Assembly (NCBI GenBank): GCA_963681965.1
Contig: OY820579.1
Coordinates: 544,001 to 608,000 of the forward strand
Direction of reading: 5' to 3'
Length of the DNA stretch: 64,000 nucleotides
From: a bacterium
GTDB taxonomy: Bacteria > Electryoneota > JAOADG01
Shown here: piece by piece, positions 1 to 64,000 of the stretch
Numbering within the stretch: the stretch's first letter is position 1
Layout of the letters: the number at the start of each line of letters is the position of its first letter
The notes under the pieces: generated by a model
Told to the model about the DNA's origin: nothing
The model's database searches: none
Seen by the model: the letters and a program-made list of their open reading frames with translations, nothing else
Made by a program: the position numbers and the translations under genes

Positions 1-245
1 CCTGCGCAGGTCGATTGAAACGATTGGTCGTATTCGACGGAACGACTGTCGGTTCAGTCGATTCCGATGTCGATATCGATACCGGTGATCAAATTGCCGT
101 GCAAGCACAATTCAATAACACAGCATTCACGATTACCGTACTGAAAAATTCGATCGCAACGTCACTCTCATTGCCGGAAATTGGCGGGTATCGTCCGATC
201 TGGGCAACGGTGCTGATCGAATTAACCGATCCGGTACTGATTTAG
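1..245 (+). CDS. 5'-truncated hypothetical protein, possibly phage-like structural
   Basis: Frame is open from the window edge (CAGRLKRLVVFDG...) to TAG at 243-245. The stop overlaps the AGGAGGA RBS of the next gene. Product not recognised. Confidence 0.5.
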   Translation, partial: CAGRLKRLVVFDGTTVGSVDSDVDIDTGDQIAVQAQFNNTAFTITVLKNSIATSLSLPEIGGYRPIWATVLIELTDPVLI

Positions 246-253
246 GAGGAACC

Positions 254-1096
254 ATGGCTTTTACAACGATCGATAAAATGCGGCTGCAACTGATCGGTCC
301 GACCGGAGCAGCGCGAAAAATTCTCAATGAACTCGTATTGATTGGGGATAATGGTGACGGTGTTTTGGCGAACAATCCGATCGAAGAGCATTCGGTTCAA
401 ATCAAGGGCATTACCACGAATCAAATCGATAGTGCCAGTGTGGTTTTGGACGATTCCAACTGGACGGTTTTCGCTCCGCAAAATGTTGTTCCAAATTCCG
501 TCGCAGTGGTAGATGGACCGCAACTGTACCGCTTCTATGCCGAGAATTCGGATTTTCTGATCGACTACCAATTGGGTCGAATCAAGCGCCCTTCAGGTTC
601 GAATATCACTACTGGACAGGGTGTCACGGTGTTCTATCAGTCGTACACATTTTACACCGAAAATGTCGATTACACGTTCGACTATAATCTTGGCACCTTC
701 AAGCTTGCAACTGGAGGAACAATTCTTTCGGGTCAATATGTTTGGGTCGATTACAATATCGCAGAATCCGGAGCTACCGATGCGTTATTGACGGAAGCAT
801 TGGAAGAAGCTCATGCGAAAATTGTCGCCCGGTTGTTGCCCGGATATTCGGAAATCTCTACCGATTCATTACTCGCTGTTGGTGAAACCGAACTAGCGTG
901 TGCAATCGCGGCACGGGCACTTGCCAGTAAACCGCTCGGTATCAGCCGCGATACTACCAGCGATGACCGCGCGAGTGCATGGTTGAAGCTCGCCGATCAA
1001 TTCGAGCGAGTAGCGTGGCAAACATTGCAGAAATTTATTTCCAAGCCGGCACGGAAATCGGGTTACGCTGTGAAAAGTGGCAGCGGAAGCTATTAA
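254..1096 (+). CDS. Putative phage head-tail adaptor (Mu gp36/DUF1320- or SPP1 gp15-like) with inserted duplicated beta module
   Basis: Strong RBS AGGAGGA at 244-250. N-terminal MAFTTIDKMR and helical C-terminus (DALLTEALEEAHAKIVARL...ELACAIAARAL...) resemble head-completion proteins. Two copies of Y-x-EN-x-D[FY]-x-[IF]DY-x-LG...G..I..GQ.V.V.Y lie between them. Confidence 0.5.
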   Translation: MAFTTIDKMRLQLIGPTGAARKILNELVLIGDNGDGVLANNPIEEHSVQIKGITTNQIDSASVVLDDSNWTVFAPQNVVPNSVAVVDGPQLYRFYAENSDFLIDYQLGRIKRPSGSNITTGQGVTVFYQSYTFYTENVDYTFDYNLGTFKLATGGTILSGQYVWVDYNIAESGATDALLTEALEEAHAKIVARLLPGYSEISTDSLLAVGETELACAIAARALASKPLGISRDTTSDDRASAWLKLADQFERVAWQTLQKFISKPARKSGYAVKSGSGSY

Positions 1097-1108
1097 TCCG
1101 TTCGATGA

Positions 1109-2296
1109 TTATCTAAGTAACGAGAGATAAGGCAAACACATTGCGATTACGACACACCATCCAACTTTTTTGGCAATCCGTTCCGGAAGTGACCAGAGCG
1201 ACCAGCAGACAGCCAGCACCAAAGCGGGTGCGGCGATCAGAAGTAGGCGCGCTTCGGTTTGATGATTCATGATCGCATTAATCAACCATGCGAGTATCCC
1301 GCACCCGCCACCGATACCCCACACCAGTAACACGCTGCGAGTCTGGACGTTAATACCGGAAAGAAATTTCGCGCGTTGATGCCATCCCCAGATAAGAGCA
1401 CCAAGGGAAGCGATAACGTAGATCAATCCGGGAAGCTTTACCCAGTAAGACGACCATGGTTCCTGCCACGGACAGACTAGCGAATAACAAAACGCTACTA
1501 CCGCTTGCCGGAAACCGATTGGAATCGGATTGCTAATTCCCAGGATGCTGTGATAAAAAGCCAATCGCTGTGCCCAAAGACTGTACGTGAGCACGAATAC
1601 TAAACCCGCAATTTGAAGCACCCGCACCCATTTGGTGAAGCGATTGTAAAAACCGCTCATCAGAATGGCGGAGAGTGGCATGATCCACAACACCACTGCC
1701 GGTAGTTTCGAATAGGCACCCAGTGCCATGATTGCGCCAAGCAGAACGAAATCGTGCCACTGAAATTTGCGACTGATCAGTAATGCCGAAAAACCGTATA
1801 ACAACGCGCACGAGACTGCCAACAACGCGTCGTTGTTAATCGTTGCCGATGCGGGAAGCGTCGCGCCGAGCAGACTTCCGACGGCAAGAATCGCGTCCCG
1901 CATCCGGGGTAACGGCACCGAGATGGACAGTATCCAAAGCGCCAAATACCAGAGCAGAAATGAAAACAGTCGGATGAAATATTCACCGTGATTCGTCGCG
2001 GTAAATACCTTCAGGATGGTTGCGGACAGTTGGTAATACAGGATCGGTTGCCAATATTCCGCGCTGCCGGTAATGAGGGTGGAATCGGAATACCGGTTGC
2101 GGTCCGGATGCGGTAACCCTTTCGCATCGCGCTGATAGAGCACATTGTTCCAATGTGAGAATTCGTCGTTGAATGCCGGGATGGATCCCGGCAGTGTCTG
2201 TAATGGCATGGCGAAGATCAACCAGAGCCGAAGTAGGATTCCGGCAATCAATGCAAACCAGACATATTTCGGTAAATGAAATGGAGTAACGTTCAT
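1109..2296 (-). CDS. Multi-TM GT-C fold glycosyltransferase-like membrane protein (GT39/DUF2142-like)
   Basis: About 10 TM helices with NDE.SH, EYWQP.LYY, NND and SKL motifs. Start moved to ATG 2296 because a terminator occupies 2353-2379. Confidence 0.65.
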   Translation of the reverse strand: MNVTPFHLPKYVWFALIAGILLRLWLIFAMPLQTLPGSIPAFNDEFSHWNNVLYQRDAKGLPHPDRNRYSDSTLITGSAEYWQPILYYQLSATILKVFTATNHGEYFIRLFSFLLWYLALWILSISVPLPRMRDAILAVGSLLGATLPASATINNDALLAVSCALLYGFSALLISRKFQWHDFVLLGAIMALGAYSKLPAVVLWIMPLSAILMSGFYNRFTKWVRVLQIAGLVFVLTYSLWAQRLAFYHSILGISNPIPIGFRQAVVAFCYSLVCPWQEPWSSYWVKLPGLIYVIASLGALIWGWHQRAKFLSGINVQTRSVLLVWGIGGGCGILAWLINAIMNHQTEARLLLIAAPALVLAVCWSLWSLPERIAKKVGWCVVIAMCLPYLSLLR

Positions 2297-2352
2297 GATC
2301 ACCCGATCGAAGATTGATCCGGATCCGTTCAATAACGAGTAAATATACTCAC

Positions 2353-2379
2353 AAAAAAAGGCGGATGAATCCATCCGCC
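2353..2379 (-). terminator. Rho-independent terminator
   Basis: GGCGGATG/CATCCGCC stem with an A7 tract on the + strand (U-tract on the - strand), just downstream of the 2406-3359 gene. Confidence 0.75.
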
Positions 2380-2405
2380 GAAATGAAAGTTCAGTTTATC
2401 TGTTG

Positions 2406-3359
2406 CTATTTGCTGCCCGGAACGATCGTACTAGTCTGAACAGTGTCCTGATTTGTTCGTGGAAGTTTACTGTAATCCAGTTCACTACCTCGCATGCTAT
2501 GAGGAATTAGATAGATGCCCGACATGATGATGGTCGCGGCTACAGCCCACCAGCGACCGCGTCGTTCGCCATCAGGTTTGCGTAGTTGCCAGACCGCCAA
2601 AACCCAAGCGAGAATCATCAATGCGGTTTTGTTATCGGTGAGATCTTCCCCAAATGGCCACCCGGTCCAGAACGCATCAAAGGCGTATTTCTGAACCAAT
2701 GGACCGAGAACAAATCCACCGACAATCAGTAAAATCGTAGTAATGAGGGTTTTGCGATAGACAGGTTCTTTCAGCAGCGCCCCAAGTAAAATTCGCATGG
2801 CAAAAAACAATCCGGTGAACATACATAAAATATGTGGTAACAGGACGAACGGAGGTACATCCCCTTTGAACCGAGTAACCACTGCACTACCGGTTTGGGG
2901 AAGCAGAACGCGTTCCGCACCCCGGTTCAACGCAACCTTGTATTCCAATTTTCCGGCGGCGGGTTGTTTCGGAAGATAGCCGATAAGTACCGACCGGGTC
3001 GATCCCGTCGATTTTCCGCGATTGCTTATGATAGTATGACCGATTCCCGATAATTTCCCAATCTGGTCGGCGGTGAGGGTTTCGCGCTGAAGTGGTAACA
3101 CTCGTAATGGCTCATCGAGCTTGTAGCGCTTCCAGATAACTTCGCCATGAATAGTTGTATCGCCGACATCAATCAATACTGGTTGATCGCCGGTCGTTTC
3201 ATGGGTTCGCAATAACGCGTAATGGATCGATTGCCCACCAAGGCTCGCTTCGCCATCCAAGGGATAAGTCGGACCGGTGCTGCGCTGATAGTGTGCAGAT
3301 AAAAAAGTTAATATAAGTGCCAATATCCACAATAAGATGGATCGGATCGTTTTCACCAC
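2406..3359 (-). CDS. Hypothetical membrane protein
   Basis: 317 aa ORF with an N-terminal TM, a soluble domain and four C-terminal TMs (TGPTYP, WTGWPFGEDLTDNK, IPHS motifs). Confidence 0.75.
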   Translation of the reverse strand: MVKTIRSILLWILALILTFLSAHYQRSTGPTYPLDGEASLGGQSIHYALLRTHETTGDQPVLIDVGDTTIHGEVIWKRYKLDEPLRVLPLQRETLTADQIGKLSGIGHTIISNRGKSTGSTRSVLIGYLPKQPAAGKLEYKVALNRGAERVLLPQTGSAVVTRFKGDVPPFVLLPHILCMFTGLFFAMRILLGALLKEPVYRKTLITTILLIVGGFVLGPLVQKYAFDAFWTGWPFGEDLTDNKTALMILAWVLAVWQLRKPDGERRGRWWAVAATIIMSGIYLIPHSMRGSELDYSKLPRTNQDTVQTSTIVPGSK

Positions 3360-3475
3360 ACCCCCGTTGTTGTCTGCTGATTATACGTAATTACTTGTTA
3401 AAAAATCAACTCCGGGGTGAGGAATTAATCGGTTTCAATCGAGAAGAACCAGCTTTTGTATGGAGGATCAGCTTT

Positions 3476-3787
3476 ATGAATTGGATCGATGAATTCGTTG
3501 ATGATTTGTTCGATACGAAAGAATTAACCGACGTCGCACTATTTGCCGAAGAACACGGATTGACTGTCGATGAGGTGAACAGTGTCGATGAAGGATTACT
3601 CTATAACAGTATGATGCGTCGGTTCAAGCGGGAAGCAACTCTGGCTATCCCGAAATTGGCGGAGGCGTTACTGGAAAAAGCGTACCGCGGCGATATCGCC
3701 GCGATTCGATTGGTTATTGCACTGGCAAAACCGGAAACCGTGAAAGGAAAAGGCGATGACCCGATGGAATCATTCCGCGAGTCCTAA
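3476..3787 (+). CDS. Putative terminase small subunit
   Basis: GGAGG RBS at 3462-3466 before ATG 3476. Small helical protein with AEALLEKAYRGDIAAIRL, a pattern typical of TerS. Overlaps the start of the large terminase. Confidence 0.6.
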   Translation: MNWIDEFVDDLFDTKELTDVALFAEEHGLTVDEVNSVDEGLLYNSMMRRFKREATLAIPKLAEALLEKAYRGDIAAIRLVIALAKPETVKGKGDDPMESFRES

Positions 3788-5149
3788 ACCGCATACATCT
3801 GCGATCAAACGGGAAATTGCCAGGCTTCGACAGGATCCTGCGCAATTTGCCGCCGACTACTGTTGGACCGACCACCCTAGTCTCGGGATCAGGCGGTTCC
3901 CCTCTTTCCCTATCTTGCCCGGCTCTTTTCGGCGCTCGAGACTGAGCCGCGGCTGCTAGTATTGAAAAGTCGTCAGGTAATGGCAAGTTGGTCGATTGCT
4001 GCTTGGTTGATTCATCGAGCGCTATTTTATTCGCCGGGCGATTTCATGATTCTTTCAAAAGAAGAACGTTCGGCGGAAGAATTATTGTTGCGGATCCGCC
4101 ATTTGATTGCGCGGCTACCGCGCTGGATGGGAATCCGATGTGCAATCAAACGACGAGAAATTGTTTTTGCGAAAATTGGAAGTCGAATATTTACTCTACC
4201 CGCCGTTCCAGAGGCGGTGCGGTTGTATACTCCTACAGTAGTGGTGTGGGATGAAATGGCGTTTACTCGCGAGGCGGAACGGATTTGGGAGGCGCTCTCG
4301 CCGGCACTCGATAGCAGCGCGCGATTTGTCGGAATCAGTACACCGAATGGTCGTTTTACCACGTTCGGTCGATTGGTTCAGAAACCCGATCAATTCGGCT
4401 TCTCATTGCACCGAATCCACTACCGCGAGCGTCCGGATCGCGGCGATGCATGGCGCACTGAAAAGCAAAAAGAGTTGTCCGAATCCGAATGGCGGCGGGA
4501 ATATGAATTGTCGCTGGAAGAAATTAATGGATTGCGCGTCATCGAAGAGTTTGTGCCCTCGGTACATATTGAATCTGCTCCACTTTCAAAGAAAGACGTA
4601 CTGCAGTCGCCCCGATTGTTTCGGTCGATTGATTACGGGTATCGGACACCAGTGGTTCTGTGGATTGCCGAACGGGCGGACAACCGATTGACTGTATTCG
4701 ATGAATGGATTGGTGACAATGCGACACGCGATGATTTGCTAGCGGCAATCCGGGCAATCGACCGGAAGTGGGGTATTTCCGATCGAAATATCGAATGGAC
4801 AGCCTGCGATCCTGCCGGTGCGCAACACGGTGACACCGGAATTCCGGTAGTGGATTTCCTTGCAGGTGCGGGAATCCGGCTGATGTTCCGAAAATCCCGG
4901 ATCGAAGATGGATTGGATATCGTCCGTACTTATTTTCGAAGAGCCGATGGGGGGAGTGTTTTAAAAGTATCTCCACTGTGTACAAAATTGATTCTCGATC
5001 TAGAATCGTACACCTACGACGAGCGAACCGGAAAGCCGATTAAAGGGAATTATGACCACACAATTGACGCACTACGATATTTTTGCTTAAGTTATATGGT
5101 TCCTACTCCAGCCAAACGAAAAGTGCGGGTCGCCGGATCAAAACGCTAA
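3756..5149 (+). CDS. Terminase large subunit, split by a -1 frameshift at about 3905-3911
   Basis: Walker A LKSRQVMAS, Walker B VVVWDE, coupling motif ISTPNG, and nuclease motifs SIDYG, CDPAG and DHTIDALRY. ORFs 3756-3959 and 3962-5149 join as ...GIRRFPSF/PYLARLFSALETEPRLLVLKSRQ. Confidence 0.88.
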
Positions 5150-5524
5150 TGAGAGGCGAGGAGCATTGGAAAGGAGCATGATAATAAATATCTTGTAACG
5201 CTACCAAGGAGTTTTTCAGGTCTCTGGACACCATAATACTTTCTAGCTCGATTTTTGGTCGGAAATTGTATTTCTGTCGCTGAGATCTGGAAAACGGATC
5301 CCTTCCTATCCGAACTGGATCCGCGGTAACTGCTTTCTCGTGATCGTTGGTTGATGCAATAGATGATCACGCTTTCGTTATTGGAAATATCACTCGGCTA
5401 GTTATCATTTAGATCAGATGATTACGGAATAATTAGGTGCGATCGGGTCACCGAAATAAACTGACAAGAACTCCCGGTTTATTACGTACCAATGTTACCC
5501 TTTACGAATACGACTAGAGGAAGA

Positions 5525-7063
5525 ATGAATACCGATAACCATGGAATACCACCAAACGGTTTCCGCTCAGTTGAAGAGGAGTACGAGCGACTGGGTAAGG
5601 ATGCCGAACGGCTGCGGTTGGATGGCAAACGCGATGCTCAACATGAGTTACATCGCGAAATGCTCGTTTTTGCTAAAAAAAACAATATCAAACGTCTGAT
5701 TGCAGAAGCTCATGGTTTGGTTGGTCGCGATGCGATGGAGGTCGGAGATTTTAAACTAGCGTTTTCCGAATTGAAAAAATCACTGGATTTATTGTACGAA
5801 TTTGACGATGCCGAGACTTTGGGTCGAACGCTTGGAAATTTGGCAAACCTGCTCCGGATTCAAGGATTGTTCGAAGAAGCAAAGAAGTATGGTCAAGATG
5901 CTTTGGTTCAAATCCGAAAGACCGACAACCGTCGCTATGAGATGGTGGTTCTCGGCAATCTCGCCTCGCAGGAAATTGAACGGGGCAATTTTGTCGAAGC
6001 AAGTCCGTTCTTGCTCGCAGCCTTGGAAATCGCTCAGAAGATTGGCGATGCCCACGCCGAGGTACTGTACTACGGTGAATTAGCGAAAATCCGTCATTCC
6101 GAAGGAAAAGTCGACGAAGCATTCGAAGTAATCGACAAAGCGATTGCGATTGCGAAGAAACACGATCTGCGCAGCGAAGAGGGAACGATTGTCCGCACTG
6201 CCGGTCTGATTGCCACTTCCGAAGCGCAATGGAAACGCGCCCGGATGTTGCTGGAGCAAGCGCTGGCAATTCACCGCGAAGCGAAAGCATTCCGGTTTGT
6301 TGGAATCACCCTGCATAATCTTGGATTGATTGCCTTGACGATGGGCGATGCCGATCTTGCCGAGCGTTACCTACAGGAAGCGATTGCGATTCATCGCAGT
6401 AGTGGAAACGTTCATTCCGAAGCGCTATCCATGTCGGTGCAAGCGGAACTCTCGTTCTGCCGTGGCGAACATGAAGCGGCACTGCAGAAATTGAACCGCG
6501 CGCTCCAGATATCGCACGACATCAAAGACCGCAGTTTTGAAGCGATGGCAAAGAGCTATATCGCATTTATATATATCGAACGAAAACGCTACAGCGAAGC
6601 CTTGACCAAACTGGAACAAGCCGTCGAAACGCAACGCGATACCCGCAATACCCGCGATTTGGCAATCTCTCTCTACCGGTTGTTAGTACTCTACCTCGAA
6701 TTGGGCGATCAGAAACAGGCAATCAATTGCCTGAAAGAAGCCGATGAAATTACTCAGAATAGTCGTGTGCAGATGGTTCAGATCCAGTCCGCAGTCGCAC
6801 ATGGATTACTCACGTTATTCTGGTACAAACAACAAAACGACGGTGTGGTCGTCAATCGCGAAGAACCGGTAACACTGGAAGCGGTAATCGATTATTATCT
6901 GAAAGCCAAACAGATTTTCGAAGAGAAAGAGATCGGTTCGACCAATTTGAGTGGTTACTTCTTGTTGCAGTTCCGCGATCGGATGATAAAGTCCGGAATT
7001 CCATTCGGTGAGTTACCACTACCAACTAACTGGATCGCACAAGATCGCGGCAGTACCCGATAA
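5525..7063 (+). CDS. Tetratricopeptide-repeat protein
   Basis: About 9-10 roughly 40-aa helical repeats (LGNLA..., ALAIHRE..., EA..L). ATG 5525 follows GAGGAAG. Confidence 0.85.
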   Translation: MNTDNHGIPPNGFRSVEEEYERLGKDAERLRLDGKRDAQHELHREMLVFAKKNNIKRLIAEAHGLVGRDAMEVGDFKLAFSELKKSLDLLYEFDDAETLGRTLGNLANLLRIQGLFEEAKKYGQDALVQIRKTDNRRYEMVVLGNLASQEIERGNFVEASPFLLAALEIAQKIGDAHAEVLYYGELAKIRHSEGKVDEAFEVIDKAIAIAKKHDLRSEEGTIVRTAGLIATSEAQWKRARMLLEQALAIHREAKAFRFVGITLHNLGLIALTMGDADLAERYLQEAIAIHRSSGNVHSEALSMSVQAELSFCRGEHEAALQKLNRALQISHDIKDRSFEAMAKSYIAFIYIERKRYSEALTKLEQAVETQRDTRNTRDLAISLYRLLVLYLELGDQKQAINCLKEADEITQNSRVQMVQIQSAVAHGLLTLFWYKQQNDGVVVNREEPVTLEAVIDYYLKAKQIFEEKEIGSTNLSGYFLLQFRDRMIKSGIPFGELPLPTNWIAQDRGSTR

Positions 7064-7186
7064 CGCGAACGGGTTAATTCACTTCGTCAATGCGACCGAT
7101 TGCGAAGTTGTCTTTCCAAACAATCTTCCTGGTTTTATAACTGTTCGCGATCGAACGAACTTCGTATCATGTTCAAAGAGGTGGTT

Positions 7187-7891
7187 ATGGTACGGATCAT
7201 TCCAGCACTGGATCGTCGCTTCGGCGATTTCGGCTGGCTCAAAACATACTGGTTATTTTCGTTCGATCGTTATCACGATCCCAATAATATGCATTTCGGT
7301 AACCTCCGCGTCTTTAACGACGATATCGTGCTGCCTAAATCGGGCTTCGGCACGCATCCACATCGCGAGATGGAAATCGTGACGATCGTCTTGAGTGGAA
7401 CAGTGACTCATGAAGACAGCATGGGGAATCGCACCGAAATAAAAGCCGGAGAAGTGCAGCGAATGACCGCCGGTACAGGAGTATCTCATTCCGAGCACAA
7501 CCTCGGTGCCGACCCACTCAATCTGTACCAAATTTGGTTTTTCCCCCGCGAACCCAATCTTAAACCTTCGTACGAACAGGCATCATTGCTTCCGGAAGCC
7601 CGCAAGAATAAATTGCAAGCAGTCGTTTCGGGTACCGACCCACACAGCTTGGTGAAGATTCATTCCGATGCGACAATTTATCTGTCCGATCTGACCGAAG
7701 GAAAAAAACTTTCGTATCCACTTTCATTCGGACGCGGCGCATTTGTATACATCACTTCCGGTGAGATCTCTGTCAATGGAACCACGTTACAATCCAAGGA
7801 TCAAGCGCGATTGGAAAACGAGACTTCGCTCGAGATCGTCGCGAATCAGTCATCCGAGTTCATTATAATCGATGTCGATCTGACGGTGTAA
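7187..7891 (+). CDS. Pirin family protein
   Basis: FG.LRVFNDD, GFGTHPHREMEI, HEDSMGN, MTAGTGVSHSE and QIWF motifs. GAGG RBS before ATG 7187. Confidence 0.93.
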   Translation: MVRIIPALDRRFGDFGWLKTYWLFSFDRYHDPNNMHFGNLRVFNDDIVLPKSGFGTHPHREMEIVTIVLSGTVTHEDSMGNRTEIKAGEVQRMTAGTGVSHSEHNLGADPLNLYQIWFFPREPNLKPSYEQASLLPEARKNKLQAVVSGTDPHSLVKIHSDATIYLSDLTEGKKLSYPLSFGRGAFVYITSGEISVNGTTLQSKDQARLENETSLEIVANQSSEFIIIDVDLTV

Positions 7892-7930
7892 CGGAACCAA
7901 CAATCCAAGTCAGGCAAAGAGGCTGCTGGC

Positions 7931-8455
7931 ATGTGGAATTTCGATTTCTCTGTATTGACGATTATCCTTCGCACGACGATTATCTATTGCGTGATTCTGC
8001 TTGGAATGCGGATATCCGGGAAGCGCGAACTCGGTCAGATGACACCGATCGACCTCGTATTGATCCTGCTCATCTCGAATGCGGTACAAAATGCGATGAC
8101 TGGTCCGGACACGTCCGTTACCGGCGGGATTATCGCAGCCGCAACACTGCTAATATTGAATTGGGTTACCAATCGGTTGATTCAGAAAGACCGCTCGTTG
8201 CGCAAATTACTCGAGGGCACGCCAACGATTCTGGTTCACAATGGTAAACTGATTCACAAGAATTTGCTATCCGAGAAGATTTCTTCCGAAACCTTGAATC
8301 AAGCATTTCGCGAACACGGTGTCACGAATATTTCCGATATACATCTTGCAACGCTGGAAATTGACGGCTCGATCAGCGTCATCCGGATCGATGAATTACC
8401 GGCTCAACTCAAACCGCATCACAATTTCCGGTTCATCGAAAAGAAGAATAGCTGA
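7931..8455 (+). CDS. DUF421/YetF membrane protein
   Basis: GKRELGQMT..D, three TMs, EG.PTILV.NG and LE.DG.ISV motifs. Confidence 0.9.
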   Translation: MWNFDFSVLTIILRTTIIYCVILLGMRISGKRELGQMTPIDLVLILLISNAVQNAMTGPDTSVTGGIIAAATLLILNWVTNRLIQKDRSLRKLLEGTPTILVHNGKLIHKNLLSEKISSETLNQAFREHGVTNISDIHLATLEIDGSISVIRIDELPAQLKPHHNFRFIEKKNS

Positions 8456-8583
8456 CTTACCGCGATCAACTTACCGAAATAGAATTTTTTATCACTTGAA
8501 CTAACTGAACCCCGTTTCTTCTGCTAACGAATACGCTCGTCGGAGCGTTTTCCACTCATCCTCCGAATCCGAAAGGAATCGTC

Positions 8584-9873
8584 ATGAATCACATCTCCTC
8601 TGCGCGATGCGAATCGCGTGTTTCCGGTATTTCGCCTCGGTTACGAGAGTACCGGTTACGGCAATCTACTAACAATCCTCCCGATCAAATTGCACCCGGC
8701 GATGGTTCTTCGCTTTCCTCGACGTACACCGCAGTGGAATCCGCTCAACCGATGTCGGCGTCGTTGTTGGACGGATTTCTTTACACCGGTGGTAATCGCG
8801 CGGATTTCTATCGTTATTTGCGCGACCGCTTGCCGATCGTATCCGCCGGAATTTGGTCGTGGGTACATCTTTGCGCGACACCACTGGAACGTCATTTCGA
8901 TGGACCCGCTCACGCCGTGCGGGAAGCGGAACAGATTCTCGCTGCGCTGGAACGTCGATTGCAGCCGTATCCCGGGCGATTGGCGCTTGACCGACTCACC
9001 GAAGCGTTATTCTGGGAGTTGTTCACGCTCGGTCGCTGTGCCGCTGAAATTGTGCCATTACCCGATCTGAGCGGTTTATCGGCGATCCGGTTTATCGATC
9101 CGTATCGCGTTCGCATCGGCAAGAATCAGGAAAAATTCTACCTCGATGACGATCGAAAATTGATTCCAGTCGTACCCGACCGGTTCTTCTATGCGGTGTT
9201 GCAGCACGATCCGGCGCAACCGGCGGGGATCGATCCGCTTGCCACCTTGCCGTTCGTACTTGCCATCGAAAAGCAGTTGCTCGAAGATATGGCGTGTTCC
9301 AGTCACAATGTCGGTTCGCCGCGAATGCAGGTGAAGATCACACCACCGCTGCGCGAGCCGAGTGAATCTGCCGACGAATATGAAAACCGCGCCGGGAAGT
9401 ATTTCGACGATACGGTCAGTGGTTTTGCGAAACTCGATCCCGACGACAATCTCTTCACTTGGAACGACGTTGAAGTGACGATTATTGGCGGTGAAGGGCG
9501 TCAAACGTCGCAGTGGCGAATCAGTCGTCAGGAAGTCGTCGAGGATGTTGTGACGGGTCTAAAGCTGTTTCCGTGGGTTCTCGGTCGCAGTCACGGCACC
9601 ACCAAGAATTGGGTCGAGGCGCAATTCAATTTGCTGATGCACATCGTCAATTCGCTGCAACTCCGCGGACTGCAACTTGCCGAACGGATTGCGAATACCG
9701 AACTCGCGCTGCGCGGCAATCCCGCCCGGGTCGCTTTCGCATATACTCCACATCCCGATCCCTTTGCGTTGCAACGCGAACAGGCATTTTCGCTGAAAAC
9801 CAATACGCTGCTGACGCTGGTCGATCGTGGCTACCTCACGAAAGATGAGGTCATGGGGAAACTGAAATTGTAA
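8584..9873 (+). CDS. Phage portal-like protein
   Basis: RBS AAAGGA. LFTLGRCAAEIV...RFIDPYRV, P.GIDPL, GLK..PWVLGRS..TT.N and terminal LVDRGYLTKDEV match portal-family patterns. Lies directly upstream of a prohead protease. Confidence 0.7.
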   Translation: MNHISSARCESRVSGISPRLREYRLRQSTNNPPDQIAPGDGSSLSSTYTAVESAQPMSASLLDGFLYTGGNRADFYRYLRDRLPIVSAGIWSWVHLCATPLERHFDGPAHAVREAEQILAALERRLQPYPGRLALDRLTEALFWELFTLGRCAAEIVPLPDLSGLSAIRFIDPYRVRIGKNQEKFYLDDDRKLIPVVPDRFFYAVLQHDPAQPAGIDPLATLPFVLAIEKQLLEDMACSSHNVGSPRMQVKITPPLREPSESADEYENRAGKYFDDTVSGFAKLDPDDNLFTWNDVEVTIIGGEGRQTSQWRISRQEVVEDVVTGLKLFPWVLGRSHGTTKNWVEAQFNLLMHIVNSLQLRGLQLAERIANTELALRGNPARVAFAYTPHPDPFALQREQAFSLKTNTLLTLVDRGYLTKDEVMGKLKL

Positions 9874-9926
9874 CGAACTGTAGCATTAGTTCATACTATC
9901 AACGATTATCTCATCGACTCTGAAGA

Positions 9927-10646
9927 ATGGAGTACAATATGTTGGAGCAAACACTCATTGGAGTACCCGATCCGATTGTTGTGGAACCGGAATCGGAAGC
10001 ATCGGAAACGGATTTAGCAACCATTCATGCGCTCAAGAATCCGCCACTGGAACCGTTGACACTGGACGCAATTTATGTGCGTCGCTGTCGTCTTGCCGGA
10101 GATGTTCTCGATTCGAAAGGGGGGTGTTTCCGCACCGAGGATTTACCGCGGTTGCTGGAAATGGTGCAGGGTGCGCCGGCACTGATCGGGCATGATCGAA
10201 GTCAAAAGCCGACGGCACGATTTTTCGGCGGCTCGATCGAAGAACACGACGGACACCGTTACATCGTTCCGAAATTCTATTGGTTGAAGGCGCATAGTCA
10301 TGCCGAAGATCTCCGGCTGGAAATCGATGGCGGGTTGATCAACGAAGCGTCGATCGCATTCTTGTTTACGACACCGACTTGCTCGATATGCGGTGGCGAT
10401 ATCCGCGACTGCGAACATCAGGTGGGAGAGCAGTATAATGGATGCGATTGTTTTTATTACTACGATGGCATCGATATGGTCACGGAAGGATCGTTGGTCT
10501 ATCGCGGTGCCGAACCTGGTACGGCGCTGCTGCCAAATCAATTGTCGGTGCGACCGTTTTTGCTGCCGGTAAAGAACAGTACCGAACCACTCCCGAAAAT
10601 CCGTTATCGCGGGAAGTTGTGGCGGATCCTTCCCGATCGCGAATAA
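9927..10646 (+). CDS. Phage prohead (maturation) protease-like protein with Zn-ribbon insert
   Basis: D..G..F...L..L motif, LIGHD (putative catalytic His), IDGG..NEASIAF (putative catalytic Ser), CSICG....C.H..G..Y...C and EGSLVY.GA.P. Confidence 0.72.
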   Translation: MEYNMLEQTLIGVPDPIVVEPESEASETDLATIHALKNPPLEPLTLDAIYVRRCRLAGDVLDSKGGCFRTEDLPRLLEMVQGAPALIGHDRSQKPTARFFGGSIEEHDGHRYIVPKFYWLKAHSHAEDLRLEIDGGLINEASIAFLFTTPTCSICGGDIRDCEHQVGEQYNGCDCFYYYDGIDMVTEGSLVYRGAEPGTALLPNQLSVRPFLLPVKNSTEPLPKIRYRGKLWRILPDRE

Positions 10647-10665
10647 TCAGCGCGTACTTCTTTAA

Positions 10666-11308
10666 GTAGGGGCGGGTCCCCGCGCCCGCCCGTTCTAACA
10701 TCTTTTCGTTTTTTTGGTGGCGCAGGCCTCCGAGCCTGCGTCTGGTATCTTGTATCTTGATTTGTCGTTGCGAGGAACGCAGCGAAGGAACATCCGCCGT
10801 AGGCGGATAGCCGTAGCGAAGTGACGAAGCAATCTTCAGGTATCTTGTATCCTGATTCGTCGTTGCGAAGCCGCCATCGGCGGCTGTGGCAACCGGCTCT
10901 TGTGTAGCCGCAGGCTTCAGCCTGCGTTTTTTCTTGAATCTTGTATTCTGTAGTAGGGGCGCCTCCCTGCGGGCGCCCGTTCTTGTATCTTTTTATCTTG
11001 AATCTTGTTTCCTGTATCCTGATCTGTCGTTGCGAACGAAGCGCGTTCTGCGCGCGTAGTGTGGCAACCTTCGCCTTTTTTCCGTAGGGGCATATGGCAT
11101 ACGCCCCACGGCGGTGCCGTTAGCACCGCACGCGGTTCGTTCGCGAACGAACCTTACAGAAAAAGAAAGACGGCCCTAAAGGGCCATCTCCGAAAAAACA
11201 GGTGTTAGGGGGTAGGTGCTGGGAATTGGGAACGGAAAAAAGATACAGGAACGGGCGGACACGGTGGTCCGCCCCTACTGGCGGGAGGGCTCACGAGCCC
11301 TCCCCTAC
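10666..11308. repeat. Mosaic REP-like palindrome array (about 11 elements)
   Basis: GTAG/GTGG-led hairpins at 10666, 10717, 10904, 10953 and 11084. GTCGTTGCGA...GCAA[TC]C elements at 10764, 10859 and 11026. Reverse-oriented ...TAC hairpins at about 11133, 11253 and 11283. Spacers are T-rich (TCTTGTATC-like). Confidence 0.88.
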
Positions 11309-14104
11309 TTCAATAACACAATTTTCTGCGTCTTCGTAAACGCACCCGCTTGCATCCGCAAGAAGTATGTCCCCGATGAAAACTGCTTCCCATCGAATGT
11401 TATGCGGTAAGCTCCAGCTGCCTGCTTGCAGTTTACTAGTGTAGCTACAGCTCTCCCTAGTAAATCGTAGAGTATAAGTTCAACAGTACTAGCTCGGGGA
11501 ATCGAGTATGACAAAGTAGTTATTGAATTGAATGGATTCGGGTAATTCTGACAAAGTTGAAAATGATCTGGTGAACGGGTGTAATTGGCTCAATAACCGT
11601 TTCGGGAATCGTTAGTCTCGAAATGAAACAATCATTGGATCCGCCAGAATATGCAGTATCGTATGTATCTGAAGTTATAGGAAAGATCGTACTGGATGTA
11701 TAACCAGATAAGAAAATATTATTATCTGATTCATAAAATAAAGCAGTACTTCTATCATACCCAGCTCCCCCAAAAAATGAACTATATGATAATTCAGACC
11801 GATAAAGATTCATTTTTGAGATAAAACAATCGTTATTACCATTAAAAGACAGATCAAATCCGTCTGAAGTTACTGGAAAATTAATACTATTTGCGACTCC
11901 AGTGATGATAATATTTCCACTACCGATATAATTAATAGCTGCACCCCAACAACTTCCAGAATCTCCTCCCAAGTAAGTACTTTAAAGTAGTTGCGAACCA
12001 ATCGGATTCAACCAAGCGATAAAACAATTTCCATGTCCATTATTTATTGAATCAAAAGCGGTATGAGTAATTGGAAAATCATTACTACTAGTAGAGCCAG
12101 TGACAATAACTTCGCCGCTATCAACAAGAGCAACTCCTAATCCTGCATCGATCGATGAACCACCGAGGAAAGTGCTGTAAAGAAGCTGGGAGCCGGAGTC
12201 ATTGAGATGAACTACATATGCATCAGCAAGTGGATTGCTATTAAACGAGGTGTCAAATGCTCCCGGTGTAGTAGGAAATGTGGCTCCGCAACCACCTGTG
12301 ATAAATGACCCGCCATTACCATCGCTGATGATACATCTTCCATCGCCTGGTCCAAGAAGTGTACTGAAAATTAATTGAGAGCCAGTACTATTTAGACGCG
12401 AGACAAAACAATCGGAATAAGTACCACTAAAAGTAGTATCGAATACTCCCGATGTAGTTGGAAAATTACTGCTTTGAGTATATCCAGTTAAGAAAGCTCC
12501 GCCTGATCCATCGCTCGATATTGAACGCGATTGCTGTTGATTGGAACCACCTAGTAAATCGGAAAAGAATAATCGATTTCCAGAATTGCTCAATTTGACG
12601 ACAAAACAGGCTAATGAGCCACCGGCTCCAAATACGTATGAAAGTGGGAAGTAATTACTACTCGTTTAGCCGGCAAATAAATACCCATTCGAATCGGCTT
12701 TAGTGATGCTTTCACCATAATCATCATTCTCGCCACCGATGAACGTGCTGAATACTAACTGTGAAAGTGAGCTATTCATCTTCGTTACGAAACAGTCGTA
12801 GAATCCATTTGCTCCACTATTAAAAGTCGAATCGAAACTGCCGGCAGTGGTCGGAAAATTGCTGCTTCGGGTACTTCCGCCGATGACTACTCCACCATCG
12901 ACGTCAACACTCATTCCTGAAGCACAACCATCATCGGCGCCTCCTCCCAGATACGTTGAATACACCAGTGGATCTATTCTTAGTGTATGTGAGTTATCGT
13001 ACCCATTCGGCAAATCGATCGCGAAGACATTCCCTGACACGAGTGAGAATTGTGCCGTGACTTCGTTTCTGCGGGTACCATTGGATGTGGTTTGGTAAGC
13101 TCCTGGAATCGACATCCGCAATTCGCCGAGGGAAGTCATCAGTGACAGTATGTCGGAATTTATTCCGACTCCATCTAGAGTCTTGATTTGTCGTTGCGAG
13201 GAACGCAGGGCGCGACCTTGTGCGCCCGAAGAGACGAAGCAATCTTCAGGTATCTTTTCCGTAGGGGCGTATGGCATACGCCCCGCGGGCGCATCCGCGC
13301 CCGTTGCGGTGCGTTCACGAACGCACCCTACATAAGACAGATCTTCAGTCAACCCCTCGCACACCATCTTGATTTGTTTCGGGTCGGCACCGGGATGTAC
13401 TACGAAATCGAATTCGAGATGACCTTTGCTCTCATACCATTCAACATCGATGCCCTGCCAAACATCGTGATGCACCACGCGAGAGAAATTCCGGCAATCC
13501 GGTGCCCATTTGGACGAGTCATTCCCAAGGAAATAATTGTTGTGCCACGAAAATTCCCCTTGTGCACCAATCCATTTTGCGCAAGAGTAATTTCGTAGGT
13601 CGGAATTTATTCCGACATCCTCTTGTGTCGTGCATTTATCCGTAGGGGCGAATGCGATTCGCCCCTACGGGAGTCGACAAATTTGAATTTGAGCGCGTGG
13701 GATTTTAATGGAAAGGATTCATGATCAGGGCGTATGCCATACGCCCCTACGGCGGCAACGTCGTTGCCGCTTGCGGGCGGGCGTGGGAGCCCGCCCCTAC
13801 TGGAAAAAGGATCGGTGCGTTCGCGAACCGCCCCTACAAAAGATGAGGAATCGATTACCGAGGTGACGAGGGTGACACCATCCCGCTCAAGGAACCACGT
13901 GAAGCCATCGCAGCGCACCTCGCATTTGTAGAGGACGGCAGAATCCCATTGCCCCTTGTTCTCGGTGAATTGGAACGGGTGTGGCAGGCGCGTCGATTGT
14001 ACGCTGACGGCGGGTACATTGCGATACAGGGTGAGCAGGGCAATAGCCATTGCAAACAGGAGCGGTGGCGCGATTTTGGTAAATATACCATAGCGAAATC
14101 TCAC
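11305..14104 (-). pseudogene. Disrupted SBBP-repeat (beta-propeller) secreted protein with T9SS C-terminal sorting domain; paralog of 34420-37476
   Basis: GGAGG + GTG at 14104. Contains FTENKGQW, LRIDPLVYSTYLGG, repeated T.S.NFPTT.GAFD, then NYPNPFN...YDLLGR...SGTYF...KIVLLK. Broken by frameshifts near 13640 and 11580 and in-frame TAA codons at 12666-12668 and 11982-11984. Confidence 0.85.
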
Positions 14105-14188
14105 AGCACCTCCGGTCAACTTTGCGAATAGGATCTTAATATGATTGCATGCTTCTAAATAATACTATGGATCGCGAAGTAAAACAAT

Positions 14189-14220
14189 AAAAAAGGGAAC
14201 GATCCGCAAAGATCGTCCCC
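14189..14220 (-). terminator. Rho-independent terminator of typA
   Basis: GGGAACGATC/GATCGTCCC stem preceded by an A6 tract on the + strand. Confidence 0.65.
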
Positions 14221-14244
14221 TCATCCAATTTGATTTTGTTCTGA

Positions 14245-16077
14245 CTAGTTATCCAGTGCCTTCTTTGCCGCCTGTTTCGATAATTCGAAATCGAGAATCT
14301 TCTTGCGCAAGCGAATCGCGGTCGGTGTCACTTCCACCAATTCATTTTCGGCAATAAATTCGAGCGCCATTTCCAGCGTCAAAATGCGTGGTGGATGGAG
14401 TTGATATCCTTCTTCCGCCGTGGATTGCCGCATATTGGTCAACTTCTTTTCCTTGGTCGGATTGATCCAGATATCGTCGGTACGCGAATTCTCGCCGACG
14501 ATTCGACCGCTGTACACTTCATCGCCCGGCGCGACAAACATCTGTCCGCGCTCCTGCAATGTTTCCAGCGCATACGCCGTGCATCTACCGGAACGGTCCG
14601 CGACCAACACCCCGGCGATCCGGTGCGGAATTGCGCCGGCATGAGGACGCCAGCCGAGGAAGATGTGATTGACAATCGCGGTGCCGCGCGTTTCCACCAT
14701 CAGCAATGACCGCAAGCCGATCAAGCCGCGCATCGGTACTTCGAATTCAATCCGGATCCAGCCTGACGAATGATTCACCATCCGTGTCATGCGACCCTTG
14801 CGCAACCCCATCGCCTGCGTAACGGTGCCGATATACGGTTCCGGCAAATCGATCATCAGGTGCTCGTACGGTTCGTGCAATTCGTCGTTCACGCGACGAG
14901 TGCGTACCGTCGGTTTCGAGATCGATAATTCGAAACCTTCGCGCCGCATCGTTTCGATAATGATCGCGAGCTGCAATTCGCCGCGACCCACCACTTTGAA
15001 TGCATCCGGTGTTTCAGTCTCTTCGACGACAATCGAGGGATTGCCTTGAATCTCTTTGAATAAACGGTCGCGCAATTGCCGGCTGGTGACGTATTTGCCG
15101 TCGCGTCCGGAAAACGGCGAGGTATTGATCGAGAACACCATTTCGAGGGTCGGTTCGTCGATCTTCAGCGGCGGTAACAGTCGCGGATTGTCGGTATCGG
15201 TCAGCGTATCGCCCAGTTCGATCCCTTCGACACCGGAAATCGCGACGATATCGCCGGGATTCGCTTCTTCGATCGGAATTCGTTTCAAACCGGAGAATCC
15301 GAATAATTGCGTAATCTTCGTCTGCTTCAGTTGGTTTTCGTGACTCCCCATCATCACCTGTTTGCCGACGCGGATACTGCCGTTGGTGACGCGCCCAATG
15401 CCGATACGACCCAGATAGTCGCTATAGTCGAGCGAGGTGATCTGAAGTTGAAGCGGATGCCCTTCGATGAACTTTGGCGGCGGCACTTTCTCGATGATGA
15501 CATCGAACAACGGTTGCAGATTCGTTCCGGGAACCTTCAGATCCATCGTTGCGGTTCCGGCGCGGGCATTGGTGAAAATCACCGGGAAGTGGCACTGCTC
15601 TTCGCTGGCGTCGAGATCGAGAAATAGTTCGAGTACTTCGTCGACCACTTCGTCGATCCGGGCATCGGGACGATCGATTTTATTGATCACCACGATCGGC
15701 GAGAGATTGTTTGCGAGTGCATTCGACAATACATAGCGGGTCTGCGGTAACGGTCCTTCGGATGCATCGACCAGCAGCAAACAGCCGTCGACCATTTTTA
15801 AAATGCGTTGCACTTCACCGCCGAAATCGGCATGACCGGGAGTATCGACGATGTTGATCGTGTGATCGTGATAAGGGATGGCGGTGTTCTTCGCCATGAT
15901 CGTGATACCCTTCTCGCGTTCGAGATCGAGTTTATCCATGGCGCGTTCCGCGACCTGTTCGTTGGCGCGGAAAATTCCGGATTGATGAAGCATGGCATCG
16001 ACCAACGTCGTCTTTCCGTGGTCGACGTGGGCGATGATGGCGAGATTGCGCAATTCATTGCGATAAAGCTTTGACAC
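14245..16077 (-). CDS. typA: Translational GTPase TypA/BipA
   Basis: AHVDHGKTT, DTPGHADFGGEV, NKID, GRGELQL, and the C-terminal KKLTNMR and EVTP..IRLRK signatures. Confidence 0.97.
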   Translation of the reverse strand: MSKLYRNELRNLAIIAHVDHGKTTLVDAMLHQSGIFRANEQVAERAMDKLDLEREKGITIMAKNTAIPYHDHTINIVDTPGHADFGGEVQRILKMVDGCLLLVDASEGPLPQTRYVLSNALANNLSPIVVINKIDRPDARIDEVVDEVLELFLDLDASEEQCHFPVIFTNARAGTATMDLKVPGTNLQPLFDVIIEKVPPPKFIEGHPLQLQITSLDYSDYLGRIGIGRVTNGSIRVGKQVMMGSHENQLKQTKITQLFGFSGLKRIPIEEANPGDIVAISGVEGIELGDTLTDTDNPRLLPPLKIDEPTLEMVFSINTSPFSGRDGKYVTSRQLRDRLFKEIQGNPSIVVEETETPDAFKVVGRGELQLAIIIETMRREGFELSISKPTVRTRRVNDELHEPYEHLMIDLPEPYIGTVTQAMGLRKGRMTRMVNHSSGWIRIEFEVPMRGLIGLRSLLMVETRGTAIVNHIFLGWRPHAGAIPHRIAGVLVADRSGRCTAYALETLQERGQMFVAPGDEVYSGRIVGENSRTDDIWINPTKEKKLTNMRQSTAEEGYQLHPPRILTLEMALEFIAENELVEVTPTAIRLRKKILDFELSKQAAKKALDN

Positions 16078-16233
16078 TGTACTGTTTCCTGTGATTGAAT
16101 CGTCCCAAGATAGAACGGGAACGGGCAGAGGGCAACTAAAACCCGCAAAGTACTATGGAATAAGAGTTTCAGGTGGAAGCAACCGTTCGTTAGACTTCCA
16201 ATTACACTATATGTACGTGAAATGAGGTCAATT

Positions 16234-16536
16234 ATGGATAGCAATCAACTGCCATGCGCATTTCAGGTCGCCGAAATCGGCGAGAAACTCGGGATTGTCG
16301 CAACCCGGCTGGAGCGGATTCTCGCGGCACAGGAAGAGTTGCTCGAATTGAATCGCAATCTGGCGACGCAACTGCATCCCGCCGAACAGGAGCGCCGCAC
16401 GAGGATGTTACTGGAGGAATCGTCGTCAAAATTGCGCGGACTTCACGACAGTCTCGAGAAACGCCTCACGATCAAGTGGCTCGGTGTGACTTCGCTGTTC
16501 GGGTTTATTGTGTATGTCGTGCAGTTGTTGAAGTGA
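16234..16536 (+). CDS. Small coiled-coil protein with C-terminal TM helix
   Basis: GAGG before ATG 16234. Heptad-rich helix followed by WLGVTSLFGFIVYVVQLL. Confidence 0.6.
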   Translation: MDSNQLPCAFQVAEIGEKLGIVATRLERILAAQEELLELNRNLATQLHPAEQERRTRMLLEESSSKLRGLHDSLEKRLTIKWLGVTSLFGFIVYVVQLLK

Positions 16537-16725
16537 AAAAAAATGATTTTTAAATCCATGAGAAAAGTGTTGCAGGGTTTCTGTTAGTATAGTAGATTTC
16601 ATTCTAAAGTCTATCTGCACACACTTCTTGGTTAAAGTAACTGGCAATCGGAACGACCCATACTTCTCTTCATGACAGCTAACTTTCATTAGCAGGAATA
16701 TACTTTGCGTTTAGGAGATAAATGT

Positions 16726-18228
16726 ATGTATCGGATGTTAATTTCAATCATCGCATTACTTGTTGCCTCCACCATGAGTATTGCGCAATTGACTATTGTT
16801 TCAACATCACCGTCCAACGGTGCAGTGAATGTTTCTTCACAAACTTCTCTTGAAATCACATTTTCAGCACCATTAGATACATCAATTCGATATTCGTCGG
16901 GATGTCCGATCGCGATCTTACTCTCTGGTCCAACTCTTACAAATCCCAATTTAACATACTCGATGAGTACAGATCTCAGAACGATCCGATTTCCACTTAC
17001 AATTCCGGTGAATACTGATTGTGGATTCATTATTTTTAATGCGCAATCGACAACAAGACAAGGGATGAGTCATCTCTACGCATCGAATTTTACGAGTATG
17101 AGCAGTTTTGGAATTTATAATATCTCTGGTTCAATAAGTTATCCAGAAGGGAATCCTGTCAACTCGTTCGTAGCTTTGTTTCAATCCGGAAGTGACAATC
17201 CAATTTTATTCGGAGTATGCAGTCCCGGACAAGCAACATATACAATAAATGGATTGAGGGGTGGTGGACAACATTATGCCCTTGTCGCAGGACTAGATTT
17301 AAATGGAGACGGTGAGTTAAATAATGATCCCGGCGGTTGGTATGATACAAATAACGATGGTGAACCCGATGAAATAATCGTTGATAATGTCAATGTCTCC
17401 AATATTAATATCACGTTACATCTTGAATTGCCGATTACTGCCCTCGAGCGAATTGCAGCAGTCCGAGCCTATATTGCTTCGATCGATCCCAATGCAACAA
17501 TCAAGGGACATTGGGGAGATGATGATGCAAATCTTCCAACCGGTAGAAGTTATACATGGCAATTCCGAGTACTGTCTCCACTGTTAGATAGTATGTTAGA
17601 GCTAAGAGTAAATTCTTATCAAATTCGTCGAAGTACGAGCAATCCGACTGAGCCTGGAATCGGGTATGGTCTTGATTTTCCGCTGAGCGGTATCGATAGT
17701 GATAGTGCATTCCGAGTTGCTGAAAGAAATGGTGGAGCACAATTACGCAATGCCTACCCAACAACCCATGTTGTCATGACTTCTAAAACTGATTACGATG
17801 ACCCGGAAAATCCGATTTTAACTTGGCACGTCTGTTACAATACGGAATCATCGCAATTTAATTATGTTCTCCGGATTGATATTGATGTGATATCCGGAGC
17901 GGTTAGACAAATTCTGTGGAATCCCGATCGGGGTGTTGACGATCAGAAGATCTTTTCTACTCCAGATTTTTGTTCACTGAATGGCTGTTATCCGAACCCA
18001 TTCAATGCGACCACTGAAATCAAATACACGATTGCAAAGACAAGTAATGTCGATTTGCGACTGTTCGATGTGACAGGACGAGAAGTAGCGAAGTTAATCA
18101 ACTTCGATCAACATCCCGGTAGCTACACCTATCGATTAAACGGAAGCGTGCTGGCAAGCGGCACGTACTTCGTTCGGTTGCAGACCGGTTCGACTAATCA
18201 GACTCAAAAAATCATTTTACTCCGATAA
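16726..18228 (+). CDS. Secreted Ig-like (Big_5-type) protein with T9SS C-terminal sorting domain
   Basis: AGGAGA RBS and signal peptide. STSPSNGAVNV...ITFSAPLD, DLNGDG and DTNNDG Ca-binding-like loops, and YPNPFN.TT.I.Y...FDVTGREV...SGTYF. Confidence 0.85.
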   Translation: MYRMLISIIALLVASTMSIAQLTIVSTSPSNGAVNVSSQTSLEITFSAPLDTSIRYSSGCPIAILLSGPTLTNPNLTYSMSTDLRTIRFPLTIPVNTDCGFIIFNAQSTTRQGMSHLYASNFTSMSSFGIYNISGSISYPEGNPVNSFVALFQSGSDNPILFGVCSPGQATYTINGLRGGGQHYALVAGLDLNGDGELNNDPGGWYDTNNDGEPDEIIVDNVNVSNINITLHLELPITALERIAAVRAYIASIDPNATIKGHWGDDDANLPTGRSYTWQFRVLSPLLDSMLELRVNSYQIRRSTSNPTEPGIGYGLDFPLSGIDSDSAFRVAERNGGAQLRNAYPTTHVVMTSKTDYDDPENPILTWHVCYNTESSQFNYVLRIDIDVISGAVRQILWNPDRGVDDQKIFSTPDFCSLNGCYPNPFNATTEIKYTIAKTSNVDLRLFDVTGREVAKLINFDQHPGSYTYRLNGSVLASGTYFVRLQTGSTNQTQKIILLR

Positions 18229-18260
18229 CACATTTACAACCTCATAATCCATTATTGAAT

Positions 18261-18282
18261 CGGCGGACTTTTCAGTCCGCCG
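18261..18282 (+). terminator. Hairpin, probable terminator or REP remnant
   Basis: CGGCGGACT-TTTC-AGTCCGCCG; similar to the REP stem at 34322-34389. Confidence 0.5.
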
Positions 18283-18577
18283 GTTTCGATTCTACCCATC
18301 CATAATTCGTGAAACTTTTTCTCCCGTGAGATGGAGGCGCTCCTCTCACGAGAGGCGACTCACCTCTCATTGGAGGAGCTCCACCTCCGAGGAGAGCAGC
18401 AAAAAAGAGGCGATTCAAACGATAGCGGGGAGTTTTAAAACGGAGTTCATGTCCATCACATCCATTCAAACGGAAGGTAGACGCTCGGCAAACCATTCTT
18501 TCACCCCTCCTCAAACAATGGGGGTGTAGTTTGTCATCGTAAGTACGTCAAACAGGTTTTTCATCGAGAGGTGAACC

Positions 18578-20272
18578 ATGATATACACAAGAATAGCTTC
18601 CGGACTTGATTTCATCGATGCAGAATTCGGCGGCATCTACGCCAACCGAACCTACTACCTTCGTGGTCCTGCACGTTCCGGTCGCACGACAATCGGTCTC
18701 CAGTTTCTGCTCGCCGGACTCGAAAACGGCGAAAACAGCATTCTGATCTCCAGCGACCGGATCGAAGACGTGATCCTGAAGTCGGAAACGATCGGTTTGA
18801 CGCTGGAACAATATCTGGTGGAAAATCGCCTGATCCTGATGGAATATCCCAAGGAAATTCAAAATGGGCACTATCAGTTGGGTGGCGTGATCCATCTCCT
18901 CGGCGAGATCGAGAAATATATCAAGACGTACAATTGCACCCGAATCGTATTCGATACCCTGATGCCCTTATTACTAAAGGCACGGGATGCACAAGTCGCC
19001 AATTATGTTTACTCCTTAATGAATGCAATCGAAGCGCTTTCCTGCACCGCCTTCGTGACAACCGGCGAACCGAATAGCCCCCAGGCGGGTCGGATTGCCG
19101 AATTGATCGAAGATGCCGCTGCCGGCGTGTTCTCGACTTCGGCGGTTTCAATGAAGGATAGTCAACAGCGGATGTTCTGGGTGCACAAGATGGTCAATCC
19201 GATGACCCCGCCGACTCCTTATAAGACCAAGTTCGAATATGGTACCGGTGTCGTACAGGACCTCGGCGAGCGCGCTCCCGATATCCGCCGACCGAATACG
19301 GTCGAACAAGTAACCGGTCCGGTGAGCATTAACGACCTACCGATGCGAATAGCTGTGATCGATGGCGAAGAAGATGTCGTCGCGCAGTTCGAAGAGATCT
19401 TCCCGAAAGCACAACAGGTCGACGATTACAGTACCGATAGCGAATTTATTCGCGGTCACCGGGATGTTGGTTACGACGTGTTGGTCGTGAATGCATCTTC
19501 GGTCGTGAATTGGTTTCTAGCGGTACACCAGATCCGCGAACGCAACGAGAAGTTGCCGATTCTGATTGTTTCCGAACAATTAACGGCACAATTGAGTTAT
19601 CAATCTGCGAAACTTGCCGGTGCCGACGCATTGTTCATGCACCCGTTGGTGAAGGGCGATGTCGTCCGTGCCTTGGAAAAAGCGCTGAAGAACTACAACA
19701 CCTATCAGGAAATTGCCAGTCGGCTCGCAACTCGCACACAGCTATCCAATCTTCCCGAGGATTTCGGGTCGCTCCTGAACACCGTGATGGAATCGGACTT
19801 GGGTGGAAAGCAAGGCGATACACTGATTAGCGTTGGCGATTTCAAAGAGAAACTCCACGAGCAGATTTGGCGCAGCAGCCAAAAGCAATTGACGTTCGCA
19901 GTCGTGTCCTTCCGAATGATCAATACCGGCGAAATATCAAAACTTCAGAACCTGCCCCGCGGCTTGGAATTGGTCAAGCGTATGGCAGGGATTGTCGGAA
20001 ATGCGATGCGCGGATTGAACGATAGCGCCTGTCGCAGTATGGACAAGATTGTGGTTCTCTTGGAGAATTGCGATCGCGAAGGTGCCGATGCATTTGTCGC
20101 TCGGGTCACTGCCGATGTGAAAACGGAATTGGGCGACAAACTCGGTGTTCAATTGGGTCGTCATCTGGTCATTTCAAAAGCGATGGCGATGTATCCCGAA
20201 GATGCCGACAATGTTCAGGATTTGCTGTCCCGGGTAACCGAAACCACCCGTAATTTCAAGTTAATTCACTAA
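18578..20272 (+). CDS. RecA/KaiC-like ATPase* - receiver* - degenerate GGDEF* protein (BcsE-like architecture)
   Basis: SGLDFID..FGG, variant Walker A GPARSGRT and RIVFDTL. REC-like IAVIDGE...YDVLVVN...PILIVS...AGAD. GGDEF-like R.LNDSACRSMDKIVVLL..CD.EGA...AMYPEDA. Confidence 0.8.
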   Translation: MIYTRIASGLDFIDAEFGGIYANRTYYLRGPARSGRTTIGLQFLLAGLENGENSILISSDRIEDVILKSETIGLTLEQYLVENRLILMEYPKEIQNGHYQLGGVIHLLGEIEKYIKTYNCTRIVFDTLMPLLLKARDAQVANYVYSLMNAIEALSCTAFVTTGEPNSPQAGRIAELIEDAAAGVFSTSAVSMKDSQQRMFWVHKMVNPMTPPTPYKTKFEYGTGVVQDLGERAPDIRRPNTVEQVTGPVSINDLPMRIAVIDGEEDVVAQFEEIFPKAQQVDDYSTDSEFIRGHRDVGYDVLVVNASSVVNWFLAVHQIRERNEKLPILIVSEQLTAQLSYQSAKLAGADALFMHPLVKGDVVRALEKALKNYNTYQEIASRLATRTQLSNLPEDFGSLLNTVMESDLGGKQGDTLISVGDFKEKLHEQIWRSSQKQLTFAVVSFRMINTGEISKLQNLPRGLELVKRMAGIVGNAMRGLNDSACRSMDKIVVLLENCDREGADAFVARVTADVKTELGDKLGVQLGRHLVISKAMAMYPEDADNVQDLLSRVTETTRNFKLIH

Positions 20273-20341
20273 TCCAGTATCGCAATCGAATTTTATTAGT
20301 TCAGTACCGGGTAACCGGATAGCGGAAGCAAGGAGAAGAAA

Positions 20342-20902
20342 ATGGAAACCATGTCGAATTTCACGCACAACACGTTATTGGCAACAGTATTAACCGGCTC
20401 GATCGGAGCATTGAGCTACGCCGCAAACCGGGTACGCGAACGGGTATTAACGGTGGGAAACGTTCAGCGAGCTGCAGTCAATTTCGAATCATCGATGAAA
20501 CCGATTTATCTGCCGGAACCAACGGCTAAGTCTGAGAAGATCATGAATACTATTAGTGGCAAATGGGATGCACGCGAAACGCCGCAGTCGGAAGTGGACA
20601 GTTTCATGTCGGATTGGGTAAATGGCTCGTGGGAAGGTATTCAGAACGCACGCAGCTACAGCAATAGCGTTGCGCAAGACGACATTCGCACCGTCTCGAC
20701 ACTGCAAAGACGTATTGCCGCCAATCGCGCCAGTTGGACACGGTTAACTGCAGAACCATTACCGGAAACCCGTAAACCGGCAAAGATCGAGATGGTCAGC
20801 TCGACAATGGCGATCGATACCAATTGGATCGACGAGTGGATCGGAAAGCCGGTTACCGAGGCGATCGAGATTACCAACCCGATGAATCGAATCGCGTTTT
20901 AA
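20342..20902 (+). CDS. Hypothetical protein
   Basis: AGGAGA RBS, 186 aa, co-oriented in an apparent operon. No family recognised. Confidence 0.7.
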   Translation: METMSNFTHNTLLATVLTGSIGALSYAANRVRERVLTVGNVQRAAVNFESSMKPIYLPEPTAKSEKIMNTISGKWDARETPQSEVDSFMSDWVNGSWEGIQNARSYSNSVAQDDIRTVSTLQRRIAANRASWTRLTAEPLPETRKPAKIEMVSSTMAIDTNWIDEWIGKPVTEAIEITNPMNRIAF

Positions 20903-21009
20903 TCGAAGTTCAGTAAGGTCATGCGATCGCTCAGTTGGATCGCATCAACCACGATCAAGTCAATCAGAATTAACTCAGTTGTATCAAGATCGATTGTCAG
21001 GAGTATAAA

Positions 21010-21945
21010 ATGGATGTCATCGCAATGTTATCGAGAGTCATATTGGTCGTCGCAATCATCACTTTTTGCGTAGCGATTATATCGTATGTGATCTTCCGGG
21101 TGAAAGAGCATGCTCACAAGCCTGCATCGGCACCGCGAAATATCGATTTACACGCAGCTCCAGTCAATCATCTTGCTTATATGCCTCTTGCGACCCTTCC
21201 GGTAGAACCGGTAAACGGTACTCCAAAAGCAATCCACAACGAGCTGGAAGTACCCACGCTAGCCAATGGGATCGTCAATGGATATCACCGTCCTGCAGTC
21301 ACGAATAGTATACCTGCAGTGGGGATTGCCACTGATACGACGAAAAACGGATCTTTCGATTATCGACCACCAGCAGTAGAACCGATTGCATTTGCCGAAT
21401 TAAATGGTTCGAAAACGATCGACCGAGAACTCCAACTCAACGCCGATATTTTGGAACATGCCATTCGAGTCCTAAACGAATCGGATACTACCACTCGGAA
21501 TGGTTATCAAAACGATTATCAAAATCAACCTATTATTTTCAACGGAAATAAACCGATCAATGGGTTTTCAAATGGTCAATTGAACGGAAATTTTAACGGA
21601 CATAGTAACGGTAGTATGAATGGATCAGTTAATGGTCATGGAAAACCAGCAATAAATGGAAATGCAAATGGATACGTTAACGGAAATTCAGATGTAAATG
21701 GAAAATCGAATGGACATAATGGAAATTCCGTCGAGGGCAACGGACAAGAAATTCAGCTAACGCAATCACAATCAGTATTTCTAAAATCATTTACCAATTA
21801 TTCCTCGACTGCCAATTCGGATATGTCAATCGGTCATCCCGATGCGCCATACTCATCCTTAAAGCCGAGATTTTTCCGTGTCAACGGTCAAAACAGTAAT
21901 GAAAATGTATACGGCAAAGGTGAAGCTCCGGCAAATTGGAAATAA
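21010..21945 (+). CDS. Single-pass membrane protein with Asn/Gly-rich low-complexity tail
   Basis: AGGAG RBS, N-terminal TM (VILVVAIITFCVAIISYVIF) and NGxx repeats. Confidence 0.8.
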   Translation: MDVIAMLSRVILVVAIITFCVAIISYVIFRVKEHAHKPASAPRNIDLHAAPVNHLAYMPLATLPVEPVNGTPKAIHNELEVPTLANGIVNGYHRPAVTNSIPAVGIATDTTKNGSFDYRPPAVEPIAFAELNGSKTIDRELQLNADILEHAIRVLNESDTTTRNGYQNDYQNQPIIFNGNKPINGFSNGQLNGNFNGHSNGSMNGSVNGHGKPAINGNANGYVNGNSDVNGKSNGHNGNSVEGNGQEIQLTQSQSVFLKSFTNYSSTANSDMSIGHPDAPYSSLKPRFFRVNGQNSNENVYGKGEAPANWK

Positions 21946-21969
21946 TGATTTATCTCCAAAGCGGACAAT

Positions 21970-21997
21970 AATGCGGGTCGAAGAACCCGCATTTTTT
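21970..21997 (+). terminator. Rho-independent terminator
   Basis: AATGCGGGT/ACCCGCATT stem followed by a T-tract. Confidence 0.75.
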
Positions 21998-22513
21998 GTT
22001 TGCGAGCTGCCAAGAATTGAATGCTCGATCAATATTGATTGTCACGTTGTCAATTCATTATCGATTGCTATGTTACAAACCGAGCAAACGAATCGGTGGA
22101 AAAATGGCGGTACAGCGCTATTGATGATTCCAGGAGCAGTTTTTAAACGTCTGTGAAAATCGAAGTAAAGATTATGAATATCTTATATTTAGATAACAAA
22201 AAAAAGAGCAAACGTTGAGTTTGATTAAGTATATATCCAACGTCCTAAACCGTTGTACAATATCCTATCGGGTATATATATTAGCAGTTCGACCGGAGTT
22301 TGGAGGTTCACTCCCCATCTTTGAAGTGATCCATTGACCGAATTCGGAAAGTTGAATTAGTAGAAACATCGGAATTTGATTTCCTGTACAGAACTTAAAA
22401 TCAGTAAGTATTTGAAAAAGGGGTAGTGTTTCGTTTGTGATTCGATATTCCGGTTATCGCGATAATCCATAAGAGCACCGGACACACGCAACATAAAATG
22501 AAACCGAGACGAT

Positions 22514-24376
22514 ATGTATCGTAAAATGAATTACAATACTCGCTTGATTCTCAAGATATTTCTCGATTCATTTGCGATTATTTTTGCGTTTGTCTTTGGC
22601 TATTTCCTCCGCTTCCCATGGGATGCATTTCTCAAAGAGATGCATACACTCGGTTACTTCCTAATTGTTGTGCTCGTCGTTCGGTTGGTCTGTTTTTCCT
22701 CGTTTCGGCTCTATTCGACCATGTGGCGCTATTCCGAATTGCCTTCGATTATGGCGTTAATGAAGGCAACGGCTGTCGGAAGTATTTTATTGGTAATCAG
22801 TCATTACTTTTTGCTACCCAAGCATAATATCCCGCGATCCATTCCCTTTATCGATTTCTTGTGTGTGGTTTTTCTTGCCGGAAGCTTCCGTTTCTCGATC
22901 CGATATTTTACCACGCGAAAGAGGGATACCGGGTCTAGCACTGCTCCGCGTCGTCGCGTATTGATCTACGGCGCTGGCGATACTGGTGAGCAGTTGTTGC
23001 GCAATATTCAGCAATCGAAGATCATGTCGGGAATCGATGTCGTCGGCTTTATCGACGACGACTCAAATAAGCGCAGTCAATACATTCACGGTAAACGCGT
23101 GCTTGGCGGACGAAATGACGTCAGTGCACTGGTTAAGCAGAAAAAAATTACCGGAATATATTTTTGTGTACCCTCCCTTTCCGGTTCGGAAACTCGCGAA
23201 TTATTCCGATCGATCAATGAGCAAGTCGGTTCGGAAATTGAAATTCTTACGATTCCCGGTCTTTCCGATTTGGTGCAGGGACGCATCTCGATTAATGTTC
23301 TGCGAAAATTTGAATTGAGTGACCTCTTACGTAGAAGTCAGGTTCACCTCGAACGCGAACCGGTCGAACAATTGATCAAAGATCAAGTCGTGTTGATTGT
23401 CGGCGGCGGCGGTAGTATCGGTCTTGAGTTGTGCCGGCAAGTGGCAGGATTTCTACCGAAAGAACTCGTGGTGGTTGATGCCAGCGAATTTAATACTTAC
23501 ACTGCCGAGCAAGTGCTTCGCAAGAGTTTTCCCAAATTAAATCTTACACCGCTGGTTGCCGATGCCTGTAACAACGAATTGTTGCGGAATATTTTCGAGC
23601 GGACGAAACCGGCAATTGTCTTCCATGCTGCCGCGTACAAGCATGTTCCGTTAATGGAAGAAAATCCGTGGGCGGCAATTTACAATAATCTGACCAGTAC
23701 ATTGCAGTTGACGCGGTTTGCTTCGGAATTTGGGGTCAAACGGTTTATTCTCATCTCATCCGATAAAGCGGTGAAGCCCACCAGCGTGATGGGCGCGACG
23801 AAGCGGATGTGCGAACTGATCATGTTGCTCGAGCAACAGCACAGCAATACCGATTTCATGGCGGTTCGGTTCGGTAATGTACTTGGCAGCTCTGGAAGCG
23901 TGATTCCGCTGTTTCAACAGCAAATTACCAACGGTGGACCGATCACCGTTACACATCCGGAAATTACCCGGTTCTTTATGTTAATTTCGGAAGCCGTGGA
24001 ATTGGTGTTACAAGCCGGCGCTGTCGGTGCTTCCGGTCAGATCTATGTATTGGATATGGGAAAGCCGATTCGTATTGCCGAATTGGCAGAATACATGATC
24101 GAGATCTGTGGTTTGCGTCCGCATCGCGATATTAAGATCGAGTACACCGGTTTGCGTCCGGGCGAGAAACTGTATGAGAGTCTTTATTTCGAAGGGGAAG
24201 AGACCCCGACACGCGTTCCCAATCTCTTTGTATTGCAACCGAAGCTAAGTGTCGATCAAAAGTATATCGCCGAAATCGAACAGTTGATCGTTCGAAATCC
24301 CCGGTTGTCCCGCGATGAATTAATGGCGGAAATCAAGCGTTTCGTACCGGAATTCATTACGAATGGCAACGGTTGA
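22514..24376 (+). CDS. CapD/PglF/WbpM-type nucleoside-diphosphate-sugar dehydratase
   Basis: Four N-terminal TMs, then YGAGDTG, GF.DDD, GGGGSIG.EL, HAAAYKHVP, SDKAV.P.SVMGATKR, RFGNVLGSSGSVIP and GLRPGEKLYE. Confidence 0.95.
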   Translation: MYRKMNYNTRLILKIFLDSFAIIFAFVFGYFLRFPWDAFLKEMHTLGYFLIVVLVVRLVCFSSFRLYSTMWRYSELPSIMALMKATAVGSILLVISHYFLLPKHNIPRSIPFIDFLCVVFLAGSFRFSIRYFTTRKRDTGSSTAPRRRVLIYGAGDTGEQLLRNIQQSKIMSGIDVVGFIDDDSNKRSQYIHGKRVLGGRNDVSALVKQKKITGIYFCVPSLSGSETRELFRSINEQVGSEIEILTIPGLSDLVQGRISINVLRKFELSDLLRRSQVHLEREPVEQLIKDQVVLIVGGGGSIGLELCRQVAGFLPKELVVVDASEFNTYTAEQVLRKSFPKLNLTPLVADACNNELLRNIFERTKPAIVFHAAAYKHVPLMEENPWAAIYNNLTSTLQLTRFASEFGVKRFILISSDKAVKPTSVMGATKRMCELIMLLEQQHSNTDFMAVRFGNVLGSSGSVIPLFQQQITNGGPITVTHPEITRFFMLISEAVELVLQAGAVGASGQIYVLDMGKPIRIAELAEYMIEICGLRPHRDIKIEYTGLRPGEKLYESLYFEGEETPTRVPNLFVLQPKLSVDQKYIAEIEQLIVRNPRLSRDELMAEIKRFVPEFITNGNG

Positions 24377-24405
24377 TGAACGGTGCCGGTCGATCCGATT
24401 TTCTG

Positions 24406-24429
24406 AAAGGCGCGGATATGCGCCTTTTT
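24406..24429 (+). terminator. Rho-independent terminator
   Basis: AAAGGCGC/GCGCCTTT stem followed by Ts. Confidence 0.65.
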
Positions 24430-24672
24430 CCGCGAATCAACCGTGATGACAGTGCAACATAAATTTGAATTCATTCCGAATGTTTCACAGATCGATTTTA
24501 AAATTCGTATTTTATTTTTTACGATGATTCCCAAATATTCCGACTTCAGAGAGAAAACCTGGGGAACAGGATGTCTGATCGATCGGTAAGTTGATTGAGA
24601 TTAATGTTATCAAAATACATTTCGACCGTTCAACCAGTATCGCGATTGCGATAATTAGAAATCGAGCAAATA

Positions 24673-25887
24673 ATGATGAAAATCCCATTTTTCCGAACAG
24701 CGTTGGATGAAAGTGAAATTAACGAAGTAGAGGATACGCTTCGATCGGGTTGGTTGACGACTGGACCGAAGACGAAGAAATTCGAAGCCGATTTTGCTGC
24801 TGCTGTCGGAGCGAAGCACGCGATTGCGTTGAATTCGGCAACAGCCGGTCTGCACCTTGCACTGGAAGCGGTTGGATTGGAACCGGGCGAGTTAGTGCTG
24901 GTTCCGGCATTGACCTTTGCTGCGGGCGCAGAAGTCGTGCGCTACGACCGTGCGACACCGGTATTCGTCGATTGCGACGAATCACTCTGCATGAGTCCGG
25001 CAGCATTGGAAGCGACGCTGACTGCCATCGAGCAAGGGAAACCAATCTATGGCTACAACCCGCCGTATACCAAGATCCGCGCGATTATGCCGATGCATTA
25101 CGGCGGCTATACCTGTGCCATGGACGAGATTATGGCAATCGCCGCGAAGCGTAGTATTCCCGTGATCGAAGACGCTGCCCACTGCGTGTTCTCCAAGTAC
25201 AAACAAGCGGATGGACAATGGAAGATCGCCGGTCGATTCGGTGTCTCGGGTGTCTATTCGTTCTACGCCAACAAATGCATCACCACTGGTGAAGGGGGCA
25301 TGGTTGTCACCGATGACGACGATACCGCGAACCGGATTCGGCTGATGTCGTTGCATGGCATGAACAAGGATGCGTGGAAGCGCTTCACCGATCAAGGCTC
25401 GTGGTACTACGAACTGACGGCAGCCGGATTCAAATACAATCTCACCGATATGGCATCGGCACTGGGTATTCACCAACTCGAAAAAGTGGAAATATTCCGG
25501 CAGAAACGCGAAGCGGTTGCCATGAAATTCAATAGCTTCTTCGCGAATTTACCGCAAGTGCAATTACCACCGAATAATCCGGACAAATGCGTTCACTCCT
25601 GGCACCTTTACTGCTTACGCTTGAATTTGGAACGTCTGACGATCGATCGCGCACAATTTATCGAAGAACTGAAAGCGCTCGGCGTGAGTTGCTCGGTGCA
25701 TTGGATGCCGTTGCCGATGAATCCGTACTACGTTCAACACTACGGTTTCAAGGGTGGCGAATTCCCCGCAGCCGAAGCGGTCTGGCCGCGCCTGGTATCG
25801 TTACCGATTTTCCCGGCGATGACCAATGAAGAGATCGATTATGTCGGTTCGGTCGTAGAGCAAGTGGCGACGAAATTCGCGAAATAA
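24673..25887 (+). CDS. DegT/DnrJ/EryC1/StrS PLP-dependent sugar aminotransferase
   Basis: SGWLTTGP, NSATAGLHLAL, EDAAH, SFYANK.ITTGEGG, G.KYN and SLPIFP motifs. Confidence 0.95.
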   Translation: MMKIPFFRTALDESEINEVEDTLRSGWLTTGPKTKKFEADFAAAVGAKHAIALNSATAGLHLALEAVGLEPGELVLVPALTFAAGAEVVRYDRATPVFVDCDESLCMSPAALEATLTAIEQGKPIYGYNPPYTKIRAIMPMHYGGYTCAMDEIMAIAAKRSIPVIEDAAHCVFSKYKQADGQWKIAGRFGVSGVYSFYANKCITTGEGGMVVTDDDDTANRIRLMSLHGMNKDAWKRFTDQGSWYYELTAAGFKYNLTDMASALGIHQLEKVEIFRQKREAVAMKFNSFFANLPQVQLPPNNPDKCVHSWHLYCLRLNLERLTIDRAQFIEELKALGVSCSVHWMPLPMNPYYVQHYGFKGGEFPAAEAVWPRLVSLPIFPAMTNEEIDYVGSVVEQVATKFAK

Positions 25888-25966
25888 CGCGAGTGGAAAA
25901 AATATTATGATTGCGAGGCGGGAATAGCGTTCCCGCATTTGACAATGGAATGAGGCAACTGAGTCG

Positions 25967-26776
25967 ATGGAATACGATCCGATCAAAGATAAACTGTTCG
26001 GTATCACCAAGAATAGTGTGTTTCTGCGCGATGCATTGTTTTTCGCGATCGGACACACTTTTTTGCGTGAAGGTCATGTCAAACGCCGGATAAAATTGGC
26101 ACAGTTGCCCGACAATGCCGCGATTCTCGATGCCGGTTGCGGATTGGGGCAGTATGCGCTCTGGATGGCAAAAAAACTGCCGGGCAGCACAATTTTCGCG
26201 GGTGACGTGAAGAAGCATTTTATCGATGCGGGTAATCATCATGCTGCCGCGAAAGGTTTAAAGAACGTCACTTTCGGCGAATTGGATCTCTTGAAACTCG
26301 AGCAGAAAAACAAGTACGATTTCGTGTTGTCGATCGATGTACTCGAGCACATCGAGGACGACGTCGACCTGATGAAGCGTTTTAATCATGCACTCAAGCC
26401 GGGTGGACAATTGATGATTCATTCGCCGGGTGCCGAGGAAGACTCGCGGACATCGCATCACGATCCGAAAAGTTTGGTGGAAGAGCACGTTCGCGAAGGG
26501 TATGAAAAGAATGAAATCATCGAGAAGATGACGGAAGCGGGATTTGCCAAGGTCGATGTGTATCCCACCTATAAACCATTTACCGGACCACTAATTTGGC
26601 GCTTGTGGCAGAACATCCCGCTGAAATTTACAAAGCTCGGTTTATTGGGATATGCTCTTATTCCGCTCTGGTTTCTACTCGCATATCCGCTTGGATATCC
26701 CTTTTGGTGGAGCGATTTACACGTTCCGAAAAAGTGGGGATACGGGGTTTTAGTGGTGGCACGGAAAGCCTCTTAG
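25967..26776 (+). CDS. Class I SAM-dependent methyltransferase
   Basis: LDAGCGLG, DVLEHIEDD, LKPGG and HVREGY motifs. Confidence 0.9.
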   Translation: MEYDPIKDKLFGITKNSVFLRDALFFAIGHTFLREGHVKRRIKLAQLPDNAAILDAGCGLGQYALWMAKKLPGSTIFAGDVKKHFIDAGNHHAAAKGLKNVTFGELDLLKLEQKNKYDFVLSIDVLEHIEDDVDLMKRFNHALKPGGQLMIHSPGAEEDSRTSHHDPKSLVEEHVREGYEKNEIIEKMTEAGFAKVDVYPTYKPFTGPLIWRLWQNIPLKFTKLGLLGYALIPLWFLLAYPLGYPFWWSDLHVPKKWGYGVLVVARKAS

Positions 26777-26803
26777 TTTTCAAAACAATCTTTTAAGATA
26801 TTG

Positions 26804-26830
26804 AAACGGCGTACGATGTGCGCCGTTTTT
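26804..26830 (+). terminator. Rho-independent terminator
   Basis: AAACGGCGTAC/GTGCGCCGTTT stem followed by Ts. Confidence 0.7.
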
Positions 26831-26850
26831 GATTCAGTGGCATGATGGAC

Positions 26851-26898
26851 TTGACAAATGGGGATCGGTTATAGTAATTTAGTTAAACGACTGACTAA
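26851..26898 (+). promoter_or_regulatory. Sigma70-like promoter with probable TetR operator
   Basis: TTGACA at 26851 and TAATTT at 26875, plus the imperfect inverted repeat TTAGTTAAACGACTGACTAA (26879-26898) upstream of the TetR gene. Confidence 0.6.
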
Positions 26899-26929
26899 GT
26901 TGTTCGTTTAATTAATAAGGCATTCTGCA

Positions 26930-27679
26930 ATGAAAAAAAATGACCCCAAACCCGATAAAGCCGAACACCCGATTCGGGCGCTGCACCTGAAAGGGTATCA
27001 CCACTTCAAGGAGATTATCCAACAGCTCCACGATAAAGGATCGCACGATGGCGATGATTCCCCGCGTTCGCGGATTCTGAGTGCAGCCTTCGAGAAATTC
27101 GCTGAAAAGGGATTCGAAGCGACTGGAATTCGGGAAATTGCCGAAGCCGCCAAAGTCAATCAGGCGATGATCCATTATTACTACGGGTCCAAGGATAACC
27201 TCTACCATCAGGTAATTGCCGAACAAATTGGAAAATTCGCATCTGCGGCGTTCAGCGAATTACGGGAAAGTGAATTGCTGGAAGAGGTCGTGTTCGGAAT
27301 TCCGATACGGATCAATGGTATGTTGCGGAAAAATCCGCTCTGGGCACGATTAATCTTTCGCGAAGTCGCGGAAGGTGGCGCGCATCTCGAGCAGGCGATT
27401 GAGCAGCTCGGTGAATTGGGTCCGCTCGGGTTTGCCAAACATCTTAGCGAAGCGTATGCCGAATTGGTCAAAGCCGGTAAAGTGGCTGATCTCCCACCGA
27501 AACTAGTGGCTCCATTGCTGATTGGTTTGAGTTTCAGTTCGGTTTTTATCGAACCGTATTTCCGGATCCTGACCAAACAGGTCCCCGATGAATCGAAAAC
27601 GCAGGAAATTAGGATGAAAATGGTGAACGAAGTGCTGCGACACGGATTGTCGACACAACCGAAGAAGGTGAAAAAATGA
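26930..27679 (+). CDS. TetR/AcrR family regulator
   Basis: RILSAA...FAEKGF.AT.IREIA..A.VN.AMIHYYYGSK..LY helix-turn-helix. Confidence 0.93.
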   Translation: MKKNDPKPDKAEHPIRALHLKGYHHFKEIIQQLHDKGSHDGDDSPRSRILSAAFEKFAEKGFEATGIREIAEAAKVNQAMIHYYYGSKDNLYHQVIAEQIGKFASAAFSELRESELLEEVVFGIPIRINGMLRKNPLWARLIFREVAEGGAHLEQAIEQLGELGPLGFAKHLSEAYAELVKAGKVADLPPKLVAPLLIGLSFSSVFIEPYFRILTKQVPDESKTQEIRMKMVNEVLRHGLSTQPKKVKK

Positions 27680-28989
27680 AGTATCGATTCTGGATAGTAG
27701 CATTGCTATTAATCGGGCTTGCTGCAACTTCTCCGGCGGCAGACAGTGCGAAGCGATGGACGTTGGAAGAGTGTCTACGCAATGCTGGAAAGCAGCCAAA
27801 TCGCGTTCGCGCGAGCGAATGGCAATACCGTTCCGCCGAAGCAGGATGGCGCGAGGAGCGGGTTGCGCGGTATGGGTCGGTGGATGCCACCGGAACATAC
27901 TCCCATAGCACCGATGTGCAGACACTCAGCATACCGATTTCGATTCCGGGAATGAAGATTCCCGAAACGAAATTCGGCGATGGGAATGTCTACGATCTCG
28001 CGGTGACTGCGAAAATTCCGTTGTTCACCGGTGGTGCGCTAAAGTATCGCGAACAGGCGGCGCGCTCCGGAGCCGATGCGGCGCAGTACGATTGGAAAGC
28101 CGAAAAAGCATCGTTCGCTGCGGAAGTACGTCGCGCATTTTATCAAGTGCTAGCGGGTGAAGCGGCACTGAAAATTGCAACCAATAATCGCGATAAATTG
28201 CTGCGCCATAAAGGCGAATTGGAAGATGCTGTTACCATTGGAGCGGTTTCTAGAGAAGCATTAATCCAGAATGAAGTGGCGCTGAAACAAGCCGAGAGCA
28301 GTCAGATCGTGGCGGAAGGAGATTTGAAAGCGGCGCGGATTGCATTGTGCGAAATCACCAAAATTGATGAAAGCAACGCGGAATTCGATGGCAATCTGGA
28401 AATGTCGTTGCTGACACGATTCGATTCGATTTCGGTACCGACCAACGATCATCGTGGTGAATTTGCCGCGATGCAACACCGGGTGGCGCAAGCGACGTGG
28501 GCAGCCAATGCGGTTCGTGGCAGTTGGTATCCGAGTGTTGCGGCACAAGCGACTTACCATTATGCCAAACCGGGCGTGCAAATGATTAAGAACGAGTGGA
28601 TGAGTTACGGGGTTTTCGGCGTATCGGCATCATGGACGATGTGGGATTGGTTTGCTCGAGATCGTCGTATCGAAAAGGCACGCAACAGTGAGAATGCGCT
28701 GCGCTTCAACAATTTCGAATTGTCGCGCAACCTGAAAACCGCAGCGAAAGTCGTTTTCGAACGATTGGAAACGGCAAAGCGGAATCTTGCAGTGCAGAGC
28801 AGCCGAATGGAATCAGTACAGACTCGCGCAGGTATGGTGGAAGAGCGCTGGAAACAGGGACAGGCTACCGAAAGCGAATGGCAGGATGCACAGGACGATG
28901 TGACGCAGGCGCATGAAAATGTGCTGTCGGCGACAGTGCGGCTGAGGCTGGCGGAAGTGGAATGGCTGGTGACCGATGGCGCTGAGTAA
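27676..28989 (+). CDS. TolC family outer-membrane efflux protein
   Basis: Signal peptide and two OEP repeats (IPLFTGG, WYPSV). Operon context. Confidence 0.9.
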   Translation: MKYRFWIVALLLIGLAATSPAADSAKRWTLEECLRNAGKQPNRVRASEWQYRSAEAGWREERVARYGSVDATGTYSHSTDVQTLSIPISIPGMKIPETKFGDGNVYDLAVTAKIPLFTGGALKYREQAARSGADAAQYDWKAEKASFAAEVRRAFYQVLAGEAALKIATNNRDKLLRHKGELEDAVTIGAVSREALIQNEVALKQAESSQIVAEGDLKAARIALCEITKIDESNAEFDGNLEMSLLTRFDSISVPTNDHRGEFAAMQHRVAQATWAANAVRGSWYPSVAAQATYHYAKPGVQMIKNEWMSYGVFGVSASWTMWDWFARDRRIEKARNSENALRFNNFELSRNLKTAAKVVFERLETAKRNLAVQSSRMESVQTRAGMVEERWKQGQATESEWQDAQDDVTQAHENVLSATVRLRLAEVEWLVTDGAE

Positions 28990-29047
28990 GAAATCTATTG
29001 GACGATTGAAAGTAGATCGGAACGAAGATCAAGCAGGTGAGACGAAA

Positions 29048-29944
29048 ATGAAGCAGCAAAAATTGATTTGGTTGATTATTGGATTGGCGATTATCGCGCT
29101 AAGCGTGTTTGCCGGTTGCGGAAAAAACAGTAACGGACTTCGTCCTTCGGGAACGTTGGAAGCAACGGAGGTCTCGATTTCCCCGCTGTTGTCGGGTCGG
29201 GTTCTGGAATTGCGCAAACAGGAAGGCGACGAAGTTAAAGTCGGCGACACGCTGGTCGTGTTGGATACCGAATTGCTTGGCTTACAGCGAAACCAGAGTG
29301 AAGCACAGCTATCCGAGTTAGCGGCAGCATACGAGGCATTGCAGGCGCAAAAGACGCAGTGCGAGTTGCAGATCAAAAATTACTCCGACAAGCTTTCCCG
29401 GCAAACGACGTTGTTGGAAAAAGGTAGCAGCTCGCGACAAATCGTGGATGATTTAACTTCGCAACGCGACATAGCACAGTCGCAGTTGAAAGCGATTGCC
29501 GCACAATCGTCGGCAAATGTCGCACAACGGAGTCGCATCGAAGCGGGTAAGAAAATGATCGAGCGACAATTGCGCGACGGCGTGATCGTATCGCCGTTAA
29601 AAGGTACCGTTCTGGTGAAAGGGAGTGAACCGGGTGAGTCAGTTACGCCGCAGACGATCGTATACAAACTTTCGGATCTAACGAACCTGACGGTAAAGAT
29701 CTATCTCACCGAACCGGAAATGGGAAAAGTGAAGATCGGTCAAAAAGTCGTGTTGCGCGTGGATGCGCTCGACAAAAAGATTTTCGAAGGGGTGGTAAGC
29801 TTTATCAATCCAACTGCGGAATTCACACCGAAAAATATTCAGACCAAGAAGACGCGAGCCGATCTGGTCTTTGCCGTGAAATTGAATGTAGCCAATCCGA
29901 GCGGTGAACTGCACGGCGGAATGCCGATCGAAGCGGAGCTATAG
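29048..29944 (+). CDS. HlyD-family membrane fusion protein (YbhG-like)
   Basis: SGTLEATEV, EGD.VK.G, SP..G.V, AEFTPKNIQT and GMP motifs. Confidence 0.92.
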   Translation: MKQQKLIWLIIGLAIIALSVFAGCGKNSNGLRPSGTLEATEVSISPLLSGRVLELRKQEGDEVKVGDTLVVLDTELLGLQRNQSEAQLSELAAAYEALQAQKTQCELQIKNYSDKLSRQTTLLEKGSSSRQIVDDLTSQRDIAQSQLKAIAAQSSANVAQRSRIEAGKKMIERQLRDGVIVSPLKGTVLVKGSEPGESVTPQTIVYKLSDLTNLTVKIYLTEPEMGKVKIGQKVVLRVDALDKKIFEGVVSFINPTAEFTPKNIQTKKTRADLVFAVKLNVANPSGELHGGMPIEAEL

Positions 29945-30882
29945 TGTCGAATGGAACATTGGCAATCGATGTCGATCGAATCAAAAAAAAGTACGGCGCA
30001 ATCGAAGCGGTCAAACTGATATCGTTAACGGTTGCTCCCGGTGAAATCGTCGGTTTGATCGGTGCCGATGGTGCAGGAAAGACCTCGACGATCAAGATGA
30101 TCTGCGGGCTACTCGCGCCGGATGCCGGAACGATTCGCGTGTCGGGATTCGATGTTCGTAAATCAGCCGACGAAGTGAAAACCCGTCTCGGGTATATGCC
30201 GCAGCGATTCAGTCTATACTCCGATTTGTCGGTGGCGGAAAACATCCGGTTCTTTGCCGATCTGTTCAAATTGACGGAATCGCAGCGAGCGCAGCGCGTT
30301 GCGCGATTGTACGAATTTTCGAAACTCGGTCCGTTTCAGAAGCGGCGCGCCGGGCAGCTTTCGGGTGGTATGAAGCAGAAGTTGGCATTATGCTGCAATC
30401 TTATCCACGAGCCGGAAGTGATGGTGCTCGACGAACCTACCTTCGGGGTCGATCCGGTTTCGCGTCGCGAGTTGTGGGATATCCTCGGCGATCTGAAAAA
30501 GCGCGGATCGGGTCTGTTGGTGTCGACGGCATACATGGATGAAGCGGAATTGTGCGATCGGGTTTATCTGATGCATGAAGGACAATTTCTCTGTTCGGGT
30601 GAAACTAAATCGCTTCTGGCAAATTTCGAATATCAGTTGTTAGAACTGTTTCGGGATGAAATCGATTTTCATGTCTTCGAGCAGCTATCGAGTAAGATCG
30701 CACAACTAACTGGTGTCCATAGCGTGAATCGTTTCGGCGACCGGCTGCATGTCGCATTCGATCGCAAGATGGGGAGTGATCGAATTGTCGCGGAAGCGGA
30801 GCAATTCGGATTTCATTCGCATCCAACCCATCCTGTGATGGAAGATGTGTTTGTCAATAGGGTGCAGAACAATGGCAACTAA
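29944..30882 (+). CDS. ABC transporter ATP-binding protein
   Basis: GADGAGKT, LSGGMKQKL and LDEPT.GVDP motifs. Confidence 0.95.
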   Translation: MSNGTLAIDVDRIKKKYGAIEAVKLISLTVAPGEIVGLIGADGAGKTSTIKMICGLLAPDAGTIRVSGFDVRKSADEVKTRLGYMPQRFSLYSDLSVAENIRFFADLFKLTESQRAQRVARLYEFSKLGPFQKRRAGQLSGGMKQKLALCCNLIHEPEVMVLDEPTFGVDPVSRRELWDILGDLKKRGSGLLVSTAYMDEAELCDRVYLMHEGQFLCSGETKSLLANFEYQLLELFRDEIDFHVFEQLSSKIAQLTGVHSVNRFGDRLHVAFDRKMGSDRIVAEAEQFGFHSHPTHPVMEDVFVNRVQNNGN

Positions 30883-31636
30883 TCCACCTAACGAACAATA
30901 TGCCGTCGTAGCGCGCAATTTGACGAAGAAATTCGGATCATTCATCGCCGTCGACAATCTCTCGATTGAAGTGAAGCAAGGTGAAATCTTCGGATTTCTG
31001 GGTGCCAATGGTGCCGGTAAGACCACCGCGATCCGGATGTTTTGCGGGTTATTGGAGCCATCTTCGGGCGAAGCTTCGGTTGCCGGATGCAATCTGCTTC
31101 ACGAGGTGAAAGCGCTGAAACGCAAGATCGGCTACATGAGTCAGAAGTTCTCGCTCTATGACGATCTCTCGATCGAACAGAACATCGATCTATACGGCGG
31201 TATCTATTTACTCACCGACGAGCAGATTGCCACTCGAAAAGCGGAATTGCTCGCGAGTGTCGGATTAACCGGTATGGCGGATCGGGTGACGCGCGATCTG
31301 CCGTTGGGATATAAACAGCGCTTGGCGCTCGGTTGCAGCATTCTGCACCGCCCGCAGGTGGTGTTTCTCGACGAACCGACGAGCGGCGTCGATCCAGTCG
31401 CACGCCGAAAATTCTGGAACCTGATCTACCAAATCGCCGACAGCGGTATGACGGTATTCGTGACCACGCACTATATGGATGAAGCGGAGTATTGCAATCG
31501 CGTCAGTTTGATGGTTGCCGGAAAACTGCGCGCACTGGATACACCGACCGCATTGAAACGAATGACCGGTACCAGTTCGATGCAGGATGCGTTTCTGAAA
31601 TTGGTCGGCGAAGCGCCAGTGGAGGTGCCATTGTGA
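30872..31636 (+). CDS. ABC transporter ATP-binding protein
   Basis: GANGAGKT, LPLGYKQRL, LDEPTSGVDP and TTHYMDEAE motifs. Confidence 0.95.
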   Translation: MATNPPNEQYAVVARNLTKKFGSFIAVDNLSIEVKQGEIFGFLGANGAGKTTAIRMFCGLLEPSSGEASVAGCNLLHEVKALKRKIGYMSQKFSLYDDLSIEQNIDLYGGIYLLTDEQIATRKAELLASVGLTGMADRVTRDLPLGYKQRLALGCSILHRPQVVFLDEPTSGVDPVARRKFWNLIYQIADSGMTVFVTTHYMDEAEYCNRVSLMVAGKLRALDTPTALKRMTGTSSMQDAFLKLVGEAPVEVPL

Positions 31637-32751
31637 GACGGTTACTGGCAATCGCAATGAAGGAAGTTCTGCACATCAAGCGCGACCATCGCACGCTATT
31701 CGTCGCGATTGCCATGCCGATGGCGATGTTGATGCTATACGGATACGCGATCGACATGGAGTTGAAGCATGTCCGGATCGGGGTCTACGACCGGGATTGT
31801 AGTCCGGAAAGCCGTGCATTGGTGGAGCGAATCACGGCGGGCAACACTTTCGTGATCACTGAATACTTAAACGATCGTGCTGATTTCGAGAATGGATTCA
31901 AGGCGAACCGCTATCGGGCAATTCTCGCGATCGAACCGGGTTATGCGCACGATATCGCAACCAATAAAAATGCCGATTTTCAAGTCATTGTCGATGGCAG
32001 CGATGTCAATTCGGCAAATGTCATCTCGAATAACATCAGTGCGGTGGCACAACAATTGAGCAATGAACGTCTGCAGCAGCGGTTTGGAAAAAAGATTACC
32101 CCTCCCATCGAATTGCGCACACGGATCTGGTTCAATGAGGAGTTGAAGAGTCCAATTTTTATCGTACCGGGGCTGGTGGCGCTGTTTCTGGTGATGGTGT
32201 GCGCGCTGCTAACCAGTGTCGCCATTGCCCGCGAGCGCGAGAACGGCACCCTCGAGCAGATTTTAACGACACCGGTGCATCCGGTGGAAGTGATTATTGG
32301 TAAAGTATTGCCGTATCTAGCGATTGCCGTAATCGACGCGGTACTGACGGTTTCGGTGGGATATTTCGTTTTCGATGTACCGCTTCGCGGCAGTTTACTG
32401 GCGCTGACAGCATACAGCACGATCTATTTGATTGTCGCATTGGGGATGGGTTTGCTGATCAGTGTATTTGTCAAGACGCAGCAATTGGCGCTGATGTTTG
32501 CACTGATCCTGACACTATTACCGACACTGATGTTATCCGGTCTGATTTTTCCGACTTCATCAATGCCGTTTCCGCTGCAAATGCTCTCGAAGATTGTACC
32601 GGCGACGTGGTTCATCCCGATTGTTCGCGGAATCATGTTGAAAGGGGAAATCTGGTTTCCGGTCGAGGGGAGTGTGTTGATCGGTATGGCAATATTATTG
32701 CTGAGTGGCAGTGTTGCCGGATTTCGCAAGATCATTCGCGAAGGAATGTAA
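31633..32751 (+). CDS. ABC-2 type permease (YbhS-like)
   Basis: GGAGG + GTG overlapping the upstream stop. KE..HI.RD, RERENGTLEQ...TP and C-terminal TMs. Confidence 0.92.
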   Translation: MRRLLAIAMKEVLHIKRDHRTLFVAIAMPMAMLMLYGYAIDMELKHVRIGVYDRDCSPESRALVERITAGNTFVITEYLNDRADFENGFKANRYRAILAIEPGYAHDIATNKNADFQVIVDGSDVNSANVISNNISAVAQQLSNERLQQRFGKKITPPIELRTRIWFNEELKSPIFIVPGLVALFLVMVCALLTSVAIARERENGTLEQILTTPVHPVEVIIGKVLPYLAIAVIDAVLTVSVGYFVFDVPLRGSLLALTAYSTIYLIVALGMGLLISVFVKTQQLALMFALILTLLPTLMLSGLIFPTSSMPFPLQMLSKIVPATWFIPIVRGIMLKGEIWFPVEGSVLIGMAILLLSGSVAGFRKIIREGM

Positions 32752-32776
32752 CGGTTCGAAACCGACTGAAGGGTGT

Positions 32777-33901
32777 ATGAGACAATTACTGTTTTTGTTG
32801 CGCAAAGAATTCCAACAACTGCGTCGCGATCCGGCAATGATGCGGGTGCTGCTGGTGGCGCCATTGGTGCAGATGCTGGTTTTGTCGTATGCGATCAATA
32901 CCGATTTGAAGGAAATGAAAGCGGTGATGGTCGATCTCGACCGGACACAAGCGAGTTCGCAATTCATAGCGAAATTTTTCGGCACGGATTATTTTCAGCG
33001 GGTACATCCGGAAGTTGGTACGTTCAGCGAAGCGACGACATTACTGGAGCACGGTAAAGCGGATCTGATTGTAACAATTCCGCGTGGATTTGCTGCCGAT
33101 AAATTGAAGAATGCGCAGATTGGATTGACGGTCGACGGTCAAAATTCCAATGTTGCGGGGCTGGGGAGTGGCTACGCCGCCCGATTGATTGCCGATATGA
33201 ACCTTACGCAGATGAAGGAGTGGAAACGGCAGGGACGACTGCCGGAAGGGACCGATGTCCAAATTCGTCCGGTGGTGCGGTTCTGGTTCAATCCCGAGTT
33301 GGAAAGCAAACATTTCATGGTGCCCGGAATTGTCGTGATGTTGATTTCGACGGTATCGGGTATGCTGGCGGGGATTGCTATCGTGAAGGAGAAGGAGATT
33401 GGAACGATCGAATTGCTGCTGGTGGCACCGTTGGAACGGTGGCAACTGGTTGCTGGAAAATTGCTGCCGTTCTTTATTCTATCGTTCGGTGCGATGAGTC
33501 TGGCGTTGGCGATCGGGATGATTTGGTTTGGCGTGCCATTTTCCGGATCGTCGTTGACTCTGATCGGCGGGGTATCGCTCTATCTGGTGGTGATGCTCTC
33601 GGTCGGACTGCTGGTTTCGACGATGTCGGCAACACAGATGCAGGCGATGTTTTCGGTCTGGTTCGTGTTGATCTTTGGGATTATGACCAGTGGATTCTTT
33701 TTTCCGATCGAGAATATGCCGAAGTGGTTGCAGTATATCACGATTCCGAATCCGATGCGATACATGATGGAAATTATGCGCTCGGTGCTGATCAAAGGAT
33801 CGTCGCTGGTCGATTTGAAACAACAATTTGCGATGCTGACCGGACTTGGAGCAATCGTGTTTGCGCTGGCGGTGACACGCTTTCAGAAACAGTTGGGGTG
33901 A
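32777..33901 (+). CDS. ABC-2 type permease (YbhR-like)
   Basis: KEF.QL.RD, WFNP.L, KEKEIGTIE.L and SGFFFPIENMP motifs. Confidence 0.92.
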   Translation: MRQLLFLLRKEFQQLRRDPAMMRVLLVAPLVQMLVLSYAINTDLKEMKAVMVDLDRTQASSQFIAKFFGTDYFQRVHPEVGTFSEATTLLEHGKADLIVTIPRGFAADKLKNAQIGLTVDGQNSNVAGLGSGYAARLIADMNLTQMKEWKRQGRLPEGTDVQIRPVVRFWFNPELESKHFMVPGIVVMLISTVSGMLAGIAIVKEKEIGTIELLLVAPLERWQLVAGKLLPFFILSFGAMSLALAIGMIWFGVPFSGSSLTLIGGVSLYLVVMLSVGLLVSTMSATQMQAMFSVWFVLIFGIMTSGFFFPIENMPKWLQYITIPNPMRYMMEIMRSVLIKGSSLVDLKQQFAMLTGLGAIVFALAVTRFQKQLG

Positions 33902-33973
33902 CGAGTTTCGCGTGCTTGGTGTTTGATTCTTGGTGTTCGGTTTTTGGTGTTCAGTTCCTGGTGCTCAGTGCAT

Positions 33974-34423
33974 GGTAGCCCAAACCTCCGAACTCGCGTT
34001 CTTGCATTTTAGTAGGGGCGCCTCCCCGCGGGCGCACATTCTTTTATCATTTCATCTTTTCCCATCCCCCAACACCTATCCCCTACCACCCATTTTGTTG
34101 GTGGCGCAGGCCTCCGAGCCTGCGTTCTTGTATCTTTTTTTTAAAGTACTGCCCAACTCCGATTGGACGAATCCCTGCTTTTCCGTAGGTCAGAACTTGT
34201 TCTGACCACCGCTAGTATCCTGATTTGTCGTTGCGAGGAAGATGCGTAGCATATGACGTGGCAATCTTCTCTTGTGTAGCCGCAGGCTTTAGCCTGCGTT
34301 TTTTGAATCATGTTTTCTGTGGTAGCGGCGGACTTCAGTCCGCTTTTTTTTTATTTTTTCAGGAATGGCGGACTAAAGTCCGCCGCTACCAAAAATCGGG
34401 AGGGCTCACGAGCCATCCCCTAC
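33974..34423. repeat. Mosaic REP-like palindrome array
   Basis: Hairpins at 34012, 34101 (identical 24-mer to 10717), 34184, 34227, 34276 and 34322, with reverse-oriented copies at 34367-34389 and 34398-34423. Confidence 0.88.
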
Positions 34424-37400
34424 TTCAATAACACGATCTTCTGTGTCTTGCTGAACGTTCCCGCCTGCAATCGTACAAAATACGTTCCACTCGCTAATCG
34501 TGAACCGTCGAGCAATACCCGATACGTTCCGGGACGCTGCTCGCGCTGCACAAGTGTCGATACTTCGCGACCGGTGAGATCGTAGAGACAAAGCTCGACG
34601 TGAGATGAAATTGGAAGGGTGTAGGAAAGAGTAGTGGTGGCGTTGAAGGGATTCGGAAAAGCCTTAATGCTTGCGCTTTGCGGAAGAATCGTTAACTTTA
34701 CTTCATTTGCATCAGTCGATTCCGGCAAAGTAATAAACTTCACGATAAAGGCATCCCACCCGCCTTGATTCGTGCTATCGATTGCAGAACCGGTCACTGG
34801 GAAATTGGTACTATTCGTTCTGCCAACAATCGCTAATGTATCACTACCCACTAAAACCGAACCTTCACAATTATCGTAATTATTGCCACCGATAAATGTA
34901 CTGTACATTAGTGTATCCAAAGTACTGTTAAACTTCATGATGAAACCGTCAGTACCACCACCATTGTAGAGTGAATCGAAAGAGTTGATCGTGACAGGGA
35001 ATTCGGTGCTGACTGTTACGCCAGCTGAATAAACACAATGATTGAGTCGATTAAACTGAGCACTGGTTGAGTAGTCGGTCATGCTACCACCTATATATGT
35101 GCTTAAGAAAGATGATTCCGTCGATGTATAGGTCATGTGTCCGACGAAGGCATCACCTAATTCACCGCCATGATAGGTCGTGTCGTAACCATGAGGAGAT
35201 ACTCGAAAATCGGAACTACAAGTAATTCCAGAGATAAACCAACCACCGAGACCGTCATTTGATAGACCATAGATTCGATCGGTACAATTTCCACCGATAT
35301 AAGTACTATAGGCAAGGGATCTGCAATCGGTAGAAAACACTGTAAGGAAACAGTTTCCACCGCCACGCAACTGAGAACTATAGCAATTGGATGTTGTCGG
35401 AAGATTTGTACTAGCTGTCATCCCAGCAATCGCTACCCTTCCAGAGTCATCAAAATCAATTTTATATGCGATCGTTTGAGAATTTCCACCAAAATAAGAA
35501 CTGTAGATAAGGTTCGATCCAGTACTGTTAAGGTGAGTAAGAAATACATTGGTACTGTAAAATGGCAGAGTACTATAAGCATCGGAAGTACAGGGAAAAT
35601 TCAAACCCTCAGTGTACCCAGTTACGTAAGCACCACCGTTTGCATCGCTGATAACAGATTGAGCTTCTTGGAGAGCATTATTACTGCCGAGAAGGAAACT
35701 ATAGATGATTCGCGAACCGGATGCGTTGAGACGCATAATGTAACACTTATTATCATGGATCGGTTGTGTTCGATCGAAGGCAGTAGCTGAAACTGGAAAT
35801 CCTGCACCACCCGTCGAACCGCAGACAATTGTTCCACCGGTAGGATCGGCACAGATTCCAACAGCAAAATCATCACTATTTCCACCGAGATAGGTACTGA
35901 ACAGCAGTTGATTGTCTAACGAGTTGATTGAAGATACAAAAACATCCGTAGCGGAAAGTGTCGTATCGAAAGCTCCAGATGTTACCGGAAAATCGCTACT
36001 CTGCGTGTCGCCCGCGACAACGATATTTCCAGTTGTAGTTTTACAAATTACCATTCCTTCATCTGTACCACTTCCCCCCAAATACGTGGAATACACCAGC
36101 GGATCAATTCTGAGCGTCTGCGAGGCATCATATCCAATCGGTAAATCGATCGCGAAGACATTTCTCGTCTCGAGTCTGAACTGTGCTGCGACATCGTTTC
36201 CGCGAGCGCCATTCGAGGTGGTTTGGTAGGCGCCCGGAATTTTCATCCGCAATTCACCTAGGGAGGTCATGAGTGACAGTTCATTCGACAAGAGGGAGTC
36301 GGACACTCCTGTCCGACTCCCTTTTGTGACAGAAATATCTGAGTCGACGGACAAGAGTGTCCGTCCTCCGCCTGCGATCGGTGCTTCCAATCCTTCGCAC
36401 ACCATCTGGATTTGCTTCGGATCGGCACCGGGATGCGCGACGAAATCGAATTCGAGATGCCCCTTGCTCTCGTAAAATTCGACATCGATTCCCGCCCACA
36501 CCTCGCGATACACCACGCGTGTAAAATTGCGGCAATCCGGTGCCCACTTCGAAGAATCATTCCCGAGAAAATAGTTGTTGTGCCACGATAGTTCACCCTG
36601 TGCATCAATCCGCTTTGCTTGTGCGAAGGGTAGGTCGGAATTTATTCCGACTTCCTCTTGTGTCGAATATTTTTCTGTAGGGGCGTATGGCATTCGCCCT
36701 AATCTTGTATCTTGAATCCTGATTTTGTATTTGCGAGGAATGAACGAAGGAACGTGCGAAGCACTTCCGAAGTGGAATGACGAAGCAACCCCGAAGGGCT
36801 CACCGAAGGTAATCTCCTCCTGAGTCTTTGATTCATTTAAAGAGTAGATTGCTTCGTCACTTCGCTGCGGCTTTCCGCCTTCGGCGGACGATCCTTCGCT
36901 GCGTTCCTCGCAAAGACAAGTGAAAGCATCTTGATCGGATAGGGGCGTATGCGATTCGCCCCTACGGGAATCAACAAATCTAAATTTGAGCGCGTGAGAT
37001 TTTAAACGGGAATGATGGATACGACCATTGGGATCGAATCGTGCATCATTAACGGACACGGGCGGTTCGCGAACCGCCCCTACCAAAGAAGAAGGATCAA
37101 AAAATGTCAAGAGTGGATTGCCACGTCCGCCGCTTTGCGGCGTCCTCGCAATGACAGAATTAAATGCGGTGGGCGAACACGGGGGTCCGCCCCTACTGGA
37201 AAAAGGATCGACGGGCGGGCGCGGGGACCCGCCCCTACTTGAGTCAACAATTGAGGTGACGAGGGTGACACCATCGCGCTCAAGGAACCAGGTGAAACCG
37301 TCGCGGCGGACTTCGCACTTGTAGAGCACGGCACTATCCCACTGTCCCTTGTTCTCGGTGAATTGGAAGGGATGCGGCAAGCGCGACGATTGTACACTCA

Positions 37401-37476
37401 CCGCTAACGCGGAGTGCAACCACAAAACAAGCAGTAATAAAACAAAATAAACGGTTCGGGAAAGGTCTCGCGGCAT
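34420..37476 (-). CDS. Secreted SBBP-repeat beta-propeller protein with T9SS C-terminal sorting domain and in-frame REP-derived insertions
   Basis: AGAGG + ATG 37476 and signal peptide. FTENKGQW, NYFLGND..KW, IDPLVYSTYLGG, multiple T.S.DFPVT..AFD repeats and FPNPFN.TT...SGTYF...KIVLLK. Confidence 0.9.
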   Translation of the reverse strand: MPRDLSRTVYFVLLLLVLWLHSALAVSVQSSRLPHPFQFTENKGQWDSAVLYKCEVRRDGFTWFLERDGVTLVTSIVDSSRGGSPRPPVDPFSSRGGPPCSPTAFNSVIARTPQSGGRGNPLLTFFDPSSLVGAVREPPVSVNDARFDPNGRIHHSRLKSHALKFRFVDSRRGESHTPLSDQDAFTCLCEERSEGSSAEGGKPQRSDEAIYSLNESKTQEEITFGEPFGVASSFHFGSASHVPSFIPRKYKIRIQDTRLGRMPYAPTEKYSTQEEVGINSDLPFAQAKRIDAQGELSWHNNYFLGNDSSKWAPDCRNFTRVVYREVWAGIDVEFYESKGHLEFDFVAHPGADPKQIQMVCEGLEAPIAGGGRTLLSVDSDISVTKGSRTGVSDSLLSNELSLMTSLGELRMKIPGAYQTTSNGARGNDVAAQFRLETRNVFAIDLPIGYDASQTLRIDPLVYSTYLGGSGTDEGMVICKTTTGNIVVAGDTQSSDFPVTSGAFDTTLSATDVFVSSINSLDNQLLFSTYLGGNSDDFAVGICADPTGGTIVCGSTGGAGFPVSATAFDRTQPIHDNKCYIMRLNASGSRIIYSFLLGSNNALQEAQSVISDANGGAYVTGYTEGLNFPCTSDAYSTLPFYSTNVFLTHLNSTGSNLIYSSYFGGNSQTIAYKIDFDDSGRVAIAGMTASTNLPTTSNCYSSQLRGGGNCFLTVFSTDCRSLAYSTYIGGNCTDRIYGLSNDGLGGWFISGITCSSDFRVSPHGYDTTYHGGELGDAFVGHMTYTSTESSFLSTYIGGSMTDYSTSAQFNRLNHCVYSAGVTVSTEFPVTINSFDSLYNGGGTDGFIMKFNSTLDTLMYSTFIGGNNYDNCEGSVLVGSDTLAIVGRTNSTNFPVTGSAIDSTNQGGWDAFIVKFITLPESTDANEVKLTILPQSASIKAFPNPFNATTTLSYTLPISSHVELCLYDLTGREVSTLVQREQRPGTYRVLLDGSRLASGTYFVRLQAGTFSKTQKIVLLK

Positions 37477-37621
37477 CGCTGCACCTCTGGCATAAGGCAA
37501 GTAGGGATCTTAGAAAATAATATAATCAATATTCTTAAATATTCTGACTATTGTCCAACCCTCTTCAATCTTGCCGTGAGAACTATTGTATGTGGCGCAA
37601 AAATAAGTGATATATCGAGGT

Positions 37622-40567
37622 TTAATACTGTTTGTCGTCCAAAACGACACGCAGTTTTTCCGATAGACTTCGCATCGTAAACGGTTTCTGAATGAAGTAA
37701 ATAGTCTTATCGGACGTGGTTTGGTTCGGCAAGATCTCCGCCGAATATCCCGACATGAATAAGCATTTTATGGTTGGAAATTTTTCTTTGAGTGCCACCG
37801 TCATATCCCATCCGTTCATTTCGGGCATGACGACATCAGTAAGAACCAATTGGATTTCACCGGCGTACTCTTCCGCAAGTTTCAGCGCCTCAAGTGGCGA
37901 CAATGCTTTCAACAGAGTGTAACCTTGTCGTTCAAGCACCTTCGAGATCATTTTCAATACGGCAGTTTCATCTTCAACGAGTAAAATAATTTCGTTGCCA
38001 TAGATATCAAGAGTCTGTTCTTCGCTAACTGAAGCCGACCGCGTGGTTCCCTGAAATCGCGGCAAATAAATATTGAATGTCGTTCCCTGACCGATCTCAC
38101 TCTCAACCTCGATCATTCCGTTGTTCTGCCGGACAATACCATAGACCGTTGCCAATCCCAAACCAGTGCCCTTACCGGTCTCTTTGGTAGTAAAAAACGG
38201 TTCAAACAGTCGATCGATCGTTTCGCGATTCATTCCACAACCGGTATCGCGCACCACTAAGTGGATATATTCTCCAATTGGAAGACTCGAGTGCGCAGAG
38301 CCGGTTTCGGCAGTGACCGTCAAGTTGTGAGTTTCAATGGCGATTTTGCCGATATTCCCAATGGCATCGCGGGAATTGACACAGAGATTTGCCAGAATCT
38401 GATCAATCTGCGATGGATCCATTCGTACCGACCAAAGATTAGGGGCGGGCAGCCATTGCAAATCGATATCCTCACCAATCAATCGGCGCAGCATTTTGAG
38501 CATACCGTCGATCGTTTCGTTGAGATTGAGCACTTTTGGGATAACCGTCTGTTTGCGTGCAAAGGCTAGCAGTTGCCGGGTTAAATCGGCAGATCGCTGA
38601 GCACATTTCTGAATTTCTGCAAGATTCTCCAATACCGGTTTGTCATCGGCGGTATTTTGGATTGCCAGCTCCACATTCCCGAGAATTGCTTGAAGCATAT
38701 TATTGAAATCGTGTGCGACACCACCGGCGAGGCGTCCTACCGACTCCATTTTCTGCGCCTGTTGCAACTGAGCTTCCAGTTTCGCGCTTTCCTCTTCGGC
38801 ATGTTTCCGGTCGGAGATGTCGGTAATCGTACCGACGATTCGTAATGGTTTTCCTTCGGAATCGCGTTCAACAATTCGACCGCAATCGAGGATCCAAATC
38901 CAATCGCCGCTCTTCTTTCGCTTCCGATACTCCATCACAAACATCGGTGTTTCACCGCTCAAATGACGGTCCAGCCCTTCACGAACTTTCGCGACATCTT
39001 CCGGCATCATCGTTTGAGTCCATAACCGGTTGTTCGCGTCAACTTCGGCTTGCGAATAGCCCAATAATTTTAACCATCCCGGGCTGTAGTAATTCTGGTC
39101 GTTACTCAGATCCCAATCCCATAATCCGGTATTGGTGGCATCGAGCGCTAGCTGCATACGCTCTTCGTTCAATCGCAACGCTGCTTCGGCACGTTTCTTG
39201 GCAGTGATGTTTTTACCTTCACCCAGAACGGCAAACGGTTTACCTTGTTCGTCGCGGATCAGACTGAAAGTATTATCCGACCAATAGGTCGAGCCGTCTT
39301 TGCGGTAAAATTCCAATTCGATGGATCGGGAAAAATTGTAATTCGGATCCGCCATCGCTTTCTGCAGCTCTTCATGGTAGGCTTTGATCGCACGCTCGTA
39401 ACTCTCGGCAGTGATCTGCTTTTCCATGGGTAATTGCTGAATTTCTTCCAGTGTGTATCCGCGGACCCGCTCAATCGAGGGACTGATGTAAGTCGTGTAC
39501 CAATTCAAATCCATCAATGAGACGGTGTCGTTCATGTGATCGGCAAGAAACCGGTAGCGGGCTTCACTTGCTTTCAGTTCATTCTCGGTACGTTTCCAGT
39601 CGGTGATATCCATCGTGAATCCTGCCAGCAAGACGGGACTACCCGGACGGGAAATCGGAAATTTCGTGGTGATATACTGGCGACCGTTTAATTCTTCATA
39701 TAGTTCGATCGATTGTCTTTGAGCAATGATTTGTTTGTCGTCCTCGATCATCTTTTGGGCAAATTCGGTCGGGAACAGATCAAACATCGGTTTTCCCAGC
39801 AGGGTATTCAGTGGTCTACCGATCATGTTTTCGAAATTTCGACTAAGGAGCAGCGTTTTTAGATCCTGATCCTTGAAGAAGACATAAACGGGACAATGAT
39901 CCATGAAGAGTTGAAACAGATCTTCTTTTTCTTGTAGCGCCTGTTCACTTTTTTTAAGTGCGTTTGCAGTAATCTGTAAAGTATTAATGCGCTCTTCTTC
40001 GAGGAGTTTGAAATGTCGACGCAAAATCAGGATCAATACCCCTGCGATAACCACACATACTAGAATGGAATAGCCGGTGATAACTGAGCGCGAATCGTAG
40101 TGGGAAAATTGGAGTAAGAAAGTGCTCGAAATTGCTAACACGGCAATCACGATCGATGTGATTTGAGGCGAGAAGGCAATCGCAGTCACGATGATCGGGA
40201 TAATCGCGGTGGCTAATACCCCGATTTCCGCATTGGGGTCGGGCATAAATGGTGCAACGATCGGAACGAGTAAACACGTGACGATGTAAATCCACAATCC
40301 GGTAAGGTAGTTGCCAGTTCGCAAGAACCCGTATGCGAGCGCGACAAAAAGTAATCCAAAGCAGACAATCAAGAAATCCAGATCACCCAAAATCGACCGA
40401 TGTTCATACGTTACCCAAAGCACATCCAGTATTATCGCTGCGAGCGTCGCGAAACCAATATGCGCGAGCATCAAGGACTGAAATAGTCGAGCAGTCCGGT
40501 GTTGAACCTGATCGGTAATTCTGTGGTGTGGTCGGGTGGCGGTATCCCAAAATGCCGTTAAGTGCAT
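37622..40567 (-). CDS. Membrane-bound PAS hybrid histidine kinase with receiver domain
   Basis: About six TMs and three PAS domains. GRLAGGVAHDFNN H-box, NSRDA, DTGCGM, FEPFFTTK and GTGLGL, then a C-terminal REC (LTDVVMP). Confidence 0.95.
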   Translation of the reverse strand: MHLTAFWDTATRPHHRITDQVQHRTARLFQSLMLAHIGFATLAAIILDVLWVTYEHRSILGDLDFLIVCFGLLFVALAYGFLRTGNYLTGLWIYIVTCLLVPIVAPFMPDPNAEIGVLATAIIPIIVTAIAFSPQITSIVIAVLAISSTFLLQFSHYDSRSVITGYSILVCVVIAGVLILILRRHFKLLEEERINTLQITANALKKSEQALQEKEDLFQLFMDHCPVYVFFKDQDLKTLLLSRNFENMIGRPLNTLLGKPMFDLFPTEFAQKMIEDDKQIIAQRQSIELYEELNGRQYITTKFPISRPGSPVLLAGFTMDITDWKRTENELKASEARYRFLADHMNDTVSLMDLNWYTTYISPSIERVRGYTLEEIQQLPMEKQITAESYERAIKAYHEELQKAMADPNYNFSRSIELEFYRKDGSTYWSDNTFSLIRDEQGKPFAVLGEGKNITAKKRAEAALRLNEERMQLALDATNTGLWDWDLSNDQNYYSPGWLKLLGYSQAEVDANNRLWTQTMMPEDVAKVREGLDRHLSGETPMFVMEYRKRKKSGDWIWILDCGRIVERDSEGKPLRIVGTITDISDRKHAEEESAKLEAQLQQAQKMESVGRLAGGVAHDFNNMLQAILGNVELAIQNTADDKPVLENLAEIQKCAQRSADLTRQLLAFARKQTVIPKVLNLNETIDGMLKMLRRLIGEDIDLQWLPAPNLWSVRMDPSQIDQILANLCVNSRDAIGNIGKIAIETHNLTVTAETGSAHSSLPIGEYIHLVVRDTGCGMNRETIDRLFEPFFTTKETGKGTGLGLATVYGIVRQNNGMIEVESEIGQGTTFNIYLPRFQGTTRSASVSEEQTLDIYGNEIILLVEDETAVLKMISKVLERQGYTLLKALSPLEALKLAEEYAGEIQLVLTDVVMPEMNGWDMTVALKEKFPTIKCLFMSGYSAEILPNQTTSDKTIYFIQKPFTMRSLSEKLRVVLDDKQY

Positions 40568-40870
40568 AACAGAAATAGTTTCCTTTGGGTCGCTGAATGG
40601 GATTCAATCATCGATACGAGAGGGTTACGCTTGCGCGAGGAAATGCCATCCCGATCAATTTAAGTTTTTTAAAGATACGGAAATTCTTCGCTTCTGACGA
40701 AAAAAAAATGAAATTAGTTAATTTTGTCTCGGAATTAGCGAGATACTTCCAAATTACCACTTATTTATAATCGTCACTCAAATAGAACAACGGTCACAAT
40801 TCGATTATCTGTAGGCTACTCAAGATGTTCTAAATAAAATTGCCGGATTTGAAGTTTTATGTGTATATTT

Positions 40871-40886
40871 GTATATGCGCATATAC
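40871..40886. promoter_or_regulatory. Probable ArsR operator
   Basis: Perfect 16-bp palindrome GTATATGCGCATATAC, about 60 bp upstream of arsR. Confidence 0.6.
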
Positions 40887-40945
40887 TAACATAGAAACTC
40901 TAGATGGATTGCAATTCGGTTTGTTTTGGAGTGGGAAGACAGAAA

Positions 40946-41314
40946 ATGGACAATCTCGCGCAGTTATTTGGATTATTATCGGATCCGGTGCGGTTGAAGT
41001 TGTTGGGGTTACTCGCCGGTGGCGAGCGGTGTGTCTGTCAGTTGCACGAACCGCTCGGATTGCAGCAGAGTACCGCCAGCCGGCACTTAATGCTGTTGCG
41101 TACCGCCGGGGTTGTCACATCGCGTCGCGTCGGAACGTGGATGCATTACCGCATTGCACCGGAATTGTGGAAAGCGGAATGGAAAACTATTCTTCCCCAA
41201 GCTATCGAAACGGCAGCAAAACAGCTCCAAATGGTGACCCCGAAAATTATCTGTAGCGCTCCCAAAGCAATGAAACCAAGTAAAGAATCAAAATCGATAT
41301 TACCGGCATCATGA
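40946..41314 (+). CDS. arsR: ArsR/SmtB family regulator
   Basis: LSDPVRL.LL, ERCVCQL (CVC metal site), SRHL..LR.AG and G.WMHY motifs. Confidence 0.9.
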   Translation: MDNLAQLFGLLSDPVRLKLLGLLAGGERCVCQLHEPLGLQQSTASRHLMLLRTAGVVTSRRVGTWMHYRIAPELWKAEWKTILPQAIETAAKQLQMVTPKIICSAPKAMKPSKESKSILPAS

Positions 41315-42354
41315 ACAACCTCTTTCACCGTCCTCAAAACTTACGATCCACGATCCTCACTGGTATCGTGACACTCGTTCTCTGGTGGTTGGTTTATTCA
41401 CAACTAAAACCGTTTGCCGACTGGTTTGCCTATTCACTGTGCGGACTATCGGAGCATGAGCAACTCGGCTCTGCAATTGCCTTCTTTCTGTTTGAAGCAC
41501 CGAAAGTGCTGATGCTGCTCACGCTGATCGTGTTCTTCGTTGGAATTGTCCGCTCGTTTTTTACACCGGACCGCACTCGCCGAATACTGATCGGTAAGCG
41601 CGAAACTGCGGGAAATCTATTCGCTTCGCTCTTGGGCGTTGTCACACCATTCTGTTCCTGTTCGGCGGTGCCGCTCTTCATCGGTTTTGTCACGACCGGG
41701 GTACCACTCGGGGTGACATTTTCCTTTCTGATTTCGGCGCCGATGGTGAATGAGGTGGCACTGGTGCTGCTGTTCGGTCTGTTCGGCTGGAAAGTCGCCG
41801 GTCTCTATCTGGCAACCGGTCTGCTGATCGCCTTTTTCTCTGGTTGGATTATTGGAAAATTGAAATTGGAACGATGGGTCGAGAGCTGGGTGTATGAACT
41901 CCCATCCACTACCGAAGGGAGTCTGGAGGAGCAGATCGATTGGTCGGAGCGTATCGAAAAAGGGATCGATGCGGTAAAAGATATTGTCGGGAAAGTATGG
42001 TTGTATGTGTTGCTCGGAATCGCGGTCGGTGCTGGAATTCACGGCTATGTCCCGGAAAATTTCATGGCATCGATCATGGGAAAAGAGGCGTGGTGGTCGG
42101 TACCGGTAGCCGTATTGATCGGGATTCCGATGTACTCGAATGCGGCTGGCATTATCCCAGTGGTAGAAGCGCTGCTCGGAAAAGGTGCTGCGCTCGGAAC
42201 CGTACTCGCATTCATGATGGCGGTGATCGGCTTGTCGCTGCCGGAAACGATTATTCTCCGTAAAGTTTTACGCATCCCGCTGATTGCGACGTTTATCGCA
42301 GTGGTTGGATGTGGAATTTTGATCGTGGGTTATCTGTTCAATCTCATTCTTTAA
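41311..42354 (+). CDS. ArsP/DUF318 family permease
   Basis: TPFCSCSAVPLF, FLISAPMVNE, GIPMYSNAAG and GLSLPE motifs. Confidence 0.9.
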   Translation: MNNLFHRPQNLRSTILTGIVTLVLWWLVYSQLKPFADWFAYSLCGLSEHEQLGSAIAFFLFEAPKVLMLLTLIVFFVGIVRSFFTPDRTRRILIGKRETAGNLFASLLGVVTPFCSCSAVPLFIGFVTTGVPLGVTFSFLISAPMVNEVALVLLFGLFGWKVAGLYLATGLLIAFFSGWIIGKLKLERWVESWVYELPSTTEGSLEEQIDWSERIEKGIDAVKDIVGKVWLYVLLGIAVGAGIHGYVPENFMASIMGKEAWWSVPVAVLIGIPMYSNAAGIIPVVEALLGKGAALGTVLAFMMAVIGLSLPETIILRKVLRIPLIATFIAVVGCGILIVGYLFNLIL

Positions 42355-42371
42355 ATCATTCGGGAGTTACC

Positions 42372-42608
42372 ATGAAAAAGATCGAAGTACTCGGCAGCGG
42401 TTGTGCGAAATGCAAACAGCTTGAAATGAAAGTACGCGAATTATCCGCCGACAACGATATCGAGGCGAATATCGTGAAAGTGTCCGACATCAAAGAAATC
42501 ATGAAGTATGGTATTCTATCCACGCCCGGACTGGTGGTCGATGGTGAAGTGAAGTGGTCGGGTAGTATTCCGAAGGACGAGCAGATCCTAGCCTGGTTGA
42601 AAGGATAA
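42372..42608 (+). CDS. Small thioredoxin-like redox protein (MTH895/TM0996 family)
   Basis: IEVLGSGCAKC...YGILSTPGLVVDG; GGGAG RBS. Confidence 0.9.
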   Translation: MKKIEVLGSGCAKCKQLEMKVRELSADNDIEANIVKVSDIKEIMKYGILSTPGLVVDGEVKWSGSIPKDEQILAWLKG

Positions 42609-42614
42609 TCTATC

Positions 42615-43037
42615 ATGAAACGAATCATTCTCTTGACACTCGTTTTGGTGATTGTTAATCTCTGTTTCGCGACGGAAACCGTTCCATCGAAAACAGCAGT
42701 TACACCCGATACGAGCGCAATCAAAAAAAATGAACCATTGGTAACATTCGTCGAACTCGGATCGGTGAATTGCGTACCGTGCAAACAGATGCAACCGGTA
42801 ATGAAAGCGATCGAAGAGAAGTACGGCGATCAGGTGAAGGTGGTTTTCCACGACGTCTGGAAGGAAGATCAAAAGAAATTCGCGAAAGAATTCAAAATCC
42901 GGATTATTCCAACACAAGTGTTTCTCGATGCCGCCGGTAAAGAATTTTTCCGACACGAAGGTTTTTATGCCGAAAAGGAAATCGATAAGTTGGTACAGGA
43001 AAAGGGTGCGAAACCTAAATCAGAAACTAAGGAATAG
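42615..43037 (+). CDS. Exported thioredoxin-family protein
   Basis: Signal peptide, CVPC motif, IPTQVF and RHEGF. Confidence 0.9.
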   Translation: MKRIILLTLVLVIVNLCFATETVPSKTAVTPDTSAIKKNEPLVTFVELGSVNCVPCKQMQPVMKAIEEKYGDQVKVVFHDVWKEDQKKFAKEFKIRIIPTQVFLDAAGKEFFRHEGFYAEKEIDKLVQEKGAKPKSETKE

Positions 43038-43040
43038 CGC

Positions 43041-43739
43041 GTGAATACGCTGTTTACTACTTTATCGGAGGCGATGTTCGCCAATATCGGAATCGCGATC
43101 GCGGCTTCCTTTGCATGGGGTATCCTGAGTATTCTGCTCAGTCCATGCCATTTGTCGAGTATACCGCTGATCGTTGGATTCTTAGCCAGCCAGAACAACT
43201 CATCTACGAAACGCAATCTCGGATTATCGCTGGTATTTGCCGCTGGTATTCTCCTGACAATCGCCTTGGTTGGATTGATTACTGCCATGATGGGGCGGAT
43301 GCTGGGCGATGTTGGACCTTATGGCAAGTATCTCGTCGCAGTGGTTTTCTTTGGGGTCGGATTGCACTTAATGGACATCTTGCACCTGCCCGATTTCAAA
43401 TTTGGATTGAAACCACTCGCGACTTCATCCGCTTACTTGCGTGCATTAGGACTCGGCATCGTGTTCGGTTTTGCACTGGGACCATGCACTTTCGCATTCA
43501 TGGCACCGGTGCTCGGTGTCGTATTCAATCTTGCCAGCAGCAATCCGCTGGGCGCTGGAATTTTGTTGTTCGCTTTCGCGCTGGGACACTGCGTCGTGAT
43601 TGTCGTGGTGGGAATGTTAACCACGAGGATTCAGGTATATCTCGATTGGACGAATCGCTCGAACACGATTATCTGGATCAAGCGGATCGCAGGTGTGCTG
43701 GTGATTCTGGGCGGGATCTATCTGGTAATGAACGCGTAA
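43041..43739 (+). CDS. ccdA: CcdA/DsbD-family membrane disulfide reductase
   Basis: LSPCHL and GPCT cysteine pair; six TMs. Confidence 0.85.
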   Translation: MNTLFTTLSEAMFANIGIAIAASFAWGILSILLSPCHLSSIPLIVGFLASQNNSSTKRNLGLSLVFAAGILLTIALVGLITAMMGRMLGDVGPYGKYLVAVVFFGVGLHLMDILHLPDFKFGLKPLATSSAYLRALGLGIVFGFALGPCTFAFMAPVLGVVFNLASSNPLGAGILLFAFALGHCVVIVVVGMLTTRIQVYLDWTNRSNTIIWIKRIAGVLVILGGIYLVMNA

Positions 43740-43847
43740 ATATTTCTATGCATTAGATCATATTCGCTATTCACTTTTCGACTGAATACTATTGATTGGA
43801 GCAATTGAATTTTCATTCTTCGCTACCGAACGTAAGGAGAAATTCCA

Positions 43848-44462
43848 ATGCGACTTGAAGTAATTATCTTGCTTTGGCTGCTCTATTGTGTTATTCACAG
43901 CGGTTTGATTTCAATAACGGTATCACGAAAACTGCAACATTGGATGGGTACCCATTACCGCTTTTACCGGCTCTACTACAACCTCTTTTCCCTACTCACA
44001 TTGATCGGTTTGATCTACTTCACCAATGAACCGCGACGCGAGTTGATACTTGTTTGGTCGGGGTATTATCATCTAATCCAAATTGCATTGACTGCGATTG
44101 CAGTAGTTATCCTAGTGTTGGGAGGACGCAGTTACAATTTAAAATACATGCTCGGGATCGAGCAGATTCGAAATTATCAACCGGAGAAACTTCAATCCGA
44201 CAGCCCGATTGTCGCGACCGGAATTCTTGGATTTGTCCGCCATCCCTGGTACTTGGGAGTGCTAATTTTACTCTGGATGAGCAATCAGGATATCACCTCG
44301 ATGATTGTAAATGGGATCTTGAGTCTTTATCTGGTGGTTGGCTCCATTCTCGAAGAGCGGAAGTTGGTAGCAGAATTCGGTTCCGCATATCGGGAGTACC
44401 AATCTCACGTATCGATGCTTTTTCCTTGGAAATGGTTGAAAGCGGCAATACACAATGGGTAG
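43848..44462 (+). CDS. NnrU / isoprenylcysteine carboxyl methyltransferase-like membrane protein
   Basis: HS, YRL.YN, VRHP.Y and EERKL..EFG..Y..Y motifs. Confidence 0.8.
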   Translation: MRLEVIILLWLLYCVIHSGLISITVSRKLQHWMGTHYRFYRLYYNLFSLLTLIGLIYFTNEPRRELILVWSGYYHLIQIALTAIAVVILVLGGRSYNLKYMLGIEQIRNYQPEKLQSDSPIVATGILGFVRHPWYLGVLILLWMSNQDITSMIVNGILSLYLVVGSILEERKLVAEFGSAYREYQSHVSMLFPWKWLKAAIHNG

Positions 44463-44516
44463 ACGAGTGAACTCCAACATTCGAATGAAGACAACAAATA
44501 TCAATCGGGAGCAGCC

Positions 44517-45569
44517 ATGACCAAACCGCAGCGCTTGTCGTTTCTCGACCGCTTTCTGACACTCTGGATCTTTCTGGCGATGGCGGTCGGAATCGGTATC
44601 GGTGTGCTGGTTCCTGCATTTACCGAAGCGATCACCTCGCTGTCGGTCGGTACGACGTCGATTCCGATTGCAATCGGACTCATCCTAATGATGTATCCGC
44701 CACTCGCGAAAGTACGATACGAGGAACTCGGCGAAGTATTCCGCAACTGGCGCGTGCTGCTGCTATCGCTTGTACAAAATTGGATTGTCGGACCAATCTT
44801 GATGTTTGGACTTGCGATTCTATTTCTGCGCGATTATCCCGAATACATGACTGGACTCATTTTGATCGGTCTCGCGCGGTGTATTGCGATGGTGATTGTC
44901 TGGAACGATCTCGCCAAAGGAAATCCGGAATATGCCGCCGGACTCGTGGCGTTCAATTCGATTTTTCAGGTGCTGTTCTATTCAGTGTATGCGTACTACT
45001 TTATCACCGTGTTGCCGCAGACCTTCGGGATGACGGGTTACGAAGTTCATATCACCATCGGACAGATTGCCGAAAGCGTATTCATCTATCTCGGAATTCC
45101 ATTTATTGCCGGATTCTTGACGCGATTTATTTTGATTCGCATCAAGAGCAAAGAGTGGTATCACCGGGTATTTATTCCGAAAATCAGTCCGATTACGCTG
45201 ATCGCGCTGCTGTTCACGATCATCGTGATGTTTTCGCTGAAAGGGGATCGCATACTTGCACTTCCGTTCGATGTCGTCCGAATCGCAATTCCGCTGATTA
45301 TCTATTTTGTAGTGATGTTCTTTGTCTCATTTGCGATGAGCAAGAAAGCCGGTGCCGACTATTCGAAGAGTTGCACGCTTTCGTTTACGGCGGCGTCGAA
45401 TAATTTCGAATTGGCGATTGCAGTGGCGGTGGGGGTATTCGGAATTCATTCCGGAGCCGCGTTTGCCGCGGTGATTGGACCATTGGTGGAAGTGCCGGTG
45501 TTGATTTTGCTGGTGAATGCCGCGCTCTGGATTCAGCGGAAATATTTTGCAGAAGGAAAAACGGCATGA
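44517..45569 (+). CDS. acr3: Acr3 arsenite efflux permease
   Basis: [44 protein letters not shown] and GPLVEVPV motifs. Confidence 0.96.
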
Positions 45570-45985
45570 TCCGAAAAGTACTCGTACTCTGTACCGGAAA
45601 TTCCTGTCGCAGTATCATGGCAGAAGCGCTGATCAATCATGTTCTCGGCGACCGTTGGCAAGCCTTCTCCGCCGGCGTGGAACCGTCGCGGGTCAATCCA
45701 CGCGCAATTCAAGTGATGGCGGAAATCGGCATCGATATCAGCGGTGCGCATTCGAAATCGGTGGATGAATTCCTCGATCGCGACGATCTCGATCTGGTGA
45801 TTACGGTGTGCGATCATGCGAAGGAGTCGTGTCCGTTGTTCCCGAAACCGGTGCGACGCATTCATATCAGTTTTCCCGATCCCGCGCCGTTCACCGATGA
45901 GCCGGATGACGTGGCGCTGCAGGAGTTCAGGAAGGTGAGGGAGGAAATTCGAGACAAATTGCTTGAGCTACTAAGCAAGATGTGA
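45566..45985 (+). CDS. arsC: Thioredoxin-dependent arsenate reductase (LMW-PTP fold)
   Basis: [20 protein letters not shown] and DP motifs. Confidence 0.93.
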
Positions 45986-46011
45986 TTATTCGGAGTACCT
46001 TTGAATAACAA

Positions 46012-46037
46012 CCGGCGGAGCTTTCACTCCGCCGGCT
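46012..46037. terminator. Hairpin between convergent genes
   Basis: CCGGCGGAG/CTCCGCCGG stem. Confidence 0.6.
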
Positions 46038-46057
46038 TCTATTCATGAAGAGATTAC

Positions 46058-48097
46058 CTATTCCTGCGGTAACGGTGGAACGGTCGCCGCGTAGGGGCTC
46101 TCGGCGAGTGGTGCCGGAGGCAGTGCCGCAGATGGTTCCGGCGGTAAAACATCTTTCGGAGACAGTGTCGGTGCGAATTTCTTGATCAACGTCGCCGCCA
46201 ATCCTTCGAGTGCACCACCACCTCCACCGCCCATCACGAGCACTTCGGGAACAAACCGCTGGTTCCCCTTCCCTTCGGCAAGCGCCGTCACAATGTTCAC
46301 GCCGGCAGTTGCTTCCTTGCCCAATGCTTCGACCTGCGCCTTGTACGCTTTCGCCTTGGCAAGACCGACCGCTTCAACTTCCGCCGATTTCGCGGCACCG
46401 GTTTCGCGGATGTAGGTCGCTTCACCATCGGCACGCGCCTTGTTGGCGTTGGCGTTGTTCCGCTCGATGTCGACATTGACACTCGATTGCGCCAGCTTCG
46501 ATTGCATATCCGCCGTACCCTTGGCATGTTCGGTCTGGATACGTTGATCCTGCGCTTCACGCTGCTTCTTGAAGGTTTCGACTTCCTGCGAGGCAATTTC
46601 GCGCTGCGTCAACACGGTTACCAGTGCTTCCGGCAACACCACATCCTGAATATAGACACCCTTCGCCTCGACATCGTATTGACTGAGCTGGTTGCGAATG
46701 TGCTCGAATGCCTCTTCCTGCACTTGTTGACGCGTCTGGATGAATTTTACCGCCGGCATACTCTGCAACTTGTCGCGGAAGTGATTGCCGACCGCAGCCT
46801 GCAACACTTCGTTCACCAGATTTTGCATCGTTCCGACCATCGAAATCACGCGCGGTGCACGCGTATCGGGCACATGAATCTGCACTTGCAGGTCGATTTT
46901 AAAGACAAACCCTTCGCAGCTTTTCGCCGTGATCTGACTGAGTTGCCGGTCGAGATTGTGCGCCTGCGACACTTCATTCGCCCAGTTCAGCGTCAGGATT
47001 GCGGTCGGCACCAATTCCGATTGATAACAGCGCGGATTGATCGGGTACTTGCCGGTACGCAACGGTTCCCGCCAGATACCACGATGCCCCGGCACGACTA
47101 ATGAGCCGTATTTAAATTGATCGCCGGACGTATCCTGCGTGACCAATCCGACATACGATTTGATAACCGCTACTTCGCCCTGTTTGACGACCAGCATCGG
47201 TACCATTTCTACCGCGACGAGGAATGGATTCAGCGTAAATTCACCATACATCAAGGTATCGTGCTGCAAACCGATCCGACCGCCGTGATCGAGGAATGCT
47301 TGGAAATCCTGATAGTTGTTGTGCAATTTATTCTTGTGTCCGAGCAACACTTCGATGATTTCGGCATCGTTTTGACCGGATTTCTCCATCACGCCGATAT
47401 CCTCGAATCCGCCCAAACGGCTGGAGATATCGCCCGATGGCAACGGTTCCCCTTCAAAAGTGGTAACGATACCAACCATATCGATGATCTGACCGCCCTG
47501 CGTTTGCTGCGGTTGAATCTTGACCAGATCGAGTTGCTCGGCATTCAGTCCGAACGATTGCGGCAGCAATCGCCCATCGCGATTCTGGCGCTTTTTGAGA
47601 TCGGGCGAGACCGGTAGACCATACACCTGATTCTTGGTGATCACGAGAAATGCAACCGGATGAATTGGCGCCAATGTTCCCGGAGGCAGTACCGGACGTT
47701 GCACACCCTTTTCGCCATTCAATTCGATGAACGACTTCAGGTTGGTATAACTACTGAAGCGCGGATCGTAGCGCGCCGATTTGGCACCGATCGGAAGCGG
47801 TTTACCGATTTGCGCGATAATGACACCGATTTCACCGGCGGGAACCTGCACCCACGGGAATTTATCGACGCGGTACAGAATCCAGAATTTGAATCGCCAG
47901 CCCGGCATCAATAAATTCGCCTGATAACCAGCTTCGCCATTGAATGCAATCGGGTTGTCTTCCGATAGTTTCTTTCCGGAGAAACGCTTGGTGATAAGTC
48001 CTACCTCGGTCGGTCCGATACTCCGGAGCGACGGGAAGAACAAAATCGCGAATAGAACAACTCCCCAAAAAATCGTAAAACCAATGAGGCCTAACAT
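46058..48097 (-). CDS. SPFH/band-7 (flotillin-like) protein with duplicated N-terminal module
   Basis: N-terminal TM, repeated F...G.KG.Q...L.PG modules, SPFH domain, Ala/Glu coiled coil and Pro-rich tail. Confidence 0.88.
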   Translation of the reverse strand: MLGLIGFTIFWGVVLFAILFFPSLRSIGPTEVGLITKRFSGKKLSEDNPIAFNGEAGYQANLLMPGWRFKFWILYRVDKFPWVQVPAGEIGVIIAQIGKPLPIGAKSARYDPRFSSYTNLKSFIELNGEKGVQRPVLPPGTLAPIHPVAFLVITKNQVYGLPVSPDLKKRQNRDGRLLPQSFGLNAEQLDLVKIQPQQTQGGQIIDMVGIVTTFEGEPLPSGDISSRLGGFEDIGVMEKSGQNDAEIIEVLLGHKNKLHNNYQDFQAFLDHGGRIGLQHDTLMYGEFTLNPFLVAVEMVPMLVVKQGEVAVIKSYVGLVTQDTSGDQFKYGSLVVPGHRGIWREPLRTGKYPINPRCYQSELVPTAILTLNWANEVSQAHNLDRQLSQITAKSCEGFVFKIDLQVQIHVPDTRAPRVISMVGTMQNLVNEVLQAAVGNHFRDKLQSMPAVKFIQTRQQVQEEAFEHIRNQLSQYDVEAKGVYIQDVVLPEALVTVLTQREIASQEVETFKKQREAQDQRIQTEHAKGTADMQSKLAQSSVNVDIERNNANANKARADGEATYIRETGAAKSAEVEAVGLAKAKAYKAQVEALGKEATAGVNIVTALAEGKGNQRFVPEVLVMGGGGGGALEGLAATLIKKFAPTLSPKDVLPPEPSAALPPAPLAESPYAATVPPLPQE

Positions 48098-48368
48098 TTA
48101 CTTACTCCTTTCGAAGCAGTCGCCGAAAAACGGCAAGCGGCAGCTTGAGATGTGATGCTTTTGTGTGATGAAAGATGAAAAATGGATTTCTAGATCTTTT
48201 TGGTTTATCCTATAAGGTAACTCGTAATATTAGTGGTGAAGAACTAGTTGCAAGTTGCAGCTCGAAATTTTTCGTAATTGCTTACTCGTAATTAGTAGCA
48301 ACCACACAGATACTAACAATCTAACTATAATATTATCAATTACATATGTTTACTTGTGGAGTAAGATA

Positions 48369-48800
48369 ATGCTGGGGAAAGCGATTCAATTATCCGTCTC
48401 GGAGATTCGCGTGAACCAACCTGATCGAGGTTGGTTATTACAATTGATGCCGATCATACAACCGTATCTCGACGATATTAACGATATTCATATTGTCACT
48501 TTGGAGCCGGGCATCGTTCGTGGAAATCATTATCACCGTCAAGGAACGGAAGTACTGATTCCTTTAAGCGATCAGATGACGATTGCGTGGCAGGAAGGTG
48601 ATACGAAAACAGAAGTCGCATCGAAAGACGGCAACACAATTTTCATTTTTCCACCGGAAGTACCGCATGCGATCCGCAATGATTCGCCAATTACAGCAAG
48701 GTTGATTGCAATCGGTAATCGGGCATTCGATCCGGATTATCCCGATCGTTTTGCATTTCCACTGCTAACGGAAATGCGACCAGCGAATAAAAAGGTTTAA
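48369..48800 (+). CDS. Cupin (WxcM/FdtA-like) protein
   Basis: DRG, RGNHYH...E and PHAIRN motifs; GGAG RBS. Confidence 0.8.
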   Translation: MLGKAIQLSVSEIRVNQPDRGWLLQLMPIIQPYLDDINDIHIVTLEPGIVRGNHYHRQGTEVLIPLSDQMTIAWQEGDTKTEVASKDGNTIFIFPPEVPHAIRNDSPITARLIAIGNRAFDPDYPDRFAFPLLTEMRPANKKV

Positions 48801-48810
48801 TCAGAATGGA

Positions 48811-51800
48811 TTAATTGGTCGAGTTCTCAAAATATGTTTCGGGATACAATTTCTTCAAGCAATCGGGGCAGATACTATGCGTGAATTGTGCCGTGGAGTG
48901 TTCGGTGATATACTGCTCGATCTGTCCCCAATAGCCACGGTCGTCGCGGATCTTCTTGCAATTCGAACAGATCGGAAGCAAACCGCTTAACTTTCGAACT
49001 TCCGACAATGCCACCTGCAGTTCTTGAATCAACTTTTCCCGCTCCGCTTCGACATTTTTTTGCCAAGTGATGTTTCGACAACTGATACGTCGACCATTGG
49101 TATTTCCTTCGGAATCGACAACTCTTACACAAGAGTGATGAATCCAGACGAGATCTCCTGATTTGTGGACAATTCGGTAAATAATGTGGCGAGCATTTTC
49201 ATCTTCACGGGCGGTACAATTGTGTTCTTCGAAAAGTTTCCGATCTTCCGACCAAACGATTTGAGCCAGTAAAGTCGGTTGTGCGAGAAATTCCTCGCGA
49301 GAATATCCCGTTACCGCTTCGCACGATGGTGAAGTGTAAAGAAGATTGCCGTCGTTGTCGACCCATAATTCCCAGTCGAAAGTAAAATCGGCGATTGTGC
49401 GGAATTTTTCTTCTTTGTCGCGCAATGCTTGTTCCATCGATTCGCGATCGGTCACATCATGGATAATCGCAAACAACACCGTCTTTCCACCAGTCACCAA
49501 TGGCGAAAAGTGTACTTCGACAATTCGCGATTCGCCATTTGCCAAACGGTGATTGAAAATAAATCGGTTCTTCTCTTTCCGCATTGCTTGGATTCGAACC
49601 GCCTTCGCTTCTTCGCGCGAAAAGGTGTTGACGTCCTGAGTCGTCATCGTTTTCAACTGTTCGCGAACAAATCCGTAGAACTTCTCGGCGGCGTTGTTGG
49701 CATCAAGAATCCGTCCGGATTCCGGGTCGATTAAAGCCATAATTGCGTCATGATGCTCGAACATATTCCGGAATTGTTCTTCGCTAGAGCGGAGACTGTC
49801 TTCGACCGTCTTTTTAGCAGTTATATCGGTCACAACGCCATTGGTAATAATCGGTTCTTGCTTCGAACCATACTCGTACGATTTTGAATCGTGCATCCAT
49901 CGATACGATCCGTCGGGCATTTTAATCCGATATTCGCATTGCAATACTTCATCTGGATTCGCACGTTCCAGCAATCCTTAATCATCTTGTCGATTACTAA
50001 CTGATCGTCGGGATGGGTGATCTCTAGTATTACTTTGGAAGGATCGCGAACAAATGTTTCGAATGGAATTCCGGTCATTTTTTCGATCGACGGCGAAATA
50101 AATTCGTAGCGATTTTCCCGTTGATTGTAGCGGTACACAACATCGTTGATTTTATTCAAGAACTTATTGAATTTCGCTTCGCTTTCACGGAGTGCTTGTT
50201 CGGTTTGCTTAATTTCGGTCACATCGCGAATAACGCCGTTTATTACGATCGGTTTGCCACGACTGTCATATTCGTACGTCTTCCAATCGAGCAACCATCG
50301 GTAAGTGCCATCTGGTTTTACCACCCGGTATTCGAGTTGTAACGGTCGTTTGCTTGGTCCTTTGGTGTGGAATTCTTCAATTTCTACCCACGTCCTGTCC
50401 CAATCGGTCGGATGGGTACACATTTGCGTATACCGTCGCGGATCTTGTAGTAATTTCTCTAGCGGAATGCCTAATAACTGTGCCGTCGAAGGCGAGATAA
50501 AATCGTAAGAATTCGAATCGATGTTGTACCGATATACAGCATCGTTTACGGTATTTAAAAATCCGTTGAAGCGCTCCTCACTGGACCGCAACTCCATCTC
50601 GATGCGTTGCCGATCGAGAACTTCTTCACGTGAATCGCGATACAATGTCGCATTGTTAACGGTAACGGCGATTTGTGCGGCAATTGATTCCGCCATACGC
50701 AATTTCTCGGAATCAAAAGCATTGGAATGGGAACTGAATATTTGCACAATTCCGGTCGCTCGATTGGCAAGCAATAAGGGAACCACGATCGCGGAACGCA
50801 TTACCGAATTGGTTCGATCGGATATAGCAGACGTATTTTCCAAATCATCACTGTAGATCACTTTATTGGGAGCAACCTGCGAATTGTAATCTGCAATGAT
50901 CGTAGATTCTTTCGATTTAATTACCGTTGCTTGAATTCCCTTACCATCGAAAACTAACGGTAATTCGGGAAATTGCGAGACATCGATCCAATTATTGTCG
51001 CTATAGTAAGCGCGACACTTTATGGTTTGATGTTGCTCGTTATAGGTTGAAATCGAAATGGAATCGCAGTCCATACACTGCCCGATCAACTGACGTGCAG
51101 TCTCGTAGATTTCAGCCGACTCCAGCGTGTTCCCCAATTGGATTGTGGCTCGGTAAAAACGATTGGTTCGATCGGTTGCTTCCCGAAGTTGCACCTCGGC
51201 TCGTTTACGATCGGTAATATCGAACATCGTTCCGATCCGAACATGCCGACGCTCCAGCCAAAAACCGGTTTTTTCAATACACTGAAACCATTGACCGGTA
51301 TTCTCTTGGTAAATTTCTGTTTGCGTTACATTGGAAATCCAGTTGATATTGGATCGGTCCGAGCGATTAAATCCGATGTACTTTAACTCGGATGCCAGTG
51401 CGTAAAAATCGCGTCCGATGTTCTCGACACCGAAAACATTTTTTCCCGGAATGTTTAAGTGGACGAGTTTTCCCGTTTCAGATTCGAAAACATAAACAAT
51501 CGATTCTAAGTTGTCGAATATTTCGAGCAATTGTTTATTGAAACTATCGCGTCGATGTAGCTGCAAACCGCGCAAAACAATCAGGCTGGCGTGGAAGAGT
51601 GCCATGATGGAAACAATCAATATCATTAACTGAATTTCCATCCAGAGCTGTATTTGGTGGTTTTGATCGAATCCCAGATGGTCTAACACCGACACTTGCT
51701 GTCCCAAGCGCGCAACTACGATCGCTAGATTGGCAAGTACAGCACCGGGAAGCGCAAACCGAGCCGATACAAACAATAACAACACAACCAGAGTAAATTT

Positions 51801-52472
51801 TCCAACCCATGCGAATTGACCCGATTCACCGGAAACCAGCCAAGTTAAAAAAAATACTGTCAGAATTAAGACGGCAATTTCCGATATTTTTCGAATTCGA
51901 TTGGTGCTGATACCGCGTAGATAATATTTTTCTCCCACCAAAATCAGTGGGGCAAAAATAACGATACCGATTAAATCGGCGAACCACCATATTATCCAGG
52001 ATTGCCAAATATTCTGCGAAAACATAAAAGAAATTGTTAGTATCGCGCCGAAAGTAGCAGCAAGCATTGTACTGAAAATTGAAAAACCGAGAAAAATGAA
52101 TAGATTTTTGGGCTTGTCAATTTCAATCTTGTCGCCGAGGATTTTTCGGATTGCATATGCTGCCAATCCTGCTTCGATCGCATTGACAACAAAAAATGCC
52201 AACGCAATGAAGATGGATCGATGAATCGTCGTGAAGTAGAAAATCTGTGCGATACCAGCCGCGAGGAATAACCACTTCCAATTCCGGAAAGGTGCGAGCA
52301 GTAGTACGGACAAGAATAAACCACTTGCCGGCCAAATGACTTCGGTTTGGGATGTTTGATTGGTAAGAAACGAACAAAGGTAACAGCAGAAAAAATATGT
52401 GACACCGAAAATCGTCGTCTGAAACCAGAATGGATAAGGATTTCGAGTAGTGGTGCCGGAAACCATCTGCAC
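48811..52472 (-). CDS. MASE1-PAS-GAF-multi-PAS sensor ending in a Cys4 ribbon; frameshifted at about 49975
   Basis: MASE1 (IWPASG, WWFAD.IG...AP), GAF and PAS repeats. ORFs 49830-52472 and 48811-49974 join inside a PAS domain (DKMIK../LLERANP). Ends LLPICSNCKKIRDD.GYW...THSICPDC. Confidence 0.82.
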
Positions 52473-52887
52473 GAGACTCCCAGTGTTCAGTGATATGTTG
52501 CTAAGGTCACTTCAATTTACTGTAACTAGCTGAAGTTAATTGTTTCCTTCTCTTACAATATAACTCGGATACGTTTTTTAGCAACAGAAAAATAGCAATA
52601 AAGTAATTTTTCGGGATATTTGTTCATCTCTACCCCTTTTGAATCGCATCGTATTCGAAGCCTCTTCGTGAAACATTTTACATACTTTTTGGGTTTCCCT
52701 GCTAGCACCGTGATCAATCGAAAAGATGAACAACTTGGATTGAAACAGAACATTACATTTTTAAGATCGGGATATTGACGCATTTACGCGGAATAAATCA
52801 AATTCGACCCAGTTTCAGGTAAAAACTATTTCCATCGCTGACCATAGCGTAATTATATTATACCGATCGATATTCTGGAATTTACCT

Positions 52888-53319
52888 ATGTCATTCGAAG
52901 ATCTTTACCAAGATATATTACTCGACCACTACAAACAGCCGCGAAATGCCGGGCAAGTTAGTGGTGCGACGTGCAGTATTCACGACCACAACCCGTTGTG
53001 TGGCGACGATATTACCGTTCACATGAAGATCACCGACGGAAAAGTCGAACGGGTCGGATTCGAAGGCAAGGGGTGTGCGATCAGTATTGCTTCCGCGTCG
53101 ATGATGACGGATCAAATTCAGGGCAAACCGGTTGATGTTGCCAAACAGGAAGTCGAAACCTTTTTGGCGATTATGCGTGACGAAGACAGTTTCGACAACC
53201 ATCCCGAATTCGAAGAAGCCACATCGCTGAACGGAGTGAAAAAGCTTCATGCTCGGATCAAATGCGCCACTTTATCTTGGAATACCGCAAAAAAGATGCT
53301 GAATGGCGAAACGGAATAG
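52888..53319 (+). CDS. sufU: SufU/NifU-like Fe-S assembly protein
   Basis: LYQDILLDHYK.PRN.G, NPLCGD, G.GCAIS.ASAS.M and RIKCATL.W motifs. Confidence 0.9.
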   Translation: MSFEDLYQDILLDHYKQPRNAGQVSGATCSIHDHNPLCGDDITVHMKITDGKVERVGFEGKGCAISIASASMMTDQIQGKPVDVAKQEVETFLAIMRDEDSFDNHPEFEEATSLNGVKKLHARIKCATLSWNTAKKMLNGETE

Positions 53320-53345
53320 TGAATGAGTTAATACCCATACAAATC

Positions 53346-53371
53346 GGGCGGCATTTGCCGCCCTTTTTTTT
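53346..53371 (+). terminator. Rho-independent terminator
   Basis: GGGCGGCA/TGCCGCCC stem followed by T8. Confidence 0.85.
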
Positions 53372-53421
53372 GTTCACCGAATGAACGCCTAATTGTTTCC
53401 TAATTACGGTTAATCTGACCA

Positions 53422-54252
53422 TTAATAACCGGTAGAGTCGACTTTGCTATAATACATGTCGCCGTGAAGATTCCAATCAATTAGGAGTGCGGTGGGTTGA
53501 AGCGTGTCGATTATGGTAAACCGGCATTCCGCACCATCCAAAGCGATGACTTGCGGATCGATTATCCGCCACTTTCCAGTGATCGTTTGCTTCGGCATGA
53601 GGGTATACCAGATGAAAGAACCATCGCGACGGAACTGAAATCGATAAAGTGGAGCGCTCCCTTGATTGCTTCGGGTATCCCAATCCCCACACAGTATCCG
53701 TTCCTGCGCGCGCATTTCGGTTAGCTCCTCCTCAGTTAACGACCTGATTGGGGGCAATCCACTGGGCGGTGTACCCAAGTATCGATCGAAGTACAATCGG
53801 GAATCATCTACATCGAGAATCAAATTATTGCGGTCGGATGAGTAATCGAATGAACATTCTTGTTTGTCAATTGTTAACGTTACTGGCGACGAAAAGCGCC
53901 AGTTTCGAATCTCGATACGATTCGTTTCGCGATGAAAAATTTCCAACCGGTTATCGACATTGAAAAACCAAACGGTAAGTGGTTCCATTTCGGATTGATA
54001 CCAGCTTGTAAAAATCAGTGTTGCCACATGACGGGAATGGTATTGAGCCGGGAAAAGATGCCGATACAGCCAGCCTTCGTGATAATCGAAGGATTGAATC
54101 GAATAGGACGATTTTCCGCGGTAGGTGGTGCGATGTGCAATCGGAAACGTTATGAATAAGAGTAGAATTGCCGTGAGAATAATCCCAACGACTAGCGAAA
54201 TGATTCGGTTGATCGATTTGCCATTCGGTTTATCGGTAATCGGTTCAGACAT
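53422..54252 (-). CDS. Hypothetical membrane-anchored protein
   Basis: N-terminal TM and a C-terminal lipocalin-like pattern (LCGDW...F.FRRDGSF...GKW). Confidence 0.6.
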   Translation of the reverse strand: MSEPITDKPNGKSINRIISLVVGIILTAILLLFITFPIAHRTTYRGKSSYSIQSFDYHEGWLYRHLFPAQYHSRHVATLIFTSWYQSEMEPLTVWFFNVDNRLEIFHRETNRIEIRNWRFSSPVTLTIDKQECSFDYSSDRNNLILDVDDSRLYFDRYLGTPPSGLPPIRSLTEEELTEMRAQERILCGDWDTRSNQGSAPLYRFQFRRDGSFIWYTLMPKQTITGKWRIIDPQVIALDGAECRFTIIDTLQPTALLIDWNLHGDMYYSKVDSTGY

Positions 54253-54447
54253 TTGCAACTCCACGTGGAGGAGATTGATTGGGTGGTGAATTCAAGAGAG
54301 CAAGCGTAGCGAGCACGCCGTCAATAACGAGCGATGCATCTCTTCATGGTAGTGAAGATAAAACACAATATAAACAAAATACAAGACTTAACTAGAAGTA
54401 GAGATCGTTAAACTGTAACTGTGTTTTGTGTTGTCGATCCAATCGAA

Positions 54448-55938
54448 TTATACACCATTTAACATAATCGTCACGTCGAACCAGTGCATCGCGTTGGGTG
54501 GTAGCATTACAAATAGACCTTCGTCATTTAACTCGTTACCGTCACGGAGATAAGTTGTATCGGTCATCCGGTCGTGAAGTTTTACTTTCCGTCCAGCGAT
54601 ACCCACGATATGCAGTGGTACTCGTCCACATGCCATTTGAGCGGATAAATTTCCAATCCATAACAATCGATTTTGACCCGAAGTCCACAGCACCGGAACT
54701 AACGCTTCAAACGATTGATCGTCCGAACCGGAACTGATCACTCCAACCATTTGTGCACAGGCAGTTTGGAAGGGAAACTCGGTGATCCAAGTGTTCATTT
54801 TGCCAATAAATTCTTGAACCGATGGCAAAGGCGGCTCGATGGGTCGGCGATCAAGTTGGATTGGCAACTTTATTCTTGCACCCGTCTCCAACCCCTCGTG
54901 CCAGAGGATATGTCCGGGCTGCATCCACATCAGTCCATACAACACTGGCAGCCATTCCGGGGGAACGTGAAAGGCAATCCGGCTTTCGTCGTGATTTTCC
55001 AAGAATCGGAGACGGTGTTGTCCCCAAGCTCGTCGTTCTACTAAGGTAGATCGCAGTTCATTGGCATTACCTGAAAAAGCACGAGTTACGAAGTCCTTAT
55101 CATAAACCAGATCGAATCCCATTTCCACCAATTTATTTTCGGTACCCCAATAGCACTCGGCAATAAATAAAAACGATGGTTTCACAGCCCGCACAGCATC
55201 GATCGCCTGCACCCAAAACTCCATTTGAGGTGCTTCGCCGTTTCCCCAAGTTTTCTTGAAAATATTGTTCAAGACCAGCATCGCCATATCACATCGGACA
55301 CCATCGCAATGGTCGGCAATTTTTAATAACTCTTCAATCAACGCCGTGCGGGTTTCGGGTTTCCGGTAATCAAGTTGTGCAGTATCGGTCCAAGCGGGAT
55401 AATACGGATCACGCCCATGTGCGATCCAGCAGGTTCCTTGCCGGGTTTTGGCGGCAAACCATCCGTGCGGTGGTGTAGAGGTGTCGGCAAAATCGGTACG
55501 GTGTATAAACCGTTCCGGTCGGCTGTAGATCCACGGGTGATCGATTGCCATGTGATTGGGTACAAAATCGAGAATCAGTCCTAAACCGCGATCCGACAAC
55601 CGTTTCCGAAATCGAGCAAATGCTTGCGGAGTTCCGAGGTTCTCGGATGGTTCGTACTCGTTGATTGCATAGGGCGAGCCGACGACATCGCCAGCATTCC
55701 AATCGGGCAATGCGTCGCTGTACGATTTTCGCAAATCGGGGTGCATCAATGCCACTTCGCGACCGGCAGGCGATCGTTTCCAAGCGCCCATCCCCCACAC
55801 GTGGGTGATCGGTTGCTCACACCAACGGTCCAATTCCGCATCGGGAATATTATCTAGCGACGGTTGGGATCCTAGTGGGGTAAATTGGCGGACAGCGGTG
55901 AAAAGATTGACTTCGCGGATAATTTGTCGTGTTACCAT
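54448..55938 (-). CDS. Alpha-amylase family (GH13) glycoside hydrolase
   Basis: GSPYAI, LDFVPNH, GVRCDMA, FIAECY and FLENHDE (catalytic triad). GAGG RBS before ATG 55938. Confidence 0.92.
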   Translation of the reverse strand: MVTRQIIREVNLFTAVRQFTPLGSQPSLDNIPDAELDRWCEQPITHVWGMGAWKRSPAGREVALMHPDLRKSYSDALPDWNAGDVVGSPYAINEYEPSENLGTPQAFARFRKRLSDRGLGLILDFVPNHMAIDHPWIYSRPERFIHRTDFADTSTPPHGWFAAKTRQGTCWIAHGRDPYYPAWTDTAQLDYRKPETRTALIEELLKIADHCDGVRCDMAMLVLNNIFKKTWGNGEAPQMEFWVQAIDAVRAVKPSFLFIAECYWGTENKLVEMGFDLVYDKDFVTRAFSGNANELRSTLVERRAWGQHRLRFLENHDESRIAFHVPPEWLPVLYGLMWMQPGHILWHEGLETGARIKLPIQLDRRPIEPPLPSVQEFIGKMNTWITEFPFQTACAQMVGVISSGSDDQSFEALVPVLWTSGQNRLLWIGNLSAQMACGRVPLHIVGIAGRKVKLHDRMTDTTYLRDGNELNDEGLFVMLPPNAMHWFDVTIMLNGV

Positions 55939-56196
55939 GGTGCCTCGGTGGTCGTAATCTTCCGATTCTTTATCGACCTGATTTACGTCTAAGATAACAA
56001 CAAACCCGGTTTTTTCCTTTTCTTCCATCCAATGGGTATATTTTGCGATAGATTTTATGTACTTTATATCATACGGTTTCGCATGAAGCAATCCGATGGT
56101 ATTGACAATTCAACACCTCGATTCGATGAATTCATGCGGGTTATCCATTCGGAAAAGATACTCCGAGATCTTCAATTATCTTCACAGGTAGGTTCT

Positions 56197-57132
56197 ATGC
56201 CACCACTTCGCAACGCCGACGACATTATCCGTCGCGCTCAGGAAGTTGCCTCCGAGCAGGGGATCCCTTCAGTTGCTGTACCCGCCGCTGGTGATGACGA
56301 TGTTATTGGCGCCATCAAAGGGGCTACCGATGCCGGATTTGTTCGGGCTATCCTGATCGGCGATGAACAGAAAATCAATCACTTCTGCGATGAATTAAAA
56401 GTTAATCGTGAAAAAGTAACGATTATTGCGGCTGCCGATGACGGTGCCGCGGCGAAAATCGCTTGCACCATGGCAGCGAATAAAGAAGCCAGCTTGATCA
56501 TGAAAGGCAATATGCCGACCGGCAAGCTGTTAAAAACAGTTCTTGCCAAGGAATACGGTTTCCGCACCGGTCGCATCCTCTCGCATGTTGCCGTGTTGTC
56601 AATTCCCAACTTTCCACGTCTGCTCGGTATCACCGACGGTGGTATGGTGGTCGCACCAACCGAACAAACGCGCGCCCAATTGGTTGAAAATGCCGTAGAA
56701 GTCTTTCATGCGTTGGAAATTCCCGAGCCGAAAGTGGCATTACTTTCCGCAGTGGACAACATCCGGCTCGATCTTCCGGCAACGCGCGATCTTGCCGCCT
56801 TTGCCAAAGCCGCCGAGCGTGGTTTGATTAAAGGTGCCATCGTCGATGGTCCACTGGCATTCGATAGCGCAGTGTTACCTGCGGCTATCGATAAAGTCGG
56901 ATTTCGGTCACCGGTAGTCGGTGCCGCCGATGTTCTCGTCGTCGGTGGATTTGAGGCGGGGAATATCATTGTCAAATCGTTGGATATTTTAGCCGAAGCG
57001 GTCTTCGCGGGTGTTATTGTTGGAACCAAACTACCGGTCGCACTGGTTAGTCGCTCCGACACGGCACGGAATAAACTGACTTCGGTTGCTTTGGCAACGC
57101 TGGTCGCAGCCAAATCAAGGAGTGCATCATGA
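56197..57132 (+). CDS. Phosphate butyryl/acetyltransferase
   Basis: IMKG...TG, LSHVA, TDGGM, KVALLSAV, DGPLAFD.A, GNI..K and SRSD motifs. Confidence 0.9.
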   Translation: MPPLRNADDIIRRAQEVASEQGIPSVAVPAAGDDDVIGAIKGATDAGFVRAILIGDEQKINHFCDELKVNREKVTIIAAADDGAAAKIACTMAANKEASLIMKGNMPTGKLLKTVLAKEYGFRTGRILSHVAVLSIPNFPRLLGITDGGMVVAPTEQTRAQLVENAVEVFHALEIPEPKVALLSAVDNIRLDLPATRDLAAFAKAAERGLIKGAIVDGPLAFDSAVLPAAIDKVGFRSPVVGAADVLVVGGFEAGNIIVKSLDILAEAVFAGVIVGTKLPVALVSRSDTARNKLTSVALATLVAAKSRSAS

Positions 57133-58043
57133 ACGACGATCAACTCACCATAACCTTACAAGATTATCTTGAATCACACCCCTTGTGGACAAAGCGGTCT
57201 GGCGAAAAGATGAAACGTCGTGTCGGCATTCTGTTGCCGGTTCGGTCGATGGAAGTGGAAACAATTCGCAAAGCCTGTTCCGAGAATTGGGTTGAACCGG
57301 TTCTGATCGGCAGCGAAAAAGACGTAACCAATTTTCAAACGAATTTTAAGAATCCCGGTACGACAACAGTCGTCGGTGCTAGCTGGTCGGATGCGCTGCA
57401 ACAAGCGATCGAAACCAAGGCAATCGATATTTTGCTCGAAATCGAGCATGATGTTCCCGCTCTGTTTAAGAAATTGTTGTCCATTCCCGCATATCGAACC
57501 GGTTGGGTCTCGCAAGTCGCACTGGTGCTGCCTCCTCGATTGGAAGAACGATTGCTATTGCTTTCCGATGCCGGCATTACGATCAAACCGACACTGGAGC
57601 AACACATCAAGATCGTCGAAAACGTAATCGGCGTGGCGCGCAAACTTCAATTCGAACCGATTAAAGTAGCTCTGTTGACCGCAGTCGAAACCGTTTCCGC
57701 CGATATTCCTTCGGGGATGCATTCGGCAATCATCGCTAAGATGGGTGAGCGTGGTCAATTCGGAAACGCGCAAATCGAGGGACCGCTGGCGTTGGATTTA
57801 GCACTATCCGAAGAAGCGGCAATCAAGAAAAAAGTGAAGAGCCCGGTAGCAGGACACGCCAATATTTTGATCGCTCCGAATTTGGAGGCGGGAGCAGGCT
57901 TGTATAAAGCGATGACGGCATTGGCAGGATCGGCATCGGCATCCGTGGTGGTTGGCGGTTGTATTCCTATTGCGTTGCCGTCGCGGGTCGACAACCCTGC
58001 CGCAATCGTATCGTCAATTCTTTTTGCGGCAATGCTGTCATAG
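57129..58043 (+). CDS. Second, divergent phosphate acyltransferase
   Basis: SDAG..I.P, KVALL.AVE, EGPLALDLA and SPVAG.A.ILI.PN.EAG. Lacks the MKG motif. Confidence 0.85.
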   Translation: MNDDQLTITLQDYLESHPLWTKRSGEKMKRRVGILLPVRSMEVETIRKACSENWVEPVLIGSEKDVTNFQTNFKNPGTTTVVGASWSDALQQAIETKAIDILLEIEHDVPALFKKLLSIPAYRTGWVSQVALVLPPRLEERLLLLSDAGITIKPTLEQHIKIVENVIGVARKLQFEPIKVALLTAVETVSADIPSGMHSAIIAKMGERGQFGNAQIEGPLALDLALSEEAAIKKKVKSPVAGHANILIAPNLEAGAGLYKAMTALAGSASASVVVGGCIPIALPSRVDNPAAIVSSILFAAMLS

Positions 58044-58141
58044 CAGTGTTTTGAGTAAATCTGCTTGATTACCTTTTACAATCTTGATTTTCATTGTAGC
58101 CGGACACGGTTACAGGTTGCAGAACAAGAAGGAGATTGTGT

Positions 58142-58546
58142 ATGAACCGCGACAAAGTGAGAGCACGCATTATTATCGGAGTGGTTATTGGTTTTGTGTT
58201 TGCAATTGCTTTGTCGTGGTGGAATGAATATTACGATTTCAAACTTGCCAAGTATGTCCACGACTTCAACTGGTTATCGCCGGGACTGGAGACGGTGTTG
58301 ATTATCGGGCTGGCATCATTGACGATTTACAACACGGTCTGGTCGTTTCGGCACATGAAATATCTCGAAGGATTTCTGGCGGTATGTTCCTCCTGCAAGA
58401 AAATCCGGGTGAATGAGAATTGGATTCCGTTTGAAAAATTCATTTCGACTCATTCCGAAGCCGAATTCACGCATAGTATTTGCCCCACATGCTACGAGAA
58501 GCATTACGGTGAGTTTCTCGCCAACAATCCGAAGAAACCGCAATAA
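58142..58546 (+). CDS. Two-TM protein with C-terminal Cys4 ribbon
   Basis: AAGGAGA RBS; LEGFLAVCSSCKKIR...W...FTHSICPTC. Confidence 0.8.
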   Translation: MNRDKVRARIIIGVVIGFVFAIALSWWNEYYDFKLAKYVHDFNWLSPGLETVLIIGLASLTIYNTVWSFRHMKYLEGFLAVCSSCKKIRVNENWIPFEKFISTHSEAEFTHSICPTCYEKHYGEFLANNPKKPQ

Positions 58547-58560
58547 CGAATTTTTTTTCC

Positions 58561-58917
58561 GTAGGGGCGTATCGCATATGCCCTTTTCTTTTTTTATTCA
58601 TGTCGTTTTTTTTAGTAGGGGAGGGCTCCCACGCCCTCCCGTGTTTTTTTTAGTAGGGGGGCATCCCCGCATGCCCCCGTTCTTGTATCTTTTTTCCGTA
58701 GGGGCGTATGGCATACGCCCTTTTCATTTTTTATTCATGTCGTTTTTTTAAGTAGGGGATGGCTCCCACGCCCTCCCGTTCTTGTATCATTTCTCCGTAG
58801 GGGCGTATCGCATACGCCCTTTTCTTTTTTTATTCATGTCGTTTTTAAGTAGGGGAGGGCTCCCACGCCCTCCCGTTCTTGTATCATTTCTCCGTAGGGG
58901 CGTATGGCATACGCCCC
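58561..58917 (+). repeat. BIME-like tandem array of alternating REP-like hairpins
   Basis: GTAGGGGCGTAT(G/C)GCATA(C/T)GCCC at 58561, 58698, 58797 and 58894. GTAGGGGA(G/T)GGCTCCCACGCCCTCCC at 58615, 58752 and 58849. A third type at 58653. Unit about 97-99 bp. Confidence 0.92.
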
Positions 58918-59103
58918 ATTTGTCCGTCATGAGGAGGACACCGAATCAAACGACAGGCAAGAGCGCCTGTCGCAACGGATGATGAATAAACACATCGCAG
59001 GCTCGGAGGTCTGCGTCACCGACAGACGGCGTCTGGTGCTGCCTGCCGCTTCGGACGAATGCGATTCGCCCCTACGAGAACAATCGCGCTCTCTTCTGGA
59101 TTT

Positions 59104-60954
59104 TTATTTCTCGACCGAAAGAAGCAGCATTTCGCGATAATGCGCCGGTTCCACCGTGACAAAGTAAGTACCCGACACAGCAGGTTTACCCGATTCGGTA
59201 CGACCATCCCAAACCACTTGAAATTGTTGGATCGTGTTGCGCGGAATCGGAATCGAGCGGACTAGTTGTCCCATCACATTGTAGATCTTCACCTGTTGCG
59301 GAATCCCCCACGACGAACTGGTGCCGCTGATAGTAAACTGAGGGTTGCCGGGATTCGGATAGATTCGTAATGTCTTGTAGTACGGCAGTTGAATCGGTGG
59401 TGGTGCGGAAGCATTACCAATCGTCAGCGTATAATACTCGGTCGGAACATTTTCCGGTGCATAGCCAACATTCTCCCACATATCCTCGGCACGGAAATAA
59501 CACTGATAACGCCCTTCCCGCATCGGTGCGGCAAACCCGACCGAATACCAATGCGTCGAATCGCGAAGCATATCGAACACCAGAGAATCGCCAGTCAGCG
59601 AATCGCGAATCACCCATTGCGGTTTCCAGACCGAATCGTTGTCAGTGATGTATGCTCGGAAATGAACAATCTGCTCTGGTGCATAGACCGTGGCAGTGTC
59701 GATCAACGTAGAAACGACTGGTGGCAGCGTGTCAGGATGAATGATTCCTTCCACTTGGTAGAACGAGTTGTCAAGTGTCGTATCTGCCGTCGAAACGCGT
59801 AACAGAGTGTAGAGTCGAACCCTATTAGGTTGCAGATCGGTTGATAAGAGATCACATTCGACAGAATGCTGAGCATTGCTTTGAGGTGCTGTGGAAACCA
59901 ACTTAAATGGATACCAACTTCTTCCATGGTTAGCCGAAATTGCAAACCGCGAAAATGGTTGGCTGTCTGCTATCTGCGATCCGGGATCCCATAGCGAATC
60001 AGCCGTATGGATTCCCAAAAGCCGTCCGCATCTCGAAACAACATTGGCATATTCGTAAGCAGTATGGAATCGACGCATCACTTGCCAATCCGACCAGGTA
60101 AAACCATTATCGATAGAAGTATTCAGCAATACACCATAATAATTCAACTGTTCATTATAATCGTTATTTCCGGTGGTAAGAAGAAGCGCATGCCCTTCGT
60201 CATCAATCGTTATTTTTGCATCGCGAGTTACGCACAAATTCGGATTAATTATAAATGGTTCAGAAAAAGGGCCACCATTGATTCGGCGTCGAAATATCCG
60301 CGCTCGATACGATTCGTTTGGTGGAGCATAATTGCATGCCAGATACATCCATTCATGATTGGATCCAACGGAAAGTGTCAGATAGTATGTAATATCGTTA
60401 CTGAGAAACTGTTGATTATCCTGATAAGTCACGCCACCATCGTTCGTCCAACATACGAACCGTGAACTGCTTCGAACAAAAACCGTATCACCTGTTTGAC
60501 CCAACAAATACAATCCTGGAAGTAGTGTTGTCGGTGCAATCCAAGTTTGTCCCAAATTCGTAGTTCGATAAAATCCGTTACCTCCCATCCACCTTGAACG
60601 TGAGGAAACTAATATTCCCTGCGTAGTAATAACCGGTTTAATGAGCCCAGTACCGGATGAGATGTTAGTATCACCGACGATACTCCAGTTGCTCCAAGTT
60701 TGTCCATTGTTCGAACTAATTTTTATCGCTGGAAAAGAACCCGCTTCGACAGTCCAATAACTGCACAACGCGACGATTGTATCCCCTTTGCTAGCCATTT
60801 TATTTGTATTATAAGTCGTCGTCGATAGAATCGCTCGCTTTGGCGACCATGTGATCGGAGCTTGCGGTTGCGCCAGCACAACCGGACTCAGGAGGATCAG
60901 CCAGAGCCATATTGCGGCGATTCGGAAGGAAAAAGGGGATAAGTGGTTGAGCAT
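59104..60954 (-). CDS. Secreted BNR/Asp-box beta-propeller protein with FlgD-like/T9SS C-terminal domain
   Basis: Signal peptide; SSNNGQTW, TTNLGQTW, TNDGGVTY, SIDNGFTW and SANHGRSW repeats; IYPNP.N...IYNVMGQLVR...WDGR...SGTYF. Confidence 0.85.
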   Translation of the reverse strand: MLNHLSPFSFRIAAIWLWLILLSPVVLAQPQAPITWSPKRAILSTTTYNTNKMASKGDTIVALCSYWTVEAGSFPAIKISSNNGQTWSNWSIVGDTNISSGTGLIKPVITTQGILVSSRSRWMGGNGFYRTTNLGQTWIAPTTLLPGLYLLGQTGDTVFVRSSSRFVCWTNDGGVTYQDNQQFLSNDITYYLTLSVGSNHEWMYLACNYAPPNESYRARIFRRRINGGPFSEPFIINPNLCVTRDAKITIDDEGHALLLTTGNNDYNEQLNYYGVLLNTSIDNGFTWSDWQVMRRFHTAYEYANVVSRCGRLLGIHTADSLWDPGSQIADSQPFSRFAISANHGRSWYPFKLVSTAPQSNAQHSVECDLLSTDLQPNRVRLYTLLRVSTADTTLDNSFYQVEGIIHPDTLPPVVSTLIDTATVYAPEQIVHFRAYITDNDSVWKPQWVIRDSLTGDSLVFDMLRDSTHWYSVGFAAPMREGRYQCYFRAEDMWENVGYAPENVPTEYYTLTIGNASAPPPIQLPYYKTLRIYPNPGNPQFTISGTSSSWGIPQQVKIYNVMGQLVRSIPIPRNTIQQFQVVWDGRTESGKPAVSGTYFVTVEPAHYREMLLLSVEK

Positions 60955-61163
60955 GATCGGCGATCCATGACAGTTAAAACAATTTATTCATTAAAGATCT
61001 TAAAATCTATTGGATTCGCATCCCCAATAAAAATTTCTACCCAAATGATTTTTACTTCGTAACCTATTTGCCATTTATTCTACCGAAAAATAATCGCGAA
61101 CGCATTTTCCCGTTCCAATCGCAGGTTCCGACAATTATATTGATAAAATGGGAGGGGGAAAGA

Positions 61164-61928
61164 ATGCGTTCTAAATATACAATCGCAATTTTTATCGTCT
61201 GGATTGGGTGGGCCATCACTGCTCGGGCGGCGGAAGATCCGACGGACACCAAGCCTTGGGAAATCGGCGTGACACTCTCGAGCCGATATATTTCCCGTGG
61301 TGCCGAAATGCTCGAGCGTGAACCGGCAGTTCAACCATTTATCAACTACACCTACGGAAATTCCGGCTTCACTGCCTCGGCATGGTCGTCATTTGCGCTC
61401 TCGAAACGGGATCAGGAAGAGATCAAAGAGTGCGATGAAGTCGATTTCACGCTGGCATACGCCCGGACAATCGGAATTGTCGATATCACTATTGCCGCCG
61501 ACCACCTCAATTTCATCCAAGTTGAGGGTTACCCCGACAGTCATTCGACTGATTACGACCTTGCCGGAACGATCTCTTTTCCATCCCTCCCGCTTTCGCC
61601 TTCCCTCCTTTTTATCAACAGTTTTAATCGCGACGGTGACGATGGTCAATATCTGGAAGGGGCGATCTCGGATGAAATCAATCTGATTCCAGCGCTACCG
61701 ATCACCTCTACCCTTAGTGCCGGTTATACCAATCAAAGTTGGTTGATCGACGAAGACGACACGCGATCTCCCGGAATTTCACATATTACCCTCAGTTTTC
61801 AGCATGAATTTACCGTCGGATCGTTCGCAATTGAACCAGTTTTCAATCTTACATCGACCCAAAACCGGCAAATCAATCCGGACAAACTCGCAATTTGGGG
61901 CGGAATCACCCTGAAGCACAGTTGGTAG
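61164..61928 (+). CDS. Putative outer-membrane beta-barrel (TorF/TIGR02001-like)
   Basis: GGAGG RBS, signal peptide, SRYISRG, PAVQP, EVDF...Y and a terminal aromatic residue (W). Confidence 0.7.
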   Translation: MRSKYTIAIFIVWIGWAITARAAEDPTDTKPWEIGVTLSSRYISRGAEMLEREPAVQPFINYTYGNSGFTASAWSSFALSKRDQEEIKECDEVDFTLAYARTIGIVDITIAADHLNFIQVEGYPDSHSTDYDLAGTISFPSLPLSPSLLFINSFNRDGDDGQYLEGAISDEINLIPALPITSTLSAGYTNQSWLIDEDDTRSPGISHITLSFQHEFTVGSFAIEPVFNLTSTQNRQINPDKLAIWGGITLKHSW

Positions 61929-62145
61929 CACCCAACCGCCAAGAGGATAATCAGGTTCGGGAATTACCCCGGTTCCTGCAAAATAGAAATTTACTCCGTA
62001 TATCTTTTCTAGTGACAGATTGTACATACCGAGTACTTTCGGATTCACCGAAATTGACTCGCCAATTCTGGATATTGCCAATACATTGTATCGTGGTTCT
62101 TGAAAATAAGTTGTCCTGATTCGGTGTCAGGCTTCGCCTGACCTG

Positions 62146-62171
62146 CGGGCGGACGCGGGGATCCGCCCCTA
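62146..62171 (-). repeat. Solo REP-like element
   Basis: GGGCGGACGCGGGGATCCGCCCCTAC, the reverse complement of a GTAGGGGCGGA... hairpin. Confidence 0.75.
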
Positions 62172-62306
62172 CTACCGATAACAACTTCTTTTCAAGAGAT
62201 GCTATATGATCCATTCACCGACTCTGTCATGAATAACGTATGGTTTCAACACACTCGACCGTCGAGTGGTCCCCAAACAACCGTTTAGTATGGAGAGACC
62301 AAGACA

Positions 62307-63488
62307 ATGCCGCAAAAGGCGAAAACTCCCGAAAAATCCGCGACAGCAATAGTAAAGAAGCAGTCGCAAACGCCGGACGAAAACCGCGACCTAATCCTCA
62401 AAGTTGGTGACGGCGCATTGCTCCATGTCGCCAAAGGGACAGCAAATGCTGCCGACGAGTTGATCTTACCGGCTCAATTCCGGCTGAAACACGAACAGCG
62501 TCTGGAACTGCTCTACCTGATGAAGCTTACACGCGGTACCGAAAACCGGATCATCAAGCTGTACCGGCAGGGTAAAATTGTCGGTGGTGTTTACACTGGC
62601 GCCGGTCAGGAAGCCACGGCGGTGGGAAGCGCATTTTCGCTGAATCTGGAAGATTATCTGGTGCCGATGCACCGCGATATGGGCTCGCATATTACCCGCG
62701 GACAGTTGCTGCGGAATATTTTCTCGCAGTATCTCGCCCGGGTTACGGCACCGACCCGCGGGAAAGAGGGGAATATGCACATGGGTGATTTCAAGAAACA
62801 GATCACCTGTATGATCAGTCACCTCGGTGCCAATCTCCCGGTTGCCTGCGGAATCGGCTACGCCTATGTGATGCGCGGCGAAAAGAAAGTGGTGCTCACC
62901 TATATCGGCGATGGCGGTGCCTCGATCGGCGATTTCCATGAAGCGCTCAATTTCGCATCCGTCGTCAAATCTCCGATGGTGCTCTGTATCGAAAACAATC
63001 AATTTGCCTATTCGACACCGACCCGCCACCAGTACAACTGCGAGCGGATTGCCGATCGCGCATTGGCGTACGGTATTCCCGGTTATGTTGTCGACGGCAA
63101 CGATGTCGAAGCGGTTTATGCCGTGACGAAATCGTTGGTGGAACGCGCGCGCGAAGGTCACGGTCCAGCTCTGTTCGAAAGTATTTCGATGCGCATGACT
63201 GGTCATAGTGCTCATGACGATGCGTTTTACGTACCGAAGGGGATGTTCGAAGAGTGGGCGAAGAAAGACCCGATTGCCCGGTTCCAGTCGAAACTGATGG
63301 AAGAAGGGGTGCTCAGCGAGCATGAACTCGGTACTATCGATCATCGCGTCGAAGCGGATATCGATGAAGCAGTCGAATGGGCATTGGCGCAACCGGAACC
63401 GGAAGGATACGAAGCGGCGATGGGCGTGTATGCGGATGAAGAACCGCAGCTTTGGGCAGAGTACCGCGAGCAGCCAAAATTGTTTTGA
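62307..63488 (+). CDS. 2-oxoacid dehydrogenase E1 alpha subunit (TPP-dependent)
   Basis: GQEA, GDGG...GDFHEALN.A...ENNQFAYSTP, DGND and GHSAHD motifs. Confidence 0.95.
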   Translation: MPQKAKTPEKSATAIVKKQSQTPDENRDLILKVGDGALLHVAKGTANAADELILPAQFRLKHEQRLELLYLMKLTRGTENRIIKLYRQGKIVGGVYTGAGQEATAVGSAFSLNLEDYLVPMHRDMGSHITRGQLLRNIFSQYLARVTAPTRGKEGNMHMGDFKKQITCMISHLGANLPVACGIGYAYVMRGEKKVVLTYIGDGGASIGDFHEALNFASVVKSPMVLCIENNQFAYSTPTRHQYNCERIADRALAYGIPGYVVDGNDVEAVYAVTKSLVERAREGHGPALFESISMRMTGHSAHDDAFYVPKGMFEEWAKKDPIARFQSKLMEEGVLSEHELGTIDHRVEADIDEAVEWALAQPEPEGYEAAMGVYADEEPQLWAEYREQPKLF

Positions 63489-63495
63489 TCTTTTT

Positions 63496-63568
63496 GTAGC
63501 AGCGGGCGTTAGTCCGCGCATTTTAACGAACGAAGTGTAACTGAACGCAGGCTGAAGCCTGCGGCTAC
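63496..63568. repeat. Inverted REP doublet between E1 alpha and E1 beta
   Basis: GTAGCAGCGGGCGTTAGTCCGC ... CGCAGGCTGAAGCCTGCGGCTAC; the second is the reverse complement of the 10904 element. Confidence 0.75.
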
Positions 63569-63603
63569 AAAGAAATTCCGAATTACACTACTGGAGGAAC
63601 ACA

Positions 63604-64000
63604 GTGGCGGACAAAGGGCGTGGTGAGGTCGTTACTTATATCGATGCCATCACCATCGGTTTACGGGAAGAAATGGAACGCGATTCGCGGGTCTGGTGTC
63701 TCGGTGAAGATATCGGTGTATACGGCGGAGCGTTTAAAGTTACCAAGGGGTTTGTCGATAAATTCGGCGAGAAACGGGTGCTTGATACCCCGCTTTCGGA
63801 ATCGGCAATTATCGGTGTCGCGATTGGATCGGCACTCAATGGAATGATTCCGGTGGCGGAAATGCAATTTGCCGATTTTATCACTTCCGGTTTCAATCAG
63901 ATTGTCAATCAGGCTGCCAAGATGCATTACCGTTACGGCGCTCCGGTACCGATGGTCGTGCGATGTCCGACGGGTGGCGGGGTGCATGGCGGTCCATTCC
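63604..64000 (+). CDS. 2-oxoacid dehydrogenase E1 beta subunit (3'-truncated)
   Basis: GGAGGA + GTG 63604. Translates to TYIDAI...LGEDIGVYGGAFKVTKG...RVLDTPLSESAI.G...AEMQFADF. Not in the ORF track because it runs off the window. Confidence 0.93.
   Translation, partial: MADKGRGEVVTYIDAITIGLREEMERDSRVWCLGEDIGVYGGAFKVTKGFVDKFGEKRVLDTPLSESAIIGVAIGSALNGMIPVAEMQFADFITSGFNQIVNQAAKMHYRYGAPVPMVVRCPTGGGVHGGPF

Follow-up and report, generated by a model that had tools for sequence, protein, structure and literature searches.

Three phage-like loci in a 64,000-nucleotide stretch of bacterial DNA (the window, taken from the genome labelled G000; other G numbers denote relatives within its phylum) are probably parts of a single ancient module for building heads and packaging DNA, derived from a phage and fixed in the chromosome. 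Acquired once, this module has passed down vertically from about the base of the candidate phylum, which belongs to the FCB group, with purifying selection acting on its seven genes. Because it descends vertically and occurs in nearly every sampled member, the phage-derived DNA-packaging capsid is seemingly kept for the bacteria's own use. Judging function from conservation alone, we regard it as very likely that the module is a functional, domesticated capsid and packaging machine, and propose only tentatively that it serves intercellular DNA transfer. A first-pass annotation of the window had read the loci as a long-resident, ameliorated, host-integrated head and packaging system, a core inference that all of its own refutation tests favour; its interpretation as a whole is supported in part.

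The seven genes encode, in order, a cement-like protein, the major capsid protein (MCP), a conserved 126-aa protein, a head-to-tail adaptor, the large terminase (TerL), the portal and the prohead protease. In G000, the first two lie wholly upstream of the window, namely the cement-like gene B145 at genome positions 541694–542131 (phrog_4588 at 2.1e-8) and, beside it, the MCP gene at 542185–543258 (phrog_3922 at 6.2e-44), 0.7–1.8 kb ahead of the window. The capsid gene had been considered missing from the locus, and a search for it elsewhere in the genome had been recommended; its discovery just upstream corrects the former and answers the latter. A glyoxalase-like host gene on the minus strand separates MCP from the gene of the 126-aa protein (D126), which starts at genome position 543865, 135 bases before the window, and contributes its C-terminal 80 codons to positions 1–245 (+). 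The adaptor gene E280 follows at 254–1096 (+), and TerL, with its ATPase and nuclease domains, is read mainly from 3962–5149 (+; phrog_2 at 3.6e-25). The portal gene (8584–9873, +; phrog_3753 at 7e-28) and the protease gene G239 (9927–10646, +) complete the set. The annotated TerL and portal are thus confirmed by family matches. Shine-Dalgarno-like sequences stand ahead of most module genes, as had been claimed for all of them, with the exception of G239, before which none is evident.

Between these genes lie others that are foreign to the module. Two inserted host membrane-protein genes on the minus strand (1109–2374 and 2406–3359) fall outside the ancestral module, and their counterparts are absent from the compact modules of relatives. 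The former, labelled 'GT-C' in the first-pass annotation, gave zero family matches in Pfam, PHROG and NCBIfam, so that the name is not confirmed, while the latter gave a weak Acyl_transf_3 match (0.0033). The remaining intervening host genes were correctly named: a TPR gene (5492–7063), a pirin gene (7100–7891) and a YetF/DUF421 gene (7931–8455), all on the plus strand, were recognised by family matches of the window ORFs, and none of them stands between TerL and portal in compact relatives. The annotated REP array after the protease was likewise found, as GC-rich hairpins at about 10660–11320 with TCTTGTATC-type motifs and no assigned strand. It represents a genome-wide repeat element and not a part of the module, with 183 copies versus approximately 32 expected, arranged in at least 16 clusters, and with raised depth at the repeat in the contigs of the sequencing runs. 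A connection to HIP1 or a cyanobacterial origin was dropped because GCGATCGC is only 4-fold enriched.

The distribution of the module within the phylum is near-universal. TerL was found in 37, the portal in 36 (at 45–75% identity) and MCP in 39 of 41 genomes from 7 families, each at one place per genome when split or fragment matches are set aside. In a set of 52 phylum genomes of at least 90% completeness, MCP was present in 48, representing 8 families, which disposes of the patchy distribution among close relatives that had been named as a warning sign. Two of the four MCP-negative genomes carry the portal on short contigs. G026 (97% complete) and G041 (94%) have neither MCP nor portal, and the module is therefore dispensable.

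All seven genes lie on the stretches examined in 12 of 23 genomes, and their order is common to families f1 to f8, a variant in f5 excepted. Insert-free modules of 6.8–8.1 kb occur in G005, G009, G020, G004, G014, G035, G039 and G006, and in such compact modules the adaptor gene abuts TerL. Relative to phages, in which the order is TerL-portal-protease-cement-MCP, the genes are circularly permuted. The contiguous cluster is the ancestral state. Fragmented versions, such as that of the window genome, arose when host genes, tRNA genes and T9SS-cargo genes entered between module genes, which happened independently in several lineages. As the genes inserted in relatives' modules have only T9SS C-terminal sorting domains in common, they were taken as ordinary host cargo. 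The first-pass annotation had treated dispersal over several loci as a defining trait of a gene transfer agent (GTA), which does not hold, since the split arose secondarily, in this lineage and some others.

Vertical descent is supported by a concatenated module tree of 22 genomes, in which each family with at least two rows is monophyletic (100 SH-aLRT). The tree requires 7 family-label changes, the minimum possible, and a typA tree fits worse (6 changes versus a minimum of 4), the comparison being with family labels from the database taxonomy. Incongruence with the host, which had been suggested as a check, was thus not observed at the level of families. When 23 phylum MCPs were placed in a tree with 30 IMG/VR MCPs, they formed one clade (100) on a stem of 0.82, the IMG/VR relatives sharing at most 38% MCP identity with them and showing canonical phage order. 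The proposed selection check also favours long residence, with dN/dS of 0.07–0.24 across all seven genes versus 0.07 for typA, although saturation of dS makes these values only rough upper bounds. Compositionally, module genes contain 2.36 CGATCG per kb, the genome 1.21 and a resident myovirus prophage 0.04, while the 4-mer correlation of the module with the genome (0.896) is typical of random windows. This patchy myovirus prophage is a built-in contrast to the module within the same genome: its sheath occurs in 8 of 52 genomes, with 96% identity between genera, and all sheath and tape-measure matches in G000 belong to it. The module may even be older than the phylum, because full-length adaptor homologues of 269–270 aa and a related MCP cluster carry Zixibacteria labels; a search of viral contigs with P0176, taken from the 269–270 aa group, matched none.

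These data bear on the view that the loci are the inert remains of a decaying prophage, or else come from a mobile phage or satellite through repeated infection of the phylum. The genes are phage-derived, in the window genome host genes interrupt them and TerL is frameshifted, and one module copy is listed among the viral contigs of IMG/VR (L023), an example of the false 'provirus' calls that module genes cause. However, in 8 families all seven reading frames are intact and dN lies far below dS; the tree mirrors taxonomy, with the phylum MCPs as a single clade on a long stem; the composition matches the host; and two genera share the frameshift, both of its frames being constrained. The ORFs tested in positions 1–10646 matched no family of integrases, replication proteins, repressors or tail proteins, in agreement with the first-pass annotation. 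As for the marks of a decayed prophage that it had named, ORFs tested next to the module in G000 yielded neither an integrase nor a tRNA-att signature, and no tRNA lies within 20 kb of it. A remnant or mobile element is already contradicted, and we give this view next to no credence.

The identity of the adaptor and the protease is based on predicted folds, which agree with the functions assigned at first pass. The AF2 model of E280 (pLDDT 93.8) consists of a helical core (helix 6–13 and helices 176–258) with an inserted beta domain at about 19–170 that bears DYxxDYxxG repeats. Its structural matches include the phiCD508 neck (Z 9.7), T4 gp13/14 (9.2), the Carin 1 tail/connector (8.7), the Mu neck (8.6), the P74-26 neck (8.3) and HK97 gp6 (8.1); six of the seven matches at Z of at least 8 are titled phage neck, connector or head-tail, the seventh being a cyanophage A4 portal-tail complex (8.7). 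An adaptor chain of the RcGTA virion matched at Z 6.0, and the beta domain matched a YSD1 tail protein (Z 7.3) and SprA (Z 7.0). E280 had no Pfam match, and adaptor profiles searched against PDB sequences returned only a SprA repeat at 0.008–0.11. The gene lies downstream of MCP, and in 6 phage contigs the adaptor HMM gave weak matches on the ORF right after MCP. By predicted fold and position, E280 is a gp6-type head-tail adaptor of the class to which HK97 gp6 and SPP1 gp15 belong.

For G239, the model (pLDDT 84.1) matched T4 gp21 at Z 9.7 (136 residues, rmsd 3.5), followed by 36 herpesvirus assemblin entries at Z 5.4–8.6, with unrelated folds reaching at most 5.0. The predicted T4 gp21/HK97/assemblin fold identifies it as the capsid maturation protease, and its homologues in phage contigs lie between portal and MCP, as expected of a prohead protease. 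Across 24 sequences, H89, S142, C152, C155, C162 and H164 do not vary, H89 and S142 being the putative catalytic residues, and a conserved CxxC...CxH cluster follows the protease fold. A Peptidase_S78_2 match was obtained for 1 of 24 family members (4.7e-5), the window protein itself having no Pfam match, and protease profiles returned nothing useful from PDB sequences. The same was true of the cement-like profile. The assignment of B145 as a cement protein is weak, a PF09956 Phage_cement_2 match occurring in 2 of 26 family members (0.0038). D126 lies between MCP and the adaptor in each family sampled, with zero matches in Pfam, PHROG and NCBIfam and, as its best Atlas score (0.88), an unnamed cluster.

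The terminase departs from the single clean ORF that had been annotated. A TerL profile matched the T4 gp17 ATPase at 3.6e-20 and G20c TerL at 3e-9, the single-sequence Pfam score being 19.5, under the cut-off of 22. Invariant in 19 orthologues are KSRQ, WDEMAF and the nuclease residues D282, D341, D423, H424 and D427 (G002 numbering), so that, as in T4 gp17-like large terminases of the Terminase_6 type, the sequence carries a Walker A/B ATPase and an RNase H-like nuclease with its acidic triad; we infer KSRQ to be a deviant Walker A motif with the lysine moved upstream. In the main frame, the first possible start codon falls on the Walker A motif and has no ribosome-binding site. The conserved N-terminal residues (about 50) are encoded in another frame by a zero-frame ORF (3756–3959, +) with its own RBS and ATG, which stops 16 codons beyond a candidate −1 frameshift site, T_TTC_CCT (3905–3911, +). 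A slip there would let translation pass from the N-terminal ORF into the TerL frame, yielding the stretch FPSFPYLARLF found in orthologues. The site reads T_TTC_CCT in G000 and G001 and G_TTC_CCT in G003, while G002 is in frame, and contigs from 3 runs span the site with zero indels. Full-length TerL would therefore appear to require a conserved −1 frameshift in two genera, in which both frames are constrained. For the RNA downstream, z-scores of −1.07, −2.66 and −0.01 and 1 compensatory pair were obtained from 3 sequences only. If true, a conserved TerL frameshift is an unusual recoding for a terminase gene; it could also reflect reduced or lost terminase function in the lineage of the window.

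The small ORF just upstream of TerL (3476–3787, +), annotated as TerS, fared less well. It had zero matches to named families, its sole hit in Pfam, PHROG and NCBIfam being a borderline match to phrog_21726 (E 0.0037), a PHROG of uncharacterised function. It is kept only within the window's own family, its C-terminal sequence recurring in G003 and in G001/L156, L156 being the sole informative locus added by a metagenome scan; BLAST against 8 other relatives gave zero matches. By its position alone it is possibly TerS, and no recognisable TerS-like gene was seen beside TerL in most families.

Taken as a machine, the module would build a procapsid from MCP, portal and protease, which would be matured by the protease and stabilised by the cement protein. 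TerL would probably cut DNA and pump it via the portal, most likely host DNA by a headful mechanism, and the adaptor, probably together with the 126-aa protein, would close the portal vertex. What would result is a capsid full of DNA but without a tail, a 'viriform' similar to GTAs that would have no delivery device of its own. Stretches from 22 genomes contained no conserved tail gene beside the module, and no lysis, regulator or delivery gene was linked to it. Upstream of the first module gene, no shared motif other than Shine-Dalgarno sequences was found in 21 genomes, and when the complete ORF sets of 79 phage contigs were compared by BLAST with every G000 ORF, no structural genes emerged beyond the module and the myovirus prophage.

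A tailless product could gain infectivity by tail piracy, the module being an immobilised relative of capsid-forming satellites (cf-PICIs) whose own filled heads become infectious only through the tails of co-resident or infecting phages. Such satellites carry MCP, portal, protease, TerL and adaptor without a tail, which is the gene set of the module; moreover, the adaptor, which in tailed phages receives neck and tail, is kept in fold and highly conserved, and tailed prophages exist in the phylum. Yet integrase, replication and helper-sensing genes are absent, the module is near-universal, single-copy and vertical rather than patchy, and the large inserted beta domain of the adaptor is not seen in the matched gp6-like structures. 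With candidate helper prophages so patchily distributed (8 of 52 genomes), most hosts would lack a compatible tail, and we consider tail piracy unlikely. Slightly less probable still is an intracellular or defensive role without export, in which capsid and terminase cut or sequester phage or host DNA (abortive infection or decoy) or form a DNA-holding compartment. The missing linkage to lysis or delivery genes and the invariant nuclease and ATPase residues of TerL would fit such a role, as would the absence of a TerS-like gene beside TerL in most families, which hints at non-specific DNA handling. On the other hand, protease, cement-like protein and adaptor exceed what DNA cleavage needs, and no defence system is known to use a complete head module.

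We therefore return to the domesticated packaging machine, which, if true, means that the half of a phage made up of capsid and terminase can be domesticated by bacteria without the rest and kept as a head-only packaging machine through a phylum's history. In its boldest form, for which our confidence is low, it would be a viriform of a new class, a tailless capsid that belongs to the host, packages DNA and is as old as a whole FCB phylum; it would move or store chromosomal DNA injection-free, and in one family its terminase dosage would be set by conserved programmed −1 frameshifting. The question raised is whether the purpose of such a capsid is export, storage, defence or tail piracy, and the compact seven-gene clusters of 6.8–8 kb are small enough for heterologous expression.

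Among known systems, GTAs of the RcGTA type from Alphaproteobacteria, as well as BaGTA and VSH-1, resemble the module in being phage-derived, chromosomally fixed and vertical in a large clade, in evolving under purifying selection without integration or replication genes, and in encoding an HK97-class capsid, portal, prohead protease, TerL and a gp6-like adaptor. Described GTAs are known from only a few lineages, which the FCB group would join if our reading is true; a literature search found no GTA report for that group. The module is fixed, vertical, ameliorated and under purifying selection. Unlike GTAs, it comprises only seven genes in an order permuted relative to phages, spans a whole candidate phylum and has no conserved tail, tape measure, baseplate or fibre genes. 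To our knowledge all described GTAs are tailed; as no conserved tail lies beside the module, no known GTA architecture is matched. GTA particles package random host DNA and carry it to recipients, a role that is only proposed for the module.

With cf-PICIs, the module shares MCP, portal, protease, terminase and head-tail connectors without a tail. Those elements are mobile and patchy and carry integrase, regulation and replication modules; in contrast, integrase, att, replication and helper-regulation features were not detected on the ORFs tested in and beside the module, and its descent is vertical. The head modules of tailed prophages in IMG/VR (L024–L102) encode homologous MCP, portal, protease, cement-like protein and TerL (HMM E-values of about 1e-5 to 1e-96, the weakest mainly for portal and cement-like proteins, with one portal at 4e-4). 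They differ in their order, TerL-portal-protease-(cement)-MCP, and in MCP sequence (at most 38% identity); in some the protease or protease-scaffold gene is long, reaching 922 codons, and in some tail genes are present, for example the tape measure of L027. Encapsulins, finally, are host-owned shells of the HK97 fold class that, like the module, derive from phage capsids. They lack portal, terminase, protease and adaptor and load protein cargo, whereas the module encodes all four of these components and has kept the complete DNA-packaging apparatus.

Open reading frames (ORFs) from positions 1-14000 of the window, which corresponds to C1:544001-608000 of the 4.24-Mb single-contig genome G000, were listed and scanned against Pfam, PHROGs and NCBIfam. 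The scans assigned the large terminase TerL (3962-5149; phrog_2, 3.6e-25, with Terminase_6N slightly below its cut-off) and the portal (8584-9873; phrog_3753, 7e-28), and gave a PHROG of unknown function as the sole match of the protease G239 (9927-10646) and weak repeat-type matches only for the adaptor E280 (254-1096). As the first-pass annotation had proposed, genes for a TPR protein, a pirin and a YetF/DUF421 protein are ordinary host genes among these pieces; its "GT-C" assignment was not confirmed, the two membrane proteins lacking a firm family in the three databases. Likewise in agreement with its reading, no ORF in this region matched an integrase, replication, repressor or tail family. 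The reported lack of a capsid gene beside the protease and packaging loci did not hold, as a major capsid protein (MCP; phrog_3922, 6.2e-44) is encoded just upstream of the window at genome positions 542185-543258. It is preceded by B145, a 145-aa "virion structural protein" (phrog_4588), and followed by D126, a 126-aa ORF that extends into window positions 1-245; a glyoxalase-like host gene on the opposite strand separates the MCP from D126.

The remainder of the window fits a host of the FCB group, since several of its proteins (11982-14119, 16705-18228 and 34420-37500) carry T9SS C-terminal sorting domains or DUF7948/SBBP repeats. A KaiC-like ATPase is encoded at 18578-20272. A REP-like element occupies 10660-11320 and about 58680-58876 as GC-rich hairpin arrays with TCTTGTATC/TGTATCCTG motifs; genome-wide its 9-mer occurs in 183 copies, with about 32 expected, and in at least 16 clusters.

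Searches with the window proteins as queries recovered TerL in 37, the portal in 36 and the MCP in 39 of 41 genomes from seven families of the phylum, at 39-87% identity and in a single place per genome barring split or fragment matches. Among the 52 phylum genomes that are at least 90% complete, 48 encode the MCP, covering eight families; two of the four negative genomes (G023 and G050) retain the portal on short contigs, and neither MCP nor portal was found in G026 (97% complete) and G041 (94%). Mapping of seven protein HMMs on stretches fetched from 23 genomes revealed the order B145-MCP-D126-E280-TerL-portal-G239 in every sampled family, with family f5 rearranged. The fetched stretches covered the full set of seven for 12 of these genomes; for the remainder, contigs or stretches ended earlier.

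In eight relatives (G004, G005, G006, G009, G014, G020, G035 and G039) the module is contiguous and spans 6.8-8.1 kb, the 6.8-kb version of G005 lying at L018 6449-13249, and the interruptions elsewhere differ from lineage to lineage. That of G000 is broken up by the glyoxalase-like gene, the two membrane proteins and the TPR, pirin and DUF421 genes; those of G008 and G018 carry inserted T9SS-cargo genes, and two otherwise compact modules of family f2 hold a tRNA gene between MCP and D126 (Ile-GAT, L019 11384-11464, in G009; Val-CAC, L104 4966-5047, in G014). The gap between TerL and portal reaches 15 kb in G013 and 39 kb in G007. In family f5 (L106 of G007, L118 of G029) B145 has moved, giving MCP-D126-B145-E280...TerL, and the portal lies tens of kb away or on a separate contig, with all genes nonetheless intact. 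The shared order, the contiguity in relatives and the differing interruptions led to the conclusion that the dispersal over separate loci described initially, while true of G000, is a secondary, lineage-specific state. Two irregular copies were also seen: in G008, 80 aa of the portal C-terminus are duplicated (L016 3015-3257) about 3 kb away from the intact gene, and an MCP match of G033 has one in-frame TGA (G033:C85:43104-44153), which may reflect a pseudogene, recoding or an error in sequencing.

The TerL gene of G000 is split between frames. Its conserved N-terminal residues, about 50, are encoded in a separate ORF (3756-3959) with a good ribosome binding site (RBS) and lying in frame +1 with respect to the main ORF, which has neither a start codon ahead of the Walker A motif nor an RBS. 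Slipping by -1 at T_TTC_CCT (3905-3911) regenerates precisely the sequence seen in orthologues. The arrangement recurs, with its slip site (T/G)_TTC_CCT and at identical codons, in G001 (L006, about 1430-1500), the near-identical metagenome contig L156 (about 5900-6020) and G003 (L113, about 2640-2700); TerL is in frame in G002 and all other families. The upstream frame shows dN of 0.45-0.62 vs dS of at least 1.07, and contigs from three public runs of two studies, two of which may be the assembly's own source, cross the slip site without an indel. A search for a stimulatory RNA structure at the site gave nothing convincing. From these sequence patterns, a programmed -1 frameshift in genera g1 and g3 appears probable, and a TerL that is simply split in these genera is the less likely alternative. 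In part of family f6 (G018:C8, G022:C17, G034:C19 and G038:C11) the TerL match falls into two pieces, there inside a single open frame of 493-561 aa, which points to a few dozen residues having been inserted past the first ~140 residues of the ATPase.

The "TerS" gene annotated ahead of TerL corresponds to a small ORF (3476-3787), conserved in G000, G001/L156 and G003 only. In family f6 this position is taken by a different small ORF with a weak DUF5681 match, and in families f2 and f3 TerL directly follows the adaptor gene. Thus, most of the phylum lacks a TerS-like gene beside TerL.

Structural models were used for E280 and G239. The AF2 model of E280 (pLDDT 93.8) was compared with 48,161 representative PDB chains. 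Seven of these matched with Z of at least 8, and six are titled as phage neck, connector or head-tail proteins: the phiCD508 neck (9.7), T4 gp13/14 (9.2), the Carin 1 tail/connector (8.7), the Mu neck (8.6), the P74-26 neck (8.3) and HK97 gp6 (8.1), the seventh being the cyanophage A4 portal-tail complex (8.7). A chain of the RcGTA virion reached 6.0. As values below about 8, and for helical folds below about 13, are common, the adaptor reading leans on the consistency of this list and on gene position. The E280 HMM also weakly matched a 120-135 aa ORF directly after MCP on six phage contigs. An inserted beta domain of E280 is similar to one found in the YSD1 tail protein, in SprA and in a baseplate protein of phi812; its repeat DYxxDYxxG also occurs in much larger proteins such as P0194 (830 aa) and P0214 (1275 aa), among which one is adaptor-like followed by many Ig-like repeats and another holds eight repeat copies. 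For G239 (pLDDT 84.1) the best match was T4 gp21 (Z 9.7, 136 residues aligned), followed by 36 herpesvirus assemblin entries (5.4-8.6) and then unrelated folds (at most 5.0). Its H89, S142 and CxxC...CxH cluster are invariant in 24 sequences, one of which matches Peptidase_S78_2. A PF09956 match in two of 26 family members weakly suggests that B145 is cement-like.

A concatenated tree of MCP, TerL, portal, E280 and B145 (22 genomes, 1642 columns) recovered every family with at least two members at 100 SH-aLRT and required seven label changes, the minimum possible; the tree of the host gene typA (28 genomes, without G032 and G026) required six vs a minimum of four. Across families, MCPs share 50-59% identity with that of G000 and typA 63-77%; between the phylum's classes, PMC10439189, the one paper with such figures, gives average amino acid identities from below 46% to 57.5%. 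NG86 dN/dS for the pair G005-G028 was 0.07-0.24 across all seven genes vs 0.07 for typA, values that are rough upper bounds because dS is saturated (at least 0.9); for G035-G039 it was partly incomputable. The TerL motifs KSRQ and WDEMAF and the nuclease acidic residues are invariant in 19 orthologues, and the TerL profile aligns to the T4 gp17 ATPase (3.6e-20) and thermophilic-phage TerL. In composition, the module of G000 correlates with its genome at 0.896 by tetranucleotides (mean of random windows, 0.897), and its genes hold 2.36 CGATCG per kb vs 1.21 genome-wide.

The opposite picture, that of a mobile prophage in this phylum, is provided by a complete myovirus-type prophage outside the window (C1, about 2,510,000-2,557,000; L153-L155) that encodes a separate terminase, portal, sheath, tape measure, baseplate, amidase and serine recombinase. 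Only 8 of 52 genomes have the sheath, which is multi-copy in G035; the sheaths of G000 and G003 share 96% identity, the MCPs of these two genera 79%. The prophage is almost free of CGATCG, at 0.04 per kb vs 1.21 for the genome. No other HK97-type capsid was found in G000 with PF05065.

Of the 148 relatives of the MCP in IMG/VR, 80 were fetched. Except for L023 (52% identity), which is a copy of the module itself, those fetched are phage-type, at most 38% identical and ordered TerL-portal-G239-(B145)-MCP, so that the order in the phylum is a circular permutation of theirs. The 23 MCPs of the phylum group together in a tree as a single clade (100 SH-aLRT, stem of 0.82 substitutions/site) apart from 30 phage sequences, with the caveat that long branches meet at the join.

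Overall, the seven genes constitute an ancient capsid-and-terminase module that has no tail and has descended vertically. The finding is real, and more striking than the initial annotation could see. It presumably makes DNA-filled particles, for which we rank a GTA-like tailless particle first; tail piracy by the module heads and an intracellular or defensive role are both live alternatives.

Searching 1.84 billion representatives with an adaptor-alignment profile gave 731 matches at E ≤1e-3 and 134 at ≤1e-30, including a large group of 269-270 aa adaptor-like proteins equally distant from every family here (26-34%); the source name "candidate division Zixibacteria bacterium" appeared for one of ten looked up. 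The nearest bacterial MCP cluster in the Atlas is labelled mostly Zixibacteria, so that the adaptor matches and these labels are a lead only towards a possible distribution beyond the phylum. Close MCP homologues carry the source names Calditrichota, Ca. Electryonea clarkiae, KSB1 and LCP-89, which point to Electryoneota/AABM5-125-24, an FCB candidate phylum, as the probable phylum of the window. In the accessible literature on GTAs, domestication and the Zixibacteria, Calditrich, Electryone, AABM5-125-24 and FCB lineages we found no report of the seven-gene module, although supplementary annotations might exist; the words phage, capsid, terminase, GTA and virus do not occur in PMC9324843, and the phage terms searched are absent from PMC10439189. 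A related idea comes from another domain, as PMC6563490 speculates on GTA-like domesticated head-tail elements in Thaumarchaeota.

What the first reader, a model, noticed from the sequence alone, without database searches (positions are those of the whole stretch)
36290..37240. REP cassettes translated in frame in three hypervariable slots of a secreted protein
Seen: the intact gene of about 1018 aa has REP clusters at about 37005-37240, 36630-36966 and 36295-36365. They translate to RGGSPRPP, VGAVREPP, RRGESHTP, CLCEERS..RSDEAI, GRMPYAPT, VGINSDL and RTGVSDS with no stop codon. The paralog has cassettes at the same three positions (about 13728-13836, 13595-13668 and 13152-13331) but with different REP content and length, while the flanking coding blocks are near-identical. 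Established: coding palindromic insertions are known as Rickettsia palindromic elements, usually single copies. Inference: REP traffic acts as a loop-diversifying or recombination mechanism for a T9SS surface-protein family, possibly an undescribed diversification system.
Basis: partly seen in the sequence, partly recalled or inferred. Interest (0 to 1): 0.8.

Follow-up and report, generated by a model that had tools for sequence, protein, structure and literature searches.

The report
REP hairpins translated inside secreted-protein loops
Small selfish DNA hairpins that normally sit between genes have filled three floppy loops of a large family of secreted proteins in this bacterium and are read as protein; this is an unusually large and dynamic case of a phenomenon already known from Rickettsia and a few other bacteria.

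Summary
The gene at window 34420-37500 (-) carries palindromic repeats in frame in three slots of its N-terminal DUF7948 domain: 37003-37254, 36601-36975 and 36265-36387.

- **Size of the family:** the genome holds about 24 close paralogs. 19 are intact and every slot in them is in frame. The window paralog is a pseudogene, frameshifted in slot 2.
- **Selection:** the core blocks are under strong purifying selection (dN/dS 0.02-0.21). The slots model as disordered loops.
- **What fills the slots:** slots 1 and 2 hold GTAG-tagged REPs that are abundant genome-wide. RAYT transposase genes lie nearby. The slot 3 palindromes are almost confined to this gene family.
- **Other species:** distant homologues have a compact domain, and one read (L007) has no palindromes. 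Two sister genomes carry GTAG-tagged palindromes in homologues that I read.
- **Dynamics:** whole slots move between paralogs by gene conversion. The two closest paralog pairs differ in 5 of 6 slots.
- **Unexplained:** the hairpins are almost invariant, although neighbouring 4-fold sites are highly diverged.

I read this as tolerated REP colonisation plus paralog conversion, filtered by selection for an open frame. It is a new variant of known intragenic REPs and RPEs, and no dedicated diversification machinery is shown. This scan has noted similar in-frame repeats in other genomes.

The parts
34420..37500 (-). Intact gene: leader, DUF7948 domain with three repeat-filled slots, SBBP beta-propeller region, T9SS C-terminal sorting domain
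   Evidence: ORF of 1026 aa. Pfam DUF7948 139.5 bits, SBBP 35.6, Por_Secre_tail 37.0, all above their cut-offs.
37402..37476 (-). Probable signal peptide, aa 9-33 counted from the ATG at codon 9 (inferred)
   Evidence: A hydrophobic stretch follows a basic N-terminus in the translation. No signal-peptide predictor was run.
37255..37386 (-). Core block A of DUF7948
   Evidence: 129 nt compared in 19 paralogs, dN/dS 0.02. Modelled as beta strands with pLDDT 80-92.
37003..37254 (-). Slot 1: 252 nt, 171 nt more than the repeat-free state. Holds three GTAG-headed REPs and one CATTGCGAGG-type repeat, read in frame.
   Evidence: Up to 173 blastn hits genome-wide. pLDDT below 50 and no secondary structure.
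37213..37234 (-). REP hairpin with GTAG head, stem 7, loop 8; encodes part of RGGSPRPP
   Evidence: A 30-nt stretch is 100% complementary to the intergenic copy at 10664-10693 (I12).
37171..37210 (-). Second GTAG-headed REP, with an imperfect stem; encodes RGGPPCSP
   Evidence: Direct-repeat family D8. Translation.
37060..37079 (-). REP hairpin with GTAG head, stem 10, loop 0; encodes VGAVREPP. The most abundant REP type in the genome.
   Evidence: 173 hits. Zero diversity over 24 nt in 6 paralogs.
36976..37002 (-). Core block B (KSHALKFRF strand) between slots 1 and 2
   Evidence: Anchor found in 23 of 28 loci. Modelled as a strand, pLDDT about 92.
36601..36975 (-). Slot 2: 375 nt, against 81 nt in the shortest paralogs. 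A chain of REPs and composite repeats read in frame.
   Evidence: 230 matches outside the family. pLDDT below 50 across aa 144-250 of the model.
36940..36964 (-). REP hairpin with GTAG head; encodes RRGESHTPL
   Evidence: family D14.
36846..36924 (-). Composite repeat (CEERSEGSS..RSDEAI), also present inverted in the intergenic cluster at 10757-10835
   Evidence: Inverted repeat I1, 79 nt, 90% complementary.
36634..36651 (-). REP hairpin with its GTAG head on the opposite strand; encodes VGINSDL. It has the same hairpin core as the inverted repeat pair upstream of the second RAYT-like gene.
   Evidence: The exact 21-mer is in slot 2 of 12 intact paralogs. The same hairpin flanks the RAYT-like gene.
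36388..36600 (-). Core block C of DUF7948
   Evidence: 213 nt, dN/dS 0.045. Best Pfam stretch. pLDDT 82-96.
36265..36387 (-). Slot 3: 123 nt, against 48 nt in paralog F20. An inverted pair of palindromes that is almost confined to this gene family.
   Evidence: pLDDT below 50 at aa 342-364 of the model.
36346..36365 (-). Slot 3 palindrome 1 (stem 8, loop 4), not GTAG-tagged
   Evidence: Diversity 0.007 over both hairpins in 14 paralogs.
36293..36322 (-). Slot 3 palindrome 2 (stem 13, loop 4), close to the reverse complement of palindrome 1
36085..36264 (-). Core block D of DUF7948
   Evidence: 180 nt, dN/dS 0.21. pLDDT 88-93.
34432..34659 (-). Por_Secre_tail (T9SS C-terminal sorting domain), aa 948-1023
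   Evidence: Pfam PF18962, 37 bits against a cut-off of 27.
11520..14119 (-). Paralog F05, a pseudogene with the same three slots (13706-13861, 13563-13678, 13134-13349)
   Evidence: Broken into four ORF pieces. Slot 2 is 116 nt, so the frame shifts there.

Best explanation
The gene encodes a T9SS-type secreted beta-propeller protein. Its N-terminal DUF7948 domain has three loops between beta strands.

In the lineage of this genome and its two nearest sampled relatives, small mobile palindromes entered these loops. These are GTAG-tagged REPs of the kind served by RAYT tyrosine transposases, plus related composite repeats.

The repeat-bearing gene expanded here to about 24 close paralogs. Since then the slot contents have kept changing in three ways:
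1. Further REP gain next to resident REPs.
2. Deletions.
3. Gene conversion between paralogs, which carries whole slots from one copy to another.

Selection for an intact protein removes variants that shift the frame or bring a stop. What survives is therefore in frame and is translated as long disordered loop extensions, 180 extra residues in this gene.

**Shown:** the in-frame architecture, purifying selection on the core, the loop positions in the model, REP identity for slots 1 and 2, mosaic conversion tracts, and pseudogenes with slot frameshifts.

**Inferred:** that RAYTs did the inserting, that the protein is secreted, and that the loops are merely tolerated and serve no use.
For: **Family size and frame.**
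- tblastn of aa 1-470 finds 28 loci in the genome. 19 close paralogs have a single ORF of 854-1030 aa.
- Slot lengths are multiples of 3 in 24/24 loci for slot 1, 20/22 for slot 2 and 24/24 for slot 3. The two exceptions, F05 and F25, are frameshifted pseudogenes.

**Selection on the core.** Core blocks A, C and D have dN/dS of 0.02, 0.045 and 0.21, with pS of 0.37-0.59 over 171 pairs. Translation must therefore run through the slots.

**Structure.** In the AlphaFold model the core has pLDDT 80-96 and is beta-rich. The slots have pLDDT below 50 and no secondary structure. 204 of 434 residues fall below 50.

**The compact state.**
- Paralog F20 (254 aa) and a distant homologue (253 aa) match DUF7948 positions 1-214 in one stretch. 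The target is split into 2 stretches and a G003 homologue into 3.
- All 48 homologous loci from other genomes that could be measured, out of the 80 scanned, have domains of 205-310 aa. The same measure gives about 426 aa here.

**REP identity and distribution.**
- 750 REP heads were counted in 7 k-mer families.
- 74 of them lie in the family's N-terminal regions, which make up about 1.1% of the genome.
- Outside the family, only 13 of 676 lie in a frame that stays open for at least 100 codons on both sides. The figure is 52% for random positions.
- 559 of 750 REP heads have a neighbour within 150 nt.

**Transposases.** Two RAYT-like genes, each with its own repeats beside it, lie 14-18 kb upstream of the window. 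They score 94.2 and 78.8 bits against NCBIfam REP_Tyr_transpos, whose cut-off is 80.

**Relatives.** A homologue read in G001 (L014) and one in G003 (L006) carry GTAG-headed palindromes inside the domain, at positions that fall between the core blocks. A homologue in G014 carries untagged palindromes.

**Conversion.**
- Mosaic tracts are significant in the core blocks.
- F09/F14 are identical over 221 core nt and also over slot 2. F09/F19 are identical over 107 core nt and also over slot 3. F16/F27 are identical over 65 core nt and also over slot 1.

**Little protein-level constraint in the slots.** pN is 0.05-0.08 and pS is 0.06-0.16.
Against: - There is no direct evidence of expression or of the REP-coded peptides. 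No run listed for this stretch is on record as RNA.
- The hairpins inside the genes are far more conserved than tolerated junk should be. Diversity is 0.000-0.007, against 0.36-0.38 at 4-fold sites in the flanking codons. The slot 3 hairpins have almost no donor pool outside the family. Conversion alone explains this awkwardly, so some selection at the DNA or RNA level may be acting.
- No RAYT was matched to the commonest REP type (GTAGGGGCGG...). I did not search specifically for one.
- Enrichment in this one family may owe more to amplification of a repeat-bearing founder gene than to repeated targeting. The two cannot be separated on a star-like tree.
- The model rests on an alignment of 20 sequences. 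Its mean pLDDT is 61.
Confidence: 0.7

Rival explanations
1. The in-gene hairpins are functional nucleic-acid elements. They might be RNA structures that tune translation or mRNA stability of these secreted proteins, or DNA sites bound or processed by a RAYT or another protein. On this view they are kept by selection at the nucleotide level, and the peptides they encode are a by-product. This can coexist with the best explanation.
For: - Hairpin stems and loops are almost invariant. Diversity is 0.007 over 43 nt in 14 paralogs and 0 over 24 nt in 6 paralogs. An exact 21-mer is present in 12 paralogs.
- 4-fold sites in the neighbouring codons have a diversity of 0.36-0.38. The spacer between the slot 3 hairpins has 0.137.
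- The slot 3 palindrome is almost confined to the family. 17 of the 20 sites lie at the slot-3 position of close paralogs and one more in the distant paralog F28. A large outside pool therefore cannot be refreshing it.
- A related palindrome sits just after block A in at least three family genes of G003 (C44, C11, C91) and elsewhere in that genome.
Against: - Short-tract conversion among about 20 family copies could also keep them uniform. Conversion between paralogs is demonstrably active.
- Paralog F20 and distant homologues do without the slot 3 pair.
- No function was tested, and no Rfam or covariation analysis was run.
- Invariant stems offer no compensatory changes with which to test pairing.
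Confidence: 0.2
2. A dedicated, adaptive diversification mechanism. RAYT-driven insertion and excision of REPs rewrites three surface loops of a secreted protein family so as to vary their length and sequence.
For: - Architectures are many: 12, 13 and 6 distinct lengths in slots 1, 2 and 3.
- The two closest paralog pairs (F01/F02 and F09/F14) differ in 5 of 6 slots.
- Pairs such as F01/F02 and F17/F18 have identical core flanks around slots of different content. Changes are therefore recent.
- The same composite cassette occurs in slot 2 of F02 and F17 and in slot 3 of F01.
- RAYT genes are present.
- Homologues read in two related genomes carry their own GTAG-tagged palindromes between the core blocks.
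Against: - Nothing links the RAYT genes to the family beyond lying in the same genome.
- REP orientation shows no clear replication-strand bias.
- The slot peptides show no excess of non-synonymous change.
- All the variation seen is between old paralogs (pS 0.37-0.59). None was seen within a population.
- Tolerated intragenic REPs occur in many unrelated proteins (PMC3733652).
- Two of the broken copies were broken in a slot. This is what unguided traffic would produce.
Confidence: 0.1
3. Neutral repeat litter in a decaying gene family. On this view the open frames are accidental.
For: - REP arrays are poor in stop codons. 249 of 676 REP heads outside the family lie in a frame that stays open for at least 30 codons on both sides.
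- Seven family loci are broken.
Against: - 19 intact ORFs of 854-1030 aa.
- Core dN/dS of 0.02-0.21.
- 29 of 31 distinct slot lengths are multiples of 3.
Confidence: 0.03

Closest known systems
Intragenic GTAG- and CGTC-tagged REPs (Di Nocera, De Gregorio and Rocco 2013, PMC3733652; passages read)
   Same: - Short GTAG-tagged palindromes of the REP superfamily sit inside ORFs without breaking the frame, as singles, dimers or clusters.
- The authors judged them probably neutral, lying in modular or loop regions.
- RAYT genes flanked by REPs are present in the same genomes.
   Different: - The published cases are scattered over unrelated proteins, many of them DNA repair proteins. Their largest clusters encode 43-82 aa.
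- Here one family of about 24 paralogs holds the repeats in three fixed loops, adding up to 180 aa per protein.
- Many architectures exist, paralogs exchange slots, and nearly all long-ORF cases in the genome fall in this one family.
Rickettsia palindromic elements, RPE (Ogata et al. 2000, as summarised in PMC2229807, passages read, and in PMC3733652)
   Same: - Selfish palindromic DNA is inserted in frame in protein-coding genes and translated.
- The review judges the effect neutral or slightly harmful in the one case tested, gmk.
   Different: - RPEs are 105-146 bp elements specific to Rickettsia. They mostly occur as single insertions in conserved housekeeping genes, 19 ORFs in the first report.
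- The elements here are 20-30 bp GTAG hairpins and composites. They are chained several per slot in a lineage-specific family of secreted proteins.
REP insertions inside tnpAREP (RAYT) genes, subclass 2.4 (Quentin, Siguier, Chandler and Fichant 2018, PMC6006769; one passage read)
   Same: - REPs are inserted in frame in a variable peripheral region of a protein, between conserved motifs.
- This genome has such a case of its own at G000:345430-346359.
   Different: The host protein is different. That report describes no paralog-wide series of slots.
BIME-type REP clusters and REPINs (PMC2817692 and PMC3116915, search listing and abstracts only)
   Same: - REPs occur in clusters, and in inverted pairs with a spacer. 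The slot 3 pair has that layout.
- The slot 1 and 2 chains resemble the intergenic clusters of this genome. One 79-nt composite is shared with the cluster at 10757-10835.
   Different: Those elements are defined as extragenic. Here the clusters are embedded in codons and kept open.

Membership tests
GTAG-tagged REP superfamily (slots 1 and 2) | Short palindrome (about 20-40 bp) with the tetranucleotide GTAG at one end | tested here: met
   Hairpins at 37213-37234, 37060-37079 and 36940-36964 carry a GTAG head. The hairpin at 36634-36651 carries it on the other strand.
GTAG-tagged REP superfamily (slots 1 and 2) | High copy number, dispersed over the genome, mostly between genes | tested here: met
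   750 heads in 7 k-mer families. GTAGGGGCG occurs 427 times, against about 25 expected. Outside the family, 13 of 676 lie in frames that stay open for at least 100 codons on both sides, against 52% of random positions.
GTAG-tagged REP superfamily (slots 1 and 2) | A cognate RAYT gene flanked by the REPs | tested here: inconclusive
   Met for the GTCAGAAC type: that RAYT scores 94.2 bits against a cut-off of 80 and has GTAG-tagged REPs on both sides. The second RAYT-like ORF scores 78.8 bits. An inverted pair with the GTCGGAAT hairpin core, without a GTAG tag there, lies upstream of it only. No RAYT was matched to the commonest GGGCGG type, and I did not search specifically for one.
GTAG-tagged REP superfamily (slot 3 palindromes) | GTAG tag and genome-wide dispersal | tested here: not met
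   The two hairpins have no GTAG next to them. There are only 2 blastn matches outside the family. Of the 20 pattern sites, 17 lie at the slot-3 position of close family paralogs and one more in the distant paralog F28.
REPIN (inverted REP doublet) | Two REPs in inverted orientation separated by a short spacer, copied as a unit by a RAYT | tested here: inconclusive
   The slot 3 hairpins are near reverse complements of each other, 26 nt apart, and the unit adds 75 nt compared with F20. No link to a RAYT and no mobility are shown.
Rickettsia palindromic elements (RPE) | Rickettsia-specific elements of 105-146 bp with long terminal inverted repeats | tested here: not met
   The units here are hairpins of 18-30 bp. 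The nearest named relatives belong to Calditrichota (record titles). The resemblance lies in behaviour and does not make these elements family members. No sequence comparison with RPEs was run.
Pfam DUF7948 (PF25778) | Profile match above the gathering score | tested here: met
   139.5-145.3 bits against a cut-off of 27, in 2 stretches. The repeat-poor paralog F20 matches positions 1-214 in one stretch.
T9SS cargo protein | C-terminal Por_Secre_tail sorting domain | tested here: met
   PF18962, 37 bits against a cut-off of 27, at aa 948-1023.
T9SS cargo protein | T9SS machinery encoded in the genome, and an N-terminal signal peptide | not tested
   I did not search for the machinery genes. The leader is judged by eye from the translation.
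Dedicated diversification systems (for example diversity-generating retroelements) | A reverse transcriptase with a template repeat and a variable repeat, or another dedicated enzyme next to the target genes | not tested
   No search was made. The ORFs around the gene that I read are a PAS histidine kinase-type gene upstream and short ORFs. None was seen to be shared between the family loci.

The most novel reading that the evidence does not exclude
The three loops are standing landing pads. REP hairpins are actively kept there at the nucleotide level, by RAYT-linked copy-correction or by selection on mRNA or DNA structure. REP gain and loss together with slot-sized gene conversion keep re-dealing loop length and sequence across a family of some two dozen secreted surface proteins. 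On this reading selfish palindromes have been domesticated as a generator of loop diversity.
Probability: 0.12. Interest if true: 0.85.

Novelty: new variant of a known kind. Interest (0 to 1): 0.58.

Why it matters
In-frame palindromic repeats are usually met as isolated curiosities. Here about 24 paralogs in one genome, plus relatives in two sister genomes, give a replicated natural experiment.
- The same three loops occur in repeat-free states and in states loaded with 25 to 180 extra residues.
- Pseudogenes are present that were broken in the slots themselves.
- Conversion tracts show how cassettes move between copies.

This makes three long-standing questions directly testable:
1. How selfish DNA becomes new protein sequence.
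2. How much insertion a folded domain tolerates.
3. Why REP hairpins stay uniform. In this gene family they are about 50 times less diverse than adjacent 4-fold sites.

It also carries a practical warning. Families of this kind break short-read assemblies, and they inflate the apparent number of 'novel' low-complexity protein segments.

Tried and rejected
- **Generic GTAG-hairpin detector.** It found 983 hits, but a shuffled control gave 49 per Mb per strand. That is too unspecific, so I replaced it with k-mer families.
- **Population heterogeneity and expression.** No RNA holder is listed. All four runs that I laid (2 studies) are short Logan contigs that break at the repeats. No piece spans a slot, and the listed joints have short sides of 20-39 nt, as repeats elsewhere would give. 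Nothing can be said about heterogeneity. Several unique pieces fit with 0 differences, for example 37132-37218 and 36537-36643.
- **Fold search against PDB.** I did not try the VIA-align libraries.
- **Replication-strand bias of REPs.** Six of seven families are close to even. The GTCAG type is 50 to 31. This gives no clear signature of single-strand insertion.
- **Concerted evolution as the cause of the DNA-level similarity of the N-terminal domains.** Rejected as the main cause. Synonymous sites are heavily diverged (pS 0.37-0.59), so the similarity is mostly protein constraint. Local conversion tracts do exist.
- **Whether conversion tracts are preferentially centred on slots.** In 6 of the 9 pairs that I chose to inspect, the longest identical core stretch spans a slot junction. 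Roughly half would do so by chance, so I make no claim.
- **In-frame REPs in other long ORFs.** I picked 11 loci from the list by open-frame length and read their translations. Most look like chance k-mer matches in ordinary genes, or read-through upstream of the likely start. The one clear case is a RAYT-like gene. This was judged by eye only.
- **Literature search.** The terms were too generic and nothing usable came back.
- **Supplementary tables of PMC3733652** (its list of intragenic REPs) were not opened. They may hold a comparable family-wide case.
Full report
**1. What is at the coordinates**

The finding lies in the 5' third of an intact ORF at window 34420-37500 on the minus strand. 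The ORF is 1026 aa from a TTG start, or 1018 aa from the ATG at codon 9. Pfam finds three things:
- an N-terminal DUF7948 domain, 139.5 bits, split into two stretches;
- an SBBP beta-propeller repeat;
- a C-terminal Por_Secre_tail domain, 37 bits against a cut-off of 27.

The protein therefore looks like T9SS cargo. I judged the leader peptide by eye and did not search for the T9SS machinery.

I set slot borders from conserved protein anchors:
- slot 1 at 37003-37254, 252 nt;
- slot 2 at 36601-36975, 375 nt;
- slot 3 at 36265-36387, 123 nt.

Six perfect palindromes with stems of 7-13 lie in the slots, and none lies in the core blocks of this gene.

**2. The repeats are real, and most belong to a genome-wide population**

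The genome is one contig of 4.24 Mb.
- GTAGGGGCG occurs 230+197 times, against 12 expected per strand. Several other GTAG-headed families have 60-80 copies each.
- Counting seven k-mer families gives 750 REP heads. 559 of them have a neighbour within 150 nt.
- A short-word blastn of the gene's 5' region finds about 24-25 hits over the core blocks, which are the paralogs. It finds up to 173 hits over the REP parts of slots 1 and 2, and a single hit over the propeller DNA.
- The slot 1 and 2 sequences of the paralogs have roughly 16-250 matches outside the family. Some are composite matches of up to 226 nt at 73-91% identity.
- One 79-nt composite in slot 2 is 90% complementary to the intergenic cluster at 10757-10835. 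A 30-nt REP in slot 1 is 100% complementary to 10664-10693.

Slot 3 is different. Its two palindromes have no GTAG tag and only 2 blastn matches outside the family. The pattern has 20 sites in the genome. 17 lie at the slot-3 position of close family paralogs, and one more lies in the distant paralog F28.

Two RAYT-like genes lie 14-18 kb upstream of the window.
- The first scores 94.2 bits against NCBIfam REP_Tyr_transpos (cut-off 80). GTAG-tagged REPs lie on both sides of it.
- The second scores 78.8 bits. Upstream of it lies an inverted pair with the same hairpin core as the slot 2 REP.

Earlier notes of this scan had already described this genome as saturated with GTAG REPs. My counts agree.

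**3. A family of about two dozen paralogs**

tblastn of aa 1-470 finds 28 loci in the genome.
- 19 close paralogs have one uninterrupted ORF of 854-1030 aa.
- Two further members, F13 and F23, are distant and have long open frames.
- Seven are broken.

The protein alignment shows nearly identical core blocks. Between them lie three slots with mosaic repeat-derived peptides.

Slot lengths across all loci with anchors:

| Slot | Multiples of 3 | Distinct lengths |
|---|---|---|
| 1 | 24 of 24 | 12 (81-252 nt) |
| 2 | 20 of 22 | 13 (81-402 nt) |
| 3 | 24 of 24 | 6 (48-237 nt) |

In all, 29 of 31 distinct lengths are in frame.

The two out-of-frame slots, 116 and 245 nt, belong to F05 and F25. Both shift frame inside slot 2. 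F05 is the window paralog at 11520-14119.

The other broken copies fail in other ways:
- F10 has one nonsense codon in block C.
- F15 has a frameshift in the propeller.
- F22 is a 5' fragment.
- F12 has an IS256/IS1249-like transposase gene inside a slot 1 repeat.

Compared with the shortest states (81, 81 and 48 nt), the intact genes carry 0 to 180 extra residues. The target carries the most.

In the 19 intact genes, perfect palindromes are distributed as follows:
- slots: 93 in 8,571 nt, or 10.9 per kb;
- rest of the N-terminus: 9 in 13,970 nt, or 0.64 per kb;
- C-terminal part: 23 in 30,946 nt, or 0.74 per kb.

**4. The genes are functional and are read through the slots**

Nei-Gojobori estimates over 171 pairs of the 19 intact paralogs:

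| Core block | pS | pN | dN/dS |
|---|---|---|---|
| A | 0.59 | 0.025 | 0.02 |
| C | 0.52 | 0.041 | 0.045 |
| D | 0.37 | 0.103 | 0.21 |

The paralogs are therefore old, and the domain is under strong protein-level constraint on both sides of every slot. That constraint only makes sense if translation passes through the slots in frame. I have no direct evidence of expression.

**5. The slots are loops, and the repeat-free state is the norm elsewhere**

I made an AlphaFold model of aa 39-472 from an alignment of 20 sequences.
- The core blocks come out as beta strands with pLDDT 80-96.
- The model has no secondary structure and pLDDT below 50 for residues 53-124 (slot 1), 144-250 (slot 2) and 342-364 (slot 3).
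- 204 of 434 residues are below 50. Mean pLDDT is 61.
- Each slot lies between two confident strands.
- A Foldseek search of PDB named no fold.

Paralog F20 (254 aa) and a distant homologue (253 aa) match DUF7948 positions 1-214 in a single stretch. The target is split into 2 stretches and a G003 homologue of 509 aa into 3.

I measured the domain in loci from other genomes returned by the search for related loci. 48 of the 80 loci scanned could be measured, and all 48 are 205-310 aa. The same measure gives about 426 aa here. The record titles of the nearest named relatives point to Calditrichota. More distant hits are Zixibacteria and Bacteroidota.

**6. Relatives carry palindromes between the same core blocks**

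Among 31 genomes searched, 10 have a match. The same-genus genome G001 has 33 matches and the same-family genome G003 has 46.
- Their matches are split into the same blocks.
- A G003 homologue (L006) and a G001 homologue (L014) carry GTAG-headed palindromes inside the domain. By their positions these fall between the core blocks.
- In G001, all 7 exact copies of one REP variant lie in the slot region between block A and block C, or next to the single block present on a short contig.
- A homologue in a third family (G014) has six perfect palindromes without a GTAG tag, three before and three after block C by their positions. A compact homologue, L007, has none.
- The slot 3 palindrome of this genome has relatives in G003. 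There they lie just after block A in at least three family genes (C44, C11, C91), which is the slot 1 position.

These loops have therefore been colonised more than once, by different palindromes.

**7. Dynamics: conversion and turnover**

The tree of the 522-nt core is star-like. Of 16 inner branches, 2 are well supported and 13 are drawn open.

A GENECONV-style permutation test was run on 235 polymorphic core sites.
- The longest run of matching sites is 84, for F09/F14. The 95th percentile of permutations is 31, and 0 of 1000 permutations reach 84.
- 14 of 171 pairs have p<=0.01, where about 1.7 are expected.

The tracts carry slots with them:
- F09/F14 are identical over 221 core nt and also over slot 2 (81 nt, 0 differences).
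- F09/F19 are identical over 107 core nt and also over slot 3 (123 nt, 0 differences).
- F16/F27 are identical over 65 core nt and also over slot 1 (105 nt, 0 differences).
- F01/F18 share about 500 nt at roughly 1.6% divergence, covering slot 1, block B and slot 2. Their core third positions differ by 26-30%.

Of 120 paralog pairs with the same slot architecture, 106 differ less in the slot (all positions) than in the constrained core.

The opposite also happens. The two closest core pairs, F01/F02 and F09/F14, share only 1 of 6 slot architectures. F01/F02, F17/F18 and F01/F17 have identical core flanks around slots of different content. One composite cassette appears in slot 2 of F02 and F17 and in slot 3 of F01.

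Slot content thus changes faster than synonymous sites, and it moves between copies and between slots. I could not show that conversion tracts prefer the slots. 6 of the 9 pairs I inspected span a junction, and about half would by chance.

**8. What stays unexplained**

The hairpins themselves are almost frozen:
- diversity 0.007 over the 43 nt of the two slot 3 hairpins, in 14 paralogs;
- diversity 0.000 over the 24-nt slot 1 REP, in 6 paralogs;
- an exact 21-mer in slot 2 of 12 paralogs.

For comparison, diversity is 0.36-0.38 at 4-fold sites of the flanking core codons and 0.137 in the spacer between the slot 3 hairpins.

Protein-level selection cannot explain this, because third positions are frozen too. 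In the slots pN is 0.05-0.08 and pS is 0.06-0.16. Two readings remain open:
- frequent short-patch conversion among repeat copies;
- selection on the hairpins as DNA or RNA.

The slot 3 pair has next to no outside pool to be refreshed from, which favours the second reading for that pair.

A polishing artefact seems unlikely. Unique short contigs from runs of two studies fit parts of the slots with 0 differences. I could not test this properly.

**9. Mechanism I commit to**

I put 0.7 on tolerated colonisation of three permissive loops by RAYT-type REPs. The steps are:
1. A repeat-bearing gene is amplified into a family.
2. REPs continue to be gained next to resident REPs.
3. Deletions occur.
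4. Paralogs exchange slots by gene conversion.
5. All of this passes through selection for an open frame.

The parts that are inferred and not shown are that RAYTs did the inserting, that the protein is secreted, and that the loops have no function.

The rivals are:
- selection on the hairpins as nucleic-acid elements (0.2, compatible with the above);
- a dedicated adaptive diversification device (0.1);
- neutral litter (0.03).

**10. Comparison with what is known**

- In-frame GTAG and CGTC REPs in ORFs of Opitutus terrae, Rickettsia conorii and Thauera, with clusters encoding 43-82 aa and a neutral-insertion reading, are described in PMC3733652 (passages read).
- RPEs in 19 Rickettsia ORFs, with a translated and active gmk product, are summarised in PMC2229807 (passages read).
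- REPs in frame between the HuH and Tyr motifs of tnpAREP genes are reported in PMC6006769 (one passage read). This genome has such a case at G000:345430-346359.
- This scan has noted in-frame repeats in fixed loops of paralogs in other genomes. I did not check those notes.

What is new here is scale and structure:
- three fixed slots across about 24 paralogs, with GTAG-tagged palindromes also present in homologues read from two sister genomes;
- up to 180 added residues in a domain of about 250 aa;
- demonstrable slot exchange between paralogs;
- near-invariant hairpins;
- near-exclusivity of this family among the long ORFs of the genome.

On the last point, 13 of 676 outside REP heads lie in long open frames, and the 11 loci that I read were mostly chance matches. 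My literature searches turned up no family-wide case like this. I did not open the supplementary tables of PMC3733652.

**Verdict:** a new variant of a known kind.

Noticed in passing
G000:C1:345430-346359 (+), outside the window (locus L114): A third RAYT-like ORF. It scores 68 bits against NCBIfam REP_Tyr_transpos, in 2 stretches, below the cut-off of 80. An HUH-type motif and a C-terminal Tyr region are present. About four tandem 28-aa units, built on a GTAG-headed REP, are read in frame between the two motifs. This matches what PMC6006769 reports for subclass 2.4 tnpAREP genes.
   Followed up: partly
G000:C1:526636-527133 and 529654-530136 (-), 14-18 kb upstream of the window (L116, L115): Two RAYT-like genes of 166 and 161 aa. 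GTAG-tagged REPs lie on both sides of the second listed gene. An inverted repeat pair lies upstream of the first listed gene, and its hairpin core is the one that encodes VGINSDL in slot 2 of the family.
   Followed up: partly
G000:C1:1544135-1545022 (-), inside paralog F12 (L113): An IS256/IS1249-like transposase ORF (295 aa, below the curated cut-offs) sits inside a slot 1 repeat of a family pseudogene. It may be an insertion sequence that targets REPs.
   Followed up: partly
window 10655-11320, 34001-34430, 58550-59080: Dense intergenic clusters of the same REP families. They include 97-99-nt periodic two-hairpin units at 58550-58920. The first two clusters lie just downstream of the two family genes in the window.
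   Followed up: no
Core blocks of the 19 intact paralogs (genome-wide): The family tree is star-like (13 of 16 inner branches unresolved), although pS is 0.37-0.59. This suggests either a burst of duplication or a signal erased by conversion. The propeller parts are unique at the DNA level, while the N-terminal domain is 80-86% identical.
   Followed up: partly
G001 contigs C20, C318, C471, C482, C530, C566, C711: One REP variant has 7 exact copies in the same-genus genome. All 7 lie in the slot region of family genes. Many family genes there sit at contig ends, so these repeats probably break that assembly.
   Followed up: partly
L005 (G014:C3), domain nt 154-212 and 509-668: A homologue from another family of the phylum has six perfect palindromes (stems 7-12) without a GTAG tag, three before and three after block C by position. 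The loops seem to attract unrelated palindromes as well.
   Followed up: no
G000:C1:907845-908147: A stretch outside any family gene matches slot 3 (92 nt, about 80%) and the F01-type slot 1 cassette (161 nt, 80%). It may be a gene remnant or a cassette-only array.
   Followed up: no
window 37622-40567 (-) and 14245-16077 (-): The neighbours upstream of the two family genes in the window are a 981-aa PAS/histidine-kinase/receiver-type protein and a 610-aa translational GTPase-like protein. These labels come from reading the translations. No family search was run.
   Followed up: no
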